A DNA stretch of 64,000 nucleotides, taken from positions 558,001 through 622,000 of the forward strand of contig CAUYUJ010000259.1 in assembly GCA_963575745.1 (NCBI GenBank), in the 5' to 3' direction. The DNA is from Prorocentrum cordatum. Its lineage: Eukaryota. The position numbers and the translations under genes were made by a program. Under the pieces are notes generated by a model. That model worked only from the letters and a program-made list of their open reading frames with translations. It was not told the origin of the DNA and ran no database searches. Below, piece by piece: positions 1 to 64,000 of the stretch. How positions within the stretch are numbered: position 1 is the first letter of the stretch; every line of letters starts with the position of its first letter.

Positions 1-22
1 CGCAGGAGCCGTTGCAAGAACG

Positions 23-145
23 AGCAGGTTCGAACCACCAGCTTTCGATGGCGGCGGGGAGTCCGGATGCGCCGTCGGCGCAGCAGCTTCGAACCACCAG
101 CTTTCGATGGCGGCGGGGAGTTCGGATGCGCCGTCGACGCAGCAG
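23..145. repeat. Tandem repeat, ~60-bp unit x2
   Basis: ttcgaaccaccagctttcgatggcggcggggagt(c/t)cggatgcgccgtcg occurs at ~29 and ~88. Confidence 0.85.
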
Positions 146-1070
146 CTGGCGGCGCAAGATGGCGGCACACCCGCCGACTGTCAGCCGTTATGGAACACCG
201 CCGCCGCCCAGACGGCCTCGATCAGCAAGAGCCGCGCGCCGAAGAAGCAGAAGATGCATGAGCTGCCGATCGAGCTCGACTCCGACTCCGACTTCGTCGT
301 CGCCGTGACGCCGCCGCCCAAGGCTGAGAAGGTCGGCATCGCCGCAGGCTCTCTGAGGGGGACCCCGACGGAGGCGGCTTTGGCCACGGTCGCGGCCATG
401 GATTAGAGGACGAAGGCGGTCAAGACGAAAAAGAACGCCGAGGCGGTGGGGGCCCCCGCGCCTGCCACGGGCAATGCTGGTAAGAAGACGACGCCGCCTG
501 GCAAGGACAACGCGGCAAAGAAGACGACGCCGCCTGCCACGGGCAACGTGGCTAAGAAGAAGACACCGCTCCCCGCGGGCAAGAAGACGGACGGCGCGGC
601 TGAGAAGGACAAGAAGCGCAAGTGGGCGAAGCCGAGGTGGGAGATGCAGACCGCGCGCAACTTGGCGAGCGGGGTTGAACCTCTCACCGATGAGGCGTCG
701 GGCGCGTGCGGCGATTCCCAGCCGCTCCGCTGGGGTCGCAGCTTGCGCGCCCGCCGCCTTTCGGGCGACTGTTCATCGTTGCTCCGCCCCCCAGGGGCAG
801 TTCCGCAGCGGCAGGATCGGCGCCCCTGGCCGCAGCGTCAGCCTGAAGTACATCGCGGGCGACGAGGCCGACAAGGCCAGATTCTCACCGACGCCCTTCT
901 CGACGCCCTCCTCCACGCTCTCTTCATTTCCGCCCCTGCCTCGACGCCCCCTTCCAGCCCCTGCTGTCTCGTTGCGCTCGATCGCTCCGAGGCCAGGGCC
1001 ATTGCGGAGGCGGGGGAGCTGGTCAAGAAGGAGCTCGCCGCCAGGGCGCGCGGCGAGCAATTCGCGCAGC
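107..1070 (+). pseudogene. Lys/Ala/Pro-rich hypothetical protein with two GC-AG introns (665-794, 876-991) and an in-frame TAG at 404-406
   Basis: Splicing joins PRWEMQTARNL|GQFRSGRIGAPGRSVSLKYIAGDEADK|ARAIAEAGELVKKE in frame; the second intron is flanked by direct repeat AGGCCAG. 3' end uncertain. Confidence 0.55.
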
Positions 1071-1663
1071 GGTTCTTCGACTCCCCAGGCCAACGGGGCG
1101 GCCTCGGGAGAACGAAAAGCTCGTGGCGGATGCGCCGCCTCGTGGCGGATATGCCGCCTTGTAGCTCAGCCTTCTCACCTTCCAACTCGTGGCGGATATG
1201 CCGCCCCCGCCCCACCCCTTTGCGCTCCTCCGCCCTTCAGGCGGACATGCCGCCGCCCCCCTCCCCTACTCGGCCCACTCCGCGCCCCCGCGCCACGTCC
1301 CTGCGCCCCCCTCTCCGCTGTCAGGCACTGGATCCCACGCCAACTAACGTCGGGGAGACGCCCACTGCTCGAACGGCGAAGGCGTTCACCCAGAATGGCC
1401 TGGGCGCGCGCGAAGGTACTGACGTTGCCACCGCCCTTTTAACGACGAAAACAAGTGAACCAAGACCTGCACATTCAAAGGGACGTCGGTTCACTTATAT
1501 TTCTGGTGCCCAATGCCACCCTCACTCTGCCCCCTCCCCCGAGACCCCGTCGCAAGAACCAGCGGGGCCCTTCTGAGAGGCCCCCGAGGGCTCGAGGAGC
1601 TCCAAGACTTCAATGGGTCCATGGGCAACCCCCTCCCCCTCCTCCCGAAGTCTCGCTTCCGCG

Positions 1664-1685
1664 TCCGATTCCATTTCGGTTCAAG
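1664..1685 (+). other. Relic dinoflagellate spliced-leader-like sequence
   Basis: TCCGATTCCATTTCGGTTCAAG matches DCCGTAGCCATTTTGGCTCAAG at 17/22 positions, ~140 nt upstream of ATG 1824. Confidence 0.5.
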
Positions 1686-1823
1686 CCCGCGGCCCGCGGG
1701 TGCCCGCGAGCCCGCGCGGGGTCGGCCCCCCCCTTTCGCGCCGACGCGTGGGCTGGGGCCCGCGCGCCGAGGCTGCGCCGCAGCCACCGCGTCGCGCTCG
1801 GCGCCTCGCACTGCGGCCGCGGC

Positions 1824-2875
1824 CATGGCAGACAGCGGCAGCGCGTTCGACGCGTTGGAGGCAGCTGCATCGCCAAAACAAGTGGCCCCGCGTGCGGTCG
1901 CCAGGGACGCGCGCATCGCGCGCGAAACTGGCTGGCCGCTCTCGGTCGAACTGTTTTGGCGATTCGGCGCAGGAGATGTTCGGGCCAGCGATGCAGTTGC
2001 TCTCCGACCTTGCGGGCGTGGACAACAACGCAGGGGATCGGTCTTCCTCCGCCAGCGGCAGTCAGCCAGCCAGCGCGCCCACGTTGGCGGCGCAGCCAGC
2101 GCAATCGCGCAGCCCGCGGGCACCGAAGACGCCGCCGCGCAGGCGGGGGCCGACGTCGCCGCCGCGGGGCCCGCGGCAGCGGTGTTTCCGCGCCACCCCG
2201 CCCTCAGCTCTCGTGCCGGAGCTCGCGACGCACATGGGCCACGCGACGCCTGTGGTGGAGGGGCCCCCCGAGGCGGTGGAGACGCCTCCCAACGCGGTGG
2301 AGGCGTTCAGGACGCAGCTGCGAGCATGGCTGAGCGACCCCGTTGGGAATCCCATCGACTGGCGGTCGGAGAACGTGCTCGCCGTGCTCAAGGAGTACCG
2401 GATGAAGTACGGTTACAAGAAGTTCCGCGGCCGCGGCCCGCCTGGCCCCGCCATGGGCGGGCCGCAGACGTGGCAGGGCCAGGCGTGGCGCGCCAATGCG
2501 AAGCGCTGGGGGAACCGAGGTGGCGCAACGCGCGAGATGTTTCCGAAGCTACACGGCAGCAAGGCAGCGCCGCGGGTGCGCGAGGCGCGCGCCCCCAGGC
2601 CTCAGCTGACGCCGCGGGAGCCCAAGGCGCCGAACTTGCCCAAGGCGCAGTCTCAGCAGGCGCCGTGGAGGGCGCCTCCGCCGCGGAAGGCCACGGGGCC
2701 GCCGCCGCCGAAGACAAGCACGGGGCCGCCGACGACCATGCAGCCGCCAGCAGGGAAGGCCAGCATGGCGCAGCCGAGGGCAAGGAGTCGGCTGCAGCCG
2801 ACAAGCAAGATGGCACCACCGCCAGCGAAGCCGATGCCGACGCCTTCCGCGAACCGCCCAGATGTCTTCTTGTAG
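1824..2875 (+). CDS. Hypothetical Pro/Lys-rich protein with a Trp/Gly-rich RGP-GP-GGP-W-GQ-WR-RWGNRGG motif (probable frameshift near ~1930-1960)
   Basis: Coding-like codon usage; begins MADSGSAFDALE in one frame and continues in the frame of ORF 1613..2875. Confidence 0.55.
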
Positions 2876-3399
2876 GGTGATCGTGTGGACCTGCAGGCGG
2901 GCTGAGATGCATAGCTTCCGTAATTCGAGCGCGGATAGCTGACGCGCCGCCTCTCCCCGCTTCGTCTCAGCTCATCTCAGCTCTCCTCCCCTCTCTTCGT
3001 TGCCGATCTATCTCATTGGCGGGCGCGCCGCCTCTCCCCGCCTGGCGGGCAACCGCCGTGCAGATGAGCATCGGCGCACCGGGTTTGTTCTATGCGGTTG
3101 GAAAAGAAAACACACACACACACACACGCACACACCAGTCCTTCCCTGAGCCATCCATTGGCGGCTAAACCGCCCCGAAGCCTCCCTTGGCGGCCACGCC
3201 GCCCTAAGCCCTCCATTGGCGGCTAAACCGCCGCCGCCGCCGCCTGCCGTCATCCCGAAATTTGCGACGTCACCGCGCCTTTCACACAGTTTTTTTTTGT
3301 TGTTGGGACGCTGTATCGGCCCGAATCTAGGCGCGCACAGGCTCGCGGCCCAGCGGCTTTTGTGCTAGCCGCGGCTCGCGGCTCGGCGGCGTCGCTGCC

Positions 3400-4032
3400 A
3401 TGGCAGGCCAGCGGAGCATCATGTTCGGCTTCGAGTGCCCACAGAACAGCCTCTGCAAAGAGGGAGGCAAGTGGTTCCAGGGAGAGACAGAGGAGGTGGC
3501 CAGGGACATGCTTGTGAACCACCTTCGCGTGTCGCCGTACCACGACTTGAGCGGGAGCGACGCGGGGGCCGCGGCTCTCGGAGTCGACCCCGACATTTGG
3601 GAAGTCGACATCGCGGAGTGGCGCGCCTGGGAGGAGGAGAAGGCCAACTGGGGCGCCTCCAAAAGGCGCAAGGGGGCGCCGAAGGTCGAGCTGGCGTCAA
3701 CCCCTCCACAATCCCGCGCGGAGCGCTCGAACCAGCTGAAGGGCGCGTTCGCGGAGGGCAGCGGATCTTCAGGCGCCGCTTCGTCCGCAGCCACGGCGGG
3801 CATGAGGATGTCCACGGCGTTGGCCAGCCAGATGTCGCCCGATAGCATCGTGGTGCTCAACGGCACCCAGTGCCAGGCTGTGCTCGACTCGTTGCGCCGC
3901 GCGCGTACTGCGACGCAGATGTGCGCCCAGATAGCGGAGCGCGCGGTGAACGCTTTCCGCCAAGAGGAGGCTTGCATCGCCGAGTGCGAGGACGTGCTCG
4001 CGAGCTGGCTGGTGCGCAACGCGACCTCGTAG
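3400..4032 (+). CDS. Hypothetical protein (N-terminal C-x5-C...H-x5-H possible Zn site; helical C-terminus)
   Basis: Intact 210-aa ORF, gccATGG start context, strong GC3 bias. Confidence 0.7.
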   Translation: MAGQRSIMFGFECPQNSLCKEGGKWFQGETEEVARDMLVNHLRVSPYHDLSGSDAGAAALGVDPDIWEVDIAEWRAWEEEKANWGASKRRKGAPKVELASTPPQSRAERSNQLKGAFAEGSGSSGAASSAATAGMRMSTALASQMSPDSIVVLNGTQCQAVLDSLRRARTATQMCAQIAERAVNAFRQEEACIAECEDVLASWLVRNATS

Positions 4033-4711
4033 TGACCTCCTCGTGCGGCGCAGGTGCACGGCTGGCAGCACTGATGTCGCCTCAGCATCAGTAGCCTCAT
4101 TCGCGCAGGCGGCGCGACGCGTCGGCCCTATACGCCCCCCCTCCCACTCCTCCAACGTAATTTCAATCCACACCCCTGTGTCAGAACAAATTAGGACATC
4201 CCCAAACACTCCATCCGCACTCAATTCGTGAAGGCCGCCACGCCGAGGTCAGTTTTGGCCATGCAGGCGGCCGAGTAGCCGCCCCCCAATGCAAGGCGAT
4301 ATGGGGGCGAGTGGACGAACGGAGCGGGAGGGAAGGTGAGGGAACTTTGGCGGATAAGACAGGTGGGCGGGTGGATGGGATTTGGCAACGGGTTGGATGG
4401 AGAAAACTGCATCCGCATAAGAATGAGTGCGGCTATTTTTTGGATGCGCTGCATCGCCATGTCCCCCCCCCCCATCGCCTTGCATATGATGGCGCTCAGG
4501 CAGCGCGCCCCGTTCGCGCGCGCTCGCCCGTCTCGTCTTCGCTGCCGCTCAGGCAGCGCGCCTCGCTTCCGCGCTCGCCCGTCTCTTCGCTGCCGCTCAG
4601 GCAGCGGTTTGAAGCACGCGGCGCCTTCCGCGGTCGGTAGCGCCGGGCGCCGCTCCGCCCCTGCTGCTCCGCTAAACGAACTCGGCGGACGTGCCGCTAC
4701 GCCGCCGCTGG

Positions 4712-4875
4712 ATATTATCATACGTTGGATGTTATCATACGTTATCAGATGTCACCACGCGCCTGATAACACCTAATAGCACCTGATAACACTTGATCAC
4801 ATGTTATCAGGTGTTATCAGGTGTTATCATGGTGTTATCACACGCCTGATAACATATGAGAACATTTGATAACAT
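4712..4875. repeat. AT-rich array of TGTTATCA/TGATAACA motifs in both orientations
   Basis: About a dozen gttatca/tgataac-like copies forming nested palindromes. Confidence 0.8.
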
Positions 4876-5273
4876 GATGTCGGTTTTGTGTGGTTGGCAT
4901 GCTACGCACAATTCATTTCAGTATCCGTATCACCTCGTGCGTCCGCCACGCTTCGAGCGGCTGGTCCGCTGGCGGCCAATCCGCCTCCCTCGCCGCACCC
5001 CTGCGCCCACTTAAGCGGCGAGTCCGCTGGCGGATATGCCGCCCCCTCCATACCTCCCCCCACCTTTGAAGCGGCTAGTCCGCTGGCGGCTATCCCGCCT
5101 CACTTACCGCGCGTTCTCTTCTTATCGTTTCGCGTCCATCTCCTCTTGGCAACATTTCTCTCGGCAGCACGCGGCCGCGCGCGACGCGCGGCTTCTCGCG
5201 CGCCAAGGCGGTCACGCCGCCAGTGGCGGGGATGCCGCCCGCTGAACATCACCAGCAGCATTCTTTGGCACTG

Positions 5274-7195
5274 ATGTTCGCAACAGCCAGGCCGGAGAAA
5301 AAAAAGGGCGCGATGACCAAGGCGCCCGCAGCGAAGCCCCGTGGGAAAGCTATGCCATCGGGGATGCAGATGACACTGACTGGAAAGCCTGTGCCGCCGC
5401 TCGCATTGACCGATGCAGGGCCGCCGAAGGCACGCAGGAAAAGCAAAGGCAAGGGCAAAGGTAACCGCCCCGCAGCGTCGAGGAGGGCGGCTCGCAAAGC
5501 TGCGTCAGACGCAGCTCCCGCCGAGGAACTGCCTCCTCAGGGCGCAGCGGCTTCGCCACCAGAGCCGGGCGACGCAGCGTCAGAGGCGGCATCGGGCTCC
5601 GAGGAGCGCGGCGACGAGATTGGTTCCGAGCTCGGCGTCAAACAGGAGGAGCTTGAGAGTGCCAAGCGTGAGCTGCAGGAGCAAGAGGCTCCACCGCAGG
5701 GCGTGGTAGCAAAATTTGAGAGGCACTCGCCCGATGCAGCATATACGAATGAAGAGCGCTCGCCCGAGGCGGCAGCGCCGCAGGCGGGGGGGGGGGGAGG
5801 CAGCTCAGGACGAACAGTCGGAGGGTGATCCGCCAGCGGGCGCTCGCCAGGTAGGGGAGTTCGTGGAGGTGCATGGCATCGGGGATAGCATGGTGCGTTG
5901 CAACCGCTGCTGTCGCACGGCAAAGGAGTGCAACTACAGGATCAAAGCGAAGGGTCAGTCGACTTGCCAGTGCGACGCGTGCAACACGAACGGGGTGCGC
6001 CTTTCTCGGAGGTTCGGACAGTGGCCGCAAAAGTGTTACGCTAAAGTGAAGAGTGAGTTCAAGCAGAAGTTCTACAATGATCTGGCAGAATATCCTGGGC
6101 TGTCGAACCTCGATCGCATTGAAGCCTTCGTGGTCAGCTCAATCATTGTCCAATGGATGGAGGAGGGGCGCGTCCGCAAGGGCGGCAGGTACCTTCCGCT
6201 GAGGAAGTGGGCGCACGACGGCTTCGACGCGAAAAAGATCGAACATAATGCGCAGGATAAGAGGTGGAACCCTGATCTCGGGGAGTGGACGCACAGGCCG
6301 CAATTGGAGGCGGCCTGGAGCGAGACAGCGGAGGCCGCAGTGCGCAACGAGCTGCGCACCGATAAGAGGACGCAGGCGAAGCAGAGCGGCCCGCCGGCAG
6401 CGGCCTCGACGGGCGTCGCAGAGCACGGCGGCGACAAGGGCGTGAGAAGCGACGAGGGCGACATGTCCAGATCCAGGCGGCGCCGCAGGCGCAGGTCTGA
6501 CAGCCGCAGGAGGAGGGGGCGCGGCAGGAGCAGGCGCGACAGCAGGGGCAGGCGCGACAGCAGGAGCAGACGCCGCGACAGACGTCGCGACACCAACCGC
6601 GGCAGGAGCCGCTCGCGCGGCGACCGCGACAGGAGCAAGGGCCGCCGCAAGGGCAGGAGCAAGAGCCGCGGCAAGAGCAAGGACAGGAGCAAGAGCAGGC
6701 CGTTTGGGGCTTCAACGCAGGGGTGTCGCTTGGGCGTCACATTTGCGTTCGGCTTCCGTTCAACTCTTCAGGTTCGGATCGGGTTATTGATTTCGCCCGG
6801 CTCGAAGTGTTTCCATTTTCGGACAACCCCGAAGGCTCCGCAGGGATAAGGGCGCGGAGAAGGAGCGGAGGCGGCAGGAGGCGAAGGAGAATGCCGAGCA
6901 GGCCAAGAAGGAGACGCAGGAGAAGAACCTGGCGCTGAAGTGGATCGGCGCCGCAACGAGGCTCGGGACAAAGCTGGACGGGCACCTCGATCATGAGAAG
7001 GCGGACAAGGTGACGTCATGGGTTGTGAAGAACGCGAAGGCGGCGAGGAAGTCTGTGGCAGTCATGAAGGCGGTGGCGCAGAAGCGCGTGCACAGCGGCG
7101 TGGCGTTGACGATCACGCAGGACGAGGCCAACAGCACCCAGACGGATGCGAGCTCGGCGGCGAAGGCCATCGCGGGGATGCTCAAGGAGGCGTAG
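5274..7195 (+). CDS. Hypothetical protein: CxxC...CxxC zinc motif, GxWP and LPLxxWxxxGFD motifs, Arg/Ser-rich tract, helical C-terminus; one intron (6699-6843) and a probable poly-G frameshift at ~5790
   Basis: ORFs 5223..5828 and 5716..6849 switch frame at the G run; removing the GC-AG intron joins KSR|DKGAEKERRRQEAK to ORF 7010..7195. Confidence 0.65.
6699..6843 (+). other. GC-AG intron (145 nt) with complementary ends
   Basis: CAG|GCCGTTTGGGG ... CCCCGAAGGCTCCGCAG|G; removal restores the frame. Confidence 0.8.
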
Positions 7196-7739
7196 AAGCA
7201 CAGCAACTGATCGCCCCATGGTGGCCCAGTACCTCATGAAGTACGGCCTGAAAAAGGTGCCCTAGCAGGTGGAGTAGGACCCGAATAAGCCGCGGCCGCT
7301 GGGCCGCTCGTGAGCAGGGGCGGCAGTTGGGCCGCTCATGACGAGGGGTGTGCTGTCGTACATTCTGTCGTTGTTGGTGAAACAACATTTCTTCGTTGTC
7401 ATCGCCATCCCACCCGTTGCCACCGCAGCCCTTCGTTTGGCGGGGATGCAGCCTTTCCACTCTCGCAAGCCCTTGGCGGACATGCCGCCTTGCCTTCATT
7501 TGGCGGAGATGCCGCCTTTGCTGCTCATCGCGCTCCGATGCCTCACTTGGCGAGGCGAATCGCTTGCAGATCTCCCTCCTGTTCGAGCGCGTCCTGCTCG
7601 AGATCCTACCGCGCGAGCTGTGGCTCGCGGAGGCCAGCGACACCGTTGGGAATCCCATCGGTTGGCGGTCGGAGACGAAGCAGAGGCGACGCAGCTCCTG
7701 ACGACGAGCAGATGGCCACCTGATGTCTCGCCGCGTGAT

Positions 7740-8478
7740 TAAGAAGCCATCGGCCTCCCATAATTTGATCCAGAGTGTTAGGGGTAGCACAGAGCAATCG
7801 GCCCCCGCCGGCGACCTGGATATTCGCGGGTGAACGTTCTTGCTTCAGAGTTCATGGGGTCAAGATGGCCACCTGCACTTTTTGTTGAACGAGGTCTTCG
7901 GCGGCGCCCACATCATGGTGGATCGGAGCGATCAGCTTCTCGAGGCTCTGAGGAGCGAGAAGTTCGGCTGCCGAGTTCCACGGGACGCCGACCCGCTTCT
8001 TCGCACCCGCTACCAGGAGATCAGTGCACCCACCGTGGAAGAAAGAAGAAATGGCCCTGAGGCCCCATGGAACCTCAAGGCGTTTGTAATGACCTCATCG
8101 CTGACCTGCAGGTCAGCGAGGAGGTCATTACAAACGCCTTGGTGTTGGGGCGGCCTCCACAGTCGTTCATCAGGTCTGTATCTCTGTGCGGGATGGTTGA
8201 CGCAGCGGCTGCCGTAGCATTCTGCGGGCATCACACGCCGAAAGCGTTTGATCTCCACCATGGGCCGTTGCAGCTAGCTCAGCATCTAGCTCGCGTGGTT
8301 GGCGATGGAGGCGCGGCTGCATCATCGTCAGCGCCAGAGTCCAGGCCTGAGTAGGCTTCAGATGCGCAGCGAGGCTCGATACAGAGCCTGGCGGGTGTCT
8401 CGATCATGCCATCTCTCCCTCCCCTCTGCGTCCAACTTGCAGGCTCAGTTGCTGCGCTCACTTCGTTCCTCCGCAATC
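7740..8478 (+). pseudogene. Frameshifted hypothetical ORF
   Basis: Protein-like fragments in overlapping frames (IMVDRSDQLLEALRSEKF; MEPQGVCNDLIADLQVSEEVITNALV). Confidence 0.4.
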
Positions 8479-8479
8479 T

Positions 8480-9195
<716 letters not shown>

Positions 9196-9410
9196 ACTCC
9201 GCCAGCACCTCCAAGTTCTTCGGCGGCTATTCCGCCCCTCCCGACCCCTTCAGGCGGCTACGCCGCCATGCCCTTCGGCTGCCATTCCGCCAGGCGATCC
9301 ACTCCCGCCCTCACTTCCGTCTCTCTGATTGCATGCCGTTGTTTTTGTTAGCCGCGCTGGGCCTCGCGCAGCCCGCCGCCCCCCCCCCCCCGCGCGCGGG
9401 CGTCGGCGCA

Positions 9411-11800
9411 ATGGGGAAGCGCGCCTTGCAGGAGGAAACGCAGGTGGCAAAGCGGGCCCGCCTGCAAAAGTGCTTGGCCTTGCGCGGCGCCCCCGCGGCT
9501 CTGCTGCAGCGGATCGTGACTTCTCTTGGCGACGACGCGGGCGATGTAGACGTGAGCGCTCGGGCCACGCAGCGATCGCAGACGGCGTCCGTGGCCGATC
9601 TCATCAGCGCAGTGCGGCTGCAGCCCAAGATCGGCACGCCTTTCCGATGGAGCTTGGCGCTGCCGCATCGGCTGATGCCGAGGCTCCTGTCGGACTGCCC
9701 TCTCTGGAGTTTAATGTTTTGGGAAGCGATGCGCCGGTTCGCTGTGTCGCGCGATCGGCCGTGGAGGCTTTTGCTGTGCTACGACGACATTGGCGTGGGC
9801 AACGCCTTGAAGGTAGATAATCGTCGGAATCAGCTCGCGGTGTATGCGAGTTTCTTCGAGTTCGGATCCTTCTTGCAGAAGGAGGTTGCGTGGCTGCCGA
9901 TCGGCGCTATGCGCGTCGTCGTGAAAAGGAGCATCGGCGGCTCGGCCGCGGCGCGGGCATTGCTTCGTGCGCTGTTCCTGGGGCCAGAGAGTCTGTCGGA
10001 GCACGGCGCGCCAATCGGCGGCGTGCAATTTTTCGCCAAGTTCCACCGCTCGATTGCAGACGAGGCGGCTGGAAAAGAGACATTCTGCACCAAGGGCGCT
10101 GCAGGTCTGAGACCGTGCTTGCAATGCAAGAACGTTGTGCTGGATCAGGCGGAATGCCTTGCAGACTACGACGACGATGACTACCTCGTGCCTCTCTGGC
10201 GCGCTGACTCGTCGCGCTTTGACCCGCTGTCGTCAGACGAGTTTTTGCAGCAATATGACGATTTGGCGTCGCTGCGGGACACGACAACCAGAGCGAACAT
10301 CGAGAGACTGGAGCCAGGGAGGAAAACATTTCCATCGATCCCCTTCTGATGTTCCCCCCCCCATTCCCTTCTGATGTTCCGGCCCCCGAAGGAGACGGCA
10401 ATGGGCATCGCTCTGGATGACCGTTCTCTGGTGGCGTGCCAGGCGTTGCGGACGGCGGCGCCGCCGAGCACATACGCGAGGGACCCCATGCATGCCATGC
10501 TGGCCAGCGGCGGGACCTTGCAGGTCGAAATCTGTGCGCCCCTCAAGGCGGTGAGGGATGTCATTCCCGACGCGTGGGGAACGTGGCGGGATCGCTGCTC
10601 GGCGCGGCGGACTGGCAGACGCGGCTGGAAAACGCCAGCCCTTCTGTTCAGCGTGGCTCGGAAGAAAGCGACCTGCAAGACGTCGCACTTCGTGGGCAAG
10701 GCGTCGGATTATTTGGCCGTGTTCCCTTTGATTCGTCATTGGGTGCACGCAGAGCTGCGTCCCAGCGGCATGGCGGACGCTGCGGCGCGGTCGTTCGAGG
10801 CGATGGCGAAGTTGCTCGAATTGCACATGCAGGGCAAAAGGACATGCGGCCGCAGCTGAAACGCAAACGCTGGCCTGCGCGTTCGAGGATGCACCGCGTC
10901 GGCCCGCGCGCATCCTCGAGCGCTTAGGTGGCAGGCGGTTCGGCTACGTCCTGAGGATCGGCGCCGTGCCGAATTCGATAGCTGTCTGGAACAAGGCCGC
11001 TTCGATTTCCTTGGCGCTGCACAAAGCCGCGCACGGGCCAGCCCTGATCAAGCCGAAGCACCATTACTTGTGGCACGTCCCCGGCCAGCCTGCGGAGGAC
11101 GGCATCTGGTTGGACGCCTTCGTGCTCGAGCGGAAGCACAACCTGCTTCGGCCCAGGGCGCAGGAGATCGACAACCCTGCGAATTTCGAGCTGTCGGCCT
11201 TGACGGCGATGCTCGCCTGCTTCCTGGAGGAAGCGAAGGAGGCGCCGCGCTCCCGCGCCAAAGCGCGGCGCACGCCAGAGCTGGACAGTACGTTCGGGCA
11301 CTCGGGGCGCAACCTTGCACGCCCTTTTGTGGAGGGGGATGGGAGGGGAGAGGGGGAGGCGGTCTGCCGCCAAGGCGGCTTGCCGCCAGGAGGAGGAGGA
11401 GGGGGAGGAGGAGGAGGAGGAGGAGGATGGGGGAACCCCTCCGCAGGGCTGAAACGTGGACCAGCAGAGAGGAGTCGATCGACGGCCAGGACAGACGGCG
11501 CAACCAACCTTGGCATTTAGGGGTGCAAATGCGTGCGCCCCCCAAAAATCGAGGCGCCGCTGCCCTCCGGATTTTCTCTCGGGCGACGGCGAGGCGTGCA
11601 TCGTGCATTGCTGCGGGCAGGCTGGCGCCGCCAGCTACCTGCTGGTGGAGACCCTGGAATGGGCGCGCGCGCCATGCCCAGGCGCGCCCCTGCGGCGGCC
11701 GCGCGGCGACGTCGCCGTGATGCCCGCCGAGCTGATCCCGCCGGCCTGGGCGGCTTATCGGCGACTACAGGACGATGGCCATGTGCTCGCCCTCGCGTGA
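9411..11800 (+). pseudogene. DDE transposase, CACTA/Mirage/Plavaka-like, disrupted by insertions and frameshifts
   Basis: Ordered motifs LLLCYDD..GN.L..NRR..VYASF.E, IADE.A.K..KGAAG.RPC..CKNV, DPMH..G, KPKHH..H..Q..DG..LDAF..ERKH across ORFs 8406..10349, 10374..10859 and 10966..11520. Confidence 0.7.
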
Positions 11801-12549
11801 AAAAGAAAAACACGCGCGCATGCGAGAGCGGATATGCCGCTGGTGGATATGCCGCCCTTCGATTGAAAGGCGCAGGGGGGAGGGGCGGACGCGCCGCCGA
11901 AGAAGGAAGGCGGGCTCGAGGAGGGAAGGTGGCAGGAGGGAGTGGGGGCGGGCTGGCCGCCGACAACGAGGAGGGGAGAGGGGGGGCGGTGATGGCCGCC
12001 GAGGGGAGGCGGTTTGAAGAATAGGTTGACCCCCCCCCTCTACCTCCCCCCCCCCCCATCCGCGCCCCGCAGGCGCCCTGAGGGCGGCTCGGCGCGTCGA
12101 CCTGCGGCGCTTTGTCCTGGAAAACTGCCGTGGTGTAGTTGTTAAAAGCGTTGTTTTTTGCTGTTTTCCCGAAACATAGCAATATCAAGAAAAAATGAAA
12201 CACATAGAAAGTTATGCAAATTTCATGTTTAACGAATCGGACCGCCCACGTCGACTTAGCCGGCTTAGCTACTAAGTTGGATATGTTGAGGTGTACGTTT
12301 CGTTATATCTTGGCAGTGGTACCCGATAGCTCAGTTAATAATATGGATGGTTCTGTGAGTAGTATGTATGATATGTTGTTGAATATACTTATCTAACAAA
12401 GCGTCAAGTAGCTGAATGCTACGTTCGATATTTTATGTATGTTGAATATGTGAGATCAATTAGCACGAACCTACATACATCTTCGTTGAAACGAATTCAC
12501 CGGATATACAGCGCTCTTAGCGCACTTACACCCACCCGACGGTCAAAGC

Positions 12550-12740
12550 AATCAGTGCTTGCACTGAAAGGGGCCCTTGCGGAAATTGCAAGATTTGGCG
12601 AAAGTGTCCCGCCGATTTTGGTGGCCGACTGGGTTCCCAGGTTCCCTGGTCCGGGTTCCCGGGTTCCTGGTCATTGGTTCCGGGCCGATTTCGGTGGGTT
12701 CCCCGGCTCCCGGGTTCTTGGTCGGAGTCCCTATCGATCT
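12550..12740 (+). repeat. Dispersed ~190-bp repeat, copy 1 (copy 2 at 14842-15030)
   Basis: caatcagtgcttgcactgaa...ttcttggtcggagtc.tatcgatc shared by both copies. Confidence 0.85.
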
Positions 12741-13534
12741 CCTCATCGATCCCATTCCAAGCCATCCATCGATTGGGGGTAATTTCTGTAGTGTAATTCT
12801 TTGCTTGTCGCCAAGATCGGCCTGTAGGGGGACGTGCCCGACCTAATGCCAAGCAGCACCCCGCCTCCTCTCGAGCAGTCGGTGCCCCCCGGCCCCTCGG
12901 GCTCGAATGGGCCAGACAACGCACGCTGTTCGAGCATGTGGTGTGGATGGAGCGCGCCTGCTCTCTGATCGACCAGTTGTTCGTGCTCGCCCGAGCCGTG
13001 CCGACGCGCCTCCTCCTCCTCCTCCTCCTCCTCCTCGTCCTCCTCCCCCTCCTCCTCCTCCTTCCCTCTCCCTTCTGGGCAAGAGCCATGGCACGCGTGT
13101 CACCCATCTTCAACTGTTAGTCCGAAGTCGGCCTGTCGGGGGACATGCCCGGCCCAACTCTAAGCAGCACCCCGCCTCCTCTCGGGGGGCCGCCCCTCTC
13201 GAGCCACCCCTTTTTCGTGCCGCGCCGCCGCCTCGGCCCCTGTGCGCGAGGGCTCCCCTCGGTACTCGATCTTCAAGCCTAGAGCCTCGACCCTCGATCC
13301 TCGATTTTCGATCCCCGAACCTTGACCCTCGAACCTCGACCTTCGATCCGCGGTTTCTGGTCCTCCTGCGCCTCCTCGGGCATCGCCCAGGGCACGCTGG
13401 CCTCCCTGCCGCAGTGCCGCAAGCGCACGGCGGCGAACCAGGGGTTGCTCAACGTTTACGCGAAGGAGCGGCCGGCCGGAGGTTCCCGCCCGGCGTGTTC
13501 GGACCAGCAGGGCTCGGAACAGCGGTTCTTTTCG

Positions 13535-13740
13535 GGGGCAACAATAGGGGGGGATAGGCACAGGAGGGGACGCATCGACCCCCAATCGCCCACTGATCGC
13601 CGAGAGGTGTCCGATAGCCCCAACCTCCCCAGGAACGTGCGGATTCACTATCGGAGGCCTATCGCCGATGTATCGGCGATGTATCGCCGATTCCAGGTCG
13701 ATGTTCCCCCCCTAGCCCTATCCTCCCCGATCGTTGCCCC
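13535..13740. mobile_element. MITE with TIRs GGGGCAAC.AT.GGGG.GGATAGG; related copy at ~14340-14645 interrupted by a TA/CT microsatellite
   Basis: The ends are reverse complements; internal sequence is shared with the second copy. Confidence 0.7.
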
Positions 13741-14841
13741 TCATCTTTGGGTTGTGGCAGGTTTGCTTGCACCGAAATGGGGAAGGGAAATGGGCGTGGG
13801 CAGGCCGGGAAAGGAATCCAGGGCTTCGCGCAAGTCGGGACTCGCTTGCACGCCTGTCCGGCCCAGCGCTTGTGGAAAAGGCGGCGGGGGGGGGGGGGCG
13901 GCCATGGAAGTAGATGCATGGGCCTCCAGGGAAGGAAAAGAGCCTGCTGCTGCTGTCCTGGCGATCTCGTCGGCCCCATCGTCAGGTGTTCTCCGCAAGG
14001 GGTGCCCGAATCGTCCAGGGTTGCCGCTGGAGGCCCGAGTGACGACCCGAAAGCGAGGCCCGCTCGCGTTGGGAAACATCACGGCGCCGGGTTCTCTGCC
14101 ATATGTTGGCTCTCGGGGGGCCCTCACCGGGCGCAGGGACCGTCCAAGAGCGACCCGCGGCGGAAAGCAGGGGCACCGTTGGGGGTCGAATTTGCCCAAA
14201 CATTTGATTTTCCCATCGAATCTACGACGATGGCATGGGATGCTCGTAAACCGATTGGAATTGTAAGTATTCGTCCGTACATTCGACGAGACAGTTGATT
14301 CCGGGGTGGATAAATTCTGTAGTCGATCCCCTACTCGAAGGGGGGGGACAGGCTCAGAGGGGGGCACATCCAACCGCCCCTTCATCGCCGATTGGGGCCT
14401 GATAGCCCACCCCTCCCAGGAGCACGCGGATTCTCTCTGTCTCTCTCTCTCTGTCTCCTGTCTCTCTCCATATATATATATATATATACATATTTGTATA
14501 ATTTCATACATATATGCATACATATACACATATACACATATATATATATATATACAGAGGTATATAACGAGGGCCTATCGCCAGTGCCTCGGAGAGGTAT
14601 CGTCGACTGCATGTCGATGTGTCCTCCCCCGAGCCGGGCTCCTCCTAATGTGGAGGGGTCGGGGGGCGCATGGGGGGCGCGGGGCTGGTGGATCCTCGGG
14701 GGGGGGGGGGCAGGGCCGGCGGACGAGGGCTCGGCGGCAGTGGGCGAGCTGGCGCCGGCGCCGGCCACACCAGGAGCGAGCAGGAACGCACGACTCGCCC
14801 CACCGACACACTCGGGACAGCACGGCCCACCGTTTTCTCCC

Positions 14842-15030
14842 CAATCAGTGCTTGCACTGAAGGGGTCCTTGCGGAAATTGAGAGATTTGGCGAAAGTGTC
14901 CTGTCGATTTGGTGGCCGGCTGGGTTCCCGGATTCCCTCTTCCGGGTTTCCGTGTTCCTGGTCATTGGCTCCGGGCCGATTCCGGTGGGTTCCCCGGTTC
15001 CCGGGTTCTTGGTCGGAGTCTTTATCGATC
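14842..15030 (+). repeat. Dispersed ~190-bp repeat, copy 2
   Basis: Matches 12550-12740. Confidence 0.85.
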
Positions 15031-15775
15031 AAACCATCCAGTGATGGGGGCTTTCCTCTGGTTTAATTTTGTTTGGGTGGGGGGGTGCGCCGCGACCGCG
15101 CGTGCGGCGACGGGGCGTAGAAGGTCGGAAGCAGGCAGAGAGGTGCGCGCGCGGCCGAGCACTCGGAGACCTGTTAGGGTCAGCCCGCGTGGGAAGCATG
15201 GGCGGCCTTCCCAATGGTACCCTTGCGTCCTTGCCTCCTCGGCCCGTCCTTGACCACTTTCGCTGGCCGCGCCACGCCCGAGAAGCTCCGCAATGGGCGC
15301 CCAAGGCCCTTGCATCCTTATTCGCGCAGCCCTGTGATGCGGGCCGACAGTACGCCCTATACCGAGCACGCAGAGACTTGTTGGGGCCTCCCGGCCGCCG
15401 GCAACCAACAACCATCCCGGTGCCGTAACCGTCTGGGCACAACGCACCCCTCGCCCCGTGCAGGACCCCCGCTCTCCCGACCTGGTGGTCCAGGGGGTCT
15501 TGGCTCGGGATGTTTTTTTCCCTTCTCCTCCTCAGCCTCCTCCACCTTCGCCCCCCCCCCCTTCTCCTCCTCTCCCCTCCTCCTCTTCCTCCTCCTCCTC
15601 CTCTTTCTCTTCCTCCTGCTCCTCGTCCTCCCCATCCTCCTCGTCCCCCTCCTCCTCCTCCTCCTCCTCCTCCTCCTCCTCCTCTTCCTCGTCCTCCTCC
15701 TCCCGCTCCTCCTCCTGGGAGCCAGAGGGGCATGGCAGATGGATGGCGGTTGCAGTGCAGTCGAAATGTGCATGG

Positions 15776-18700
15776 ATGAAACTGGTATTTTACAATCTGC
15801 TGCCAGCGAGTACCTTGGATAGAGTGGAAAAAAGTAGAGGTGCACTACGAGAGTGGGATGTGATTGTGCTGATAGGGACACGTCAGTGGTGTGGCCCGGA
15901 GCCGATGAACAAGACGAAACGTAGATATCATACGGCATTGCAGCTCGGGGCGGAGAAGGGAAGGTTGATCAACAACTCGTGTGGTACGACGTTTCCGGTG
16001 TTCAACGAGACGATGAAGGACAAGGCCTTTCACAATCAGTACACACCACTTGCACAACTGCAAAGAAGAACGGAAGGGTCTGGGCTGAGTGCGAGAGCGT
16101 ACGATGTCGCAATCATCGCGACGTAGTTGCCGCCAGATAAAAGGGTATGCAGACCATGGAGTGGTCTCGAACAAATTATGAAGTGGGTGGAACAGAAGTG
16201 TGACGACACGGTTGGCAGATTTACTATCATAGTGGGAGGGGGCACCAACAGCCAAATCGGAACGCACGGGTCAGACAACAGGGATTTGGTGGCAAGTAGA
16301 CACAGCTCCAGCAAGCATGCGGCAGCTCCGTTTCCTCGGCGTAGCCAAGGAAGCGGAGAACGATAGTGGCACCGTTTTCCGGGAGTTGTGTGTCCACAGC
16401 TTATTGTCCGTAGCCACGACCTTCGCCGATCGCGGGCTTACTTAATACTGCGTGACAGACGAGAATATGAGGACGAGCAGGGTAGACCGCATAGCGATAC
16501 CGTCGGGGGCTTTGCCCCGCGCGCGGACGCGCGCTGCATTGCGACGAGGATTGGCAGACAAAAAACACATGATAACTGCGAGAGGACGCGGAGACCTCCT
16601 CCCTCTGGGCATGGATATAGGATTGGAACATCCCGGGCAAGCACCGACAGCAAAGATCAGGGAAGGCAGTGGACCGCAACATTCTCATGCACTGCTTGAG
16701 GAAAGGCGCCTTGGAGCGGAAGTCTTGCGCGCGTTCGACCGCCACCTGACGGTCGCCATGCCACTGCAGCCAGGAGAATCATGAGCGAGGTTATCTCGGA
16801 GTGCAACCCAGGCGGGTCCACCTGAACTCCTAGGATATGCATGAGCGAGGTTATCTCAGAGCGCGACCCAGGAGGTTGTTTGCCGAGCTTCCAGGAGAAG
16901 CAATCGCGAGTTTTCTCGGTGCGCAGCCCCAGGGGAGCGAACGGCAGAAGAAGGATGGAGAGAGCTCCAGGAACGCCCCGTGGCGGACCAGATGCGGGGG
17001 AAATGGAGCGATGCGGGCAGGAATGCCATGCAACAGCTATGCCCAATCAAGAAGAAGCGGGAGGCCAAGGAGGCAGCTGCCCTGTAATTACTGCGGCATT
17101 CACTACTGGCAGAAAAGGATGAAGTTAAGAGCGGGCGTGGTAGAGTCTGACGCGCAGGAGAGATTGGAAGAAGCTGGCCCAGTTACACACATGTAATCCG
17201 CAGGCGCAGGACAGACTTGACATGGCAGGGGGATATAAGCTGGCAGAGGGAAATATGGAGGACACACGAGAAACACTCCACCGAAATGCACAGCCCCAGG
17301 GCGGAATCCCAGAGGAATGGGAGAGGACCACCACACATGTATTCTTTCTCAGCTTGGGCATGGTGGATCACAGAGGAATGAATCAGAGAGCCGGGTAAAC
17401 GCCCCCGCGATGACATGGGGGGCTGGCAGCGGAACCGATGATGCTAGAAGAGTTCGAGAGGGGGCGCGACGGTGCGATCGCAGAGAGAACGCCGCCCCTA
17501 ACGGGCATGGATCTTGCAGCCCGAGCGGATGGGGGGACACAAGAGACCAGCTGAAGTATTGCAGGAACGCTGCAAAGAGGGGGGCGTTTCCCCCGTGGGG
17601 AGTGCCAGTGGAATTGGCACGGGATATACTGGGCCCCACGGTCAATTGGGAAGGCCATGAGCAGTTGGGCCAGAAGCTGCAAGAGCAGGGGGCACGAGCG
17701 GCGGGGAAGCGAGATGGCGAGGGGGATCTGGGCAAGTGCAGGGGGCGATTCCACAGAGAATGGGCTGGGCATCGGGCAGGGCGCTGGGCGGGGCAGACAG
17801 AGATGGCGAGGGATGGCGCCGCAGGCGATAGGAAGAACACGCGCGCGCACACACGCACGCGCGCGCTGGTGGATATTATTATTATGTGTAGCATGCCTCA
17901 AGCTACACCATTGAATTGGCACATGTCTAATTTCTCCTCAGCAGAGACCTGCAACCACCCAAGAGCCTGGGGGGGGCATGAGTTACGCGCGCATACTGCC
18001 CCAAATGGGGGCGATTCCTCCGCGGCGGGATCCGTCGCAGAGGGGGGGAACTGAAGCGCCCGTGCCGGGCGAAGGGGGGGGGGGGGGCTTAGGGGGGGAT
18101 CGGGAGAGAGCGCGGTTGCCTGCGTCGAAGCTGCGCGATGGGGGGCAAGACAGGCAGGTGCGAGCACCGCCGCCAGCAACTACGGCTACGCAAATGCCTC
18201 CGCGAGCACGAAGCGGAAACTCCCGCCGGTATCAGCCTTCGCCGCGCCGAAAGAGGAGGACCTACCATTCGCTATCGTGGCGCTGCGCTACTTCGCTGAG
18301 CATGGAATGCGCAGGCTGCCGGCAGCGTGCAAGGACTGCGCGGGGAGCGCAGATGGGATATACTTTGTGCCCGACGCAGTTCAATGATTCGCGCGACCTG
18401 CGCGCGTGAAAATTGCACCAGGAAGAAAGGGGGAGGGACTAGGTGTAGGCAGTACGCGATACAGTGGACCCAGTCGATGGCCAAGAGCACGACCGCTCGC
18501 TCAACGCCTTCATGGAAGACGTCTCCATGATCCACGCAGCAGGGCAGCCCGCGCAGGCGACCCGATTTGGCGAGGTATTCTCGGAGGACCAGTCGGCTCT
18601 TGGCGGAAGCGAGAATATCTCGACTCGCCCCGGAGCACCGCGCCAGTCAGCTCGCGGCAAAAGCGAGAATTTCTCGGGTCGCCCAAGAGCCCACGCGAGA

Positions 18701-20430
18701 AGGATATCAGAGCAGACCGATGTCACTGCGCAGTACCTCGCGCAAGCTGGAGAGAGGGGGGGCGGAGCTAGAACCCAGCCGACACGAGCCACCCGGTAGC
18801 CCTTCGAGGCCCGGGGCAGGGCGAGACGGGGCCACGCGACAGCTATAGCGAGAGAAGAAGATCAAGGGCACGCCGATGAGGGGGGTGGGAGCACTTGGGC
18901 CACACCTACCTGGAGATCAAGGCTACGCGGGAGAGATCCGGAGGGGGTGCGTGGCCATGCATATAGCTCACAGACAACCTGAATGCTTCGGGTCTTCTGA
19001 TACCACCGGCAAAATAAAGAAGGAGATGTTCCAGGCGGTTGTTTCGAGCAGACCTTGCTGGATTGGCGCCGTTTGTAATGGGGGCACGTCGCTTGATAGC
19101 GCTCGACAGTACTTTGGCGCATGCATCGGGAAGTGTGGCAGGAGGCAGGATGGGCTGGATAGTGGAAGATGGCGCGTCCAGGTGCCACGCCAACATGGGG
19201 GTATGCAGGGGGTGGGGGGCGCCGCGCTGCTCAACGCGAGGATCCGCGGGCTGCGGTGGCACAGGCACTGGGCGAAATCCCCAGAGGATTTTGGCATTGC
19301 GATGGCGGCAGTTTTTGGCGCGCTGGAGCTGGACAGCGCCTGCCCCGTCAGGAGATGGGAGAATGAGGGGGCGCGCGAAGCATCAACGCCCTGGGCAGAG
19401 CAAGTGGCCAGGGATTCCCTGGGGGGGGGTCAGCGAGGACGTCGCAAGCTGGCTCCCGCGGAGGCAGCCAGTCATCTCAATGTTCAAGAAGGGCGCAAAG
19501 AGATTGGGGAGTTTGGATTGGGGCGGGCCCCGGCATTCTACGCCGCGCAGGACGCGCCTGGGAGACAATGCTACCATGCATTTCAGTGGGAGGCGAACGG
19601 GGCGCTCATTCCCGGTGCGACTGCGAATGCTTGAGGCAGTGCTCGACTCAGAGTACGACCAGAGGAGGGCGCAATGGTCGGCCTGGCTAAAGGCGGCCAT
19701 CCCTGCAGTGCTGACAAAGTCGCTCGACCACCTCGCCGCCACGGGCGCGACTGCGGACGCCGTGGAAGAAGCGGCAGGCCGAGCGAGCCGCCGGTTTCAA
19801 GCTGTCGCACGGGAACGGATCAGCCAGGCGGAGGCGCAGAACCCGCATTTCCGTATCCGGCACAAGCTGAGCAGATGGCAGTTGCTGGGGGTCCCGCGTC
19901 AGCTCGCAGATGCATTCCAGACCAGCTTGGGGCGGCTGCGGCGACTGGTGCCGCCCAGGGTGGTGGCGGCTGTGTTCAGTGCTGCCTGGAATCGGTTGTG
20001 CACTTTCAGGAGATTTCAGCAACGGGACGACGCAGGCAACGTTTGTCGGCTGGGCTGTGGCGGCGGCGCAGAAGATAGCATTGAGCATTATTCGAGATGC
20101 AGAGTCATGCGCCGCTTCCATGCGACATCGCTCCGCATATATTCGGAGTCGCTGCTGCCATATTGGTTGGGAGTCCACGCCGGCCGGCAGGACGACGATC
20201 TGCTCGCCAAGGGGGCGCTGGGCGCCTACGCGGCCTACCGCGCGACCAATGCGACCCGATCTACTGGGGCGTTGACCGCAGCTGCGGCTGGGAGGGCGCT
20301 GCAACAGGCCCTACGGGAGGCGGCAACAGGACACAGAACTTCTGAGCGGTGCCTTGCCAGAATCTGGGCATGACGCCTAGATGCCCCCCTCCCCGCGTCT
20401 CCTCTTTTCTGCATCCTTTTTTTTTTTTTC
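15776..20430 (+). mobile_element. Degenerate non-LTR (LINE) retrotransposon: APE-endonuclease-like N-terminus, decayed middle, intact C-terminal Cys/His knuckle
   Basis: MKLVFYN..R....WDVIVLIGT at the 5' end; C-terminus ..NRLCTFRRFQ..CRLGC..EDSIEHY..C (ORF 19039..20373); T-run after the stop. A canonical YADD motif was not seen. Confidence 0.65.
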
Positions 20431-20949
20431 TCGGTACGGCGCTTGCGCGCTGGCCCAAGCCTGCTGGATGGTTTCCGGCCGCGGAGGGCCCACGGCGCCC
20501 GACGAGAATTCGCAGCTCCCCCCTGGCTGGCCGCCAGCTGGCGCCAGCCGCAAGCTCCCCCCCTGGGGGCCCCACGCCTTGGGGGGGCAGGGGACCGCCC
20601 TTTCCCTCCCCCTTCCCCTCTTCCTGCCCCCTTCCCATCTTCCTGCCCCTGTCCTCCTCCTCCTTCTCCGCCTCCTCCTCCTCCCCTTCCTTCTCCTCCC
20701 CCTCGTCCTCCTCCCCCGTCGTCGTCGTCGTCGTCGGTGGTCGTCGTCGTTGTCGTCGTCGTCGTCGTCGTCGTCGTCGTGGGGCTGTCCCTCGCCTTCC
20801 TCGGGCTTGTGGCCCCCCACGGGGGTGGCGTTGAGGCAGCGGCTTCCAATTTCAACCAGCCCTCCGGGCGTTCGAGTTGAGCGCGCAAGGAGACCAGCGC
20901 GATCGGCGCGTCCAATTTCGGCCGGCAGGAGGCTTGGAGGCCAGAGCGC

Positions 20950-21280
20950 TCATCGTGAGCGGCTGTCGAGGCCCCGGGCGCTCGAGTTGAGCGTGCAGTC
21001 GCCCTCCCCCCCCCTCCTCCGTCCCCCCTCCGTCCGTCCTCGCCTCGTCCCTCCCCCTCCGTGTCGTGCTGCCGTCTTCTGATCCGCGCTGTAGGCCTGA
21101 TCTGGTCTCTGGGCGGCTGTGGAGGCCCCGAGCGCCCGAGTTGAGCGTGCAGTCGCCCTCCCCCCCCTCCTTCCTCCGTCCTCCGTCCTCGCCTCGCCCC
21201 TTGCCTCCCGAATCGAGTTGCCGTCTTCTGATCAGCGCCGTAGGTCTGATCTGGTCTCTGGGCGGCTGTGGAGGCCCCAA
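20950..21280. repeat. ~150-bp tandem duplication
   Basis: gagttgagcgtgcagtcgccctccccc and ctgatctggtctctgggcggctgtggaggcccc each occur twice. Confidence 0.8.
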
Positions 21281-22470
21281 GCGCTGGAGTGGATCGTGCT
21301 ATCCCTCCGTCCCTCCTGTGCGTGCGTTGTGGTCGATGTTGTTGTCCGCTCGTTTTTAGAAATTTGGGGTGAGTCTTGCATTGCTGTTCATCTGCGTCCA
21401 CTGTGTGTGATTTTCCCCGTTGCATGGCCTGCCAGCTTGCGGACCGCCCGGCCCTGGAGCGCAGGCACTCGCCTCTCTGCCGAGTGCTTCGCCCTTCAGG
21501 TTCCGTAGGCTCTGTTCGGCCCGCCTCGAGGTCGTTGGCGTGCTTCTTCCGCCCTTCTCCTCCGTGCTCCTTCTCCCCCTTCCCCTCCTCCGTGGCGTGT
21601 GTGTTCCGGCATGTTGTGGCGCGCGTCTTCTGGTGCCTCCAGGTGCGTGGCCCCACTCAGCCGCGAGGGCACGGTCCCCGCACAATGATTTACATCGAGT
21701 TCCGACTATAGTTTGTAACATCGCGCGTATCCTCATACATTCCGCCTGTTGCATTGTACGCTGGCCGCTCGTGGTCCTGGCTCCTCTGCTTCGGCATCGA
21801 GGCTCTCTGCAGGTTTTCGATTTGCGTCTTCTCCGCCTTCCTCGTTCGCCCTCCTCCACACTTGCGTTGGGCACCAGTGCGAGTTCCGCCAGGATGTACT
21901 GGTACGAAGTACGCACGCGCGAGTTTAACTGTCTGCCGTGATTTCATTGAGGCATTCGCGCGACGCGGGAATTGGCTTTTACAGTAGTCTTTCTCCGCAT
22001 GTTTCACTTCGGCGGTAGTCGCAGATTGCACCGAGTGGGACGAGGTGTGTGTTGCTCATCGATGGTTCGCCGCCTCCCCTCTGCCTTCCCTCTCCCTCTC
22101 CACAAAAAAAAAATCCCGGTGCGACTGCGAAACCGGGGCTGAGGGGCAGGTGCGCGGAGCGCAATTCACTGCGGCGGCGGCGCTGGCAGCGCGCGGGGGA
22201 GTGGTCCACAACTCTTTCCCTTTGGTTCTTGGTGATAGCGAATCACTGCCCGCGGTGCCTGAGCTCCTTCGCGCCAGACAAGTGACGATCGGCCATTCCA
22301 CGGGGGCAGCGGAGAGCCGAGAGATTTGCTACAAAACAGAAGTTGTTGAAACCACCCAGTCCTTGAGACCCCTTCCCTCGCCCGCGCTCTCTGCGGCTGG
22401 CAGGTTCAATATTTGGGGGGCTTTCGGGCGCGCGCGCGCCGCCGCCGCCCTGGCCCGCGCCGCGCGGAAG

Positions 22471-25400
22471 ATGGCGATGGCACCGCGGAGACCGCCCCCG
22501 CCCGAAGGAAGAGCAAGCGCGCAGATGGATGGGGAACCGGAGAACCGCGCGGGCGGCAAGGGAAGAGGAAACGGCCAGTGGCATACAGAAGGGGCCAGTA
22601 CCAAGGCGGCGGGCCGCTCGCCAGCGGCCGCGGCCGCGGCGAGGGGGGGGGGGGGGGCGCAGGCGGACGGGGGGGGTCCAGACCCCCCCGCCAGCCACGC
22701 GCAGCGGAAGACTACGAGGCGTTCGACCCCTGAGTGTGCATCAACTGACTCCAGCGACTGGCCCTCCGCTCGGCAGCGGAGATCAGCGATGTGAGCCGCG
22801 TGACATCGGACGCCCACCTCATACAAATCAGCGCAATTCGGTCTTCGGAGGTCGTTGGCGTCGGGGCAGAACTACGGGAACCAGGTCAGGGAAAGGGCAA
22901 GGGCCCAAGATGGGGCTACCAGGCATCCGCGCGGGGGTGGCGCTCATGGAGGGCGCCCAGGAGATGGCGTCGGAATGGCAGAACACAGATCCAACCTCAA
23001 TGTCAGCGCAAATATTTCTGGCATTGGACGCCCTGAGGGACTTCCTAAAGGTGATAGGGGGCAACAGCGAGCGCAGCCAGGCCGAGGTCACAGAGGCGAC
23101 CAAGCTGTGCCAGGTCAGCGAGAGCTACAAGGCGCGCAACAACAAGAACAGGAACCCGAACGGGGACGAGCACGAGTTCTGGGAGGAGGGCTCAGGCAAT
23201 ATCCAGATCGGCACCGGCGAGTCTATCGTTTCGACGGCGTTGCCCCCAAAGGTCACGATGGAAGACCGCGTGGCGAAGCTGGCCCAGCTCGCGGGCCACG
23301 GCCTGAGAATGGCAGTGGGCATGCTGCTCGTCCACGCGGGACGCAAGATGTCCCAGTCGGCAGCGCCCAAGTCGGAGCTGGAGGGGATTGCGAAGCGGGA
23401 GCTTCAGCGTCGGCGCCACTGATGGCGGAAGGGGAGGTTGCATTGGCGAGGTTATCTCGGAGTGCGGCACCGCAGAGATTGTCAGGAGGGGCGGTTGCAT
23501 TGGCGAGGTTATCTCGGGGTGCGAAGACCCCGGCGCAGAATGCCAGGCTGCGGCTGTCGCGGATATGCGCTTACACTGCACCTCCGACGGAGCCAGCATC
23601 AAGCAGTGAGGGTGCCGCCACAGCCCCCCCGCCCACCCCGGGGCAGCCGGGCATGGCTAGCGCGCCCAACAGCGCACGGGCGAAGAGGAAGAGACACTTG
23701 TCAAATGATGAAAGAATGGCGGGTTCAACCGCATGGACATTTCACGCCCCACTAATTTCAGACGTGTTGCCCCGGATGGTAGGATGTGCGAAGTGACCCT
23801 AAAGTTTCGAGCCCAACGGACAGCGGAATTGCAAGGAAATGCCTTGGGGGAGCGCTTCCCTGGCAACAACCAGCCCGCCCGCCCCTGCCAGGAAACGACG
23901 TCATCTACCAGGGCGGCACGACACTTATAGTTTCCTTCTTTCCTTTGCGGTTGCGGAGAGATTGCGGGCGGGGAATTCTGCAATTTGCACAGCATGCGCA
24001 CATGTAGAGACGGGCCGCGGCCTGCGAGGGGGAATTGGGCCAGCATGCAATGTGCCGCGCAATTAACAGAGCAGATAGGAATGCACAACCGCCTCCATCG
24101 ATCATACTCCGATCCCACAGCTGATCTGGCCCAACGACGGCCTAGGTGCACAGCGTTGCGCGCGAGCGGGGTTTCTCGGGGCGCGTAGCACGGGGGGGGC
24201 GCCCGTGGCCTTCGCGGGCAGCAGCCAGCTATTGCTTTGCGGGCGTTGCAGCAAGGGGGTCGGGTACTGCGAGATGATCGAGGGCCACAGGGAGCGCGCA
24301 ATAGACGAACCTGGCCATGAAAATGATCAATGGGGGGAAAGGCAGCCAATGGAAGAGAGTGCGCATCGACTGTGAGCTGGAGCACAGGCAGGACAAGTGG
24401 GGATAATGGAGCGACGAAGAAGAGACGCTGCATGGGGGGGGGTCTATTACGAGAGGGCAGGACTGCCAAGAACAGACGAGGAAAGCGCGAGGAGCCGCGT
24501 GGGCAGCTTAAGCTCTGGGGCAGATCACAGCAGCGCAAGCGCTCCTGGCGGAAAAGGAGGCCTAACGAAACGGCCTCGCACTGCGAGGAACCAGTTGGCC
24601 CTGGCGAAGCCACAGGAAATTGCAGAGGCGCCGCTGGAGGGCGTCTAGGTGAACGGGGGCATCTTTGCGGCCTTTAGCGACGCAGGAGAACAGCATGGCA
24701 GAGGCTCTACGCTGCGCAGAGGAATGCGGCATCCTGCTCAACAAGTACATGGCCGTGGACATCAATGGCGAGGAAGCGCTGAAGGCGGCAACGCAAGAGC
24801 TGTAGGAATAAATAAGGAGCTGCACGAGATCGTCGACTACAGGACGGCAAAAACACACACACACACACCGGAGAAACGCAGTCGGCGCCCCTCAATGCGC
24901 AGGACTTCGTCGGGAAGTGGGGCGACAACGTGCACCTCTTCAACATATGCAGGATGGGGCGCAGGATGGGGCGCAAGTAGGGGCGGGGCCTGCTCGCGCG
25001 GTGGCCCCTCCCCACGCGTGGTGGAGATGCCCCGGCCCCTACTCGAGAGGGCGCAAGTGGCCGTTATGGTGCAAAGTTGGCTGGTCGCAGCTCGTCAAAG
25101 GCGCAGGAGAGCCACCCCGAAGATGAGCTCATGGGAGAGTGGGTGGGCAAGATGAAAGGCGCGTCCGGCAATGACTGCGACATCGGGCACAAGTCGAAGT
25201 TCCTTCCGTGCAGGTGCGGGCCGTCAATGGAGGTGGGGCGCGAGGTGGGAGACCCGCGTGGAGAGCTCGTTGCGGAGAGGCTGCCGCAGCAGCTAGACGG
25301 CGCCATCAAGGAGCACCGCTGCCAGTTCTACGACGCTGCCCAGGATGTGAGCCCAGAGGAGCTCTCGGTCACGGGACGCCTTCTCATCGCAAGGCACCCT

Positions 25401-26230
25401 GTGGGGGCGTGGAGAAGGGCGGGGAGGAAGGCCTGACTGCGCTGAACTGGTGCGAGCTGGCGCTGAAGATTTCGAAGATCGACGAAGAGGACCTCCAGGA
25501 AGTCATGGGGGTCGCCTTGCAGGAGCGGAGCAGAGAGGACAGTCTCGACCCGGAGGAAGTGAACAGGAGAGGCTCAAAGAGCGCCAGAAGCTACGAGACA
25601 GCGCGCAGATCCTGCTGGACGGCGCCGAGATCGCCAGGGAACAGTTCGGCGACCCCAAGCCAAAGGAGACGACGACGGCCAACCCCTCCAGCGGCCACCA
25701 GCGAGAGCACCCATCGGAGCCCACTGGAAAGCCAAGAGCTGCATTAGCGAGGTTTTCTCGGAGTGCTGCCCTGGGCAAGCTGGGCGAGCCCACAGGCGGC
25801 CAAGATATGCATTCGCGAGGTTTTCCCGGAGAGCTACCCTTGGCAAAGCAGGGGGGGCAATCACGGATTGCTCGAACTGTCATCGCCAGGGGAAGAATTG
25901 TTTAGAATGCCGACGGGTACACTACTGCAGGGTGTTGAGTGGGAACAAAAGTGATCATCACGAAGTCCACCAGAGTGTTTCGTCGATTGCCCCACCTACA
26001 ACATACCGTGACTACCCGCATGCTCCGATCCGCATCGACTTCGAGGAGGAACAGTGGGATGATACAACAGGGTATCAGAGTGCAGATGTGACAATATCTG
26101 GGGCGACTATCGGCCAGATCGAGGCGAAAGAGAAGCGAGCCGAGCGGGAGAGGAGAGCATGCTATAAAGCCAGTCGGGTAACCAGGCCCCCCAGCAACAG
26201 TTTGGGAACACGGGCCTCCCGACCCTCCCC
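22471..26230 (+). mobile_element. Second degenerate LINE-like element (ORF1-like 22529-23422, followed by decayed ORF2-like sequence)
   Basis: ORF ending LLVHAG..AAPKSELE...RELQ followed by purine-rich fragmented coding sequence; shares the GCGAGGTTATCTCGG motif with the element at 15.8 kb. No catalytic motif recognised. Confidence 0.35.
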
Positions 26231-26764
26231 CCTCCTCTTTTTGGAGTTGTCGCGTCGTCGTCTCCCCCCCTTGCCCGGGCGCGCTGCTAAGCCCGCGAGC
26301 CCCCTTTTCCTAGGGCACGCGGAAGGGCCAGCAGCTGCTCACCCCTGCATTGACTTGCAGGGACTTGTAATCGTAAGGTAGCGAGACCCTCTTACCGGGC
26401 CACGTTGGAGCGCACCCCTTGAGCAACATGGCGCGCCCCCTGCCGGCCCTAGCGAGAAGGCAGGGCCTTTGCACAAGCAATCGCAGGGGATTTTGTCAGA
26501 AGCGTGCAAGGCACCAGCGTGCGCGCTTCACGCTGAACACCGTTATGCGGATGTCCTGTCCTGTCCTCCTCATCTTCCTCCTCCTCCCCCCCTCCTCCTT
26601 CCCCTCCTCCCCCCCCTCCTCGTCCGCGTGCTCCCCCCTCCATTTCTCTTCCCAATAGATAACCTTCCCTTCTCGCACTCCGAGGCCGGTCGGAAGGGTG
26701 GGCCGGTCGTTTCGCCAAAGGTTCCTCACCATGTGCACCCTGAAGCTTGAACGTTGGCAGCCGC

Positions 26765-27250
26765 TTCACTGATAGGGGGCGGGTCGTTTTTTTCAATGTT
26801 GTTTTTCTTTCGTTTCAGCGTCGCACACATTTTTTTTTTTTTTTTTTTTTGTTTTTTGTTTTTTTTCTTTTCCAAAGCAATTGTACGAACTGCACTGATT
26901 GCGAGCGGGTCGTTTTCAAAATGTGGGTTTCGCTTTAGCGCTGTGTGCATAGTTTGATTTTACTTGCAAGAGGTCCACGGATCCCCATGGTCGACGTACG
27001 AAACAATGCGCGTTGGAAAAATGTTGGATTATGAGGGCGCAACATGTACGTTGATTCGCGGTGTTGAAGTGTCAAGAACATTGTCTGGCATGACTCAGGA
27101 TCGTCAACACGCAACATTCAGATTGATTCGTGGCGTTGGAGTCCCGACAACATGTTTTGACATGCTTCAGGGTTTTCAAATGGATGTATTCCAACGACGC
27201 AGCTCCGTCAGTGAAGATGGCCCCGCTATGCGGCGAATGGAAAGGGAGTT
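26765..27250 (+). repeat. AT-richer dispersed repeat with ~60-bp internal periodicity (second copy 31480-32260)
   Basis: gcgggtcgttttcaaaatgtgg units and the tail ga.tcaggatcg..acacg.aaca.tcag...tcgtggcgttg are shared. Confidence 0.75.
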
Positions 27251-27589
27251 TTGGGGGACGGTTTATTCCAACATCGTGGAGGTTTGTTGGGTTTACACAG
27301 GTCCTCCTTCTCCTCCTCCCGCCCCCCCCCCCGTCCATGGATCGCGAGTTCGGAAAGAGCGTATTCTACCGTTGCTGGTGGAAAACCGAGGGGGGTCAGT
27401 GAGGGTTCCCAGCCCGTCTCCCCCCTTCGAAAACCGGGGGCGGTCAGTACCGGTTCGACCATCCCCCTCCCAATCCATCGCGAAACGGAGAGGGTCATTA
27501 CCGGTTCGAAACCCCCGTCTCCATCGAAACCGGGGGGGTCACTCACTACCGGTTCGAGCCCCCCCCCCTCACCGTCGGCAATCGATTTT

Positions 27590-28590
27590 CGCTCCTCGGG
27601 ACAGTTGGACAGTGGTGCGGATATTGGGACTGGTGGGAACGGCGGTGGTGGGGACAGTGGTGTGGAGACAATGGGACAGTGGTGCGGACAGGGGGGGGAC
27701 GGTGGTGGTGGTGGGGACAGCGGTGAGGGGGACAGCGGGACAGTGGTGTGGGGACAGTGGGACAGTGGTGGGGCCGGTAGTGGTGGGGACAGTGGTGAAG
27801 GCGGTGATGAGGACGGTGGTGAGACAGTAGTACAATGGGGAAAATGGTGGGGACACGGGGACAGTGGGACAGTGGTAGGGACAGTGGGGACACTCGGACA
27901 GCACAGTGGGACAATGGCGGGGACAGCGGGGACACTGGGACAGTGGTGGGAACAGTGGGGACAGTGGGACACCGTGGGGAAGGTGGGGAGGGAGAGTGGG
28001 ACCGTGGTGGGACAATGGTGGGGAGAGTGGGGACATTGAGACATTGGTGGGGGCACTGGTGGGGACAGTGAGAACAATGCTTGGAACAGTGGGGACAGTG
28101 GGACAGTGGGACAGTGGTGGGGACTGTTGGACAGCGGGGGGGACGGTGGTGGTGGGGACATCTGGTGTGGGGACAGTGGTAATGTGGTGGGGACAGTGGT
28201 GGGGACAGTGGTGGTGGGGACAGTGGTGAGGGCGGTGGCGAGGACGGTGGTAGGACAATGGGACAGAGGTACAGTGGGGACAGTGGCGGGGACAGTGGGG
28301 ACAGTGGTGGGAGCAGTGGGACAGCACAGTGGGACAGCGGCGGGGAGAGTGGGACAGTGGGACTGGGGACAGTGGGGACAGTGGGACAGTGGTGGGGACC
28401 GTGGGGAAAGTGGGGAGAGTGGGACCGTGATGGGAACAGTTGTGGGGACAGTGGGGACAGTGCGACAGCGGCGGGGGCACTGGTGGGGACAGAGGGGACG
28501 GCGGCGGGAACAGTGGGGACAGTGGTGGTGGGGACAGTGATGCTGGGGACAGCAGTGGGGGATATGGTGCGGACGGTGGTGGGGACCCGG
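27590..28590. repeat. GGGACAGTG-type minisatellite
   Basis: Direct inspection. Confidence 0.95.
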
Positions 28591-29403
28591 GAGTCGTTTG
28601 CCGGCGGTGAGAGTGGGGGGGTGGTTCGAACCAGTAGTGCCCCCCCCTGGTTTTCTGGAGGAGAGGGGGTTTTGAACCGGTAGTGACCCCCTCCGGTTTT
28701 TTTTGAGGGGGGTGGGGGGTCGAACCTCGGTTTTCCGGAAGGGGGGGGGGGAGGCGGGAGGGGTTAGGGGAGGGGGGGGGTTGCCGGGGGGGAAGGGGGG
28801 GGGGGGGGGAACCCCGGGTTCCGGAGGAAAATGTGGGGGATAATTTTCCATAGTAAAGCGGCGGTGGATCATGCTCTCTACTAGTTCGGGAGTGGGGGTC
28901 CTGGCTGGCGGTGGGGGTGCGTTGTGCTGTCCTCGCGCAAGAAAGGCATTTCGTCGCAGTGGGCAGATCCCGCCTTTGCAGCACGGCTTTCGGCTGTGGG
29001 TGGCCCGACCTCTTCCCGCCGCCACGGAGCAACCAGTTCCTGAAGAGGAGGAGGAGGAGGAGGAGGAGGTGGAGGAGGAGGAGGAGGGAGAGGAGGAGGA
29101 GGAGGAGGAGGAGGAGGAGGAGGAGGAGGAGGAGGTTGGATGAATGGGGCAGGAGGGCGGGGGATGCAGGGTCGGGTGCGGACTTGAGGTGGCGTGGCTC
29201 TTGGGCTTCTGGGCGGACTTGAGGTTGGTTCGCTGGGGCCCTCCACTGGCCCTTGGCGAACAGTTTCCCTCTGGACCTGCGTGCTTCATGCCTTTGCCTC
29301 GTACAGCCCCTCTCCTGCCCGTCTTTGCCATTTGAGCAGCTGGTTCGATGGCATGTGCCACCTGACCTGAGCGGACACCCCGAGGACCTCGTAGAGGTTA
29401 CTC

Positions 29404-29972
29404 ATGTTCACGCCAGCCTCTCTCGGCCATGGGCGCCGAGGAGCCTGCTGCCGGCGGGCGAGGTTCGAGGACGGCATCGACCGCTTCACGCTGAGGTTCG
29501 CAGACCCGATGCGGGAGGACGGCTTTGCTCACGCCCACAAGGCGCCCCTGTGCAACTACACGACGCTGGCTATGGTCGCCCTTGTCGCCTCCAGCTTCCT
29601 GGGTGGCCTGATCGCCCACAGGTTCTGGGACAACGCCCAGTACCCCACGGCGGAGGCGAGGGAGCTCAGCAGGTGGCAGCTGCGCATCGGCATGATGATG
29701 ACCACACCCTGCGCCCTCGCCCTCGGGTCTGGGATACTGCTGGCCAGGTATAATATCATCAGCACGCTTGGGTTAGAAATCATCGTCGTCTCTGCCAGCA
29801 CCTGCTACATGATAGTGATGGTCATCATCCCGAAGCACTACATGGCCCGACTCTTCGGCCACGGCGACCCCGAGGACATCTGGGGCGTGGACCTGGGCGG
29901 CACCGACGGCCAGACGGTACTGTACATCGACTGCGTGGTCACCGCCTTGCACCTGCTGCTGCCCATCCGCTG
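29404..29972 (+). CDS. Kinase gene exon 1 (N-terminus, TM helices)
   Basis: FTLRFADPMRE..., hydrophobic segments; GA donor at 29973. Confidence 0.8.
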
Positions 29973-30340
29973 GATGCCGGAAACTGGAACGTATACATTA
30001 CCAGTGGCGGGTTGTCTTTCAATCCCAGGATTTTTCGAGGGTCGTGGACGACGTCGGGGTGGTGTGGTGTATACTAGTTGTCCCGTTGTCCCGGGGAAAA
30101 CAACGCCAAAGGTATACACCAGGATCCCGCATACACCAGGATCCGTTCTCCTGTGCGAATCAATGCGGGGCCGGAAAAAGCGTCGGTGTACAGTTCGGCT
30201 CCTCAGGATGATCCTCTTCCCCATGGAGGTCATCGCCGTCCTGGCCTACACGGTGCCCGCGCTGCTGCTCGGCAGTCCTGCCATGAACATCCGAGGAAGA
30301 AACAACGGCATAGGCACAAACATTCGGAGGTCCGCTCCGA

Positions 30341-30398
<58 letters not shown>

Positions 30399-33300
30399 CC
30401 ATCACCATCACCATCAGCATCATCAGCATCATCATAAACATTATCAGCATCAGCAGCATCATCAGCATCAGCAGCATCATCAGCATCATCTTCATCATCA
30501 TCACCATCATCATCCCCATGATTATCACCATCATCATCCGCTCACCATTCCAATCCCTACGCCTGGCTATCATTCCAATCATCCTCCGCCTACATGCCCT
30601 TCCTGTGGATCGGCACTGTGCCTCCTGGCGCGCTCCGCGCGCCTCAGCAGGGGAGGTCCGGCGCCGACCTAAGAAACCCGCGTGGACCTTGGGAAGCTCA
30701 CGTTCGGCACTGTGCCTTCTGGCGCGCTCCGCGCGCCTGGGAGGGAAGGTCAGGCGCCGATCTAAGAAACCCGCGTGGACCTTGGGAAGCTCATGCTTCC
30801 CAAACCCCAGTCGCCATGATGTTTTGTTACGACCTCCACCCCCCAGTGTCGGGCCGGACGAGAGGGTCCGGACGAGAGAGCAGGATAGGGAAATCTTCCC
30901 TATCCGTCCTTTCGCACCTCCCCTCGAGGGGATAGGGACCTTCCCCTATCCTTATCCTGCCCTACTTCCCTATCCCACCCTTTTTCCCCACCCTACCCTT
31001 CCCCTACGAAATTTGCCCTGCAGGGCAAATATCGTACACCCCCCTCTGAGGGGGGTGGGGGGGGGGTCACTTGCTGCATGCAGCTGGCCTCGGCCCGGCC
31101 GCCGGGCCCACTCCTCGATAACATGGGCGCCCCTCTCGGCCCCAGGAGGCTCGAGGCGCTGGGGAGTCCAGCCACGGGTGTGCTGATCCCCCCTCTTGGA
31201 CGCCCCCCTCTTGGCCGCCCCCGATGCTGGTCGACCTAAACGGTGTGTTGGCGATTCCGTGGGCCGTAGTCGGTTTGACGACGTTTTCCAGCAGAGGCGG
31301 ATTGAAGAAAAAGCGAGGGAAAGCGACGACAACACTAAACCGAGAAACATTGTTTGCGTCGATCCCTGCTTCTGCTGCTGCTGCTCCTCCTCCTCCATGC
31401 CTTTCCCTTATGAGTACATATATATATATATATATATATACAGATCATCCCTGTCGCACCCCAGGGCCGGTCGAAAGGGCGGGCTGGGCGTTTCGCTTGA
31501 TACTTCCTCACCGTTTATGATCCTGCAGCTCAGAAATTGGCAACAGTTTCACAGATGGAGGGCGGGCCGCTTCAAAATCTGGCTCTCTCTTTCGCGCCGC
31601 GCACATCCGTTGTAAACACTTGCAAGAAGTTGAAAGATTGAGGGCAGGTCGTTTCCAAAATGTGGCTCTCGTTTCAGCGCCGCGCACATTCGTTTCAAAC
31701 ATTTCGCACACAAGTTTCACGGATTGAGGGCAAGTGGTTTTCAAAGTGTGGTTCTCGCCTCAGCGGCGCGCAAATTGGTTTGAGATAGTTGCACGAGTTC
31801 ATTGTGGTTCTCGCCTTGATGGCGCGATCATTCGTTTTGAATGTGCAAGAGGTTCACGGATTGAGCGCGGGTAGTTTTCAAACGATGGTTCTCGCTTTGG
31901 CGTTCCGCACATGGTTGTTTTACTTTTGCACCAGTATCACGGGTCGAGGGCGGTTTCTATTCAAAATTTGGTTTTCGCGTTAGTGCCGCGCACATACGTT
32001 CCAAATATTTGCAAGGGGTTAATCGGTTCTCAGAGTTGACGTACCAGGTATGGTGCGTTGTAAGGATTCCGGATTGTCAGGGCCCAGTATTTACGTTGTT
32101 CTAGGTGTTGAAATCCCAGGGGTGGTGTTTTGGTACGATTCAGGATCGCCTACACGTAACAGTCAGGTTAGCTCGTGGCGTTGAAGTTCTCAGAATGGTG
32201 TTTGGGCACGTTTCAGGACTTTCACACGCTTGTCCCCCAACGGGGCTCATCTTTCAGTGGAAATGAACCCTTGTAGGGGCCTGTGAAGAGTGAGCTAGCA
32301 GGGAGGGTGTATTCCAACATCGTTGCTGGGTCTTGAGTTTGCTCTTCTCCCCCCTCCTCCTGTTCGTCCTATCTCGTGTGCCTCGGCTTGTGAGGACCCC
32401 CCAGACGCTTGTGCCGTTCTTTTCTTCCTCCAACATGGTGCCCTACAATGTCATGGGGCTCTTCCGGTAGCAAACCGTGGGAGCCTGGTACACCCTCGTA
32501 CTCCAGTCTGTTCAGTCCAGAGTGCACTGGCGCCGACTCGCGTCTGCCAATCGATGAGACAGCGCCGGTGCAGCGCCCATGGAGCGTCGACTCCGCATCG
32601 TATGAGCGCCGATTCGCACGAGCCAACAAGACATGGCGCGGGACACCCAGGCCAAGGTCCACAGGCATCCCAGGCCGCGGTTCACAGCATGAGCTTGCTT
32701 GTTGCAGGTCGGCCTGTGCGGTGTTCCCGGTCTGCCCAGCGACGCTCCGAACCGCGACGTCATCGGGTCACGAGGGATGGCTTGAGAGGGAAGGCGTGGG
32801 ACGGGGCCAGGACGAGGACAAGTCCGTTCAAGCGCGTTTCAGAACTCTCTCACAGCGTTCCATAGCGCTCGGAGCAAGCCGCGGCGCCCGAGACATCCTA
32901 CAAAGCCGCCAGATTTCAGAGATCCTCGATGAATCCCCACGCGATGTTAGATTCGTCCTGGCTTCGTCTCAGATGTCTTGCAAGGAAAAAACACATGCTA
33001 TGTCGGCCACGCGCAGATGGGGGTAGACGGGAGGGGGGGAGGCTTCTCATAACACTCCTACTTCTTGGAAGGCGCGGGCTTTATCTATAGATGTAAGGCA
33101 GGCATCTTCTAAGAAGCAGCCTCGTTCTAAGAAACAGCTTCCCTTCCCAGCCAGGAGCCAGATTAAGGGGAGCCAGTTAGAAATTGAGCCCCGCTGCCCA
33201 AAACATGGTCGGAATCACAAAAACAGGTCTGGCGTAGCTAGTGTTTTTCGGGTGACGGCAGTTCTGGTTTGGGCCAAGCGCCGGAGGCCTCGGGGAGAGC

Positions 33301-36300
33301 TCCCCGCGTGCGGAGGCGCACGCGGGCCGCGATCGCCAAGACGTCCCTTGGCGGGTGGGGGAGGAGGGAGAGGGAGGAGGAGGAGGGAGGAGGGAGGAGG
33401 AAGGGGAGGAGGAGAAGCGCGTAGAGGAGGAGGAGGAGGAGGAGGAGGAGGAGGAGGAGGAGGGAGGAGGTGGAGGAGGAGGAGGAGGAGGAGGAGGAGG
33501 AGGGGAGGAGGAGGAGGGGGAGGAGGGTTGGCAGTCCCCCGGTACACATCGCTAGACCAGGTCCCACCCAAGAGCCAGTCCTGCCAACGCCCGACCCCGA
33601 GCGCGCCGCCGGAGACGGCTTGGGAGGCTCCCACGGGTTGCCGCAGAAGGCTCCTGCTGCTCACGGTCTTCGCGGCCATAGGGCGGCGGTCCTTCGAGAG
33701 GCAGGAGCCCAGTGTCGTGTAACCCATCCCCATCCCCATCCCCATCCCCATCCCCACCATCCCCACCACCCCAGATATGCGCCTCGAAGCTCGAAGGGAA
33801 CAGCCGATGACCCCATCAAGGGAGATAAATCGGCCAGTGGTGCCCAGGCCACGCCCGTGGGGATAGTCTAGGCCTTCTAGATGGGGTCGGAGTAGATGGG
33901 GTCGGAGGATCGCGCCGCATCGGCGATACATCGCCGATGCGGCTCGATGCGGAGCCCGATTTCTCCACCGACGTCGCCGATGCGTCGCCGACTTCGGCGA
34001 TGCATCGTCGGTGCATCGCCGATGCATCGCCGATGCATCGCTGATGCATCGCCGATGTATCGCCGATGCAGCGCGATCCTCCGACCCCATCTACTCCGAT
34101 CCAATCTAGGAGGCCTCTAGATAGGGATCGGTTAAACGATGCTCAGGAGCGCCTGCTGTTCGCGGGGCTCCTGCTGGAGAAGCAGATGCGTTTCCAGGCC
34201 GAGTTCGAGCTGTCGAAGCTGGGGAAGCTGGGCAGCCGCGAGGCGCGGAGGAGGAGCAGCTTCCAGAGGAGGAGGGGGCTCCCAGACTTCGAACCGCCAA
34301 AGGACTTTCGTTTTGGTCCCCCCCCCTTGTTCTCTTCGGCGGTGACTGGGACTGGTCCTAAAACCTCCTCCTCCCTCCCTCCCTCCCTCCCTCCCTCCCT
34401 TACTCCCTCCCTCAGTCCCTCCCTCCCTCCCCCCCCCTCCCTCCCTCCCCCTCTCCCGTGTTTCTGGCACCGAGGTTTGCTGCCGCAATCCTGGGTAGCC
34501 GTCCCGCCCCCACAAGAGGAGGCAGACTGGTGGTCTGAGGGAGTCGAGGTTTTCGAAGATAACTGCTTCGGCGTGGGCTCTCCGTTGGCCCCCCTGTGCC
34601 TTTTCGGGGACGCGAGCGGGGGCGAAGATACTTCCGATCCCAGGCTCCGCAGAGTAGGGTGTGGAATTGCACAGTATTCTGACATTTCAGATAATATGCA
34701 GCTTGTTGCTTCTGTTTGGGGAGGCCTCCCTGGGCCCGTCCAGACAGTTGCCAGGGGTGAACTTTTCAGTTTCTTATCAGCGCTGATCGGTGCTGATGGT
34801 GTCACGCTCTATACCACAGATAATTCCAGTGTGTGCTCAGGATGGTATTGCGGGCGGGCCTTCGCCCCAGAGGGGGAGAACGCGGACCTTTGGTATCAGG
34901 TAGGTCAGGTGCTCAGACGAAAACCGACCTTATCCTGCACGGTCCTTTTTGTTCACTCCCACCAGGAGGCCCGAGACGTACTCCAGGGTAAAGCACCTCT
35001 GTATTTGACGGTAGGTAATGCAGCTGCTGATAAGTTGGCCGAGGCAGCGGCTCGTTTAGTACGCATCCCAGCCTCTGATAGATCGAAGGTTTTCTTGAAT
35101 GAGAAGATGGCTTTCGCCGTCCGCATGCGTATTTTACTGGCCACAGTCGAGACTTTAAAAGCCGAGGCCGCCCTGGCGGCCGAAGAGCCCCGAGGAACCC
35201 GTGTCAGGAATCCAGGGCCCAGGCCATTAGCGCCTCTGGTTTGTAAAGAGTTTTCGACCCTGCATACGCTGTCTGAAAACGGTCTTTCTTGTTTGAAGTG
35301 TAGGAGCTCCACCACTAAAGGTATGCGCAAGTTTTGGTTGGAAACCCCATGCTTTGACCTGAGGGCTATAGATGGCGTTTTGCTCAGACCGCCCCCCCGT
35401 TGCAGGGTGCACATCTGTGGGGGGTGGGCTGACGACAGTCACACATTACAGTTTCACGCTGGGCTGGGGATTTGGTTCTGTGGCACTTGTGGAAGTTTTG
35501 CGGCCCAACAGTTGGCCCAACTCGGAAAGAAGTGCGACGGCAGAGCCACAGGTAATCGTGCTGATTATTTAAAGAATATTGAACGGGGGATCTGGCCTAA
35601 AGCTTATAGCAAAGCTGACAAGGCCAGAAGAGCGGCTCGTTCTCTTTAATCGTCATCGTAACCGACACAGTCGCAATATCCGTAACTCCGTAACTCCCTC
35701 CCCCTTTCCCTCCCTCCATCTCCTCCTCCTCCTCCTCCTCCTCCTCTTTCCTCCTCTTTCCTCCTCCTTCTCCCCCCACATCTGGGGCCATGGCGGTCGT
35801 CTGCTTGCAGACTGCAGCCGCCAGGGCTTTTTTGATGATGGTCCATCAATCCCTCCTCCTCCTCCTCCTCCTCCTTCTGGACTTCTCCCCCCTAAGGAAT
35901 GGCATGAGAAGAAGATGGAGGAGGAGGAGGAGGAGGAGCAGGAGGAGGAGGAGGAGGGAAGGAGGAACAGGAGGAAGAGGAGGAGGAGGAAGGAGGAGAA
36001 GCAGGAGGAAGAGGAGGAGGAAGGAAGGGGATGAGGAGGAGGATAAGCCGCGGAACAAAATAATTAGCTACCACCTATTGTTGGGAACCCAGTCCTTCGA
36101 CAAGGCAGCCGGAATAATGTTAATTGTTTATCCTCTATTTGGGGGGGGGGTCAAGATAATTTTTCAGGGGTAGTCAAAGGATGAAAGGGCTCCCACACAG
36201 CTTCTTGTCGTTCTTTATCATGTTGGTGGGGCCTTCTGGGAGGCCGTCGTCGCCACCGCTGGATGCGCCCCACAGTTCTGGTCAGAGCGCAACCTTGGAG

Positions 36301-39300
36301 CTGTCCTGTGAGTGGGGGTATCGGTAGCTCCTGGCTTCCGCAGACATGCTCGCGCCGTGGAAAACAACAGCCAGGCGCGAGGTGTCTGACCGGGTTCGGC
36401 ATCCAGGGGCCTTCGCAGGACCTCGGGACGGTCAGCGAAAGCGACTCGCGATGAAGCGCCGGTCACGGACACGGGGTCGGGATTTCTGGGGACCGCGCAC
36501 TGCAAGCACCAGGACGTTGCATGCCTGGTGTGCCGATGTCGCTGCTCGTTCTGGAGAGGCCCCGTCTCCAGGCCCTCAAATGGGGTTGAAGCAGACGAGG
36601 TCTTCGGATCGCGCCGCATCGCCAAGGCATCGGCGATGCGGCGCCGATGCATCGCCGACGTCGCCGATGCATCGCCGACGTATGGGCGACGTGTCGGCGA
36701 TACGGCGCGTTCCTCGGACCTCATCCTCTCGGATCCCCTTTGGGATGTCTCCACCGTCGCCGTGGCCGTCCTCCCTCCCAGGTCCTGCCCAGAGCGCACC
36801 CGGTGGCAGAGGGTCCGGGGAGCAGCGGGGTGCGTCGGCACCGACGTGGTTTCCCCCAAAGAAGGCCGCGGTGGTGTCGGACCGCGGCTCCGACGAGGTG
36901 TCGTGCCCGGGGACGACCATCCGGGTGTTGTTCGGGGTTTCGGGGGCGGCAAAGAGGGGGGTGATGAGTAGGGGTGGGTGAATAGCATGGCACGGGCCAT
37001 GGTATTTCCCCAGATTTCATGGCGCCTCTTCTTATTTCAATACGTCCCTGGCCACCCCCCTGGGCCGCGCACATGCCGCCGGCCATGATTTGCGCCCCTC
37101 CCCCTCTTGGACGCCCCCCTCTTGGCCGCCCCCGAGCATTGTCTTTACCAGCCTGGAGCAAATCCCTATCCCTATGGTTGGTATCATCTTACCTCGATGC
37201 CGATCTTGAGGAGTCCCTCAGTTTCTGATGGCGCATACCTATGATTATGATTTTCCAACCTACTTTAGCTTTGATCACCAGAAAGAATTTCGGGCACCGG
37301 AAAAGTACCGAAACTCTAGTGTGTTCGCCTTTCGGGCCCTGGGAGACGCTCGTCCGACGTTGTTTCGACATTGTTTCGACACTTTCTTGGGTGCTCGAAA
37401 TTCTTTCTGGGATGTGGTCCTTAAGTACGATGGGAGCAACATCACCTTCTGATTGGTATCATCTTTCCTCGATGCCGATCTGAAGGATTCCATCAGTTTC
37501 TGAGGGCGCATCCCTCACATGGTCTACATGGTCTTTGGCTTGTCAGTCTCAGGGGTAAGGATATGTTCGGGGCTGGTTACTGTCCTGGTCAAGGGTGCCC
37601 CTGGTTTTTGGCTCTCTTTTGAAGCTCTCGGCTCTCAGGGCCTTCTTGGTTGGTGGCCTCCAAACGGTGTGATTACCAATCCGTTTGGGAAGTCAGTGGA
37701 GCTTCGGGGTCACAACACGAATTTGGGAAGCGGGGTGTTCTCCGAGGATGTCTCGGGCGGTTGGGGCCCCCAGAGTCCCAAGACCGTGCGGTGACGGACC
37801 GCGCGGTGAGGACGTTGGAGATTCCGAGATCGCCACGCGGTCCGCCACCACACGATTTTGGGACGCCCCATATTGGCCTCGTGAGGGGTGCGTTGGAGGC
37901 CATCTGGGCATCTATGGGGATCCTGGGGACACCTTTGGGCCAGGACCACTCCAAGCAACGCCCGAGCCATGAGCGCGGCGGCCTTCGACGGTGGCGCGGG
38001 GCATGCGTCCCTGGACCAGATCCGCTCCATAGGCCAGCGGGAGCACTGGCTCATCTCGGAGGAGAAAACATGCATACACATATACTTTCGGAGCTCCGCT
38101 ACCCGTCCCTCGTTTTTCGCTCCTTCGGTGCCTCATGGTATGCCCTCGTCGCCGCGGCACGATTCGCCTCGAAATCCTGGTCCAAGGGCACCCAAGGAGA
38201 GTCCCGCAGAGTACCAGTATCAGTACCAGCCTCGGATCGGCGCTGGGGCCCCCCTTGGCGGCGCCTCCGTCTCGCCCTCGGTGCGGTCCCCGCGTGCCAA
38301 AGGAGGGGTGGCCCAGCGCCGACCCGAGAGATCCAGCGCGCAGCTCCGAGAGTGTATGTTTGTGCCATGGTTTGTTCCTCCATCATCGGCAGCGGGGAGG
38401 TGGAGCTCTTGGCTGACAGGGTCCTGGGCGTCGGCGGCTTCGGCATCGTCGCCGCTGGCCTGTACCACAACACCCTCGTGGCGGTGAAGGCGCCGAAGCA
38501 GGACATCCTGAGGCTGGCCCGACCAAAACGTTGCTCTGGCAATGTCGTGGATAGCTTCCGTCTACTTGCTCTTTCCGCTCTGGGGCACCCCATTTGCCAG
38601 CCAAGACTTGGGAGTTGCGCCAAAGCGCTCGGCAACCGGTCGGACCGTTTTCGTCCTCGAACGCCCCGAACACGCAAACGGGACGCACGCGAAAAGAGCG
38701 CCGGTTTGGTCGCCCCCCCGCGCGAGGCGGGGCGCCATGGGCTCGAGCCTGCCCGAGCTCTGCAACGAGCTGAGGGTCCTGCGGCGCATCCGCCATTGAT
38801 GGGCCTGTCCTCCACCACCACCACCATGAGTTGGAGGGGGGAAGAAGGAGGAGGAGGAGGACGACTAGGAGGAGGAGGAGGAGGTGGAGGAGGACCCCCT
38901 CCCCCCTCCAACTTGTGGTGGTGGTGGCAAACGGGCCCATCAGCCATCCCAACATCGCCTTCCTGTACGGGGCGTGCATGGACGCGGCCCTCAGCAAGCT
39001 GAGCCTGGTGCTCGAGTTCGTGGACGGCGTGCCCCTGGGCGCGTTCGTCAGCGGCATGCACCCGCACGCGGAGGGTCCAGAGGCCAGGGGCCCGCCGGCC
39101 AGCGCCTCCGCGCGGTGCCTCATCGTGTCCGACATCCTGAACGTGCTCCGCTACCTCCACTCGAGGCTCAAGCAGTGGCGAAGCGTCTCGGCTCGCCTAC
39201 AGGCCTACCAAAGGAACTGTTCTAAGACCCTTTTGTGGTCTCAGCGACGTGCTCTCAGAACATTTCTGGCTGGGAAAGGCTTGTTTTAGCACAGAAGGCT

Positions 39301-40025
39301 TGCGTTCTGAGAACATTGTGTTTTTCTTAGGACATGTTGGGGTTCTAAGAGCATTCCGTGGTAGGCCTGTAGACATGCCGGGACGGTCGGTCCCTGCTCA
39401 AGAGGCAGCCTGTCATAGTCCACGGAGACCTGAAGGACTCCAACGTCTTCGTGGAGGAGCGGCGCGGCAGGACACCGCTTTTGTTTGTCTCCCTTGGCGA
39501 TGCCCCGGGCGTGCCTCACAGTGGTACGGGGGGATGGGGGGGAGGGCGCCCGCCACGTCACGGTTCCCGCCAGCGGCGTCTGGGAGTGCTCATGCCAACT
39601 CCCAGACGGGGCCGGCGCGAGTCGCGAGGTGACAGGAGGGGTGCGTGAGGCGGGGCGGGTCACGGCAGTGATCGCGAGCATCGCAGGATCCTGCAGGATC
39701 CTGCAGGATCTCGCAGGATCCTGCAAGGCCCGACGGACCCGGGCTTGGGTTGACCCGGGCCAGTGCGTCCCCGGGAGTGATAGAACAACGGGCTCTATAG
39801 GGGGGGCCAGATCTGGTACCACGCCAAGCTGCTCGACTTCGGGCTCTCGCGCCTCGTCACCCGGCGTGCCGTGCCCCTCGGCGGCACGCTGCGCTGGATG
39901 GCGCCCGAGCTGCTCACGGGGGTGGCCGTCCCCCCCGCCGCGGCCGCCGACCTGTACTCTTTCGGGCTGCTGGCCTACTTCATCGTGACCGGGCGCCGTC
40001 CTTTCGAGGGCGCGAGCAGGGACAG
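29404..40025 (+). CDS. Multi-pass membrane protein kinase (TKL/Raf-like domain), at least 12 exons; 3' exons (subdomains X-XI) not securely located
   Basis: The spliced product has ~6 hydrophobic helices, then RFQAEFELS, EHWLIGSGEV, LGVGGFG, VAVK, NELRVLRRIRHPNI, HGDLKDSN, DFG, GTLRWMAPE, ADLYSFG, TGRRPF. All exon phases are consistent with no stops. Start codon uncertain. Confidence 0.9.
30207..30290 (+). CDS. Kinase gene exon 2 (TM helix)
   Basis: cag|G ATG ATC CTC.. = MILFPMEVIAVLAYTVPALLLGSPAMN. Confidence 0.85.
30343..30540. repeat. (CAT)n microsatellite inside intron 2
   Basis: Direct inspection. Confidence 0.97.
30610..30793. repeat. ~92-bp tandem duplication
   Basis: tcggcactgtgcc...ctaagaaacccgcgtggaccttgggaagctca occurs twice. 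Confidence 0.9.
31480..32260 (+). repeat. AT-richer dispersed repeat, copy nested in intron 2
   Basis: Homologous to 26765-27250. Confidence 0.75.
32437..32457 (+). CDS. Kinase gene exon 3 (21-nt micro-exon, MVPYNVMG)
   Basis: Lies exactly between the right TIR/direct repeat of intron 2 and the left direct repeat/TIR of intron 3; keeps the frame. Confidence 0.8.
33650..33704 (+). CDS. Kinase gene exon 4 (LLLLTVFAAIGRRSFERQ)
   Basis: AG|G acceptor, GA donor. Confidence 0.85.
33870..34116. mobile_element. Palindromic MITE with AGGCCT termini and CATCGCCGATG core; copies at 36570-36750 and 45649-46124
   Basis: ~45-bp TIR aggccttctagatggggtcggagtagatggggtcggaggatcgcgc. Confidence 0.85.
34147..34242 (+). 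CDS. Kinase gene exon 5 (ERLLFAGLLLEKQMRFQAEFELSK..); 3' end at 34242 (GC donor) or 34218
   Basis: Direct repeat CAGGAGC at the acceptor; coiled-coil-like sequence. Confidence 0.8.
34457..35700 (+). mobile_element. 5'-truncated LINE 3' end encoding RNase H and C-terminal Cys motifs, inside intron 5
   Basis: FGDASGG..DPRLRR, QTVARGEL, TDN, NADLW, VHSH, GNAAADKLA; open frame to TAA 35649; visibly lower GC than its flanks. Confidence 0.88.
36865..36914 (+). CDS. Kinase gene exon 6 (AAVVSDRGSDEVSCPGT)
   Basis: AAG|G acceptor; GA donor with direct repeat GACCA shared with 37944. Confidence 0.7.
36942..37132. mobile_element. MITE with TIR GGGGCGGC.AAGAGGGGG; related pieces at ~31190-31222, ~41577-41660 and ~46125-46310
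   Basis: The ends are reverse complements. Confidence 0.7.
37655..37868 (+). repeat. Dispersed ~215-bp repeat (second copy 45664-45880, nested in an AGGCCT MITE)
   Basis: Shared gttctccgaggatgtc.cgggcgg.tgggg..gtccca..ccgtg.ggtgacggacc..caccacacg.ttttgggac. Confidence 0.8.
37944..38055 (+). CDS. Kinase gene exon 7 (..SLDQIRSIGQREHWLI)
   Basis: cag|G acceptor; pre-kinase WxI motif. Confidence 0.85.
38388..38512 (+). CDS. Kinase gene exon 8 (subdomains I-II)
   Basis: VLGVGGFGIV..VAVK. Confidence 0.92.
38727..38796 (+). CDS. Kinase gene exon 9 (subdomain III, alpha-C Glu)
   Basis: ELCNELRVLRRIRH; GC-AG intron 38513-38726 with direct repeat GAGGC. Confidence 0.9.
38948..39165 (+). CDS. Kinase gene exon 10 (subdomains IV-VIa)
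   Basis: PNIAFLYG..LVLEFVDG..LRYLHS. Confidence 0.92.
39405..39470 (+). CDS. Kinase gene exon 11 (catalytic loop)
   Basis: IVHGDLKDSNVFV; GC-AG intron 39166-39404. Confidence 0.92.
39801..40025 (+). CDS. Kinase gene exon 12 (subdomains VII-IX); 3' boundary approximate
   Basis: AKLLDFGLSR..GTLRWMAPE..ADLYSFG..TGRRPF; GA-AG intron 39471-39800. Confidence 0.92.
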
Positions 40026-40319
40026 GGTGCCAGTCCTCAAGATTGGTTTGTATGCCACACCCTCCCCACCCCGGTCAGATTCCACCACCCGCGGCCACAG
40101 TCAGTATTATACAACCACCACGCCCCATGCAGATACGTCTAGACGCTTCGCGTAACCCCACCAGCCTGTCGCGGCCCGACTAGTGTTCGGGCGGCTTTCG
40201 ACCTGCTTCGCGAGCCCGCAGACCAAAAAAGTAACCCATCAGCCCATCCAGAAACGATGCCCAAGGGAATTGCCTCGATCAGGGAAGTGGGCGGCACACA
40301 GAGGAAGGGTCCCCCAGTG

Positions 40320-43300
40320 GAGGCCTCTTTGAGCGTCTTGGGGGCCTCTGGGCGGTCCAGGACGCTTGTAGAGCGTCTTGGGTGCCTCGGAAAGCTTCTT
40401 GGGGCCTCTTGGAGGTTTCTGGGGAGCCTCTTGGAGGCCGTCTAGGCGCCTCTTGGGGCCTCTTAGGGCCTCTTGGGGCCGTCTGGGCGCCTCTTGGGGT
40501 CCTCTTGGGAGCCTTGGGAGCGCTCTTGGAGCCTTCTTGGGCCATCTTGGAACCATCTTGAGACCTCGGATGGCCATCGGAAGCGAAAAGGCGAGACAGC
40601 CAAACATTAGCCTGGCGACGGGCCCTACCGCAAGTATAAATCTAATCTTCGCCCGCGCTCCCTATGGGGCCACGAACCGTGTGAGGGGCGTGCCGACATG
40701 CGCGGCGGGGCACACAACGCGAGCGAAGACGGTAGGTCTGTGTGCGAGAGACTGAGAGCGCGTTTGTCTGATTGTGGATGGGTTTGCGCGCGTGAATCTA
40801 CGTGCGTAAAAAATCGACGCCCATGTCGGCGCGCCTCTCACGAGGATCGCGCCTGTTTCCTTCCCGTTATTTAATCGCTTCGCTCATTCCGCCGGCCCGT
40901 ATTGTGCCATCGCAGGCGTTTGCTTGCGCGTTCGTGGCCTCTTGGAGCCTCGGTGGGGCCGTTTGGGGCCTCTTGGCGCCTCTTTTTAGGCCTCTTGGAG
41001 AACTCGGGAGGCCTCCAGGGGGCCTCCTGAGCTCTCGTGACGGTCTCTTGGGGGGCTTTCGGCGGGCTCTTGGCGGTATTTGTTGGTCCTCTTGGGGCCT
41101 GGGGCCTGACGTTGTTGGTCCTCTTGGGGCCTCACGGGAGCTTATTGGGGCGTCTTGGGGGTGTCTTGGAGAGTCTCTTGGGGCCTCTTTCGGGGTCCTG
41201 GGCGCCTTCTGGGGCGGAGGGCTCGATTTTTCAGTTCTCGGTTTCCTTCTTGAGCCCCTCTTGGGCCTGTGAGGACCCGCTGTTCAAGATGCACATCGCG
41301 GGGGCGACTAAAGACAGGCGTGGTGATGCTTCGTTGTTCTTGGCATCGTTCTATCAGGGGCACTTCAAGGACCTGCCGAAAGAGGCTGCCCGAGAAGTGC
41401 GAGATCCTGTGTCCGTCCACAGCCCTGCGGCTGACGAGACCTGCCGTGCTTGCCGCGGGGAGCCGTGCACGAGCGGTGTGGCGCCAGGACGTCCGACTTG
41501 CCCGAGGGTCGGCGGACGCCTCGCCGACCGCCTCTGGCCTGATATCAAGATCGATGGGCCACGAGGCGATACGCGCGGGCGGCAGAGAGGGGGGTGATGA
41601 CTAGGGGGACGTCATGGCGGGGGCCATGATATCTCCCCAGATTTCGTGGCGCCTCTTCTGATTTCACTGCGTCCCTGGATCTCCCCCTAGGCCGCGTCTT
41701 GGGGCCTCTTGGTCCGCCTTGGGCAGCACTTGGGCCGTCTGGGAGGCGCTCTTGGGCCGCTCCGGGGCCGTCTTGGGAGCCTCGTGGGCCGTCTTGGAGC
41801 AGTCTTGAAGGCCTCTTGAGCCCTCTTGGAGCGTCCGGAAGCGAAAAGGCCAGAACGCCAAAAAACATCGAACAAAACCAATGAAAATCAACGATGTTGG
41901 CAACTTGGGGCCCTCTTCGGAGGCCTCTTGGAAGGCCCTTGGAGCGTCTTGGAGGCCTCTTGGGCTGTCTTGGGGCCATCTGGGGCGTCTTCGGGCGATC
42001 GTTGGCCGTCTCGGGCCTCTCTTGGACCGTCTAGAAAGCTTCTCGGGGCCCTTTTGGACCGATCTGGAGCCCTCTTGGACTCCGAAACAGAACTCCGGCA
42101 TCTCTGACCCGACCTTGCCGGGGTACTTTTCGCCCGGGGACCCCCAGGGGCCGCCCCGCGCGCGCGAACTAGAAATATTGTTAACCAGGCGCCGGAGATC
42201 TTAGCACGCCCTGGCCCGTTGGGCCGGCGAATTTTTCTCCTTGTTTGTCCGTGCGCGCCCACGTCCAAGGGTGCGGGCGCGGCGCCGCACGGAGCCCCCG
42301 CGACTCGCGCAGGTCGCCCCGAAGGGGTCCCGGCGACGCGCGCGGGTCGTCCGCTGCGCGGGGCAGAGCGAGCGAGCAGGCTGGCTCCCGCCTGGGATGC
42401 GCGGCCCGAAAGCGGCCTCAACACGTCGAATACGACGAAACACTTCCAGAAACCGAAAGTCGCTGCTATGCGAACTCTTCCACTGGGCCGCCACACGATT
42501 TCCGCCACAGAGACCTTAGACGGAGCTCCCTATGGGGACACGAAACGTACGAGGGGCGCAATGGGGCCACGAAGTGTGTGATGGGGTGTGCCAGAATGGG
42601 TCGGCGGCGCCATGCGGGCTGCGCCAGTGTGACCGTCGGTGGAGCTACCTATGGGGCCACGAAGCGTGTGAGGGGTGTGCCAAAATGGGGCGGCGGCGCC
42701 ATGCGGGCTGCGCCTTTAGGGCCTTAGGTGGAATTTCATTATGGGGCCACGAAACGCTGTACTGAGTGGATGAAACGCAGGGAGGAGGTTGGGTGGGGGA
42801 GGAGGAAAAAGGAAGGAGGAGGAGGAGGAGGACGAACACGCGGGGACCGTCTCTTCAAAACGAGGACCCAACACCACAGGATGGTAGGGACAAACATTGA
42901 TATTCGCAAGGTGTTGGACAGATGTTGGCCTGTTCGGGGCCTCCTGGGGGGGGTTCTCTGGCCACTTGGAGCCGTCTTGGAACGGTCTTGGGGCCTCTTG
43001 GAGCATCGTGGGGGCAATCTTGAGGCATCTTCGGATCGATTGGGCCATCTTGGGGGTCATCCTGGGCTCCCCCAGGCGCTCCCCCCACCCCCCAGGAAAC
43101 CAACACGTGGCCAAACCAATCGTAAAATCAGTGATTCTTTGGTTTACGCCGCGCCGCCGGCCCCTTGGGGTTCCTGGTAGGTCTCTCGGGGGCCTCCTGG
43201 CAGCACTTTGAGACCTTTTGGGGGCCGTTTTGGGGCCGCTTTTGGGCCTCTGGCCCCTTGGGTGCTTCTTGGGGGCTGGATCTCGCGCCGCGCCTCTCGG

Positions 43301-44040
43301 GGGCCTCTGGAAGGCAGGTTTGGAGCCACTTGGGAGCAGTTTCGGAGCTTCTGGGGGTCTTTTTGGGGCCTCCTGGGTGCCTTTTGGGGGCTCCTTGGGG
43401 CGTTCTGGGGGCCTCTTGGGAACCTCTGGCGAGCCTCTTGGGGCACTTTTGGGGCCCCGCCCCCTTGGGCTCCTGGGGGCGGAAAGCTAGATGTTTTGAA
43501 TGTTTGGTCGCCCTCTGGGGCCCCTCTTGGTGCTGTCTTGGAGCCCTCTTGGGCCGTCTTGGGGACCTCTTGGGCCGTCTTGGGGCTACATTGGGCCGTC
43601 TTGGGGCCGTCTCGGGGGCCTCTTGGGGCTGTCTTCGGGGCCTCTTGGGCCGTCTTGGAACGTCGGGAAGCCGAAAAGGCGAAAAGGCAAAAAACCACAA
43701 AAAAAACACAATGGAAAATCAACCATTTTAGCCCCTCGGGGCCCTCTTGGGGGTCTTGTTTGGGACCTCTGGGGCTGTCTTGGAGGCCTCTTGGCCCGTC
43801 TTGGGGCCATCTAGGGCGTCTTGGAACGCTCGTTTAGCGTCCCCGGGCCCTCGTGGGCCGCCTTGGAACCCTCTTGGGGCCTTCTTGGCCCATCTTTGAG
43901 CCCTCTTGGGCCCGGAAGAGCCCGTGACGCGCTCGTCGGGCCCCCCCCCCCCCCAAATCGACCGGGCCGGGCTCCCGGGGGAGGGGTTTGGGGAGGGGGG
44001 GGGCATCTCACGCGCCGATGATCCCCAAGGGGCCGGCGGA
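40320..44040. repeat. Blocks of degenerate GGGCCTCTTGG/GGCCGTCTTGG satellite-like dispersed repeat, with interspersed elements
   Basis: 10-11-bp periodic motif; a conserved tail ccaaatcgaccgg.ccgggctcccgggg..catctcac.cgccgatga.ccccaagggg at 43950-44040 recurs at 61430-61520. Confidence 0.85.
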
Positions 44041-44467
44041 TTTTGATTATTTTCCAAGACTCTTCGTATGCTTCGTCGTTGTCGGTGCACCTCGTTCATT
44101 CCGTAGTTTTGCTTTGCGATTGGCGGGAAGCAGCCAGCGCATCGCGCCCGCGTGAAAGGGGGGGGGGGAAGGGCGGGGGCGAGGTGGAGCTCGGCCCAGA
44201 CCGGGGCGCGTGGCGGACAGAGGTAGCAGTCGCAGTCACGCTCCTGCGGCGTTCGGCTCCCCGTGCCCTGATGTGCCCCCTCCTCCTCCACAGTTCTTCA
44301 ATATGAACACTACTCTCCTCCTTCCCCTGATGACGGGTTGGGAGCGTTCGCCCCCGCCCCCCCTGCGTGCTGTTTTTTACACGCAGGATTCCCCGGAGTT
44401 GGGTTTTCGCCTTCATATGTTTTCAAAGTGCTGCATTCGCTGAGGCGCCGGCTTCATTTTCGGGCCT

Positions 44468-44620
44468 CGCTCGTTCCGAATCGTGCTCCCGCTGCAGTGC
44501 TGGCCTCATTTCCGTGCTTCCGCTCGTTCCGAATCGTGCTCCCGCTGCAACGTTGGCCTCATTTCCGCGCTTCCGCTCGTTCCGAATCGCGCTCCCGCTG
44601 CAACGTTGGCGTCATTTCCC
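44468..44620. repeat. 53-bp tandem repeat x3
   Basis: cgctcgttccgaatcg.gctcccgctgca at 44468, 44521 and 44574. Confidence 0.92.
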
Positions 44621-46514
44621 GTGCCATGCCACGGCGTGCAATGCAATTCTAGGTTGCGTTCCGTTGCGCGATGCCATGCCTTCAGCTGAAGCTGTGATAC
44701 GCAGCGCTTAAGTGCCGCGTCGTGCTATGCCAGGCTACGCTTAGATTTTCAACGCCATGCTATGCAATGTTACGTTCGGGGCCGCTGTGCGATATCATGC
44801 TTTGCGTTGCAAAGCTTTGTGATGCAATTCTTCACCACGCCACGCCACACCATGCTGTGACATACTACGCTTTGCGGTGCTCTTCTACGCCATGCCACGC
44901 CGTGCTCTACAATGCATCGCGTACCCTTTCGGGATCATTGCCCTGGTTGACATCCGACTGTGCGAACAGAGAGGGGATCTACGCCATGGTAAGGGATGGG
45001 AGGGAGGGGTGGGATGTCAGATATGACGCGAAGGCACTTAGCTTGTCGTCCTCTTCCTCCTCCTCCTCCTCCTCCTCCTCCTCCTCCTCCTCCTCCTCCT
45101 CCTCCTCCTCCTCCTCATATTCCTCCTCCTCCTCCTCCTCCTCATCCGCGTCCTCCTCTTTCCTCCTCCTCATATTCCTCGTCGTCCCCTCCTCCTCCTC
45201 GTCGTCGCCCTCCTGTCCGCTCAATCGTCGCGGCACCCAACCCAATGCCGCGGCGATTTAACTCCGCAGTTAAGTCTGTGCCTGGCTGGGACGCGCGGCG
45301 TGGGATTCACTTAACTCCGAAGTTAATTCGTGTACTAGCTGGTGCGTCCGCCAGCTTGGCGGCGACTTACCTCCGGAGTTAAGTTTTTCCGCGGGGTGGC
45401 CTTTACCCCGGAATCAGGCCGACTTAACTCCGGAATTCAGTCTTGGATAACCTCCCGGTTTCCGTCGCTTCCCTCCTCCTCCTCCTCCTCCCTCCTCCTC
45501 TTCCTCCTCCTCCTCCTCCTCCTCCTCCTCCTCTCCTCCTCCTCCACCTCCATCTCCTCCCCCCCCTCCCCCTCCTCCACCTCCTCCTGTTCGGATCGCC
45601 GGCGGCCCCAGGGAAAACCGTGCACCCCCTTTTGGTCGGCCAAGATCCGGGCCTCCCAGACCAGGGGACCCCCAAACGGGGTGGTGACCACACCGTGTGG
45701 TGAGTCGGTGGGGATTCGGAACCGCTGCGCGGTCTTGGGATTCGGGTCGTTCTCCGAGGATGTCACGGGCGGCTGGGGCCTCCAAGGTCCCAAAGCCGTG
45801 TGGTGACGGACCCTGTTGTTATGTCTTTTGGGATTTCGAGGTCACCGCCGGGTCTGTCACCACACGGTTTTGGGACCCCCAACAGATGGGGTCGGAGTAG
45901 ATAGGGTCGAAACGTCGCGCCGCATCGCCGATGCGTCGGCGATGCGGCTTGATGCCGAGCCTGTCTCTCGCCACGCCGACGGCGCCAACGCATCGCCGAC
46001 ATCGCCGGTGCATCGCCAATCCATCGTCGATGTATCGCCGATGCATCGGCGATACATCGGCGATGCATCGGCGATGCGGCGCGATCATTCGACCCCGCTT
46101 ACTTCGAGCCCATTTAGGAGGCCTCGGCAAGAGAGGGTGAGAGGGGTGATGACTATGTGTTGGTATCATGGCTGAGCGGAGATCTTCTTAGCTTTCATGG
46201 CCCCTCTTCTTCTTTTGAATGCGTCCCCCTGAGCCCCCCCTCGTCCGTGCAAATGCCTCGGGCCATGATTTGCGGACCCCCCTTGGGCGCCCCCCTCTTG
46301 GACGCCCACAGCCCCTCTGGCAGCGTCACGATTCGAGCACCCACCCCTTGGGACCCCCCCCTGACCCCCTTCTGGGCGTCAACCCTCTGAGGCCCCCTCC
46401 CCCCCGGCGGGGAAAGGATCAAAGAGAATGGGCTTCCTTTCGACTCAGCTACGACGTTGCTCGATGTCGGTTTGTCTGGTGCGCTTGAGGAGGAGGGCCC
46501 AGGGGAAGGGAACG

Positions 46515-46854
46515 GGGGACGACGGAGACGACGATTGACGGAGACGACGAGGAGACGACGGAGACGGAGACGACGACGGAAACGACGAGGAGACGACGGA
46601 GACGACACGGTGACGACGGCGACGAACGGAACAGCATCATCAACACGCCGACAGGGTCGGCGGATATCTCTTCTTGCGGAACGAATTCAACCTTTTAAAC
46701 CCAGTTTGCGAGCGAGGAGGAGGCGGAGGCGGAGGCGGAGGCGAAGGCGGCGGAGGAGCAGGAAGAGGAGGAGGAGGAGGCGGAGGAGGAGGAGGACGAG
46801 GAGGACGAGGATGAGGAGGAGGAGGAGGAGGAGGAGGAGGAGGAGGAGGAGGGG

Positions 46855-46896
<42 letters not shown>

Positions 46897-47756
46897 GAGG
46901 AGGACGAGGAGGAGGAGGAGGAGGAGGAGGAGAAAGAGGAGGAGGAGAAGGAGGACGAGGACGAGGACGAGGAGAAGGAAAAGGAGGACGAGGAGGAGAA
47001 AGATGATGGTGCTGATGCTGATGATGATGCTGATGCTGATGATGACGATGATGATGCTGATGATGATGCTGATGATGCTGATGCTGATGCTGATGTGGAT
47101 GATGATGATGATGATGCTGCTGACGATGATGATTACGCTGGTTATGATGCTGGTGATGCTGATGTTGATGATGATGCTGACGATGCTGCTGATGATGCTG
47201 ATGCTGATGATGATGCTGCTGATGCTGATGATACTGCTGCTGATGATGATGCTGATGATTATGACGATGATGATGCTGATGATGCTGATGCTGCTGATGA
47301 TGATGCTGGTGATGATGATGCTGCTGATGATGATGATGATGATGCTGCTAATGATGATGCTGATGATGATGACGATGATGACGATGATGATGACGATGCA
47401 GCTGCTGATGATGATGCTGATTATGATGCTGCTGATGATTCTGATGATGATGCTGATGATTATGCTGATGCTGCTGATGATCATGCTGATGATGATGATG
47501 ATGCTGCTAATGATGATGATGATGATGATGATGATGACGATGATGATGATGATGCTGATGTTGCTGCTGATGCTGATGCTGTTGCTGATGAGGATGATGC
47601 TGATGATGCTGATGATGCTGCTGCTGATGATGATGCTGATGATACTGCTGCTGATGATGATGATGATGCCCACGACGACGATGATGCTGATGATGCTGAT
47701 GATGCTGATGGTGCTGATGCTGATGATGATGCTGATGCTGATGCTGATGATGGTGG

Positions 47757-47809
<53 letters not shown>

Positions 47810-47810
47810 C

Positions 47811-47866
<56 letters not shown>

Positions 47867-48110
47867 TGATGATGATGATGATGATGCTGATGCTGATGTG
47901 ATGATGTGATGGGAGGCGGGGGGAGGGGAGGAGGAGGAGGAGGAGGAGGAAGAGGAGTTGGAGGAGGAGGAGGAGGAAGAGGAGGAGGGAGCAGGAGGAG
48001 GAGGAGGAGGAGAAGGAGGAGGAGGCGGAGGAGGAGGACGAGGATTTGGGAGGAGGCGGAAAAGCAGGGGGAAGATGAGCAGGAGGAGGACGAGGAGGAG
48101 GAGCAGGAAG
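46515..48110. repeat. (GAC/GAG)n and (GAT/GCT)n trinucleotide microsatellite complex
   Basis: Direct inspection. Confidence 0.97.
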
Positions 48111-50148
48111 TGAAGGACTCATGTTGGGGAGAGTCCAGCGCAGTTCAAGGTAAGAGTGCCCGTGCGTGCGCGCGCGTGCGGAAGAATTTGTATTGTTTGT
48201 GCGCGGGGGGGGGGGGGGAACAATGGAAGCAGGGAGTTACTGCTAGGAATCGCACGCCGCGTGCTCGCCAGGCTCAAGCAGCTTTGAGCTGCTACAGCAA
48301 ACCCCCCCTCTGCCCGGGCCTTTCCCCGGGAGGGCCGCCGGGGCGCGAGTGCGGTGGGCGATGAAGGCTTTACCGGTTGAGCCTCAATCAACCAAGGATT
48401 TTACCGGTTGTCGCAGGCCCACGGCTTCGATGGGAGATTCTACGGAGTCTCCCATCGGAGTCGTCAGCCCGGCTTCGGCCGCGGCGGGGTACAACCGAGT
48501 TTACCGGTTTTCCACAAAAGCCGTGGGTCTGCAGGAACCAAACCCTGCAATGCGCCGCTCTGCAGGAACCACGCCCTGCAATGCGCAACGCACACCCTGC
48601 AATGCGCCGGACCTTTGGCCGGCGCATGGAAGTTGTTGCTTCGGCAGTCGATTGTTGACTGCGACGGTCGGCGGCCCCTTCGTGGTGGCATCGAAGGTGG
48701 TCGGCACGACAGTCGGCGGAACGTGGCCCCGATGGTCGGCGGCAGTATAGGGGCGCCGTCAGCGCGGCGGCGCGATGGTCAGCGGAAAGTGCAGGCGTGG
48801 CGGAGACGGGGCCGTCATTATTTTGTATTGCATCGTCGGCAGAGAAGGAGGAAGCGCTCGCGAATTTTGAAAGTTCCGTCTCGGCGCGGCGGTCTTCGTT
48901 GCGGTTACGTTGTCGGCGAGTGTTGTCGTAGGAAGGGGTGAAATTTGCGTTTCTACGTGGACGTCGTAGAAGGGGGAAACGCTCGCAATTTTTTGAATTT
49001 ACGTTTTTGGCTATATTACGCCTTGCTAAGCGGTCGCGGGGTCGTCCTCATTCCCGATTACTTGGCAGTTGTAGAAGGGGGAACGCTCGCAAATTTTAAA
49101 TTCTGCGTTTCTGGGTGGTCTACGCCGTGAACAGAGGATCTCGTGGAGGTCGCGGCGTTCCTCCGCATGGGGTTCGCGGCGGACGCGACAGCGGCCGTCT
49201 TCTTTTGAGCAAGGAAGTCGTTGCAAGGGGGAACTCTCGCGAATTTCCAAATTTGCGTGACGGTCGCGTTCCAGCGTGATACGTAACCGCGGCATAAGGC
49301 TCCCGGCTTTCAGGTCCCACGGCCGGGCTACGCGTGTCGTTGCCGGGAAGAAAACTCTTGGTGGCTGGGTGCCGCGAGCGGGGGTCGCGCAGGATGTTCG
49401 TGGCGGGGTTGCCGATGCCGAGTCGGCAGTGGTACTGGGGTGCGATGTATCTAGCATTGGCCGTCATGAAAAATATGTGTTTACAAGTCGCGTGTGCGAG
49501 CCTGCGTGGGGGGCGGCGGCGCTTGCAAGCATCGCGAAGGTTTGCAACAGAGTGTAGAAACGACATGGCGTCACGGGGTGGCAGTCGCGAGCCGATAGAG
49601 AGACAAACTCCTCCAATATGTTCAGACGTGGCTGCGTGACGAGCGCGTGTTTGCGCGGGTGTAAGAAGCGAAGGGCGCGCAACAAGTCATGACAGCCGCG
49701 TTGCGGCATAGATGCAAGCTCGGCGACGTCCACGGCGTGTGCGCAGGAGCAGCAATATGGATGTCTACTAAACACGTTGTTCGCGTGGTCAGCGGGGGAG
49801 ATGTGCTCGCGCGCGACGCTGTAGAGGGAGAAGCAGAGCATGCTCCGCGGCTTCATTCTTCGGTTGGGGGTGGCACATCGGTGCCATCATCTAGGATCGC
49901 GCAGGTAGTGACGATTTGCGCGGACGGTGCAAGTGCACGTAGCGATGTGGCAGTGCAAGAGCGGCACCACACGGGAGGGGGGCGCAACCGTGCAGGACAT
50001 CCTGGCGAAACGCCCGAAAGAGAGCACATTGTTGGAGCTTGTGCGACCGGCTGTGTCAGAAGTGGATCTGGCGGCCGCTTTGCACGGCGACTCCGATCGC
50101 GTCGTGCTTGAGGATGGGACCTGGGCGTGCGCTCGAGAGCGGATAAAG

Positions 50149-51010
50149 GGCATGCCGAACATTGGAAATTCGCGTTCTGCGAACGCCGCGTCTGGGACCT
50201 ATTCGGCACGCAGTGTTGCTCCATCGACGCGGATGCAGCGTCCGAGGGCGTCATCAGTGCGGCGTGTGTGCGCTGGCGCAGCAGGCGGATCTGATGGGCG
50301 CATCTCTCGGTGACCTTCCTGTAGATACAAGCGAACAAGTTCCAGGAGTGAGAGCGGTGCGCGATGGGTTGTTTCAGCGCGGTCGCACGAATGATTTTAG
50401 GGGCGCTCGCCAGTGCGACGCCAGCGAGCTGTGGAGCGCATTAGTTGATGCTGTCTGTGCTGCGGATTCGAGTACGTGGACGGGTAGGGGAATCTTTGCG
50501 CAGCACTAGACGGGTCCATACCTGGGAGACGCAATCCGTCAAAGACGGTTCTGCGGCGTTTGCGGTTGGGTTTCGGCTGTGCACAGACGAGAGCGATCCA
50601 TGATCATCCAAGTGTGTGAATATACGGATATGTTGGGTCCAGTTGGTTTTGATCATCTGTTGGCGTTGGAATCCACGCGAGCTCAGCGCGGTTTGCCATG
50701 CCCACGTCGACCCGCCTTGCAAGACGGAAGGGTGTGGCACGGGTGCCAGGGCCCGTCGCAAATTCACGACGTGCCATCGGAGACGCCTGCAATATTCCTC
50801 GTTGCGGTCCTGAGCAGAAGAATGGCGGACGGAACGACTAAAGTGAATTCCCGCGTACGCGTGCCAAGGGCGTTCGAGTGGCCAGGGGCGTCGGGCTGGA
50901 CATGCCGGTTCCAGGGCGCGATTTGCCATCTGGAGCTACCAGCGCATTACGTCGCCTACTTCGTCTGCCTTGGCGTCGGTGTCGCAAGGTTCGACGACGA
51001 CGTAGTTGCG
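50149..51010 (+). pseudogene. Ubiquitin-specific protease (USP/peptidase C19)-like domain within the Helitron
   Basis: Cys box GMPNIGNS(R)..NA, Gln box QCDASEL, P..LV..R..K...V.VP, His box GAICH..HYVAY..RFDD.VV. Confidence 0.72.
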
Positions 51011-52389
51011 CGAATTGAGTTCCAGGATTTTGCAGAGCGTCCGAAGAACCAGGGGGGCTTTTCCCTTGTGGTGTTTTCAAGGCACCGAACGGAAGCAGTC
51101 GCGCCGACAGATGCCGCCAATGCAACAGCGTCGCCATCTGAGGGGCCGTTGTCGTTGCGCGACAGACCCGCAATATCGTCAGCAACGGCCGACACGAGAA
51201 AAGCTACGCACGAGCTGGGTGCAGCGAACCGTGGACATGCAGAATCCGTGGACCACGACGGCGCTGCCAAAACGTCGCTGGAAAGCGAGGTTGCTTTGGG
51301 CCGCGTCGATGGAGAGGCGACGTCAACGCGCGCGCCATCGAGGGCGGGTGATGGCGTGAACGATGCGTCTCCGTTTTGCACGGCGCCCCCGTCGGCGACC
51401 GTCAGCCAGAGGGGGGCGCAGGTTCCACAGAGGTTGCGCGGGCGAAGCGAACGAGGCGCCTGGGGAAGCAGAACGAAACGTTCTGCGAGCCGTAGAGAAC
51501 GAGCGCGAAAGAGCCTACGCAGTGTTCGCCCATGACATGTGGCCTTTCGCGCAGAAACGAGCCCGAGGCAGGCGCTGGGGCGACCGCGGGCGCATCAACA
51601 GCCGATAACAATGACAAGCCAGTTAAGGATGGCGCCGCAGTGGGCGCAGTCCCAGAGGTGGATGCGACGCAAGAGGTTTTTTTTTGTTTTCCCCTATGCG
51701 CGCGTCCACTCAGCGCCGACTGATCCCCGACGGGCACGGGAAGAGGCGGTGGCAACGGCAGCGAAGCCGTTGCGGGAGATCCCCACTGTGCCCGCGGATC
51801 CAGAGAATCCCAATGAACCGCGGGAGGCCGCTTTGGACGAAAACGACGCGGTTGAACTGCCACCAACTCACTGTGCTTTCCGAGGTTGCCCTTGGACTGG
51901 CGTAGACGAGTCTGAGCTTCTCAACCATGTTTGCGTAGCACGCGGAGATGTCGCGCAGCCGATCGCGGACATGTATTCGCCCGCGCCTTTCGCTGCAGAA
52001 GCGAGTACTCACTGCTTACAGTGAAGTCGTCGCGTACGCAGTGCGGCTAGGAGCTCCAGAACCGTCGCATGCGACTCGCAGGAGAAGTCTGGAAGCGCAC
52101 GCAGAAACAGTGACACAGGAGAAGGAAGCATCGCCGATATGTTTCATGCGCGGCTGTTCGTTTCCGCGGGTGTCGGGACGGAAAATAGTGATATTTCGCG
52201 GGGGCGAGTGTTTGAGAGCGACGCGCGGGATGGAGGTGGACTGACGCACATGGGAGCGTGGTCTATGTGGGAGGTGTTGCAGGAGTTGAGCCTCGCGGCA
52301 TATCTGAGCAGGTACAGGTATGAGGAAGGGAACGATAAACTCGATCTCCAGAAGCACATGGAGGAGTTTGACGACTGGACGGTGCGTGT

Positions 52390-55300
52390 ATGGCGCGCGT
52401 CGTCTACTGGAGTGCCCCGGGGCTTCCTGGAGTTGATATGTTGTCCAGAGGACCTGGGTGCACTGCAGGATGTCGGGCAAAGAGAGAAGTCTGTGCTCAA
52501 TGCGAGGTTCCGTTATGTCGGGGGTGCTTCGAAGGTGTAGATACTCCGAAACGGGCGCGGAGCGAAACGTCCCACGTGATGGTTCCGGTGATGCCCGCGC
52601 GATGCTTCGCGAACGATTTGATGTCGTCTTACGGTCCGAACAGCATGTACGACGAGGGGGTGACCATCATGGAGATGATTTGTTGCAGTCCGAGCATAAC
52701 TGCCATGATCTGTTTCACGTTGGAGGTGAAGTACCAGAACTTATTTGATTCCGTAGCTGGAATGCAGGAGACGCGAGTCGCGGCTCGGGGGAATGCAACC
52801 TCGTTCGCCCTCCCATGGCAGGGCATCTTGTCAGAGCTTCTCCGAAGGGTCGCGTCTGGAGAGCACGCGGGTGGTGCGCCTGTGCCGCGCGTGGGCCACG
52901 ATCTCTCCCACGTTGTTCAAATTCTGTTGAAGGTGAGTGACGCGACGTCAAAGGACAACTTGCCGACGTTCATCCATCAAGCCACCGCGCGGCGGGACGT
53001 GGTGAAGCACCACGTCAAGAATATGATCGCTAACGGGCACAGGGCGCATATGCACGTGGACGCTGCAGTGGTAGATGGTCGCGCCGAGCAACTACCAGAG
53101 AAAGGCGTCCCGCCCGAACTAGTGCGGTTGCTTCCGTATGACTATCATTTGGATAAGATCATGGTGCAAAAGAATGTGGCGCCGTCGGATGCGAAGCAGG
53201 CGACGGTGCAAGACGCTTGCGACGACATGGATCGAATAATTCCGAACATGGTGGTCGTGAAGAGGTCATCGTTCAACGAGGTATGTGAAAACGCTATGAC
53301 GGAAGCAGCTTTGCAGCACATGACGCGCGGCGTAAATGAAGGAGGCACGGACGGGCATGGTGGTGGTTGCGCAACTTCGCGCGCAGAAGAATTTGCGAGC
53401 GTTCAGTTCGCGTACGAAGCATGGCGGGATCATTTTGTTGCGTTGGCTACACATCTATTGAGCGACCAAGACAATGGCCGCGTACGATGCACATGCAAAG
53501 GAGTGTCGGAAATCGCGAGGCTCGGAGAAGCGTCGCAGCGGCACAACCTGGTGCTGATAGACGTGAACGGACGGGGGACGTGGATGGAAAAGATGCGGTT
53601 GCGCCTCGTGGTGTCTCCCGGCACGGCCATGATGAGTCGTTTTGTTCCGTGGTTCTTCGGCGTTGTTTTTCCTTTCTGCTTCAAGTTTGGGGTAGGCATG
53701 CCTGATATGCCAGAATGGTCCGAAGTGAGCCGAGACCGGCGCGTCGGAGAGGCACCCCGCGTGGAACTTCCGCTCTGGGCGCGAATCATGGCGCGCCGCG
53801 TGGAATCTCAGCTCCGGCGCGACTGGCGCTTCGGTTTCACGATGTCGTCCTTGTTGTGCCAAAGCGCCTTGAACACGTCCCGGAGCATGCGGCTGTTTGC
53901 AGATCATGACCAGAGGGAGGACGAATTGGGTCGCGACTTCACGTATATGGAGGAGGCTGCCATAAGCATAGTAGAGGCACTGCGAGGAACGTACCCAGAT
54001 CCAGGCAATGGACAGCGGCGCGCAGTGAATGGGGACGTGTCGAAGTCGAAATTCGTTACGTCACTATCGGAGACCGCGCAGAGAATGGTGCGACAAGCGC
54101 AGGCCATTAATATGAATCTTGCAGGAACAAATGAGGTACGTACCATTATACGGTTCGATACCCACGCTTGTCGGGTGGCTCGAGGCGCTCCTGTATTTGT
54201 TACGATGACGCCAGATGAGAGGCACAACCTCGTCGTGGCACGGCTGAGTAGGTCGCTCCGAAAGGACCCAGTCAACAGGCATCGGGTGCAGGAGAAACAA
54301 GGCCCGTCGAATGGCGGATTGTTCGGACCCGATTTCACAAGCGCATGCGATGTGCAATTCGAGGACGAGGCGGTGGAGGGCGACGCTGACGATGTGAACA
54401 TGGCGATGCCCATGGATGTTTTGTGCCAAAACGTTGCAGCGGCCAAGATGCGCTTGGAGTGCTTGGCGCGGGGCCCTCTGGCGAGCGTCGACGGCTTTCG
54501 CACCATCGTAGGCCTGGTGTTGGAGCACCTGTTCAGGATTCGGTGGTGTGTACGGTGTCCCGATTGTGAATGCGCGGATCTGGCAGGTAGTAACGCGAAA
54601 TTGGCAGGCGGGTGCGCGGGGCGAGTGGACGGCGTGGACGGCCCAATAGAAGCTCAGAAATCCGCGGGCAGTTTGCACCTGCACGCCTCGCCGTCCCCCG
54701 GACGAGCTTCAGCGTTTGATATTCGGGCACGCAGCATTTCAAAGGCTGGCGTCGCGGCAAGTTTACGCAGATGTGGCGGAATGGCAGAGGCAGAAAGAAG
54801 ACGTCGAAAAAGACTGGCCTGTGTAGAAGGGCACGGAAGAACTCACTCGGCCAGAACAGTACCTGATGCAGACCGATGCGGAGGTGCAGCGAACCCTAGA
54901 GGGGGCCCAAGAGCTCAGCCCAGAGTCTGAGAGGGGGGGCGCTTCGCAATGGTGGTTGCGAAAGTATTTGGGATGTGTGCAGAGGGGCCAGGGATACCGT
55001 TAGAACCACGTACACAAGTGGAGTCATCGGCAGTCAAAATTCGCGTCCTTGCTCCACTGTCAACGCGATGGCGACCCTCTGACATGCAAGAGCTTTTACC
55101 CTCGGACGACATGGCTGGTGGAGAAGACCGTGCTTTTGTGCCCAGGGTTTCTCAAAAACCGCTCCATGCCGTGTGGAGGGCGCAGGGATATGACTGGATG
55201 CCTCCACGGACCACAGAATAACGAGAATCTGAACGGGACATTGCCTGCATTGTTAAGCGGCGGCCTTGGATTGAATTTCAACTCCGATGTGCAGCTCCAG

Positions 55301-55720
55301 TGCAGGTTCCCAATTCTGGAGCAGACGCATGACGGGGACGCGTGCGCAGAGAGGTGTTGGGACGGCGCGGAGGTGAAAGATATCGTGCTCGCGGCACAGC
55401 GCGCGCAGAACGCCCAAGCAGGATATGCGTGCGACTATGGGGCGAAGCGTCTGGCGTCGTCCTTCAACGAGGTGAAAGAATGTAAGAAAGGGCACCATGC
55501 GTTGGCGGAAAAAAGTGAAAGGGCGTAGCGCCTCGTCCGTGGCGCACCGCCACATCACGCGGCTACTCTCGGATATCTACGGAAAAGGGATCGTGGGGTC
55601 CGCGCAAGAGAGTGTGAACCTGCGCGCGTACTCGGATGTGCGAGACGTGACGGCTGCGGAGAGTATTAAGACGCCGAAAACAGCAATGGTCCCTGGGTTT
55701 GACGTGGTGAGGATGGTAGA
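52390..55720 (+). pseudogene. Helitron Rep (HUH endonuclease) region
   Basis: ARGN..SF, GT.E.R, VFVTMTPDE, IEAQKSAGSLHLH (HUH 54676-54684), YACDY.AK (Y2, 55424-55438). Confidence 0.88.
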
Positions 55721-56779
55721 AAAGGAGTGTGGGGTGGCGTCGGAGCGATCGGAACCTGGCAGAGTTCATCTTGAACGCGATGGTAGGCGCGCAAAAAGGC
55801 CGCGCGCAATATCCAAGAATCCAGCATTCCTGTACGGCATGAGACCGTTGGATGCCAAGTGGGCCCCGAGACGGAGAACGAGGAGGATGAATGCCAGTAT
55901 CACGCGGTACTCACGGCGAGCGGGAAGACGAAGGTCCGTGAGGCACGGCAGAGCGGAGTGGAAGAAGCACCGTTATTGGCAGGAATTGATTCTGTCATTC
56001 GCGGCGACGGCTGCGACGCATGGGTAGCGTTCCCTGACGTTGAAGGCATGGAAACGTCACGGCACAAGTGGGTGTTGGTGCTTTCATGGTGCACCACAGC
56101 CGAAGCATCGGCCAGGGGAAGCAGATAGGAACGCCTTCATCTTGATGGCGTATTTTCGATCGTTCACTCTGCAAGACGCAGATTTAGACGGGGTATCGAG
56201 AGTGTCAGAGTGGTGCACTGGCGAGAAGGCGCTTGCGCAAGCCGCACGTGAGTGGTTGGATGGGGGACTTCCTTGCGAAGAGTCGAAGAGGTATGCGCAG
56301 AATTTCATGAGCGTCGTCGACATGCGCCCCGAGGGGGAGGACGCTGGAAGGAAGCACGAGGATGACTTGTTCAGCGACGAAGATGTGGACGTCGACGAGC
56401 TCGACGAGGGTGTCCGGCGGCGCGTGCACGTTGGGGGCACGCGCCTAGAGGGCGATTCTAGGGAAACGACAGGCGCGGTTGCAGAGGCGCGTCGCCTGAG
56501 TGCCGAAGCCATGGCATTATCGACGCGTGTGCGGGGCCGAGAGGCGGGCGGATATGAAAGGAACCAAAGAGGAGCGCGGGCGAGAACAGACGGGCGCGTA
56601 GAGGTGCCAGAGGAAGAGTTGAAGCGACGGGAAGCAGAAGCTCGGGCATCGCAGACAAAGATGAGAGGTAACGGGTTGGAGGGTTGCGAAATTGAGGATG
56701 GGAGAGTGAGACAGGTTCCTGCAGGCGGCGCTGAGGAGTTGCGGCGGTGGAAAGCAGGACTGCGCGGACCTAGCAGCAG

Positions 56780-58450
56780 ACGCGTCGTAGATATGAATGA
56801 GAAACAAAAAGAAGTCGTAGAGAAGGTTATAGACAGGATGATCGTTGAGGGTCAGGAAGACGAGCGTACAATCGGCAGTTCGGAGCCGTTGCTGTGGGCG
56901 CTGCACGGAGGCCCAGGCACAGGGAAGAGTTTTGTGGTAGAGACCTTACGGAAACACGCGTGCGAGAGAGTCACGGGCTGGGAACACGTGCTGGACTTCC
57001 AAGTGGCTGCGTTACAAGCCACGAGCGCGTCCAGTCTGGATGGGCACGCGTTGCACGCCGCGTATGGGGTGTCTCCGCACGGCGCCAGTACGGAAACCAG
57101 TAAGAAGCGCGGAGAGCCGGGTGCCACGAAAGTAGAGGCAGCGAAACGAATTCAGCAGTGGCGTTGGCTCATCATCGACGAAATCAGCATGGTCAGTGCT
57201 AATTTCCTTGCAGAAGTGGGTGCGCACCTGCGGTCTGTGATGTCGGCAGCGAGGCAAGGGAAGGTGGGTGCCGATAAGGTGGACCGTCCGTTTGGAGGTG
57301 TCAATGTGTTATTATGCGGAGATTTCTATCAGTTGGAACCTCCCGGCGGAACTCCATTGAATGCGATTCCGACGTCATGGGCACCGAAGGCGAGGCAGTA
57401 TGCGCCAGGCGCCGAAGAAGATCATGGTCAGTGCACCTGCTGGGGCGAGGGGCCAGGGTCCGTGGCGGGGATGACGGAATTGGTAGAATGCAAGCGTTTG
57501 GAAGAGAAGGACGAGTGGTTCCTGGCAGTACAAAATGAGTTCCGACGGGGAGCCCTGACCGAAAGGACGCACCAGTTTCTGCATGGGAAACCTACAGACG
57601 TTCCAGGGTCTTGGTTGGATAACCAGCCAATGTGTTGTTCGCCAATCTGCCTGCAGAACGTGGAGGCTATCGCAAAGGACAACGAGCTGGAGCGTGATGT
57701 CTTGTAGCCACTAGTGCCGCAGACGAACGGTTCGCACTTCCGCAGTTAATCGAAGCCATGCCACTTATCCGAATCAGGATGTCAAGTGCAAGGTAGCGCG
57801 GCAGCGGGCCGTCGACTCGGCTGCGTGCCAGAAGAAACAGATTTCGTGGGTGCATGCGCGGGATAAGGCAACGCGCGCGACGTACCAGGAAAGGCCGTAC
57901 ACCTCAGCAGACAAAGTGCGGTGGCTCGGATACCACGACAAGGCCTGTGCAGACGTGCCCTGATGGTTACCGCTTGCCGTGGGCATGCCAGTTATACTGA
58001 CGGACCATTTGGACCGATCAGAGAAGCAATTGCTACGAGGGTGTCGCGCGACGATGCATTCATGGGTGGTTGATGCAGAAGAGGAAGACGTGCAGGACGC
58101 GTCGTCGCGAGTCCTGCGCAAGATGCCAAGGCAAATCGCGCTGGACTCTCACGCCGAGAAGTGGACGCTGAAAGGGATGCCGGGACCAGGGCTGTATCCC
58201 ATAGTCCCTCGTGCTCGGACGTGGCATCTGGATTCGTATCGAAAGAAGCCCGTGTTGGGGGTGCGACGGAGACAGTTTATACTTTCGCTTGGGTTGGCGC
58301 GCACGGCGCGCGCAGCGCAAGGGCGAGCACTCGACGCGGCGATGGCGGACTTGGAGGAAGGCAGAAACGTGAGCTGGATGTCGAGCTACGCGGCCATAAC
58401 GCGCGTGAAGAATCGGCAGGGTCTGCTCATATATCGGCCATTTTTTCGAG
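56780..58450 (+). pseudogene. PIF1-family SF1B helicase of the Helitron
   Basis: HGGPGTGKS, LIIDEISMV, PFGGVNVLLCGDFYQLEP, LAVGMPVILT, RRQF..A.T...AQG..LD, Y.AITRV; internal stops at 57705 and 57961. Confidence 0.93.
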
Positions 58451-59090
58451 ACAGCCGCACACGCAAGGATAATTGGAAGGCACGAGGTTGTTGTGACAGA
58501 AGTCGCGGGGGGAAGCGCCGCCGTGGCCCGACGTCGAGGAGAGGTTGATGCCGCGGAAAACATGCGGGAAGTGTCGGAAGTTGAAGGAAAAGGCTGACTT
58601 CAGCACGAATGAGTTCGGCGCGAAGTCGGGCCCGAGCTTCTGCTGCGAGTGCACGGAGATGTTGAAGGGAGCAGGGGAAAAGTGGTGCACGACTTGTGAC
58701 CAATGGGCCGAGATGGCTTCCAGAGTGGCGGGGGCCGAGCCCGAAAGGATCAGAGTGTTCGTGCGGACAAGCAAATGCGACAGGTTCGCAGGGCCAGCAG
58801 CCCGGAGGAAGTCGCGAAAAGTGTCTCAGGGGTGGCAGCAGAATGTACGAGGCAAATTCAAGATCCGTTGCGCTGAATGCTGTGGCTGCGAATTCCCGAA
58901 GGCGGAGGCAGAAATCCCGGCGAACCAGTGCGCGACGAAGGGCGCAGGGGAGAAGCTCTGCAAGAAGTGCGCGGGGAAGAGGAAAGACGGATGGAACAAG
59001 TGGAGTCATTCGCAGAAGGCAGCGGAGTGCATTAATGAAACGAACACTGCTCGAAGAAGCGCGCGCCAGCAACAGCCGCGGAGGCTGAGG

Positions 59091-59720
59091 TGTTCGGCGT
59101 GCCCAAAAGAAGCAGACGGAAGAGGGCGGGAATTCACGGGCGCGGGGCGTCTGACAGCATGCCAAATCAAGCACTATTATCAGACGGGCGCAGGCCATAG
59201 GCCAGTGAAATGCCGCGACTGCGACGCGCATCACAGGCGATTGCGGGCGCGCAGGTGTTCCGCGCGCCCGAAAGAAGCAGATGGGGGAGGCCGAGAGTCC
59301 ACGGACAGGACGCATCTGACAGATAACCACGTGGGGCATTTCTTCGCGACGGGCGCGAGGCATCGCCCAGTTCTGCGCCGCGCGTGCCAGGAAGAACGCA
59401 ATCGGCCGCGAGTGCTGAAGTGCTCCGCGCGCCCGAAAGAAGCAGATGGGAAAGAGCGAGAATTCGCGGACAGGACGCATCTCACAGACAAGCAAGTGAA
59501 GCACTTCTTCGCGAAGGGTTCGGACCATCGCTCGGTGGTGTGCCGAGCGCGCCGGGAAGAACGCAATCCGCCGCGAGCGCTGAAGCGCCCCGCGCGCTCG
59601 AGAGAAGCAGATGGGAAAGAGCGAGAGTTCACTGGCAGGACGCATCTGACAGAAGCAAATGGAGCACTTCTTCGCGAAGGGTTCGGACCATCGCTCGGTG
59701 GTGTGCCGAGCGTGCCACGA
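59091..59720 (+). repeat. 165-bp (55-aa) coding tandem repeat x4, CxxC...CxxC zinc-finger-like
   Basis: Units start at 59091, 59256, 59421 and 59586 (CSAxPKEADG..REF....HLT..Q.KHFF....HR.V.CR.C). Confidence 0.88.
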
Positions 59721-59989
59721 GCAAAGGCATATGGCGAAGAAGTTTGAATGCTCCGCATGCCCCCTGAAAAAATGGACGGATCGAAGACCGCGTTAATTGA
59801 CGGAGGCCATCTGTCGAAAGACCAGAAGAATAAGTATTTCCACCGAGGCAATCTGGCGGTTTGCGCCAAGTGCTATAGGGGCGGGCGCCTCGGAGGGAAC
59901 CGCCGAAACGCCTTGCGGGAGCAGGTGACGAGCACGGCGGGAAGCAACGAAAGCTGCGAGGAATCTGACCGCATGTCGCGCGCGCGCCG

Positions 59990-61730
59990 TCTTCGGGGCT
60001 CTCTTGGGCCGTCCTCGGCGCCTCTGGAGCCGTCTTGGCGCCCTCTTGGGCTGTCGTGGGGCCCTCGGGGAGGCTTCTTGGACCGTCTTGGGGCGTCTTG
60101 GGGGCGTCGGGGGCCGTCTGGAGGCCGTCTTCGGTGTTTTTGATCGCTCTGGGACCTTCTGGGACCATGTGGAGCTCTTTGGGAAGCCACTTGGAGCGCT
60201 CCTGGAGCGCTGTTGGGGCCGATTTCGGAGCCCTCTTGGGCCGTCCTCGGCGCCTCTTGAGCGCTTGGCGCCCTCTTGGGCTGTCGTGGGTCTTTTTGGT
60301 TGTTTCTTGGACCGTCTTGGCGCGGGCTTGGAGGGCTCCGGGGCCGTCCAGGAACGGGGGGCACCCCAAAAGGCGCACGCGCGAAGCAATTTACGTTTTA
60401 CGAGAGGAACGGGCGATTTTGTGCGTCTAGAGGCCCTCTTGTGGCGCCTCGTGGATGTCTCTTGGGGCGTCTTGGGGGCCGTCTGGAGGCCGTCGTCGGT
60501 GTTTTGGATCGCTCTTGAACCGTCGGGGACCATGTGGAGCTCTCTGCGAGGCCACTCGGAGCGCTCCTGGAGCGTTCTTGGAGCCGTTTTCGGAGCCCTC
60601 TTGGGCCGTCTTGGACGCCTGTTGGCCCGTCTTGGGGCCCTCTAGGGCTACGTGGGGAACCCTCTTGGAGGCTTCTTGGGCCGTCTGGGAGCGGGTTTGG
60701 GGGGCTCTGGGGCCGACTGGGAGCGGGGGACACACCAAAAACGCACGTTTGAACCAATATACGTTTTACGAAGGGAAAGTGCGATTTTTTGCGTCTAGAG
60801 GCCCTCCTGGGGCGAATCTTGGAGGCCTCTTGGGGCGTCTTCGGGGCCTCTGGAGCCGACTGGAGGACGTCGTCGATGTTTTTGATCGCTCTTGGACCGT
60901 CTGGGACCATGTGGAGGTCTCTTGGAGGGCACCTGGAGCGGTCCTGGAACGCTCTTTGGGCCGTTTCGGAGCCCTCTTGGGCCGTCTTGGACGCCTGTTG
61001 GCCCGATCTGGGGCCCTCCGAGGGTATGTGGGGGACCCTCTTGGAGGCTTATTGGGCCGTCTGGGAGCGGGCTTGGGGGCCTCTTGGGCCGTCTGGGAGC
61101 ATCGGAGAACCCAGAAGCCGAACTTGTGAAAAATGTACGCTTCATGAAGGGAATGAGCTAATTTTTGCGTCGAGGGACCCTCTTGGAAGGCATCTCGGAG
61201 GCCTCTGGGGGACTCGTGGCGACCTCGTGTGCCGCCGAGGAGGCCTCGTAGCCCGTCATTGGGACACCTTCGGCGTCTTGGCGAGCTCGTTGGGCGCCCC
61301 GGAGCCATTTCGAGGCCACCAAGGGAGTCCCTGCACGATTTTCACGAGGTTTTGCACGATTTTCGGGAGCGGATGGCACCTCCGGGGGACTCCGGGGCCG
61401 TCCGGCGGATTCGGCCCGACCCCCCCCCCCCCTCCAAATCGACCGGACCGGGCTCCCGGGGGAAGGGTTTGGGGAGGGGGAACATCTCACACGCCGATGA
61501 ACCCCAAGGGGTCGGCGGATCTTGGTATTGTCGCCGGGGCCTCTTGGAGCGGAGCGTCTTTGGTGCCTATGGGGGGCCTCTTGGGGTCCCTTGGGGGTCT
61601 CATGGGACCCTCCTGGGGGCATCCTGGGAGCCTCTTGGGGGCCTCTTGGGGCCTCTTGGCCACCTCTTGGGGCCCCGCCTTGGGAGCGTTCGTGGGGCCG
61701 TCTCGGAGGAGATCGATCAAAGAAGGGGGG
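59990..61730. repeat. GGGCCTCTTGG satellite-like repeat with ~360-bp higher-order units
   Basis: ttttgatcgctct..gaccatgtggag recurs at ~60140, ~60500 and ~60880. Confidence 0.88.
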
Positions 61731-63727
61731 TCTTAATTTGCGCCGCCCCCCCAAGAGGCCACAATGGTGCCACAACCCTTGTAAAACCCTCGCCGAGGCC
61801 GTTTTGGACGCCCTGACCGCTCGCGGAACTCCCCGTCCAGTTCCAGGGGAGGGGGGAGGGGGAGGGGTAAACACCTCCCCGAAGGGGAAGAAGGGGGGTG
61901 GAAGAGGAAACACCCTAAACCACCTACGCCCTAAAGGGCTGGTGGGCTCGTGTGTAAACCAACCCACGACCAGGACCCTCGCCCACTCCCCAGGTCTTCT
62001 CGGTGTAACTACCTAATACGACCACCCTTCGGGTGATAAGCTGTTTCGGGGTGGGTGGTGGGAAGGGACCAACTGCTGGCAAACGCGATGGTTGTGATCA
62101 TGATGATGTTGGTGACGTGCCCTCGAGTTAGCGACGACGCGTGATGTCGACGTTGCGCTGCGATGCAATGTCACTATCGTCCTCGCGTTCGATCTCACTC
62201 GATCGATCCCACTATCGACCTCACCGCCAGTCTTTGTACCAATGGATATTGCGATCGATCCCATGAGCGATCTCACACTGAAGGGCGCTGAGTACGATGA
62301 GGACACCATCGGGACACCAACGAGCCGATTCAGTGCCACCGTCACCGCGCTGTCATGTGATAGATGCTTGCTGACCGTGGTGGTTGACTGCTGATGGCGA
62401 TGTGATGGTTCTTCTGCACGCGTGCAATCGTCTCCGAGTGCACTGCGCGCCAGTAGCCAGGGCGCTCCGTGAGCCTAGCTCTAAGCGTTCCGCTTGCTCC
62501 TGCGCGCTCCCGGCGCTCGCTCGCCCGGCTCGTGGCTGGGTTGCCCAGAGCATCTGAAGAGTTGCCGGCCCGACACAACGCAGCTTGGGGCGAGCTCCAC
62601 GAACACCGATCTGAAGCCAGCGGAATGGTGGAAGCGCTGCTCCAACTGGCGCGACCCCCCCCACATACTCGACATCACTGGAAGAGCCCAGCGGCAGGCC
62701 GCTGGCAGAGAGTCTGGCGGCGAGGGGGGTGCTGGCGAAGAGGCGCGCGCTTCCCGCGGCACCCGCAGATCTGGCGAGGATGCAGAAGAAAGCATCATGC
62801 GTCTGTCGCCAAGCGCGTTCCACTAGTCGCAAAGTTACTACTCGCAAGCGTCCGGAAAAAACATAAGCCTGCCTGTGTGCAATTCGTCGTACATCCCCTG
62901 AGGCGGATCCAGGCCATTTGCGAGTAGCTACTTGGCGAGTGGTGGAGCGCGCTTGTCTAGTCTGGCTTGGTTGGGCAGCAAAACTGCGGGAGCAGTGGTC
63001 GCTGTGGTCGCGATGTTGGTCGCACTGGCCGCGGTGGTTGCATTTCGCGATGAGCGGTGGCCAGGCCGAGGACGCAGACAACCCTCTGAACCGATCCCAC
63101 AGTCGATGGTGAGGTCGATCCCACTGTTAGACCTCACCATGGGTCCCCGAACACTGATATTTCAGGGTCGATGGCACTCAATCGAGAACACCCGACCCCA
63201 CCATCGATCCCAATATAGATCTCACTGTAGATCTCGGTATCGATCTCATGATCTATATCAGTATCGGCTTTGCGATCGATTCAACGATCGACCTCACTAT
63301 CATTGTCACAATTGATTTCACAATCAATGTCACAATCAACCTCGCTCTCGATAACACTTTGGGTCTCACTATCCATCCCATTCTCACCGTCTCGTTATCG
63401 ATCTCACTGTCGATTTCACTCTCGATACCGAGGTGGAAACTCCCGGCCACCGCCGTCCGCTGCCGACAGAACACCGACGGGACACCAACGGGACACCAAC
63501 GGGGCAACAATGGGACACCACAGGACACCACGGCGAGACACCTTGGGTCACCGCGTGCCCACCGGGGGCGCAGGGGCCCGCCATTGCATCTGGACCGCCC
63601 TACCGATGGCGTGGTCATTCCTCCCGCGCGCCCACGCAGCGTTGCCCCTGGCGCACGACACGAAAACGAAAACGAGCCCGACTTCCCGGTGTGGGGCTCC
63701 GCGATCTCACCCCCCAAGCTCCAATAC

Positions 63728-63806
63728 GCATATATATATATATATATGTTTATATATATGTATATATATATAGTATATGTATATATATATAGATGTATAT
63801 GTATAC
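63728..63806. repeat. (TA)n microsatellite
   Basis: Direct inspection. Confidence 0.95.
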
Positions 63807-64000
63807 TAGACTGCTTGCGGCAAGTCCAGCCACCGTGCCAGCCCAGCATTCAGGTTGGCGACGGTTCGACGGGGCACGAGAGGCCGTCACCTACGACATT
63901 TCTATTCTCCAGGCTTGACAAAACCGTAGTGAGGATTACGAGGATGATGGGGCAGATTTCGATCATGATGATGCTGCTGATGATGATGAAGATGCTGGTG

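What the first reader, a model, noticed from the sequence alone, without database searches (positions are those of the whole stretch)
29973..39800. Intact kinase gene whose introns are TIR/direct-repeat elements, several with no spliceosomal ends: candidate structure-guided non-canonical splicing system
Seen: 11 interruptions, nearly all with complementary ends and a short direct repeat at the exon junction (GGATG, AACAT, GGCTC, CAGGAGC, GACCA, TCATC, GAGGC, GCCAT, GAGGC, AGG). Eight can be read as GC..AG or GA..AG. Three (30291-32436, 38056-38387, 38797-38947; none a multiple of 3) have no GT/GC/GA..AG register at any position within the direct repeat, yet precise removal restores the frame and conserved motifs. 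The exons have no stops or frameshifts, while the TIRs are diverged and some inserts hold nested elements, so the gene seems to have stayed under selection long after insertion. Established: introner transposons create introns in algae and dinoflagellates, and inverted-repeat non-canonical introns are reported in the parasitic dinoflagellate Amoebophrya. Inference: a stem formed by the intron ends, not splice dinucleotides, specifies excision here, alongside ordinary GC/GA-AG introns in the same transcript. DNA-level excision (IES-like) is an alternative.
Basis: partly seen in the sequence, partly recalled or inferred. Interest (0 to 1): 0.92.

Follow-up and report, generated by a model that had tools for sequence, protein, structure and literature searches.

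The report
Transposon introns without splice signals
A kinase gene of the red-tide dinoflagellate Prorocentrum cordatum is interrupted by transposon-derived introns, four of which lack any usual splice signal yet are absent, to the base, from its RNA, a behaviour so far described only in a parasitic relative.

Summary
Window 29404-40030 (+) carries the first 12 exons of a membrane-anchored protein kinase of Prorocentrum cordatum. The species name comes from two public protein models that are 100% identical to its exons.

All 11 introns have a 3-7 nt direct repeat at the junction. Seven have terminal inverted repeats above controls. Seven have a dinoflagellate GC/GA..AG|G register. Four have none: i2 30291-32436, i6 36917-37966, i7 38056-38387 and i9 38797-38947.

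RNA from three studies, as raw reads and contigs, skips i6, i7 and i9 exactly, along with the GC/GA..AG introns i8, i10 and i11. i2 is supported only by collinearity with paralogues.

This is the same kind of intron as the Amoebophrya "introner element" non-canonical introns (Farhat 2021). My searches found no report of it in P. cordatum, whose annotation allowed only GT/GC/GA donors and breaks this gene into fragments. That the stem guides excision is inferred. An insert-free gene copy is not excluded.

The parts
29404..40030 (+). First 12 exons of a P. cordatum gene for a kinase with a hydrophobic (probably membrane-spanning) N-terminal region. The 3' exons are not in the window.
   Evidence: The spliced frame is open for 561 codons. 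It is collinear with three paralogues of 56-68% identity. Exon 12 matches Pkinase at 3.4e-11. tblastn finds no exon for paralogue residues beyond about 570. The start ATG at 29404 is taken from public model P0041.
29977..30210 (+). Intron 1, 234 nt, repeat GGATG. Canonical register 29973-30206, GA..AG|G. No significant inverted repeat.
   Evidence: Registers. Inverted-repeat score 12, reached by 47 of 110 controls. Public model P0041 uses this junction.
30291..32436 (+). Intron 2, 2146 nt, repeat AACAT, non-canonical. Flush terminal inverted repeat, same element family as intron 7, swollen by nested repeats.
   Evidence: 0 of 6 registers are GH..AG. Inverted-repeat score 26, reached by 1 of 110 controls. 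Duplex -35.0 kcal/mol, reached by 0 of 110. Its 5' end aligns to the 5' end of intron 7 with score 30, against a mean of 11.3 and sd 2.8 over 220 pairs. Nested tandem and dispersed repeats. Removal is supported only by paralogue collinearity. P0041 reads through its 5' junction.
32462..33653 (+). Intron 3, 1192 nt, repeat GGCTC. Canonical register 32458-33649, GC..AG|G. Strong flush inverted repeat.
   Evidence: Inverted-repeat score 29, reached by 0 of 110. Duplex -45.0, reached by 0 of 110.
33709..34150 (+). Intron 4, 442 nt, repeat CAGGAGC. Canonical register 33705-34146, GA..AG|G. Holds a nested palindromic element at 33870-34116.
   Evidence: Inverted-repeat score 25, reached by 1 of 110. 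Palindrome arms 93% complementary, with copies at 45884-46125 and 36567-36736. Folding z -16.6.
34241..36862 (+). Intron 5, 2622 nt, repeat AGGC. Canonical register 34243-36864, GC..AG|G. No inverted repeat. Holds a 534-aa ORF and simple repeats.
   Evidence: RNA loose ends before 36863 equal the end of exon 5 at 34240 (4 raw reads in X23, 1 contig in X18). Inverted-repeat score reached by 47 of 110. The ORF has no Pfam match.
36917..37966 (+). Intron 6, 1050 nt, repeat CCAT, non-canonical. Strong RNA terminal duplex.
   Evidence: Joint 36916>37967: 4 raw reads with 4 starts in X23, 1 contig each in X18 and X2. 0 of 5 registers are GH..AG. Duplex -37.0, reached by 0 of 110. DNA-level inverted repeat weak, reached by 23 of 110.
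38056..38387 (+). Intron 7, 332 nt, repeat TCATC, non-canonical. Flush terminal inverted repeat of about 44 nt.
   Evidence: Joint 38050>38383: 1 raw read in X23, 1 contig each in X18 and X2. 0 of 6 registers are GH..AG. Inverted-repeat score 39, reached by 0 of 110. Duplex -36.8. Folding z -3.9. A contig of the probable DNA run X1 covers 38044-38209 unspliced.
38515..38728 (+). Intron 8, 214 nt, repeat GAGGC. Canonical register 38513-38726, GC..AG|G.
   Evidence: Joint 38509>38724: 4 raw reads in X23, 1 contig each in X18 and X2. Registers. Inverted-repeat score 21, reached by 1 of 110. Duplex reached by 9 of 110.
38797..38947 (+). Intron 9, 151 nt, repeat GCCAT, non-canonical. Nearly the whole intron is one hairpin.
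   Evidence: Joint 38791>38943: 4 raw reads with 4 starts in X23, 1 contig each in X18 and X2. 0 of 6 registers are GH..AG. Inverted-repeat score 52, reached by 0 of 110. Duplex -53.1. Folding z -3.1.
39168..39406 (+). Intron 10, 239 nt, repeat GAGGC. Canonical register 39166-39404, GC..AG|G. Strong inverted repeat.
   Evidence: Joint 39162>39402: 1 contig each in X18 and X2, 0 raw reads in X23. Inverted-repeat score 35, reached by 0 of 110. Duplex -42.6. Public model P0004 uses it.
39469..39798 (+). Intron 11, 330 nt, repeat AGG. Canonical register 39471-39800, GA..AG|G. No significant inverted repeat.
   Evidence: Joint 39468>39799: 2 raw reads in X23, 1 contig in X18. Registers. Public model P0004 instead places a GC donor 6 nt downstream, which adds two residues that the paralogues lack.

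Best explanation
The locus is an expressed Prorocentrum cordatum kinase gene whose introns arose from insertions of DNA transposons with terminal inverted repeats and target-site duplications (introner or MITE type).

Where the duplicated target contains AGG[C/A], or GG[C/A] after an element ending in A, the duplication supplies an ordinary dinoflagellate GC/GA..AG|G pair. Seven introns are of this sort.

Where it does not (AACAT, CCAT, TCATC, GCCAT) there is no splice dinucleotide pair. The RNA nevertheless lacks exactly 'element plus one copy of the duplication'. I take this to be removal from the transcript.

In these four introns the two ends form a long helix that closes 0-2 nt from both repeat copies. 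I infer that this helix brings the two cut sites together and marks them. I think the most likely agent is a spliceosome with relaxed demands on the terminal dinucleotides, as was proposed for Amoebophrya.

Shown: the RNA lacks these stretches to the base, the terminal helices are there, and an AG buried in the helix is passed over.
Inferred: that the stretches are cut out of RNA made at this locus, that the helix is the determinant, and that the spliceosome is the enzyme.
For: RNA evidence:
- One 487-nt contig carries the joints over i6, i7, i8 and i9, with 1 other letter in X18 and 0 in X2.
- Raw reads of a third study (X23) show i6 (4 reads), i7 (1), i8 (4), i9 (4) and i11 (2).
- The reads lie mostly in one direction, as a stranded library of a + strand transcript would give.
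- Unique intron stretches have depth 0 in all three RNA runs (38515-38635, 39241-39361, 39483-39603), while neighbouring exons have about 7 in X23. The runs therefore show RNA rather than contaminating DNA.
- Depth inside i7 in X23 is 0.2-0.7 against 6.9 in exon 8.

Protein evidence:
- The spliced frame is open for 561 codons.
- It aligns with three paralogues without a gap at 10 of 11 junctions. At junction 5 there is a one-residue gap against 1 of the 3.

Intron anatomy:
- 0 of 23 registers of the four introns are GH..AG.
- All 4 have duplexes of -35 to -53 kcal/mol, stronger than 110 of 110 mismatched controls.
- i6: the in-frame GA..AG|G alternative is unused. Its AG at 37942-37943 lies within the stretch that pairs as the 3' arm.
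- i2 and i7 are one element family.
- i2 has since taken up nested repeats, which points to long tolerance of the insert.

Precedent: Farhat 2021.
Against: - No DNA run with useful coverage of this locus was available. A gene copy or allele with empty insertion sites and identical exons would give the same RNA.
- Part of exon 12 is present, 100% identical, on a second scaffold (P0016), so some duplication or mis-assembly exists.
- i7 rests on one raw read plus two contigs, and contigs drop rare forms.
- i2 was not tested with RNA.
- Strong flush stems also occur in the canonical introns i3 and i10, and 4 of 7 canonical introns manage without a strong stem. The stem is therefore neither specific to the non-canonical class nor generally needed.
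- i6 and i9 each have a CC..AG register, so a normal 3' AG may still be read there.
- All four repeats contain CAT. That could be a sequence signal rather than a structural one.
- Nothing here bears on which enzyme acts.
Confidence: 0.6

Rival explanations
1. The RNA removal is the same, but a separate non-spliceosomal pathway does it. That pathway would recognise the hairpin, cut at its base and ligate the exons, as is suspected for the nonconventional introns of euglenids, which leave as circles.
For: - Both cut sites sit at the foot of a 35-40 bp helix of -35 to -53 kcal/mol, a poor substrate for 5' and 3' splice-site recognition.
- No dinucleotide is shared by all four in a way known for any spliceosome.
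- The unit removed is exactly 'element plus one duplication' in each case.
- The review PMC11282704 (passages) describes the euglenid parallel.
Against: - The euglenid consensus (CAG at +4..+6, CTG at -8..-6) is met in 0 of 23 registers.
- Canonical introns i3 and i10 carry the same kind of helix and have proper GC..AG|G ends, so a spliceosome here apparently copes with such stems.
- No back-joined (circular) read over i7 or i9 was listed, but a polyA or cDNA library would hardly show one.
- Fritillaria shows that a U2 spliceosome can evolve to take non-canonical ends (review).
Confidence: 0.22
2. The copy in the window is a transposon-disrupted, untranslatable copy. The RNA comes from another allele or recent duplicate that never received the four non-canonical inserts, so there is no unusual splicing.
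For: - A precise empty site would hold exactly one copy of the duplication, which is what the RNA shows.
- Dinoflagellate genomes are rich in duplicates.
- P0016 on another scaffold repeats the last 44 codons of exon 12 at 100% identity.
- The probable DNA run X1 covers almost none of the exons, so the absence of an empty-site contig means little.
Against: - Across the 857 nt of exon that its contigs cover, X2 shows 0 other letters.
- The inserts look old. The arms of i7 and i9 differ at several places, i6's arms match at only 13 of 17, and i2 holds nested insertions. A copy that split off before these insertions should differ at silent sites.
- The searches with exon 1 found only this locus's own model at 100% identity. 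The next best is 68%.
- The window's exons have no stop or frameshift in 561 codons.
- The same anatomy is spliced genome-wide in Amoebophrya.
Confidence: 0.1
3. The joints are artefacts of reverse transcriptase jumping between the two direct repeats across the hairpin during library preparation.
For: Short direct repeats flanking a stable hairpin are the classic setting for template switching. That is my recollection of the literature; I read no paper on it here.
Against: - If the mature RNA kept the insert, reads from inside it should be about as deep as in the exons. In X23 the interior of i7 has 0.2-0.7 against 6.9 in exon 8.
- The joints recur in three studies.
- No contig or read bridging an unspliced junction was listed for the RNA runs.
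- Retaining i7 (332 nt) or i9 (151 nt) would shift the frame of a conserved kinase domain.
Confidence: 0.03
4. The inserts are cut out of the DNA in the expressing nucleus, as with ciliate internal eliminated sequences.
For: Excision of 'element plus one duplication' is what precise transposon excision gives.
Against: - One contig of the probable DNA run X1 spans the exon 7 / intron 7 border unspliced (38044-38209, 0 other letters).
- No joined form was seen in that run, although its coverage is very thin.
- Dinoflagellates are not known to separate a germline from a somatic nucleus (recalled).
Confidence: 0.02

Closest known systems
Non-canonical introns / introner elements of Amoebophrya sp. 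A25 and A120 (Farhat et al. 2021, PMC7789003; passages read)
   Same: - RNA-supported introns with no shared terminal dinucleotides.
- Inverted repeats of 8-20 nt joining the 5' and 3' ends in a hairpin.
- Direct repeats of 3-5 nt across the exon/intron border.
- MITE-like origin.
- Canonical introns with the same repeats also occur.
   Different: - The host is a free-living, large-genome core dinoflagellate, not a compact-genome parasite.
- The 'normal' introns alongside are GC/GA..AG|G, whereas Amoebophrya has GT-AG and under 3% GC/GA (review PMC11453091).
- Introns reach 2.1 kb with nested repeats, where the Amoebophrya analysis was limited to 40-1000 nt.
- The stems are longer, about 35-45 nt.
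- Whether U1 snRNA is missing here, as reported there, could not be tested.
- Here there is one gene, not a genome-wide count.
Canonical introners of Polarella glacialis and Symbiodiniaceae (Roy et al., preprint 10.1101/2020.10.14.339549; parts 1-2 of 4 read)
   Same: - Introns made by transposons with inverted repeats and target-site duplications.
- Splice sites recruited from the duplication. Their class 14 uses a duplication of AGGH, and their class 12 uses 5-nt NAGGH / NNAGG.
- Introns i4, i5, i8, i10 and i11 here fit that pattern, as do i1 and i3 with GG[A/C].
   Different: Every class described there ends in GH..AG. The four introns i2, i6, i7 and i9 do not.
Identically repeated intron boundaries of dinoflagellates (Mendez et al. 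2015, PMC5032977; abstract and sections 11 and 15 read)
   Same: A repeat of 2-9 nt (2-11 in the paper's discussion) at both intron borders that occurs once in the mRNA, which makes the exact cut ambiguous.
   Different: Those repeats always hold GG and usually AGG. The repeats of the four non-canonical introns hold neither.
Nonconventional introns of euglenids (as summarised in the review PMC11282704; passages read)
   Same: - Non-canonical borders.
- Terminal complementarity that brings the ends together.
- Repeats like target-site duplications at the junctions.
- They co-exist with conventional introns in one transcript.
   Different: - The euglenid CAG / CTG positions are met in 0 of 23 registers.
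- The lineage is unrelated.
- Circular excision products were not testable here.
Non-canonical (AG-AN) MITE-derived introns of Fritillaria borealis (review PMC11282704)
   Same: Transposon-derived introns with non-canonical ends that are removed efficiently, there by an adapted U2 spliceosome.
   Different: The Fritillaria introns share a dominant pattern. Here no dinucleotide pair is common to the four introns.

Membership tests
Amoebophrya-type introner-element non-canonical introns | Intron supported by RNA whose ends are not a canonical splice pair | tested here: met
   i6, i7 and i9 are skipped exactly in raw reads and contigs. 0 of 17 of their registers are GH..AG. i2 was not tested with RNA.
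Amoebophrya-type introner-element non-canonical introns | Inverted repeat of 8-20 nt between the two intron ends, within about 30 nt of the ends, able to form a hairpin | tested here: met
   All 4 of 4 non-canonical introns have duplexes stronger than 110 of 110 controls, closing 0-2 nt from the repeats. At DNA level 3 of 4 are significant and i6 is weak.
Amoebophrya-type introner-element non-canonical introns | Direct repeat of 3-5 nt overlapping the exon/intron borders | tested here: met
   AACAT, CCAT, TCATC, GCCAT. Random expectation for >=4 nt is 0.025.
Amoebophrya-type introner-element non-canonical introns | Members form repeated families spread over the genome | tested here: inconclusive
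   i2 and i7 are one family. No further copy of any intron end was found in the 64-kb window. No genome is held for this window.
Amoebophrya-type introner-element non-canonical introns | U1 snRNA not detectable in the organism | not testable with these tools
   No genome is held. There is no Rfam hit in the window, but 64 kb says nothing about the genome.
Canonical dinoflagellate introners (Roy et al.) | Splice pair GH..AG recruited from the duplication and/or the element end | tested here: not met
   Met by 7 of 11 introns (i1, i3, i4, i5, i8, i10, i11), all with G after the AG. Not met by i2, i6, i7 and i9.
Euglenid nonconventional introns | CAG at +4..+6 pairing with CTG at -8..-6 | tested here: not met
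   0 of 23 registers.
Euglenid nonconventional introns | Excised as full-length circles, after the conventional introns | not testable with these tools
U12-type AT-AC introns | 5' end ATATCCTT-like, with a TCCTTAAC-like branch site (consensus recalled) | tested here: not met
   An AT.. register exists in all four (AT..AC, AT..CC, AT..TC, AT..CC). The next bases are CCGAGG, CCGGGT, CTCGGA and TGATGG, not ATCCTT.
Protein kinase superfamily (Pkinase / PK_Tyr_Ser-Thr) | Match to the Pfam kinase profiles above their curated cut-offs | tested here: met
   Exon 12 alone: PF00069 at 43.5 bits (cut-off 31.7) and PF07714 at 32.1 bits (cut-off 23.1). The paralogues carry both families in the precomputed annotation.

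The most novel reading that the evidence does not exclude
Core dinoflagellates, not only the parasite Amoebophrya, have an excision route that ignores terminal dinucleotides. It reads the hairpin of an inserted inverted-repeat transposon and removes 'element plus one target-site duplication' from the transcript. This would amount to an RNA-level undo of a transposon insertion, carried out by machinery distinct from, or added to, the ordinary GC/GA-AG spliceosome.

If so, any such transposon that lands in an exon is an intron from the start. That would help explain the extreme intron load of dinoflagellates. It would also mean that current gene catalogues built on GT/GC/GA-AG rules are systematically fragmented.
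Probability: 0.22. Interest if true: 0.9.

Novelty: new member of a known kind. Interest (0 to 1): 0.62.

Why it matters
**Reach of the phenomenon.** Farhat et al. called the Amoebophrya introns without precedent in eukaryotes and linked them to an apparent loss of U1. Finding the same anatomy spliced in Prorocentrum cordatum, beside ordinary GC/GA-AG introns of one transcript, suggests the ability is older or more widespread in dinoflagellates. It also need not depend on a reduced parasite spliceosome.

**Annotation.** The P. cordatum gene models were built with tools that accept only GT/GC/GA donors.
- This gene appears in the public set as at least three fragments of 236, 204 and 309 aa.
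- One fragment reads through a non-canonical junction into a false stop.
- If such introns are common, the count of 85,849 genes and the large share of 'dark' proteins are partly artefacts.
- The authors' own figure, that only 79.7% of acceptors have AGG against at least 93% in other free-living species, may point the same way.

**Intron origins.** The locus gives a directly testable case in which one transposon insertion becomes either a canonical or a non-canonical intron according to the sequence of its target site alone.

Tried and rejected
- **Whole genome:** none is held for this window. I could not make genome-wide counts, search for U1, or look at the paralogous loci.
- **Earlier findings of the scan:** three look-ups gave nothing.
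- **Rfam on the 64 kb:** 0 matches.
- **Next exon after 40030:** the 30-nt RNA loose end and its two halves have no match in the window, and tblastn with the paralogues finds none. The missing part is on another scaffold.
- **The look-up of sequencing runs:** no run held more than 0.17 of the sampled words. I read nothing from those shares alone. Only the four runs I laid are used as evidence.
- **Read laying stretch:** I laid only 36700-40310, because the tool turns away stretches with a long repeat and the upstream introns hold simple-repeat arrays of 170-200 nt. Introns 1-4 are therefore untested by RNA.
- **Other joints:** 39472>39880, 39473>39817 and 37297>37361 carry extra letters or very short sides. 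The remaining listed joints (36967>37114 in X23; 37136>39168, 39274>39375, 39402>39685 and 40166>40266 in X1) lie in or run between repeat-rich intron stretches, and all but 39274>39375 and 39402>39685 also carry extra letters. I read all of them as paralogues or repeats and did not use them.
- **Variant 38477 C>G:** it comes with a loose end at 38457 that diverges upstream, so it is a paralogue, not an allele of this locus.
- **Pfam on 16 further ORFs of the window:** only a PIF1 helicase and a sub-threshold DUF6570 matched.
- **Pfam on exons 1, 8 and 10 alone:** nothing at E <= 0.01.
- **Euglenid and U12 consensus:** not met.
- **dN/dS:** not computed, because only the paralogue proteins were available, not their coding DNA.
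- **Literature:** searches returned no report of non-GH..AG introns in Prorocentrum or any other core dinoflagellate. The library lacks most subscription journals. Of the published Current Biology version of Roy et al. I saw only the preprint, parts 1-2 of 4. Only 2 supplementary files of the P. cordatum paper were held as text, and its Tables S1/S2 on introner elements were not seen.

Full report
**What is there**

Reading the region and sliding every candidate junction through its equivalent registers gives 12 exons between 29404 and 40030 on the + strand, separated by 11 introns. Joined, they make an open frame of 561 codons. The frame starts with a hydrophobic, probably membrane-spanning region and continues into a protein kinase domain. 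Exon 12 alone matches Pfam Pkinase at E 3.4e-11.

Every intron has a short direct repeat across its two borders:

| Intron | Repeat |
|---|---|
| i1 | GGATG |
| i2 | AACAT |
| i3 | GGCTC |
| i4 | CAGGAGC |
| i5 | AGGC |
| i6 | CCAT |
| i7 | TCATC |
| i8 | GAGGC |
| i9 | GCCAT |
| i10 | GAGGC |
| i11 | AGG |

Eight of 11 repeats are 5 nt or longer and 10 of 11 are 4 nt or longer. For random placements of the same intron lengths in the window the chance per junction is 0.011 and 0.025 (20,000 trials).

**Whose gene it is**

A search with exon 1 found three kinases of 683-828 aa that their source names as Prorocentrum cordatum, at 56-68% identity. These are paralogues.

Searches with exon 12 and with exon 1 at other length ranges found two proteins 100% identical to the window's exons, on one contig of 663,409 nt, again named P. 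cordatum. The window is therefore from that species. This fits its G+C of about 0.6 against the published genome mean of 59.7%.

The two identical proteins are fragments:
- P0041 (236 aa) follows exon 1, intron 1 and exon 2. It then reads straight through the 5' border of intron 2 for eight codons, jumps to 33646 and ends out of frame in exon 4.
- P0004 (204 aa) starts at a methionine inside exon 10, uses intron 10, and places the donor of intron 11 six bases further down than the RNA does. It then reads on into intron 12 to a stop.

A third protein, P0016 (309 aa), lies on a different contig. It begins with the last 44 codons of exon 12 at 100% identity and carries the missing C-terminus. The window itself has no exon for that part.

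**RNA test**

I laid four public runs on 36700-40310. I chose this stretch because the upstream introns hold long simple-repeat arrays, which the tool turns away. The runs were raw reads of one RNA run (X23), contigs of a polyA RNA run (X18), contigs of a probable RNA run (X2), and contigs of a probable DNA run (X1).

One 487-nt contig, present in both X18 and X2 with 0-1 other letters, joins 36916>37967, 38050>38383, 38509>38724 and 38791>38943. Support for each joint:

| Intron | Joint | Bases skipped | X23 raw reads | X18 contigs | X2 contigs |
|---|---|---|---|---|---|
| i6 | 36916>37967 | 1050 | 4 | 1 | 1 |
| i7 | 38050>38383 | 332 | 1 | 1 | 1 |
| i8 | 38509>38724 | 214 | 4 | 1 | 1 |
| i9 | 38791>38943 | 151 | 4 | 1 | 1 |
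| i10 | 39162>39402 | 239 | 0 | 1 | 1 |
| i11 | 39468>39799 | 330 | 2 | 1 | 0 |

- Loose ends before 36863 (4 raw reads in X23 and one X18 contig) spell the end of exon 5 at 34240, which fixes intron 5.
- Unique parts of introns 8, 10 and 11 have depth 0 in all three RNA runs, while the exons beside them have about 7 in X23. What is seen is therefore RNA, not DNA carried along.
- In X1 one contig of 166 nt covers 38044-38209 without a difference. That is the exon 7 / intron 7 border unspliced. X1 otherwise covers almost only the high-copy repeats.

**Two classes of intron**

Seven introns have one register that reads GC..AG or GA..AG, and in all seven the next base is G:
- i1 GA
- i3 GC
- i4 GA
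- i5 GC
- i8 GC
- i10 GC
- i11 GA

This is the known dinoflagellate pattern. The splice pair comes from the duplicated target, either AGG[C/A] inside the repeat or GG[C/A] after an element ending in A. Roy et al. described exactly this for Polarella classes 12-14.

Four introns have no such register in any of their 23 registers: i2, i6, i7 and i9.
That reading is in frame, but the RNA does not use it. The RNA uses the CCAT junction 2 nt and 23 nt further down.
- The CCAT junction gives the same length as the paralogues at that point ('PGTT|MSAAAFDG').

Intron 2 lay outside the stretch I laid. Its exact removal restores '..SPAMN|MVPYN..' against '..SPAMSMVPYN..' and '..SPAMNMVLFN..' in the paralogues. 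This support is indirect.

**Terminal complementarity**

I aligned the first 50 nt of each intron to the reverse complement of its last 50 nt. As controls I used the 110 mismatched pairings of one intron's start with another intron's end.
- i2, i3, i4, i7, i8, i9 and i10 score 21-52, and at most 1 of 110 controls reaches each score.
- i1, i5, i6 and i11 do not stand out.

As RNA duplexes of 40 + 40 nt, which allow G-U pairs:
- i2, i3, i6, i7, i9 and i10 reach -35 to -53 kcal/mol and beat all 110 controls (control mean -20.4, minimum -33.7).
- i4 and i8 are reached by 9 of 110 controls and i11 by 15 of 110. i1 and i5 are ordinary.

All four non-canonical introns therefore have a strong terminal helix. 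In each, its closing pair lies 0-2 nt from both repeat copies.

I folded the seven shorter introns whole, with 15-nt flanks and 100 shuffles each. The z-scores are:
- i4: -16.6, mostly due to a nested palindrome
- i10: -5.1
- i7: -3.9
- i9: -3.1
- i11: -2.9
- i1: -0.4
- i8: 0.0

The four long introns were not folded whole.

**Origin**

The layout of direct repeat, inverted repeat, interior, inverted repeat, direct repeat is that of a DNA transposon with its target-site duplication.
- The ends of i2 and i7 are alike over about 43 nt. The score is 30, against a mean of 11.3 and sd 2.8 for 220 cross-intron end pairs. One family has therefore inserted twice into this gene.
- i2 is 2146 nt because it has since taken up tandem and dispersed repeats. 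i7 is 332 nt.
- No other copy of any intron end lies in the window.
- All four non-canonical repeats contain CAT. CAT occurs in 0.042 of 4-mers and 0.063 of 5-mers of this coding sequence. The joint chance is about 1e-5, or about 7e-4 after allowing for 64 possible triplets. I cannot say whether this is a target preference or part of a cut signal.

**How it most likely works**

Shown:
- The RNA lacks 'element plus one repeat copy', to the base, for i6, i7 and i9, beside normally spliced neighbours.
- The product is the conserved protein.
- An available AG inside the helix of i6 is passed over in favour of the helix base.

Inferred:
- These stretches are cut out of RNA made at this locus.
- The helix brings the two ends together and defines them.
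- The enzyme is a spliceosome tolerant of any terminal dinucleotide, as Farhat et al. proposed.

My weights:
- Removal from the RNA by such a spliceosome: about 0.6.
- The same removal by a separate hairpin-reading route, as suspected in euglenids: about 0.22.
- An insert-free identical gene copy as the true source of the RNA: about 0.1.
- Reverse-transcriptase jumping: about 0.03.
- DNA excision: about 0.02.

Against the insert-free copy:
- There are zero differences over the 857 exon bases that the X2 contigs cover, although the inverted-repeat arms have diverged and i2 holds nested insertions.
- No second exon 1 appears in the public proteins.

For the insert-free copy:
- Part of exon 12 is duplicated on another scaffold.
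- No DNA data with real coverage of the locus were available.

Against reverse-transcriptase jumping:
- The interior of i7 is about ten- to thirty-fold shallower than exon 8 in raw reads.

**Comparison with what is known**

- **Amoebophrya sp. A25 and A120 (closest).** More than 60% of their RNA-supported introns lack GT-AG. Of these, 11-30% carry inverted repeats of 8-20 nt and direct repeats of 3-5 nt and are drawn as hairpins that join the exon borders. U1 snRNA was not found. The present introns meet the three structural criteria. Family spread is only hinted at, and U1 could not be tested.
- **Repeated intron boundaries.** These are a general dinoflagellate trait but were described with AGG.
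- **Canonical introners of Polarella and Symbiodinium.** All of them end in GH..AG.
- **Euglenid nonconventional introns and Fritillaria introns.** They are functional parallels in unrelated lineages. The euglenid consensus is absent here.
- **The P. cordatum genome paper.**
  - It counted introner elements in 2.4% of annotated introns.
  - It did so only among introns predicted with GT/GC/GA donors.
  - A reviewer noted, and the authors confirmed, that only 79.7% of its acceptors have AGG.
- **Literature searches.** My five searches returned no report of introns without GH..AG ends in Prorocentrum or any other core dinoflagellate. The library is incomplete, and the paper's introner tables were not available to me.

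**Verdict**

The feature is real and was largely read correctly. It is a new host for a known kind of intron, not a new kind.

It matters for two reasons. It takes the Amoebophrya oddity out of the parasite corner. It also visibly breaks a public gene model into three pieces.

The evidence is one gene, three to four introns and thin read support. The mechanism remains open.

Noticed in passing
window 29404-40152, with proteins P0041, P0004 and P0016: The public P. cordatum annotation splits this one kinase gene into at least three models of 236, 204 and 309 aa. One reads through the non-canonical intron 2 border into a false stop. One starts downstream of non-canonical intron 9 and runs into intron 12.
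   Followed up: yes
window 39898-40029 and beyond 40030: The mRNA goes on after 40030 with '..RRLRRGQPP..', but no such exon lies in the remaining 24 kb. The C-terminal exons, together with an identical copy of the last 44 codons of exon 12, are on another scaffold (P0016). Either the gene is split by the assembly or it is partly duplicated.
   Followed up: partly
window 52372-57707 (+): Helitron-like pair of long ORFs. ORF 56028-57707 matches PIF1-like helicase (3e-14). ORF 52372-54930 matches DUF6570 weakly (8e-4, below the curated cut-off). It lies downstream of exon 12, where intron 12 would run if the assembly is right.
   Followed up: no
window 33870-34116, 36567-36736, 45884-46125: A palindromic element of about 250 nt, with arms 93% complementary and a core of (GCATCGCCGAT)n. 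It is nested in introns 4 and 5, and a third copy lies 12 kb downstream.
   Followed up: partly
window 34045-35649 (+), inside intron 5: An open frame of 534 aa with no Pfam match at E <= 0.01. By eye its middle looks like an RNase H-type fold of a mobile element, but that is a recalled resemblance and was not tested.
   Followed up: no
window 36942-37183, inside intron 6: A very high-copy repeat. Summed word depth in the probable DNA run X1 is about 7,900-9,800, against single digits for the few unique stretches it covers. Related copies lie at 41574-41696 and 46190-46307.
   Followed up: no
window 27226-29397 (-) and 27215-28763 (+): Overlapping open frames several hundred codons long on both strands, in a G/C-skewed, proline/threonine/valine-coding repeat just upstream of the kinase gene. 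They are probably a product of the repeat and not genes.
   Followed up: no
window 38457-38514 and 39472-39912: RNA reads and contigs of close paralogues lie partly on exons 8, 11 and 12 and then diverge (loose ends at 38457, 39472 and 39912; variant 38477 C>G). Several members of this kinase family are therefore expressed together.
   Followed up: partly

What the first reader, a model, noticed from the sequence alone, without database searches (positions are those of the whole stretch)
30291..32457. 2.1-kb insert with an AT..AC-readable register, followed by a 21-nt micro-exon
Seen: AACAT|CCGAGGAAGAAACAACGGCATAGGC ... GCTTGTGCCGTTCTTTTCTTCCTCC|AACAT. The only recognisable dinucleotide pair is AT..AC (30289-32434), but the U12 donor ATATCCTT is absent. 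Its ends (GAGGA..TTCCTCC) resemble those of 38056-38387, hinting at one element family that yields non-canonical introns. It has absorbed a CAT microsatellite and several repeats without losing the terminal stem. The following exon is only 21 nt and is defined by stems on both sides.
Basis: partly seen in the sequence, partly recalled or inferred. Interest (0 to 1): 0.72.

Follow-up and report, generated by a model that had tools for sequence, protein, structure and literature searches.

The report
Transposon-type intron lacking normal splice sites
A 2.1-kb hairpin-ended transposon sits inside a coding exon of a dinoflagellate kinase gene with no usable standard splice sites, so it is either cut out by an unusual stem-guided route or has broken this gene copy.

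Summary
The window matches Prorocentrum cordatum. A 2141-nt element (30291-32431) has imperfect terminal inverted repeats and a perfect 5-nt direct repeat AACAT (30286-90, 32432-36). It interrupts the conserved motif LLLGSPAMN|MVPYNV of a membrane-kinase gene. Removing 2146 nt restores the family sequence with the spacing seen in 18 of 19 relatives. None of the 6 equivalent registers is G[T/C/A]..AG. AT..AC exists, but U12 motifs are absent.

The 332-nt insert at 38051-38387 belongs to the same element family. Of the gene's 11 homology-defined introns:
- 10 have 4-7-nt direct repeats.
- 7 have significant terminal inverted repeats.
- 4 (J2, J6, J7, J9) have no canonical register; all 4 share CAT in the repeat.

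The deposited annotation mis-splices here (30314-33646), skipping the micro-exon and giving a truncated 236-aa product. A near-identical sister-copy protein reads exactly across all four sites.

Best reading (about 0.5): an introner-type MITE removed as a stem-defined non-canonical intron, as in Amoebophrya. Main rival (about 0.28): an unspliced insertion in a decaying duplicate. The kind is known; it is unreported for a core dinoflagellate.

The parts
29404..40029 (+). Host gene: 12 homology-defined exons (1680 nt, 560 aa, no stop) of a transmembrane N-domain plus protein-kinase family of Prorocentrum cordatum
   Evidence: Exon 1 is 100% identical to CAK0789574.1 (P0013). 424 of 426 aligned residues are identical to the sister copy P0048.
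30207..30288 (+). Exon 2 (…MILFPMEVIAVLAYTVPALLLGSPAMN), which ends in the left direct repeat
30286..30290 (+). Left copy of the 5-nt direct repeat AACAT (target-site duplication)
30291..32431 (+). Element E1 (2141 nt). With one repeat copy it forms intron J2 of 2146 nt. It has no G[TCA]..AG register.
30293..30310 (+). Left terminal inverted-repeat arm, purine-rich (GAGGAAGAAACAACGGCA)
30343..30538 (+). (CAT)n microsatellite inside E1
   Evidence: 82% matches, score 238
30610..30793 (+). 93-nt tandem duplication inside E1
31537..32218 (+). Arrays of about 83-86-nt units (5-6 copies) and 72-nt units (3 copies) inside E1. The wider stretch 31454-32361 is 66-72% identical to window 26673-27317.
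32412..32430 (+). Right terminal inverted-repeat arm, pyrimidine-rich (TGCCGTTCTTTTCTTCCTC)
32432..32436 (+). Right copy of the direct repeat AACAT
32435..32457 (+). Micro-exon (MVPYNVMG): 23 nt in the AT..AC and GC..AG registers, 21-26 nt depending on the register chosen
32458..33649 (+). Intron J3: GC..AG, direct repeat GGCTC, inverted arms 32470-32486 and 33625-33641
   Evidence: p=0.0013; 28 terminal pairs
30314..33646 (+). Intron of the deposited model P0013 (GC..AG). It starts inside E1's left arm, skips the micro-exon and shifts the frame (…NNGIEGSCCSRSSRP*).
36917..37970 (+). Intron J6 (1050 nt) with direct repeat CCAT. It has no G[TCA]..AG register.
   Evidence: TIR p=0.12, duplex p=0.008; 16 terminal pairs
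38051..38387 (+). Element E2 (38056-38382, 327 nt) with direct repeat TCATC, forming intron J7 (332 nt). Same family as E1; no canonical register.
   Evidence: p=0.0003; z=-5.62
38792..38947 (+). Intron J9 (151 nt) with direct repeat GCCAT and roughly 40-nt inverted arms. No canonical register.
   Evidence: (0 of 3000 random pairs reach its score)

Best explanation
E1 is a non-autonomous TIR DNA transposon: MITE-derived, later swollen by microsatellite and tandem-repeat growth. It inserted into a coding exon of a P. cordatum membrane-kinase gene and duplicated the 5-bp target AACAT.

To make the family-conform protein, the element plus one repeat copy (2146 nt) has to leave the transcript exactly. 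No G[T/C/A]..AG pair exists in any allowed register. I therefore think it is removed as a stem-defined non-canonical intron. In this reading the two TIR arms, a purine-rich 5' arm and a pyrimidine-rich 3' arm, pair and bring the two AACAT copies side by side. This is the arrangement described for Amoebophrya introner elements.

Three other introns of the gene (J6, J7=E2, J9) would use the same route. All four can be written C|AT…C|AT.

Shown: the transposon anatomy, the family link to E2, the lack of canonical sites, and the exact restoration of the conserved sequence on excision.
Inferred: that excision happens in RNA, and that the stem guides it.
For: - Anatomy: 5-nt repeat plus arms (p=0.0003). 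The terminal stem survives in the full-length MFE fold with 28 pairs.
- Excision product: AMNMVPYNVMG has exactly the spacing of 18 of 19 family proteins that cover the site; P0048 has one extra P. One of the 18 is the EukProt record P0050.
- Registers: 0 of 6 are G[TCA]..AG.
- Cryptic alternatives: all 13 in-frame cryptic G[TCA]..AG alternatives replace conserved residues.
- Gene-wide pattern: 10 of 11 introns carry 4-7-nt direct repeats, against P=0.022 per random pair. 7 of 11 have inverted ends at p<=0.006.
- Two repeat classes: the repeats of the 6 repeat-flanked canonical introns all contain GG, while the 4 non-canonical ones all contain CAT. The chance of any trinucleotide being shared by 4 random exon repeats is 1e-3 (post hoc).
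- Age: arm divergence of the non-canonical introns (about 80%) resembles that of canonical J10. E1 and E2 ends are only about 77% alike. This argues for old rather than fresh insertions.
- Exons: all 12 exons remain open and collinear.
- Sister copy: P0048 is 424/426 identical and reads exactly across J2, J6, J7 and J9. Four independent exon insertions since so recent a split would be very unlikely.
- Precedent: non-canonical introns with 8-20-nt inverted and 3-5-nt direct repeats are RNA-supported in Amoebophrya (PMC7789003, passages).
Against:
- The only deposited model of this copy does not remove E1 precisely.
- Annotated P. cordatum donors are 99.9% GT/GC/GA. P0048's locus therefore probably lacks these four introns. 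That fits an uninterrupted ancestral state as well as it fits a processed copy.
- The C-terminal roughly 250 residues of the family are not found downstream. There is only a marginal collinear hit at 41415-41531 (E=0.54), so the copy may be decaying.
- Open frames are weak evidence in 60% GC DNA.
- Core dinoflagellates are reported to have nearly universal AG acceptors (PMC12584245, passages).
- The shared CAT could be a transposase target preference.
Confidence: 0.5

Rival explanations
1. E1 (with J6, E2 and J9) is an unspliced insertion. This gene copy would be a redundant, decaying duplicate knocked out by MITE insertions, and the sister copy would keep the uninterrupted exons.
For: - The deposited models of this copy are two fragments, P0013 (236 aa) and P0054 (204 aa), and the middle exons are unannotated.
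- C-terminal exons are missing or diverged.
- The family has many truncated members.
- MITE-like TIR+DR elements also lie outside exons: 21 candidates against 1-4 in 6 shuffles.
- The annotation pipeline allows only G[TCA]-AG, so P0048 most simply comes from a locus without these inserts.
Against: - It needs four exon hits by at least three different TIR types within 1.68 kb, in the time that produced only 1 substitution and 2 indels between the copies.
- Arms and family members are about 20% diverged, which does not look like a fresh burst.
- There is no frameshift or stop in 12 exons.
Confidence: 0.28
2. The ordinary spliceosome removes the region through cryptic canonical sites. One option is the annotated GC 30314 .. 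AG 33646, which skips the micro-exon and truncates the protein. The other is GC 30259/30280 .. AG 32404, which writes TLVPFFSSS into the protein.
For: - The donor ATAG|GC at 30314 has the AG|GC context of this gene's good donors.
- 13 in-frame, stop-free alternatives exist for J2.
- P0013 is built this way.
Against: - The acceptor at 32404 is AG|A and the annotated one at 33646 is AG|A. All 7 canonical introns of the gene use AG|G.
- Every alternative destroys the conserved PALLLGSPAMN motif.
- The annotated junction shifts the frame.
Confidence: 0.15
3. It is a U12-type AT-AC intron removed by the minor spliceosome.
For: One register reads AT..AC (30289-32434).
Against: - The 5' splice motif RTATCCTY and the branch motif TCCTTRAY are absent.
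- The three sibling non-canonical introns end in CC, TC and CC rather than AC.
- Minor-spliceosome parts were reported absent in Amoebophrya and other alveolates (PMC7789003, passage).
Confidence: 0.02

Closest known systems
Introner elements / non-canonical introns of Amoebophrya A25 and A120 (Farhat et al. 2021, PMC7789003; passages read)
   Same: - 8-20-nt inverted repeats at both intron ends.
- 3-5-nt direct repeats over the boundaries.
- No fixed terminal dinucleotides.
- A hairpin that joins the exon ends.
- No transposase inside.
   Different: - The host here is a core, free-living dinoflagellate.
- RNA support is missing here.
- E1 is 2.1 kb, against 120-240 nt on average.
- The four cases here share a CAT-containing repeat.
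Introner elements in annotated P. cordatum introns (Dougan et al. 2023, PMC10666404; passages and supplement passages)
   Same: Same genome and same definition (IR 8-20 nt, DR 3-5 nt within 30 nt of the ends). They were reported in 2.4% of introns.
   Different: That survey covered only annotated introns, all GT/GC/GA-AG. E1, J6, E2 and J9 have no such register and are not annotated as introns in this copy.
Introner-like element classes of Polarella and Symbiodinium (Roy et al., bioRxiv 10.1101/2020.10.14.339549; parts 1-2 of 4 read)
   Same: TIR elements with 3-8-nt target duplications create introns. The neighbours J5 (AGGC), J8 and J10 (GAGGC) and J3 fit the published AGGH / NAGGH patterns.
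   Different: All published classes recruit GH..AG from the duplication or the element. E1's AACAT and its ends offer none.
Nonconventional introns of euglenids (PMC12501133 passages; PMC3935182, PMC4770533, PMC6221363 search listing and abstract starts only)
   Same: Variable non-canonical borders, a stem joining the intron ends, 'slidable' direct repeats, and a suspected MITE origin.
   Different: The Euglena code N3-CDG…CH'G-N5-6|R is not present in any of E1's 6 registers (read off). The lineage is unrelated.
Identically repeated intron boundaries of dinoflagellates (Mendez et al. 2015, PMC5032977; passages)
   Same: 2-9 identical bases at both boundaries, found once in the mRNA.
   Different: Those repeats always contain GG, often AGG. 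E1's repeat does not.

Membership tests
Introner element (Farhat 2021 / Dougan 2023 definition) | Inverted repeat of 8-20 nt within 30 nt of each intron end | tested here: met
   A 10-nt perfect block plus a 7-nt block, starting 2 nt and 1 nt from the ends. Score p=0.0003.
Introner element (Farhat 2021 / Dougan 2023 definition) | Direct repeat of 3-5 nt over the boundaries | tested here: met
   AACAT at 30286-90 and 32432-36.
Introner element (Farhat 2021 / Dougan 2023 definition) | Is an intron, that is, absent from mature RNA | not testable with these tools
There is only indirect protein evidence.
Non-canonical intron sensu Farhat 2021 | Boundaries other than the canonical dinucleotides | tested here: met
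   0 of 6 registers are G[TCA]..AG.
Introner-like element classes of Roy et al. | GH 5' site and AG 3' site recruited from the target duplication and/or the element ends | tested here: not met
   Not met for J2, J6, J7 and J9. Met for J1, J3, J4, J5, J8 and J10.
MITE / non-autonomous TIR DNA transposon | Terminal inverted repeats flanked by a target-site duplication | tested here: met
MITE / non-autonomous TIR DNA transposon | No transposase gene inside | tested here: met
   0 Pfam families in the 11 ORFs of 120 aa or more that overlap E1.
MITE / non-autonomous TIR DNA transposon | Multiple related copies in the genome | tested here: inconclusive
   2 copies in 64 kb (E1, E2). nhmmer found no further ends in the window. 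No whole genome is held.
U12-type AT-AC intron | 5' splice site RTATCCTY and branch site TCCTTRAY near the 3' end | tested here: not met
   Neither motif is present. The 5' end reads ATCCGAGG.
Euglenid nonconventional intron | Code 5'-N3CDG…CH'G N5-6|R (PMC12501133) | tested here: not met
   Positions 4-6 of the six registers read ATC, TCC, CCG, CGA, GAG and AGG. None is CDG.
Dinoflagellate identically repeated intron boundary (Mendez 2015) | Identical 2-9 nt at both boundaries that contain GG/AGG | tested here: not met
   A repeat is present (5 nt) but has no GG. The gene's 6 repeat-flanked canonical introns all have GG.

The most novel reading that the evidence does not exclude
Core dinoflagellates, not only the parasitic Amoebophrya, would have a second, stem-guided splicing route. 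It would remove MITE insertions lacking GH..AG, possibly with a C|AT…C|AT junction rule. Because current pipelines accept only GT/GC/GA-AG, such introns would be systematically missed. Genes like this one are then split into truncated models, which would inflate the counts of fragmentary and 'dark' genes in giant dinoflagellate genomes.
Probability: 0.4. Interest if true: 0.8.

Novelty: new member of a known kind. Interest (0 to 1): 0.55.

Why it matters
If these four inserts are spliced, P. cordatum would be the first core dinoflagellate with Amoebophrya-type non-canonical introners. My searches of the held library found no such report for Prorocentrum or other core dinoflagellates; most subscription-journal papers are not in that library.

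That would make testable whether stem-guided removal of transposons is an old dinoflagellate trait. It would also explain part of the fragmentary gene models in a 4.75-Gb genome. This locus is a clean test case, because canonical and non-canonical introners sit side by side in one gene and a near-identical sister copy is available for comparison.

If they are not spliced, the locus is an ordinary MITE-riddled pseudogene, and the lesson is limited to an annotation error.

Tried and rejected
- **Sequencing runs.** 14 runs hold 6-13% of the sampled words of 29300-39299. I could not lay any run, so these shares are no evidence of expression or splicing.
- **Metagenome contigs.** The protein scan with P0048 gave 68 pattern matches but no relative. 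An exact search with the 22-nt micro-exon gave 0 hits.
- **Whole genome.** None is held, so the sister locus and genome-wide copies of the element could not be read.
- **Earlier findings.** The search of earlier findings returned nothing in 3 look-ups.
- **More family copies in the window.** An nhmmer profile of the four ends matched only those four ends. E2 has no blastn hit outside itself.
- **De novo DR+TIR scan.** It was too strict to recover J2, J3, J7 or J10; of the gene's introns only J9 passed. I therefore did not use it to compare insertion densities in exons and introns.
- **Rfam, 29000-41000.** 0 matches at gathering score.
- **Pfam on 220 ORFs of 120 aa or more.** Nothing in E1.
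- **C-terminal exons.** tblastn and a family profile found nothing convincing after 40029.
- **U12 and Euglena splice codes.** Not met.
- **Supplements.** The supplement tables of Dougan et al. (Tables S1, S2) were not held as text. Only a note and the review file were seen.
Full report
**Where the window comes from.** The window is about 60% G+C and no whole genome is held for it. Exon 1 of the gene at 29404 translates to a protein (P0001) that is 100% identical over 190 residues to P0013. P0013 is CAK0789574.1, an unnamed protein product of Prorocentrum cordatum. The next relatives are P. cordatum proteins of about 820 aa. They have an N-terminal membrane domain and a protein-kinase domain, and are 51-68% identical over exon 1.

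**The observation.**
- The sequence reads AACAT|CCGAGGAAGAAACAACGGCATAGGC … GCTTGTGCCGTTCTTTTCTTCCTCC|AACAT.
- The direct repeat lies at 30286-90 and 32432-36. The element proper is 30291-32431 (2141 nt).
- Arm 30293-30310 pairs with arm 32412-32430 (17 matches, 1 mismatch, 1 gap). Of 3000 random pairs at the same spacing, 1 reached this score.
- The end-to-end duplex is -35.0 kcal/mol, against a null mean of -20.9 (p=0.03 of 600).
- In the MFE fold of the whole 2165-nt RNA, 28 pairs still join the first and last 40 nt.
- Inside lie (CAT)n at 30343-30538, a 93-nt duplication, an 86-nt array and a 72-nt array.
- Stretch 31454-32361 is 66-72% identical to 26673-27317, upstream of the gene.
- None of the 11 ORFs of 120 aa or more that overlap the element matches a Pfam family.

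**The gene around it.** I anchored exact 5-residue matches of three guide proteins on the window, then scored every split point. The guides were P0048, P0050 and P0054. This gives 12 exons (29404-40029; 1680 nt, 560 aa, no stop) and 11 introns. A profile of 12 paralogues finds the same exons in order.

Excising 2146 nt at E1 gives …LLLGSPAMNMVPYNVMGLLLLTVF…. Of the 19 family proteins that cover this site, 18 have exactly this spacing; P0048 has one extra P. One of the 18 is the EukProt record P0050.

The six registers allowed by the repeat are AA..CC, AC..CA, CA..AA, AT..AC, TC..CA and CC..AT. None is G[TCA]..AG. U12 motifs are absent.

The micro-exon is 32435-57 (23 nt), or 21 nt if the whole right repeat is given to the intron. 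The next intron (32458-33649) is GC..AG, with repeat GGCTC and inverted ends (p=0.0013).

**All introns of the gene.**

| Intron | Direct repeat | G[TCA]..AG register | Inverted-end test | Terminal pairs in MFE fold |
|---|---|---|---|---|
| J1 | GGATG | yes | p=0.68 | 18 |
| J2 (E1) | AACAT | no | p=0.0003 | 28 |
| J3 | GGCTC | yes | p=0.0013 | 28 |
| J4 | CAGGAGC | yes | p=0.0003 | not folded |
| J5 | AGGC | yes | p=0.69 | not folded |
| J6 | CCAT | no | p=0.12 (duplex p=0.008) | 16 |
| J7 (E2) | TCATC | no | p=0.0003 | 38 |
| J8 | GAGGC | yes | p=0.0063 | not folded |
| J9 | GCCAT | no | 0 of 3000 | 35 |
| J10 | GAGGC | yes | p=0.0013 | 34 |
| J11 | 1 nt only | yes | p=0.32 | 0 |

- Ten of 11 introns carry direct repeats of 4-7 nt. 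For random position pairs P(repeat of 4 or more)=0.022, so 10 of 11 has P about 3e-16.
- Seven of 11 have inverted ends at p<=0.0063.
- Seven introns have a G[TCA]..AG register, all with AG|G. Four have none (J2, J6, J7, J9).
- The repeats of the six repeat-flanked canonical introns all contain GG.
- The repeats of the four non-canonical ones all contain CAT, and each has an AT..NC register. The chance that four random exon repeats share any trinucleotide is 1e-3 (post hoc).
- The J7 RNA folds at z=-5.62, and 0 of 100 shuffles fold as well.

**One family.** E1's left 18-mer matches the right end of E2 (38363-80, minus strand) with 3 mismatches. Expected hits were 0.06, and 0 of 100 shuffles gave two hits. 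Sixty-nt end comparisons, against 5000 random pairs:

| Pair | Score | p |
|---|---|---|
| E1-left / E2-left | 33 | 0.0018 |
| E1-left / E2-right | 27 | 0.0030 |
| E1-right / E2-right | 19 | 0.024 |
| E1-right / E2-left | 17 | 0.059 |

No further copy lies in the window. Because the arms are inverted, either orientation presents a purine-rich 5' arm and a pyrimidine-rich 3' arm in the transcript. This follows directly from the sequence.

**What the deposited annotation does.**
- P0013 equals 29404-29972 + 30207-30313 + 33647-33681. It reads into the left arm, uses GC 30314 and AG 33646, skips the micro-exon, and ends frameshifted after 236 aa.
- P0054 equals 38978-39165 + 39405-39476 + 39801-40155.
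- The exons between these two models are unannotated in this copy.
- The published pipeline accepted GT, GC and GA donors only, and annotated donors sum to 99.9% (PMC10666404, passages).
- That paper reports introner elements in 2.4% of annotated introns (supplement passage).

**Sister copy.** P0048 (CAK0828692.1, from another contig, in the same 90% cluster) is identical at 424 of 426 aligned residues. It has one extra P and one E-to-Q change, then a 1-nt frameshift relative to the window. It reads exactly across J1-J9, including all four non-canonical sites. I could not read its DNA.

**Weighing the readings.**
- *For RNA-level removal:* the precise product is the only one that keeps the conserved motif, since all 13 cryptic canonical alternatives for J2 alter it. 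Arm and family divergence of about 20% looks old. Four fresh exon hits by at least three TIR types since a split that left two residue differences is very unlikely. Amoebophrya shows that such introns can be removed (PMC7789003, passages).
- *Against:* no RNA was seen. The copy lacks recognisable C-terminal exons, with only a marginal collinear hit at 41415-41531 (E=0.54). Open frames mean little at this G+C content. P0048 is most simply explained by a locus without the inserts.
- *Weights:* non-canonical intron 0.5; dead insertion 0.28; cryptic canonical splicing 0.15; U12 0.02.

**Comparison with what is known.**
- The anatomy meets the introner-element definition (inverted repeat 8-20 nt, direct repeat 3-5 nt).
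- It fails the published dinoflagellate introner-like classes, which all recruit GH..AG (bioRxiv 10.1101/2020.10.14.339549, parts 1-2 of 4).
- It fails the GG-containing boundary repeats (PMC5032977, passages).
- It fails the U12 motifs and the Euglena code (PMC12501133, passages).
- A 2024 review and a 2025 Amphidinium paper describe only GT/GC/GA-AG for core dinoflagellates (PMC11453091; PMC12584245). Aranda et al. note some C-initial donors in S. kawagutii (PMC5177918, passage).
- My four searches found no report of such introns in Prorocentrum.

Noticed in passing
window 52372-54927 and 56028-57704 (+): An 852-aa ORF has a weak DUF6570 match (E=8e-4, below the curated cut-off). A 559-aa ORF has a PIF1-like helicase domain (E=3e-14). 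Together they look like a Helitron-type element downstream of the gene.
   Followed up: no
window 33870-34116, 36577-36742, 45911-46088: Palindromic satellite built on CATCGCCGATG-like units. The arms at 33870-33940 and 34046-34116 are 71 nt long and 93% complementary. Copies lie in introns J4 and J5 and at about 46 kb.
   Followed up: partly
window 31189-31224 and 37100-37135: A 36-nt stretch inside E1 is repeated at 100% identity inside intron J6. Weaker copies lie at 46277-46307 and 36940-36961. Shared nested repeat of unknown kind.
   Followed up: no
window 34045-35649 (+): A 534-aa open frame starts upstream of exon 5 (in intron J4), reads through the exon and runs far into intron J5. It has no Pfam match. 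It could be a nested mobile-element gene or a chance frame in GC-rich DNA.
   Followed up: no
window 13532-13743, 45786-45878, 62806-62959: Short elements (212, 93 and 154 nt) with strong inverted ends (scores 37-46) and 4-5-nt direct repeats TCTTT, CCAA and GTCTG, outside the kinase gene. They are MITE-like insertions of other families.
   Followed up: no
window 41415-41531 (+): Marginal hit to family profile positions 585-625 (E=0.54), collinear with exon 12 and containing the C..P..RP motif. It may be a diverged next exon. The conserved Cys-rich C-terminus of the family was not found in the remaining 22 kb.
   Followed up: partly
window 47000-47915 (-): A long imperfect ATG/CAT-type microsatellite block, 79-86% identical to the (CAT)n tract inside E1.
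   Followed up: no
window 38978-40155 and 29404-33681: The public annotation splits this one gene into two unrelated models (P0013 and P0054) and leaves seven exons unannotated. Many family members in the database are similarly truncated at 91-570 aa, which may reflect the same problem.
   Followed up: partly

What the first reader, a model, noticed from the sequence alone, without database searches (positions are those of the whole stretch)
38797..38947. 151-nt hairpin insert splitting the H-P-N-I motif with no canonical donor
Seen: GCCAT|TGATGGGCCTGT...ACGGGCCCATCA|GCCAT, a symmetric TIR with a 5-bp duplication; pairing extends ~45 bp (CCACCATGAGTTGGAGGGGG / CCCCCTCCAACTTGTGGTGG). Possible registers are GC..CA, CC..AG, CA..GC, AT..CC, TT..CA and TG..AT. 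Precise removal gives NELRVLRRIRHPNI, the standard alpha-C-to-HPNI spacing. The nearest in-frame canonical GC-AG alternative deletes 3 residues from helix C.
Basis: partly seen in the sequence, partly recalled or inferred. Interest (0 to 1): 0.8.

Follow-up and report, generated by a model that had tools for sequence, protein, structure and literature searches.

The report
Hairpin transposon intron lacking splice signals
A small hairpin-forming transposon sits inside a protein-kinase gene of the red-tide alga Prorocentrum cordatum, and assembled transcripts lack it exactly, although it has none of the usual intron end signals.

Summary
At 38797-38942 lies a 146-nt foldback element with perfect 9-bp terminal inverted repeats, flanked by a 5-bp direct repeat (GCCAT). 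It interrupts the RRIRH|PNI stretch of a TKL-type kinase gene. None of the six possible 151-nt cut registers has a GT/GC/GA..AG pair.

Transcript contigs from four public runs (four studies) join 38791 to 38943 exactly, with no mismatch, in the same contigs that lack the neighbouring introns. Eleven of 11 aligned paralogues run through this point without a gap. Public protein names place the window in Prorocentrum cordatum. The public gene model here starts only after the hairpin.

A second intron of the same gene (38051-38382, repeat TCATC, also a long hairpin) likewise has no canonical register. Three other introns are GC-AG or GA-AG.

Best reading (about 0.65): a transposon-derived intron of the non-canonical kind described in the parasitic dinoflagellate Amoebophrya, here in a free-living core dinoflagellate. 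The hairpin would bring the two repeat copies together. The cutting machinery is unknown.

Rivals not excluded: a reverse-transcriptase template-switch artefact, which has the same signature, and transcripts from an insertion-free gene copy. No DNA reads or genome were available to test the second.

The parts
38792..38796 (+). Direct repeat copy 1 (GCCAT); last 5 nt of exon B in one register; encodes the end of ...RIRH
38797..38942 (+). 146-nt foldback (MITE-like) element; with one repeat copy it is the 151 nt missing from transcript contigs
38797..38805 (+). Left terminal inverted repeat TGATGGGCC (perfect 9 bp; arm extends to 38841)
38846..38894 (+). (AGG)n microsatellite, 16.3 copies, forming the loop and inner part of the hairpin
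38934..38942 (+). Right terminal inverted repeat GGCCCATCA (arm extends from 38898)
38943..38947 (+). Direct repeat copy 2 (GCCAT)
38727..38796 (+). Kinase exon B (helix C region, ends ...NELRVLRRIRH)
38948..39165 (+). Kinase exon C (starts PNIAFLYGAC..., ends ...YLHSR)
38051..38382 (+). Second intron with no canonical register: 332 nt skipped in the same contigs; 5-bp direct repeat TCATC (38051-55 / 38383-87); whole-length hairpin (-160 kcal/mol, z -6.4)
38513..38726 (+). GC-AG intron with 5-bp direct repeat GAGGC at both borders; no end-to-end hairpin
39166..39404 (+). GC-AG intron with 5-bp direct repeat GAGGC; end-to-end hairpin (40-nt arms 78%; z -5.6)
39471..39800 (+). GA-AG intron with 3-bp repeat AGG
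29464..40030 (+). Extent of the membrane-anchored TKL-type kinase gene as far as paralogue proteins and transcript contigs trace it (the C-terminal part was not found in the window)

Best explanation
The 146-nt element is a non-autonomous foldback DNA transposon (MITE-like). It inserted into a coding exon of a Prorocentrum cordatum kinase gene and duplicated the 5-bp target GCCAT. It now behaves as an intron: 151 nt, the element plus one repeat copy, are absent from the mature message, which restores the pre-insertion reading frame.

No register offers a GT/GC/GA..AG pair. Excision therefore cannot follow the ordinary dinoflagellate splice-site rule.

The most likely mechanism, which is inferred and not shown, is this. 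The long stem in the pre-mRNA places the two repeat copies side by side at the stem base, and that structure defines the cut sites. The cutting would be done either by a spliceosome with relaxed dinucleotide needs, as proposed for Amoebophrya and Fritillaria, or by an endonuclease-plus-ligase route, as suspected for euglenid nonconventional introns. I hold these two at roughly even odds.

Shown here: the anatomy, the exact 151-nt joint in transcript contigs, and collinearity with the paralogues. Inferred: that removal happens in vivo at the RNA level, the role of the hairpin, and the machinery.
For: 1. Anatomy of a transposon insertion: perfect 9-bp terminal inverted repeats directly abutted by a perfect 5-bp direct repeat, with 45-nt arms. 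Such structures occur 3 times in the window against 0.26 expected.

2. Very stable hairpin starting at the repeat/element boundary: -87.9 kcal/mol, z -5.4. In one search there are 30 end-to-end pairs, the first being 38796/38943.

3. Exact joint 38791>38943 in 4 of 4 runs from 4 studies. It lies in contigs of 432-487 nt with 0 other letters that also skip 38051-38382 and 38513-38726. X17 is on record as polyA RNA. The record positions of the pieces are contiguous, so no letters lie between the two sides.

4. The same contigs skip a second hairpin insert with a TCATC repeat that also has no canonical register. This makes it a recurring behaviour and not a single odd site.

5. The joined product is collinear with the paralogues. 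11 of 11 aligned paralogues that cover the column have no gap at RRIRH|PNI (12 of the 14 hits were aligned, with P0012 and P0013 left out as near-duplicates of P0011). WLI-GSGEVE at the other junction also matches them.

6. All exons traced keep open frames and the kinase motifs: G-loop, VAVK, HGD, DFG and APE.

7. Precedent: Amoebophrya introns with 8-20-nt inverted repeats, 3-5-nt direct repeats across the borders, hairpins and no fixed dinucleotides (PMC7789003, section 11 and passages).
Against: 1. The signature is exactly that of reverse-transcriptase template-switch deletions: no canonical sites, flanking direct repeats, and a strong structure bringing them together (PMC10275267, passage). 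Because the repeats are a target-site duplication, such an artefact would also restore the frame.

2. All RNA evidence is assembled contigs. They show presence, not proportions, and they drop rare variants (header). Retention of the hairpin in part of the transcripts therefore cannot be excluded.

3. No run held more than 0.34 of the words and no genome is held. An insertion-free copy with identical exons in this highly duplicated genome was therefore not tested.

4. No second copy of the element was found in the window. A 20-mer scan of metagenome contigs gave 5 chance hits only. Membership of a mobile family is therefore not shown.

5. Two neighbouring introns share the repeat GAGGC, which supplies AG|GC. 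That fits selection for ordinary spliceability and makes the two exceptions harder to explain.
Confidence: 0.65

Rival explanations
1. Reverse-transcriptase artefact ('falsitron'). The mRNA keeps the hairpin, so the gene copy is dead, with a TGA directly after ...RIRH. The enzyme jumps between the two GCCAT copies at the base of the stem during cDNA synthesis and produces the exact 151-nt deletion in vitro.
For: The hallmarks are all present: no canonical splice site, flanking direct repeats, and a strong secondary structure bringing them together (PMC10275267, passage; fold). The kinase belongs to a large paralogous family (14 hits), so loss of one member would be tolerable.
Against: - The joint is the assembled path in 4 of 4 runs from 4 studies, and the contig runs unbroken through it.
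- The contig bearing the joint has a mean depth no lower than the contigs of the downstream exons in each run: 25.9 against 22.8 and 17.2; 35 against 31.8 and 11.8; 20.7 against 14.2 and 12.6; 71.3 against 55.7 and 53.7. The tool warns that contig depth is one figure per contig, so this is weak.
- The same contigs also skip a 332-nt insert. Its two repeat copies are too far apart to lie on one fragment in a fragment-then-prime Illumina library. This is an inference; the library protocols were not seen.
- All exons remain intact.
Confidence: 0.12
2. The transcripts come from another genomic copy (a recent duplicate, another haplotype or another strain) that never received the two hairpin insertions. 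The copy in the window is then a silent or disabled duplicate.
For: Dinoflagellate genes are highly duplicated (PMC10666404, passages). No DNA run or genome could be consulted. Contigs cannot tell which locus was transcribed.
Against: - About 850 nt of exon sequence in the contigs match this locus with 0 other letters, whereas the nearest other protein is 94% identical over exon C.
- No annotated protein 100% identical to exon C exists in the 5.8-billion-protein collection other than this locus's own truncated model, which is a cluster of 1 member on 1 contig.
- The other copy would have to lack two independent insertions and yet show no exon substitution.
Confidence: 0.13
3. Ordinary spliceosomal removal with the GC donor at 38784 and the AG acceptor at 38943 (160 nt). 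This gives a kinase three residues shorter at the end of helix C.
For: GC donors are the commonest in this species (51.4% in Table 2 of PMC10666404). The product is in frame.
Against: The contigs in 4 of 4 runs use the 151-nt skip instead. 11 of 11 paralogues keep the three residues. A minor isoform cannot be excluded, because 27 joints were not shown.
Confidence: 0.03
4. Assembly artefact: the hairpin is not in the real genome.
For: Palindromes can arise from long-read or assembly errors.
Against: The insert has a clean 5-bp target-site duplication and imperfect arms. Two further foldback inserts with 5-bp repeats lie in the same gene, and many more foldbacks lie in the window.
Confidence: 0.02

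Closest known systems
Non-canonical introner elements of Amoebophrya sp. A25/A120 (Farhat et al. 2021, PMC7789003; section 11 and passages read)
   Same: An RNA-supported intron without a fixed terminal dinucleotide. Inverted repeats at the two ends form a hairpin (8-20 nt there, 9 perfect and up to 45 here). A 3-5-nt direct repeat overlaps the exon/intron borders (5 nt here). No transposase is present. The borders are ambiguous within the repeat.
   Different: The host is a free-living, photosynthetic core dinoflagellate and not a syndinean parasite. The terminal motif is different: TTA.. and TAT.. there, TGATGGGCC here. Family membership and copy number were not shown here. In this gene such introns sit beside ordinary GC-AG and GA-AG introns.
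Introner-like elements of Polarella glacialis and Symbiodinium (Roy et al., bioRxiv 10.1101/2020.10.14.339549; parts 1-2 of 4 read), especially class 12 (5-nt TSD, NAGGH or NNAGG) and class 14 (AGGH)
   Same: A transposon with inverted repeats and a short target-site duplication becomes an intron. The neighbouring introns 38513-38726 and 39166-39404 (repeat GAGGC, which fits NAGGH) match this model exactly.
   Different: Those elements always end up with GH..AG sites taken from the duplication or the element. The hairpin at 38797 (GCCAT) and the intron at 38051 (TCATC) have no such register.
Introner elements reported in the P. cordatum genome paper (Dougan et al. 2023, PMC10666404; passages and supplement passages read)
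   Same: Same species and same search definition: inverted repeats of 8-20 nt and direct repeats of 3-5 nt within 30 nt of the intron ends. They were reported in 2.4% of annotated introns.
   Different: That survey used gene models built with tools set to GT, GC or GA donors, so introns with other borders could not be modelled. The public model at this locus starts after the hairpin.
Nonconventional introns of euglenids (review PMC11282704, passages; PMC3935182 and PMC4770533, abstracts in the search listing)
   Same: Variable non-canonical borders, a secondary structure bringing the intron ends together, frequent TSD-like repeats at the junctions, and a suspected MITE origin.
   Different: The euglenid CAG/CTG pairing motif at +4..+6 / -8..-6 is not present here. 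The circular excision product was not tested here. The lineage is unrelated.
MITE-derived non-canonical introns of Fritillaria borealis (as described in review PMC11282704, passages)
   Same: Transposon-derived introns with inverted repeats and non-GT-AG borders, removed efficiently.
   Different: There AG-AC and AG-AT dominate, and spliceosomal removal was shown experimentally. Here the borders are different and the machinery is unknown.
Reverse-transcriptase template-switch deletions, 'falsitrons' (review PMC10275267, passage)
   Same: No canonical sites, flanking direct repeats, and a strong structure between them.
   Different: These are in-vitro artefacts and are usually minor products. 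Here the joint is the assembled form in all four runs, and a 332-nt insert is skipped as well.

Membership tests
Amoebophrya-type non-canonical introner element | Intron supported by RNA data whose borders are not GT-AG (nor GC/GA-AG) | tested here: met
   151-nt skip in 4 of 4 runs; six registers, none GH..AG. Contig evidence only.
Amoebophrya-type non-canonical introner element | 8-20-nt inverted repeat between the 5' and 3' ends that forms a hairpin | tested here: met
   9 bp perfect, arms up to 45 nt; -87.9 kcal/mol, z -5.4
Amoebophrya-type non-canonical introner element | 3-5-nt direct repeat overlapping the exon/intron borders | tested here: met
   GCCAT at 38792-96 and 38943-47; 'both = 5' at the joint
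Amoebophrya-type non-canonical introner element | Repeated in the genome (family of related introns) | tested here: inconclusive
   No other copy in the 64-kb window; 20-mer scan of metagenome contigs gave 5 chance hits; no genome held. Farhat et al. also describe many singletons.
Dinoflagellate introner-like elements (Roy et al.) | GH..AG splice sites recruited from the target-site duplication and/or the element ends | tested here: not met
   No GH..AG register for 38792-38947 or for 38051-38387. Met for the neighbours 38513-38726 and 39166-39404.
MITE / foldback DNA transposon | Terminal inverted repeats plus target-site duplication, small size, no coding capacity | tested here: met
MITE / foldback DNA transposon | Multiple dispersed copies; an empty site in a relative | not testable with these tools
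   No genome of the organism or of relatives was available
Euglenid nonconventional intron | CAG / CTG pairing at +4..+6 and -8..-6; circular excision product | tested here: not met
   The motif is absent in all registers, read from the sequence. The circular product is not testable here.
U12-type (AT-AC) intron | AT..AC or GT..AG borders with the U12 5' consensus | tested here: not met
   Registers listed; none is AT..AC
RT template-switch artefact | Non-canonical borders, flanking direct repeats, intervening stable structure | tested here: met
   definition from PMC10275267
RT template-switch artefact | Minor product that depends on enzyme and protocol and is absent from direct RNA reads | tested here: inconclusive
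   It is the assembled path in 4 of 4 runs, but contigs give no proportions and no direct RNA data were available
Protein kinase (Pfam PF07714 / PF00069) | Match to the kinase domain models; catalytic motifs present | tested here: met
   Precomputed Pfam hits on this locus's model P0002 and on all 13 other hits; G-loop, VAVK, HGD, DFG and APE seen

The most novel reading that the evidence does not exclude
Core dinoflagellates have a splice-site-independent, hairpin-guided RNA excision route, possibly an endonuclease-plus-ligase route outside the spliceosome. It removes foldback transposons from messages at their target-site duplication whatever the duplicated sequence is. Exonic insertions of such elements are thereby neutralised at once. 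Gene models restricted to GT/GC/GA-AG are then truncated wherever such inserts lie, as the public model is at this locus.
Probability: 0.2. Interest if true: 0.85.

Novelty: new member of a known kind. Interest (0 to 1): 0.6.

Why it matters
Introns that are cut out without any fixed end signal, guided by a transposon's own hairpin, are so far documented in Amoebophrya, Fritillaria and euglenids. For Amoebophrya and euglenids the machinery is unresolved, and Amoebophrya is an obligate parasite that is hard to handle.

In the library I searched, core dinoflagellate introns are described only with GT, GC or GA donors and AG acceptors, and gene finders are set accordingly (for searches; for passages).

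If the two introns found here are real, two things follow.

1. The phenomenon reaches a free-living dinoflagellate for which axenic cultures are reported, where lariat, circle and inhibitor tests are feasible.
2. The public gene model at this locus is cut short for this reason, as one search shows, and other models of the species may be too.

The case also bears on how transposon insertions in exons become tolerated and turn into introns.

Tried and rejected
- Organism guess. From the high G+C, GC/GA donors and 10-11-nt tandem repeats I first suspected Emiliania huxleyi, and read passages of PMC4028052. I dropped this when public protein names gave Prorocentrum cordatum.
- Spliced leader. A search of the window for a recalled spliced-leader motif, allowing up to 3 mismatches, found no match.
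- Shared ends with another intron. The 12-nt end of the hairpin resembles a 12-mer inside intron 39166-39404 (10 of 12 letters). However, the pattern has 7 matches in the window against 6.78 expected, so this is chance.
- Other copies. blastn of the element against the window found only the GGA microsatellite. A 20-mer scan of metagenome contigs gave 5 loci, all 20-23-nt chance matches with no hairpin alongside.
- Rfam. On 37900-39900 only weak microRNA-like hits appeared, far below the gathering scores.
- Other TIR-plus-repeat structures. Two more, at 60332-60599 and 61664-61757, lie in low-complexity repeat tracts. Open frames across them mean little in DNA this G+C-rich.
- Earlier notes of this scan. 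There were none for this genome and none that bear on this case.
- Runs. No run held half of the words (best 0.34), so no DNA run could be laid. Parts of the laid stretch without cover say nothing either way.
- Cluster of P0001. Its members are a 94% relative from metatranscriptome-like contigs, not this gene.
- Depth inside the hairpin. Depth in the bins 38776-38997 cannot be read as retention or as excised intron, because the microsatellite attracts contigs from elsewhere and the aligner skipped 38805-38902 as a repeat.
Full report
**What is in the sequence**

The window is G+C-rich, 0.54-0.69 per 2 kb. At 38792-38947 the sequence reads GCCAT, then a 146-nt element, then GCCAT again.

The element begins TGATGGGCC and ends GGCCCATCA, a perfect 9-bp inverted repeat. 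The arms extend to 45 nt at 73% complementarity, with an inner 28 nt at 93%. An (AGG)n microsatellite forms the loop.

As RNA, 38792-38952 folds into one long stem at -87.9 kcal/mol. Shuffles average -66.3 (sd 4), z = -5.4, and 0 of 200 shuffles fold as well. The first base pair lies at the boundary between repeat and element.

A strict scan of the window looked for a perfect 9-bp terminal inverted repeat, 40-600 nt apart and directly abutted by a perfect 5-bp direct repeat. It found 3 cases, against a mean of 0.26 (maximum 2) in 100 dinucleotide shuffles.

**The gene**

Translation shows a protein-kinase domain in pieces. It has a G-loop and VAVK, then ...NELRVLRRIRH ending at 38796. PNIAFLYGAC... 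starts at 38948, followed by YLHSR, HGDLKDSN, DFG and APE.

- Removing 151 nt in any of the six registers restores ...RRIRHPNI....
- The registers are GC..CA, CC..AG, CA..GC, AT..CC, TT..CA and TG..AT. None is GT, GC or GA..AG.
- The nearest in-frame GC-AG choice (38784..38943) deletes three residues.

**Organism and relatives**

A search with exon C found 14 proteins.

- 13 are named as Prorocentrum cordatum products, and one unnamed relative is 94% identical.
- One of the 13 is a 204-aa model that is 100% identical. It maps to 38978-39166 and 39802-40152.
- The public gene model at this locus therefore begins at the first ATG after the hairpin and lacks everything upstream.
- Longer paralogues (about 800 aa) trace the gene from 29464 to 40030.

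I aligned 12 of the 14 hits, leaving out P0012 and P0013, which share a contig and N-terminus with P0011. Of these, 11 cover the junction column, and all 11 run through RRIRH|PNI without a gap. A regular expression found the same spacing in 10 of the 14. P0011 has a variant spelling, and P0002 starts later.

**Transcripts**

No genome is held for this window. A run search listed 24 runs. Of these, 20 hold part of the stretch, none holds more than 0.34 of its words, 4 are on record as RNA, and 8 studies are represented.

I laid four runs from four studies on 37000-40310. X17 is on record as polyA RNA. X1 and X7 are of unknown kind, and X9 is guessed to be RNA. All four are Logan contigs.

In each run one contig of 432-487 nt, with 0 other letters, covers 37967-38050, 38383-38509, 38724-38791 and, from 38943 on, 35 nt (X1, X7) or 90 nt to 39032 (X17, X9). 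The record positions of the pieces are contiguous.

| Joint | Skipped | Letters fitting either side |
|---|---|---|
| 38050>38383 | 332 nt | 5 |
| 38509>38724 | 214 nt | 5 |
| 38791>38943 | 151 nt | 5 |
| 39162>39402 (further contigs) | 239 nt | 5 |
| 39468>39799 (further contigs) | 330 nt | 3 |

The exact 151-nt removal is thus the assembled form in 4 of 4 runs. The GC donor at 38784 is not among the 15 joints shown; 27 more were not shown.

**The other introns of the gene**

Working through the registers:

- 38513-38726 is GC-AG, with the repeat GAGGC at both borders.
- 39166-39404 is GC-AG, again with GAGGC.
- 39471-39800 is GA-AG, with the repeat AGG.
- 38051-38382, with the repeat TCATC, has no register with a G first or an AG last.

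Folding shows that three of the five are end-to-end hairpins: 38051-38382 (z -6.4), the focal element (z -5.8) and 39166-39404 (z -5.6). The other two are not (z -0.6 and -2.4).

So 2 of the 5 RNA-supported introns lack any dinoflagellate-type splice pair, and both of these are long foldbacks bounded by 5-bp repeats.

By homology only, the E1/E2 junction has the repeat GGATG with a GA-AG register. The E3/E4 junction has CAGGAG with a GA-AG register.

**How it compares with what is known**

- Roy et al. (preprint, parts 1-2 read) describe dinoflagellate introner-like elements whose GH..AG sites come from the target-site duplication. They include a class with a 5-nt duplication of the form NAGGH. 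The two GAGGC introns fit that model exactly. The GCCAT and TCATC introns do not.
- The P. cordatum genome paper reports introner elements in 2.4% of annotated introns. Its models were built with tools set to GT, GC or GA donors (passages and supplement passages).
- Farhat et al. describe, in Amoebophrya, introns with no fixed dinucleotides, 8-20-nt inverted repeats, 3-5-nt direct repeats over the borders, and hairpins. This is the closest match in anatomy.
- Euglenid nonconventional introns and Fritillaria introns are functional analogues (review passages).
- Repeated intron-border sequences in dinoflagellates were noted earlier, but always around AGG.
- My searches and the passages I read turned up no report of such introns in Prorocentrum or any other core dinoflagellate. 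That is a statement about this library only.

**Weighing the rivals**

*Template-switch artefact.* The signature is the textbook one for reverse-transcriptase template-switch deletions: no canonical site, flanking direct repeats, and a stable structure between them. Because the repeats are a target-site duplication, such a jump would also restore the frame. Frame restoration and paralogue collinearity therefore do not separate the two readings.

Four points count against the artefact.

- The joint is the assembled path in every run.
- The joint-bearing contig is no shallower than the contigs of the downstream exons. The tool warns that contig depth is a single figure per contig.
- The same contigs skip a 332-nt insert, which is too long for a jump within the usual fragment size. 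This is an inference; I did not see the library protocols.
- The exons are intact.

*Insertion-free copy.* This cannot be excluded without DNA. Against it stand about 850 nt of exon sequence that match this locus perfectly, and the absence of any other 100% match in the protein collection.

**Verdict**

The best explanation, at 0.65, is a transposon-derived intron of the Amoebophrya type in a core dinoflagellate, with the hairpin defining the cut sites and the machinery unknown. It is a new member of a known kind. Interest is moderate to high, because it points to a culturable system for an unresolved splicing mechanism and shows one public gene model cut short for this reason.

Noticed in passing
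window 38978-39166 and 39802-40152: The public 204-aa protein model of this locus starts at the first ATG after the hairpin. It also reads on past 40030, where the transcript contigs leave the exon. It is therefore truncated at the N-terminus and probably wrong at the C-terminus.
   Followed up: partly
window 33870-34116: A foldback element with 71-nt arms at 93% complementarity lies inside the intron between the exons at 33651-33707 and 34126-34221. It is built around palindromic CATCGCCGATG-type repeats. Similar repeat palindromes lie at 36577-36742 and 45886-46113.
   Followed up: partly
window 30291-33651: Relative to the paralogues, about 7-8 residues between ...SPAMNI and LLLLTVF... are not accounted for. 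This may be a micro-exon in the 3.3-kb gap or a gene-specific deletion.
   Followed up: no
window 40030: Transcript contigs (408 nt) leave the exon at 40030 and continue for 149 nt that do not lie in the laid stretch. The letters after 40030 are CA, so this donor may also be non-canonical, unless a border repeat shifts it.
   Followed up: no
window 40318-40560, 41729-42032, 43361-43824: Long tracts of a 10-11-nt tandem repeat (consensus near TCTTGGGGCC) lie downstream of the kinase exons. They give long spurious open frames on both strands.
   Followed up: no
window 60332-60599 and 61664-61757: Two further structures have a perfect 9-bp terminal inverted repeat abutted by a 5-bp direct repeat (CTTGG, GCCAC). 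They lie in low-complexity repeat tracts, and there is no evidence that they split exons.
   Followed up: partly
window 38513-38726 and 39166-39404: Two introns of the same gene carry the identical 5-bp border repeat GAGGC. It supplies both AG|GC splice sites, as in the published 5-nt-TSD NAGGH introner class of Polarella.
   Followed up: yes
proteins P0011-P0013 (one contig of the same species): Three paralogue models end soon after the APE motif and lack the C-terminal region that the other paralogues share. These may be further mis-modelled genes.
   Followed up: no

What the first reader, a model, noticed from the sequence alone, without database searches (positions are those of the whole stretch)
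38056..38387. 332-nt non-canonical insert with ~42-bp TIR and TCATC duplication just before the kinase domain
Seen: TCATC|TCGGAGGAGAAAACATGCATACACATATACTTTCGGAGCTCCGC ... GCGCAGCTCCGAGAGTGTATGTTTGTGCCATGGTTTGTTCCTCCA|TCATC. No register has a GT/GC/GA donor or an AG acceptor. Precise removal gives WLIGSGEV, matching the Raf/TKL W-x-I-x-x-x-E-hydrophobic spacing. A canonical GA-AG alternative (GAG|GA .. GAG|GTG) would give WLISEV, two residues short.
Basis: partly seen in the sequence, partly recalled or inferred. Interest (0 to 1): 0.75.

Follow-up and report, generated by a model that had tools for sequence, protein, structure and literature searches.

The report
Transposon intron without splice signals
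A 332-base transposon-like insert in a kinase gene of the bloom-forming dinoflagellate Prorocentrum cordatum is cut out of the RNA exactly, although it has none of the usual intron end signals, and introns of this kind break the public gene model.

Summary
Bases 38056-38387 are a 332-nt insert flanked by TCATC (38051-55 and 38383-87). It has an imperfect 44-nt terminal inverted repeat (0 of 300 shuffles score as well). None of the six possible registers gives G[T/C/A]..AG.

RNA decides the reading. A 487-nt contig with no mismatch, present in three runs (one a polyA RNA library), and one stranded raw read join 38050 to 38383. This gives WLIGSGEV. All 5 of 5 paralogues read W-L-I-A-x-G-E-V. The GA..AG alternative (WLISEV) was not among the 15 of 49 joints shown.

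The host is P. cordatum: exon 1 is 100% identical to a public 236-aa model. My 558-aa model has 11 introns. Seven allow G[C/A]..AG. Four do not (direct repeats AACAT, CCAT, TCATC, GCCAT), and all four repeats contain CAT. One of these four has the same termini as the finding, so the two belong to one element family, and the public model derails there.

The closest known kind is the Amoebophrya introner element. I found no report of such introns in a core dinoflagellate. The excision machinery is not known.

The parts
38051..38055 (+). Left copy of the 5-nt direct repeat TCATC (target-site-duplication-like); it encodes part of L-I of WLI
38056..38099 (+). Left arm of the terminal inverted repeat (purine-rich start TCGGAGGAG...)
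   Evidence: (0 of 300 shuffles)
38100..38337 (+). Interior of the element. It holds a second inverted repeat (38231-38255 / 38304-38328, 25 nt, 88%). Part of the interior (up to about 38269) also occurs in other RNA molecules. One open frame of 104 codons (38070-38381) has no Pfam match.
   Evidence: pair I4; loose ends at 38269; 2-nt gap at 38254
38338..38382 (+). Right arm of the terminal inverted repeat (ends ...GTTCCTCCA)
38383..38387 (+). Right copy of the direct repeat TCATC; one copy stays in the mRNA
37967..38050 (+). Upstream exon (…MSAAAFDGG…REHWL…), joined to 38383 in RNA
   Evidence: record 8: 37967-38050 = contig 119-202, 38383-38509 = contig 203-329, 0 other letters
38383..38509 (+). 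Downstream exon: (I)GSGEVELL…LGVGGFG…VAVK, the start of the kinase domain
30286..32431 (+). Sister element and intron E2>E2b: 2146 nt, direct repeat AACAT, no G[TCA]..AG register. Both termini are homologous to those of the finding. It is followed by the 25-nt micro-exon 32432-32456 (MVPYNVMGL). The junction is inferred from paralogues, not from RNA.
   Evidence: end pairing 1 of 300 controls
36917..37966 (+). Intron i0: 1050 nt, direct repeat CCAT, no canonical register. It is RNA-verified, its ends pair only weakly, and it holds nested repeats.
   Evidence: 62 of 300 shuffles; 30 of 300
38792..38942 (+). Intron i3: 151 nt, direct repeat GCCAT, 46-nt inverted repeat directly beside the repeat, no canonical register, RNA-verified
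   Evidence: I1, I2; 0 of 300
38510..38723 (+). Intron i2: 214 nt, direct repeat GAGGC, one register GC..AG, 18-nt inverted repeat, RNA-verified
   Evidence: (3 of 300)
39163..39401 (+). Intron i4: 239 nt, direct repeat GAGGC, one register GC..AG, inverted repeat of about 60 nt, RNA-verified. The element 39168-39401 is multi-copy in RNA with other flanks.
   Evidence: joint; loose ends at 39167/39168 and 39401/39402; 0 of 300
29404..40030 (+). Host gene as far as modelled: 12 exons and 11 introns give a 558-aa open frame (membrane-spanning N-terminal part plus TKL-type kinase domain). The gene runs on to at least about 41570.
   Evidence: Pkinase hit on exon 39799-40029; RNA pieces 41431-41570
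13532..13743 (.). Another small inverted-repeat element in the window with a 5-nt flanking repeat (TCTTT) and similar tips (TCGGGGG…CCCCTCA). It is not shown to be an intron.

Best explanation
The insert is a small non-autonomous DNA-transposon relic (MITE-like: 5-bp target-site duplication TCATC, 44-nt imperfect terminal inverted repeat, too short to encode a transposase). It sits in the coding sequence of a Prorocentrum cordatum TKL-type kinase gene and now acts as an intron. It is removed from the transcript exactly at the duplicated pentamer, leaving one copy and restoring the frame (WLI|GSGEVELL), although no register offers a GT/GC/GA..AG pair.

Shown: the element's anatomy; the exact junction in RNA on the + strand; the same behaviour at two more RNA-verified introns of the gene (CCAT, GCCAT) and at a family-mate inferred from paralogues (AACAT).

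Inferred: in the pre-mRNA the inverted repeat folds into a long hairpin that brings the two repeat copies side by side. The cut and rejoining are done by the spliceosome working with relaxed end recognition. The CAT shared by all four odd boundaries is either part of what is recognised or the mark of which insertions survive in coding sequence. My odds, given removal at the RNA level, are about 60% spliceosome and 40% another machinery.
For: Anatomy: (0 of 300 shuffles or controls reach the end pairing).

RNA. The joint 38050>38383 (332 nt, 5 ambiguous letters) lies in a zero-mismatch 487-nt contig in 3 of 3 contig runs laid, and in 1 raw read of X13. The same contig also lacks i0, i2 and i3. 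The raw junction reads all have the first mate on the - strand (4, 1, 4, 7 and 2 reads for i0 to i4), as expected for a + strand RNA in a stranded library. The runs hold only 0.13-0.17 of the words of 37001-42000. By my count of the model, exons make up about 0.19 of that stretch, so these runs behave as spliced RNA and not as genome DNA.

Protein: the spliced frame is open for 558 aa and collinear with 5 of 5 paralogues, without a gap at any of the 6 junctions compared.

Transposon origin: both termini recur at the ends of intron E2>E2b. Across the window, 5 of 24 inverted-repeat pairs carry a 5-nt flanking repeat, against 1 of 96 displaced controls. Element i4 has loose ends exactly at its tips in all four runs, so it is multi-copy.

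For the spliceosome: elements of the same build (5-nt repeat plus inverted repeat) at GAGGC targets in the same gene fit GC..AG. This is the NAGGH pattern described for dinoflagellate introners (Roy et al. preprint, part 2). i0 is removed although its ends pair no better than 30 of 300 controls. Non-canonical introns of Fritillaria are reported as spliceosomal (review PMC11282704, passages). All four odd repeats share CAT; the chance that four such repeats share any trinucleotide is about 0.001.
Against: Only 1 raw read covers this particular joint. Contigs cannot show rare isoforms, and 34 of 49 joints were not printed.

No DNA run was laid, so an uninterrupted DNA twin or somatic excision is not excluded directly.

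The hairpin may not be needed: i0 is non-canonical with weak end pairing (62 of 300 and 30 of 300).

Mismatches in the arms show no preference for G.U pairs on the RNA strand (8 sense-compatible against 5 antisense-compatible transitions in i1 to i4), so there is no sign of selection on the RNA structure itself.

No lariat, branch point or snRNA evidence is available. For the comparable Amoebophrya and euglenid introns the authors argue for a mechanism distinct from ordinary splicing.

Only two or three family copies were seen, all in this window. The metagenome scan gave one chance hit.
Confidence: 0.5

Rival explanations
1. Same element and same RNA-level precise removal, but by a spliceosome-independent, structure-guided pathway. 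An endonuclease and ligase, or a second dedicated splicing machine, would recognise the base of the hairpin, as has been proposed for euglenid nonconventional introns and for Amoebophrya introner elements.
For: No register has any spliceosomal dinucleotide pair. 3 of the 4 non-canonical introns have end pairing beyond nearly all controls (0, 0 and 1 of 300), and the stem starts directly beside the repeat. Euglenid nonconventional introns leave as full-length circles after conventional splicing (review PMC11282704, passages). [quoted passage not shown]
Against: i0 is removed without a significant hairpin. Look-alike elements at GAGGC targets fit ordinary GC..AG. The shared CAT points to a sequence cue rather than a pure shape cue. 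No candidate enzyme was examined.
Confidence: 0.3
2. The window copy is a dead gene copy riddled with transposon insertions that are never removed, and the RNA comes from an identical uninterrupted twin (paralogue, allele or retrocopy).
For: An empty target site looks exactly like precise excision (one repeat copy). P. cordatum is reported to be rich in duplicated genes (PMC10666404, passages). No DNA run was laid.
Against: The contigs match the exons with 0 other letters over 487, 217 and 412/408 nt while lacking at least five inserts. A twin would need several insertions and no substitution. No public protein of 71 aa or more holds exon 38388-38507 at more than 84% identity. The same molecule also lacks ordinary GC..AG introns of this locus. 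In Amoebophrya more than 60% of RNA-supported introns are of this non-canonical sort (PMC7789003), so such introns are removed in a related lineage. A retrocopy would itself descend from an RNA spliced at these sites.
Confidence: 0.08
3. The element is excised from DNA in some or all vegetative nuclei (programmed or transposase-driven precise excision, as with ciliate internal eliminated sequences), and the RNA is copied from the repaired DNA.
For: The inverted repeat plus target duplication is a transposase substrate. Precise loss leaving one repeat copy is what some cut-and-paste systems produce (established knowledge; not tested here).
Against: The insert-bearing form is what the genome assembly holds. 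No germline and soma split is known in dinoflagellates (my own knowledge). Several unrelated elements (i0, i1, i3) would all need precise excision. No DNA data were examined.
Confidence: 0.04
4. Ordinary dinoflagellate GA..AG splicing at 38062-38399, giving WLISEV.
For: The GA donor, the AG acceptor and the following G are there, and the frame is kept. WLISEVEL still fits the W-x-I-x-x-x-E-hydrophobic motif.
Against: This joint is not among the 15 joints printed, whereas the 332-nt joint is in 3 of 3 contig runs and 1 raw read. 5 of 5 paralogues have two more residues here.
Confidence: 0.02

Closest known systems
Introner elements / non-canonical introns of Amoebophrya sp. A25 and A120 (Farhat et al. 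2021, PMC7789003)
   Same: RNA-supported introns without GT-AG or GC/GA-AG ends. Inverted repeats pair the 5' and 3' ends into a hairpin. 3-5-nt direct repeats overlap the exon/intron borders. There is no transposase inside. The elements are repeated, and they are mixed with canonical introns in 'heterogeneous' genes. The A120 mean length of 240 nt is similar to the lengths here.
   Different: The host is a free-living core dinoflagellate, not a syndinean parasite: window G+C is about 0.54-0.69 per 2 kb, against 47.8% and 51.2% for A25 and A120. The inverted repeat is 44 nt, not 8-20. The repeat starts TCGG.., not TAT (A120) or TTA (A25). The odd borders here all share CAT, whereas the paper reports no clear dinucleotide signature. 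The loss of U1 snRNA noted in Amoebophrya could not be examined here.
Dinoflagellate introners / ILEs of Polarella glacialis and Symbiodiniaceae (Roy et al., preprint 10.1101/2020.10.14.339549; I read parts 1-2 of 4)
   Same: DNA-transposon-derived introns with inverted repeats and 3-8-nt target duplications in core dinoflagellates. A 5-nt NAGGH duplication that supplies both splice sites fits introns i2 and i4 (GAGGC) of this gene.
   Different: In what I read, every described class ends up with GH..AG borders drawn from the duplication or the element. The finding (TCATC) and i0, i3 and E2>E2b have none.
Nonconventional introns of euglenids (as summarised in PMC11282704)
   Same: Non-canonical borders, ends paired at the RNA level, repeats like target duplications at the junctions, and a presumed MITE origin.
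   Different: The usual CAG/CTG pairing at +4..+6 / -8..-6 is absent in 6 of 6 registers. The stem here is far longer. The lineage is unrelated. Whether the excised product is a circle is unknown here.
Introner elements annotated in the P. cordatum genome paper (Dougan et al. 2023, PMC10666404)
   Same: Same species, and the same search pattern (inverted repeat of 8-20 nt plus direct repeat of 3-5 nt within 30 bases of intron ends). They were found in 2.4% of annotated introns.
   Different: Those introns come from gene models built with tools that accept only GT, GC or GA donors (24.7 + 51.4 + 23.8 = 99.9% in their Table 2). Border-less introns like this one could not be called. At this locus the public model is truncated.

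Membership tests
Amoebophrya-type introner element (non-canonical intron with IR + DR; Farhat et al. 2021) | Intron supported by RNA junctions | tested here: met
   joint 38050>38383 in zero-mismatch contigs of 3 of 3 contig runs and in 1 raw read.
Amoebophrya-type introner element (non-canonical intron with IR + DR; Farhat et al. 2021) | Borders differ from GT-AG (and from GC/GA-AG) | tested here: met
   0 of 6 registers has a G[TCA] donor or an AG acceptor.
Amoebophrya-type introner element (non-canonical intron with IR + DR; Farhat et al. 2021) | 8-20-nt inverted repeat pairing the 5' and 3' ends of the intron | tested here: met
   the ends pair over 44 columns (35 matches), which is longer than the stated 8-20 nt; 0 of 300 shuffles reach this.
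Amoebophrya-type introner element (non-canonical intron with IR + DR; Farhat et al. 2021) | 3-5-nt direct repeat overlapping the exon/intron borders | tested here: met
   TCATC, 5 nt; 'both = 5' at the joint.
Amoebophrya-type introner element (non-canonical intron with IR + DR; Farhat et al. 2021) | Member of a repeated family within the genome | tested here: inconclusive
   One clear family-mate (E2>E2b, both termini) and one loose relative (13532-13743), all inside the window. No genome is held. The metagenome scan gave 1 chance hit.
Amoebophrya-type introner element (non-canonical intron with IR + DR; Farhat et al. 2021) | Host is Amoebophrya (strain-specific families; U1 snRNA not detected) | tested here: not met
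   Exon 1 is 100% identical to a protein named Prorocentrum cordatum. G+C is far above that of A25/A120. U1 is not testable without the genome.
Dinoflagellate introner / ILE (Roy et al.) | Inverted repeat plus target-site duplication of fixed length | tested here: met
Dinoflagellate introner / ILE (Roy et al.) | GH..AG splice sites recruited from the duplication, the element or the flank | tested here: not met
   for this intron. The feature is met by i2, i4 and i5 of the same gene.
Euglenid nonconventional intron | Short paired motif near the ends (usually CAG at +4..+6 with CTG at -8..-6) | tested here: not met
   absent in 6 of 6 registers. The motif is as given in PMC11282704.
Euglenid nonconventional intron | Excised as a full-length circular RNA after conventional splicing | not testable with these tools
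   Needs circular-RNA or RNase R data.
U12-type (AT-AC) intron | Conserved 5' site ([AG]TATCC) and branch site (TCCTTRAY) near the 3' end (motifs recalled from my own knowledge) | tested here: not met
   neither motif is in any of the 4 non-canonical introns. An AT start is possible in all 4, but the ends are AC, CC, TC and CC.
MITE (non-autonomous TIR DNA transposon) | Terminal inverted repeats, target-site duplication, small size, no transposase | tested here: met
   The element is 327 nt. Its one open frame of 104 codons has no Pfam hit.
MITE (non-autonomous TIR DNA transposon) | Many copies, and a cognate autonomous element | not testable with these tools
   No genome is held.
Protein kinase (Pfam PF00069 / PF07714) for the host gene | Match above the gathering score; catalytic motifs in order | tested here: met
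   exon 39799-40029 scores 43.5 bits on Pkinase (cut-off 31.7). 3 of the 4 kinase exons scanned singly were too short to score. GxGxxG, VAVK, HGDLKDSN, DFG and APE are read in the spliced frame. All 13 relatives returned other than P0014, the public model of this locus itself, are called kinases by a source or have precomputed kinase Pfam domains.

The most novel reading that the evidence does not exclude
Core dinoflagellates, not only the parasite Amoebophrya, have a way to cut transposon insertions out of mRNA at their target-site duplications without any GH..AG signal. It may be cued by a hairpin plus a short CAT-containing repeat. Such introns would be common (4 of 11 in this gene) and systematically invisible to current dinoflagellate gene annotation. 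This would point to an old, lineage-wide tolerance mechanism for transposons in coding sequence, one that can be studied in a culturable, axenic species with existing multi-omics data.
Probability: 0.35. Interest if true: 0.85.

Novelty: new member of a known kind. Interest (0 to 1): 0.63.

Why it matters
Three things would follow if this holds.

(1) Reach of the phenomenon. It would move border-less, hairpin-ended transposon introns from one parasitic lineage into a free-living, bloom-forming core dinoflagellate that otherwise uses normal GH..AG introns. That bears on whether the Amoebophrya state is a peculiarity of parasites that lack U1 or a wider dinoflagellate capacity.

(2) Annotation. 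P. cordatum gene models were built with GT/GC/GA donors only. At this locus the public model stops after 236 aa, just where the first border-less intron starts, and the kinase domain is missing from it. If 4 of 11 is anywhere near typical, many models are truncated or frame-shifted.

(3) Testability. P. cordatum is cultured axenically, and deep RNA and DNA data exist. So the open question of how such introns are removed (lariat or circle; spliceosome or not) becomes testable.

Tried and rejected
- Whole-genome search: no genome is held for the window.
- Rfam on the whole window: 0 matches.
- blastn of the insert against the window found no full second copy, only a weak left-arm hit at 30290-30336. 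That hit later proved to be the family-mate.
- My first ungapped seed-and-extend scan for inverted repeat plus direct repeat was too strict. It missed i1, i3 and i4 and returned 3 unrelated pairs. I replaced it with a tiled blastn scan with displaced controls.
- Metagenome scan with a degenerate arm pattern: 1 locus, AT-rich and unrelated, a chance match.
- Test for RNA-strand-specific G.U pairs in the arms: 8 against 5, no bias.
- A regex search for the missing micro-exon found nothing. It was found instead through the right arm of the element.
- Pfam on single short exons: 3 of 4 kinase exons gave no hit at E <= 0.01.
- Canonical GA..AG reading, U12-type reading and the euglenid end motif: all rejected.
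- Amoebophrya as host: rejected on G+C and on protein names.
- Earlier notes of this scan: nothing on this genome, these words or this sequence.
- Not seen: Additional File 3 (tables) of PMC10666404 (only 2 supplementary files were held as text), parts 3-4 of the Roy preprint, and its final Current Biology version. These could hold statements about non-GH..AG introns that I did not see.
- Literature searches listed no paper that, by title, abstract or the passages I read, reports non-GH..AG introns in Prorocentrum or another core dinoflagellate. Table 1 of PMC7789003 does list 9.32% 'other' splice sites for Fugacium kawagutii, without comment.
Full report
**What is there.** Bases 38051-38055 and 38383-38387 are both TCATC. 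Between the two copies lie 327 nt, so removing one copy with them takes out 332 nt. The ends of this stretch are an imperfect inverted repeat.
- The repeat finder reports an ungapped 28-nt core (38072-38099 / 38338-38365, 82%).
- A gapped alignment extends it to 44 columns with 35 matches, starting 2 nt inside the pentamer.
- 0 of 300 dinucleotide shuffles of the insert reach its score (39, against a mean of 12.5 and a maximum of 24).
- As RNA the region folds at -164.3 kcal/mol (z = -5.13; 0 of 100 shuffles as good).
- The two 65-nt ends pair at -64.2 kcal/mol, better than 300 of 300 control partners drawn from the window.
- The six registers allowed by the pentamer read TC..CA, CA..AT, AT..TC, TC..CA, CT..AT and TC..TC. 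None has a GT/GC/GA donor or an AG acceptor.

**What the RNA says.** I searched for runs holding 37001-42000 and laid four of them on 36001-44000.
- A 487-nt contig without a single differing letter appears in X1, X2 and X4 (X4 is a polyA RNA-Seq library).
- It runs from 36916 to 37967, from 38050 to 38383, from 38509 to 38724 and from 38791 to 38943.
- In X2 the pieces 37967-38050 and 38383-38509 occupy contig positions 119-202 and 203-329, so nothing lies between them.
- The joint at the finding skips 332 nt with 5 ambiguous letters, exactly the TCATC.
- The stranded raw-read run X13 (about 12% read) has 4, 1, 4, 7 and 2 junction reads for the five listed introns. All have the first mate on the - strand, as expected for a + strand mRNA.
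- The runs hold only 0.13-0.17 of the sampled words of the 5-kb stretch. By my count of the model, exons make up about 0.19 of it, so these runs behave as spliced RNA and not as genomic DNA.
- The alternative GA..AG joint (38061>38400) is not among the 15 joints printed. 34 joints were not shown, so a rare isoform cannot be excluded.

**What the relatives say.** The exon after the insert finds five proteins at 73-84% identity. Four are named Prorocentrum cordatum by their source.
- All five read W-L-I-A-x-G-E-V at this place.
- In a MAFFT alignment the spliced translation is collinear with all five, with no gap at any of the six junctions compared (66-72% identity over about 280 residues).
- WLISEV would be two residues short.
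The motif argument alone was therefore not decisive; the paralogues and the RNA are.

**Whose gene it is, and the public model.** The first large exon (29464-29976) is 100% identical to a 236-aa 'unnamed protein product [Prorocentrum cordatum]'. The window's G+C (0.54-0.69 per 2 kb) fits that species (59.7% genome mean, PMC10666404). It does not fit Amoebophrya A25 or A120 (47.8% and 51.2%, PMC7789003 Table 1).

The public model follows my exons 1 and 2. It then reads on into the next intron (…SPAMNI-RGRNNGI), takes a GC..AG pair into the wrong frame and stops. No public protein of 71 aa or more contains the kinase exon 38388-38507 at more than 84% identity. The annotation pipeline accepted only GT, GC and GA donors, which sum to 99.9% in the paper's Table 2.

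**The gene and its introns.** I combined tblastn with the closest paralogue, the RNA joints and a search for the partner of the inverted-repeat arm at 30292. This gave a model from the ATG at 29404 to 40030: 12 exons, 11 introns and 558 codons without a stop. It includes a 25-nt micro-exon (32432-32456, MVPYNVMGL) that all paralogues possess.

Every intron has a 3-7-nt repeat across its borders.
- Seven have one register with G[C/A]..AG: GGATG, GGCTC, CAGGAGC, AGGC, GAGGC, GAGGC and AGG.
- Four have none: E2>E2b (AACAT, 2146 nt), i0 (CCAT, 1050 nt), the finding i1 (TCATC, 332 nt) and i3 (GCCAT, 151 nt).

Support for the junctions differs.
- i0 to i4 are set by printed RNA joints.
- For i5 and E4>E5 no joint was among those printed. 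They rest on where zero-mismatch contig pieces start (39799 and 36863), the frame and the paralogues.
- E1>E2 agrees with the public model.
- E2>E2b, E2b>E3 and E3>E4 rest on paralogue collinearity only.

**Transposon nature.**
- The finding's left and right termini recur at the two ends of intron E2>E2b: left …CATC|CGAGGAAGAAAC…TTCGGAGGTCCGCT, right …TTGTGCCGTTCTTTTCTTCCTCCA|ACAT. The two are copies of one family, in the same orientation in one gene.
- A third small element at 13532-13743 has similar tips and a TCTTT duplication.
- Across the window, 5 of 24 non-low-complexity inverted-repeat pairs (span 80-1600 nt) carry a 5-nt flanking repeat. Only 1 of 96 displaced controls does.
- Element i4 is clearly multi-copy. 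In all four runs, contigs or reads match it from its first base (39167/39168) to its last (39401/39402) and then run on into differing sequence (loose ends).
- i0 holds nested copies of other window repeats.

**How it probably works.**
- Shown: precise loss from a + strand RNA at a duplicated pentamer; a long potential hairpin whose stem begins next to the pentamers; the same behaviour at other introns of the gene.
- Inferred: the removal is an RNA event, and the hairpin helps by bringing the borders together. End pairing is beyond nearly all controls in 3 of the 4 border-less introns (0, 0 and 1 of 300). It is not in i0 (30 of 300). It is also strong in two of the seven canonical ones (i4 0 of 300; E2b>E3 1 of 300).
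- No selection on the RNA structure is visible. Transition mismatches in the arms show no preference for G.U on the RNA strand (8 against 5).
- All four border-less repeats contain CAT. The chance that four such repeats drawn from this coding sequence share any trinucleotide is about 0.001. Three other small elements in the window that are not known to be in coding sequence have repeats without CAT (TCTTT, CAGA, CGCCG).
- This suggests either a recognition cue or survival of only those coding insertions that can be removed. I could not separate the two.

I lean to the spliceosome with relaxed end recognition. Look-alike elements at GAGGC targets in the same gene fit ordinary GC..AG, i0 needs no hairpin, and there is a Fritillaria precedent in the review read. 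A separate structure-guided pathway, as argued for euglenids and Amoebophrya, remains a serious rival.

**Rivals that would make it ordinary.** An uninterrupted twin gene as the source of the RNA would need several insertions in the window copy and no substitution over more than 1,100 exon bases. No such public protein exists. This rival is not excluded without DNA reads. DNA-level excision and assembly error are unsupported but also untested.

**Comparison with what is known.**
- The anatomy (RNA-supported, border-less, inverted repeat plus a 3-5-nt direct repeat, repeated, mixed with canonical introns) is that of the Amoebophrya introner elements (PMC7789003; sections 5 and 11 and passages read). 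The differences are a much longer repeat, different termini and a different host.
- The introners described for core dinoflagellates all use GH..AG in what I read (Roy et al. preprint, parts 1-2 of 4). i2 and i4 fit the 5-nt NAGGH pattern described there, but the finding does not.
- Euglenid nonconventional introns are alike in principle, but their end motif is absent.
- U12-type signals are absent.
- The P. cordatum genome paper reports introner elements in 2.4% of its annotated introns, all of them canonical by construction.
- Five literature searches listed no paper that, by title, abstract or the passages I read, reports border-less introns in Prorocentrum or another core dinoflagellate. 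I did not see that paper's supplementary tables or the final version of Roy et al.

**Verdict.** The thing is a new member, in a new host lineage, of a known and still mechanistically unexplained kind of intron. It comes with direct RNA support, a family-mate in the same gene, a shared CAT in the boundary repeat that I found mentioned in none of the papers I read, and a visible cost to the public annotation.

Noticed in passing
window 29404-33676: The public P. cordatum protein for this locus (236 aa) follows exons 1-2, reads on into the border-less intron at 30291, then uses a GC..AG pair into the wrong frame and stops. The 25-nt micro-exon 32432-32456 and the whole kinase domain are missing from it.
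   Followed up: yes
window 39168-39401: The element inside intron i4 is multi-copy in RNA. In all four runs, contigs or reads match it tip to tip and then continue into differing flanks. Shorter variants appear as internal 'joints' (39186-39199 > 39375-39376).
   Followed up: partly
window 38231-38328: A second inverted repeat (25 nt, 88%) lies inside the finding's insert. Reads from elsewhere match up to about 38269 and carry a 2-nt deletion at 38254, so a smaller repeat may be nested in it.
   Followed up: no
window 52372-57707: Long + strand open frames have a weak DUF6570 hit (E 8e-4, below the cut-off) and a PIF1-like helicase hit (E 3e-14). Together this looks like a Helitron-type transposon gene.
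   Followed up: no
window 36941-37069, 41574-41696, 46190-46307: A repeat of about 125 nt (79-81% alike) lies inside intron i0 and twice more downstream. A 212-nt stretch of i0 (37657-37868) matches the inverted-repeat element 45661-45882, which has a CAGA duplication.
   Followed up: partly
window 40300-40560, 40930-41250, 41700-42050: Degenerate tandem-like stretches rich in GGGCCTCTTGG-type units (they read LGASWGLLGPLG… in one frame) lie between the last kinase exons modelled and the RNA-covered piece 41431-41570. One 174-nt RNA contig (40998-41171) matches here without mismatch in X1 only.
   Followed up: no
window 30340-30560, 33720-33760, 38838-38895, 45000-48000: Long simple repeats ((CAT)n, (CCCCAT)n, (GGAGGA)n) lie inside introns and between genes. 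They fill much of the 2146-nt family-mate of the finding.
   Followed up: no
window 40031-41430: The exon or exons that should encode the roughly 20 residues between …PFEGASRDRV and …PAADETCRAC… (paralogues: …LKRLRRGQPPSLSWP…) were not located.
   Followed up: partly
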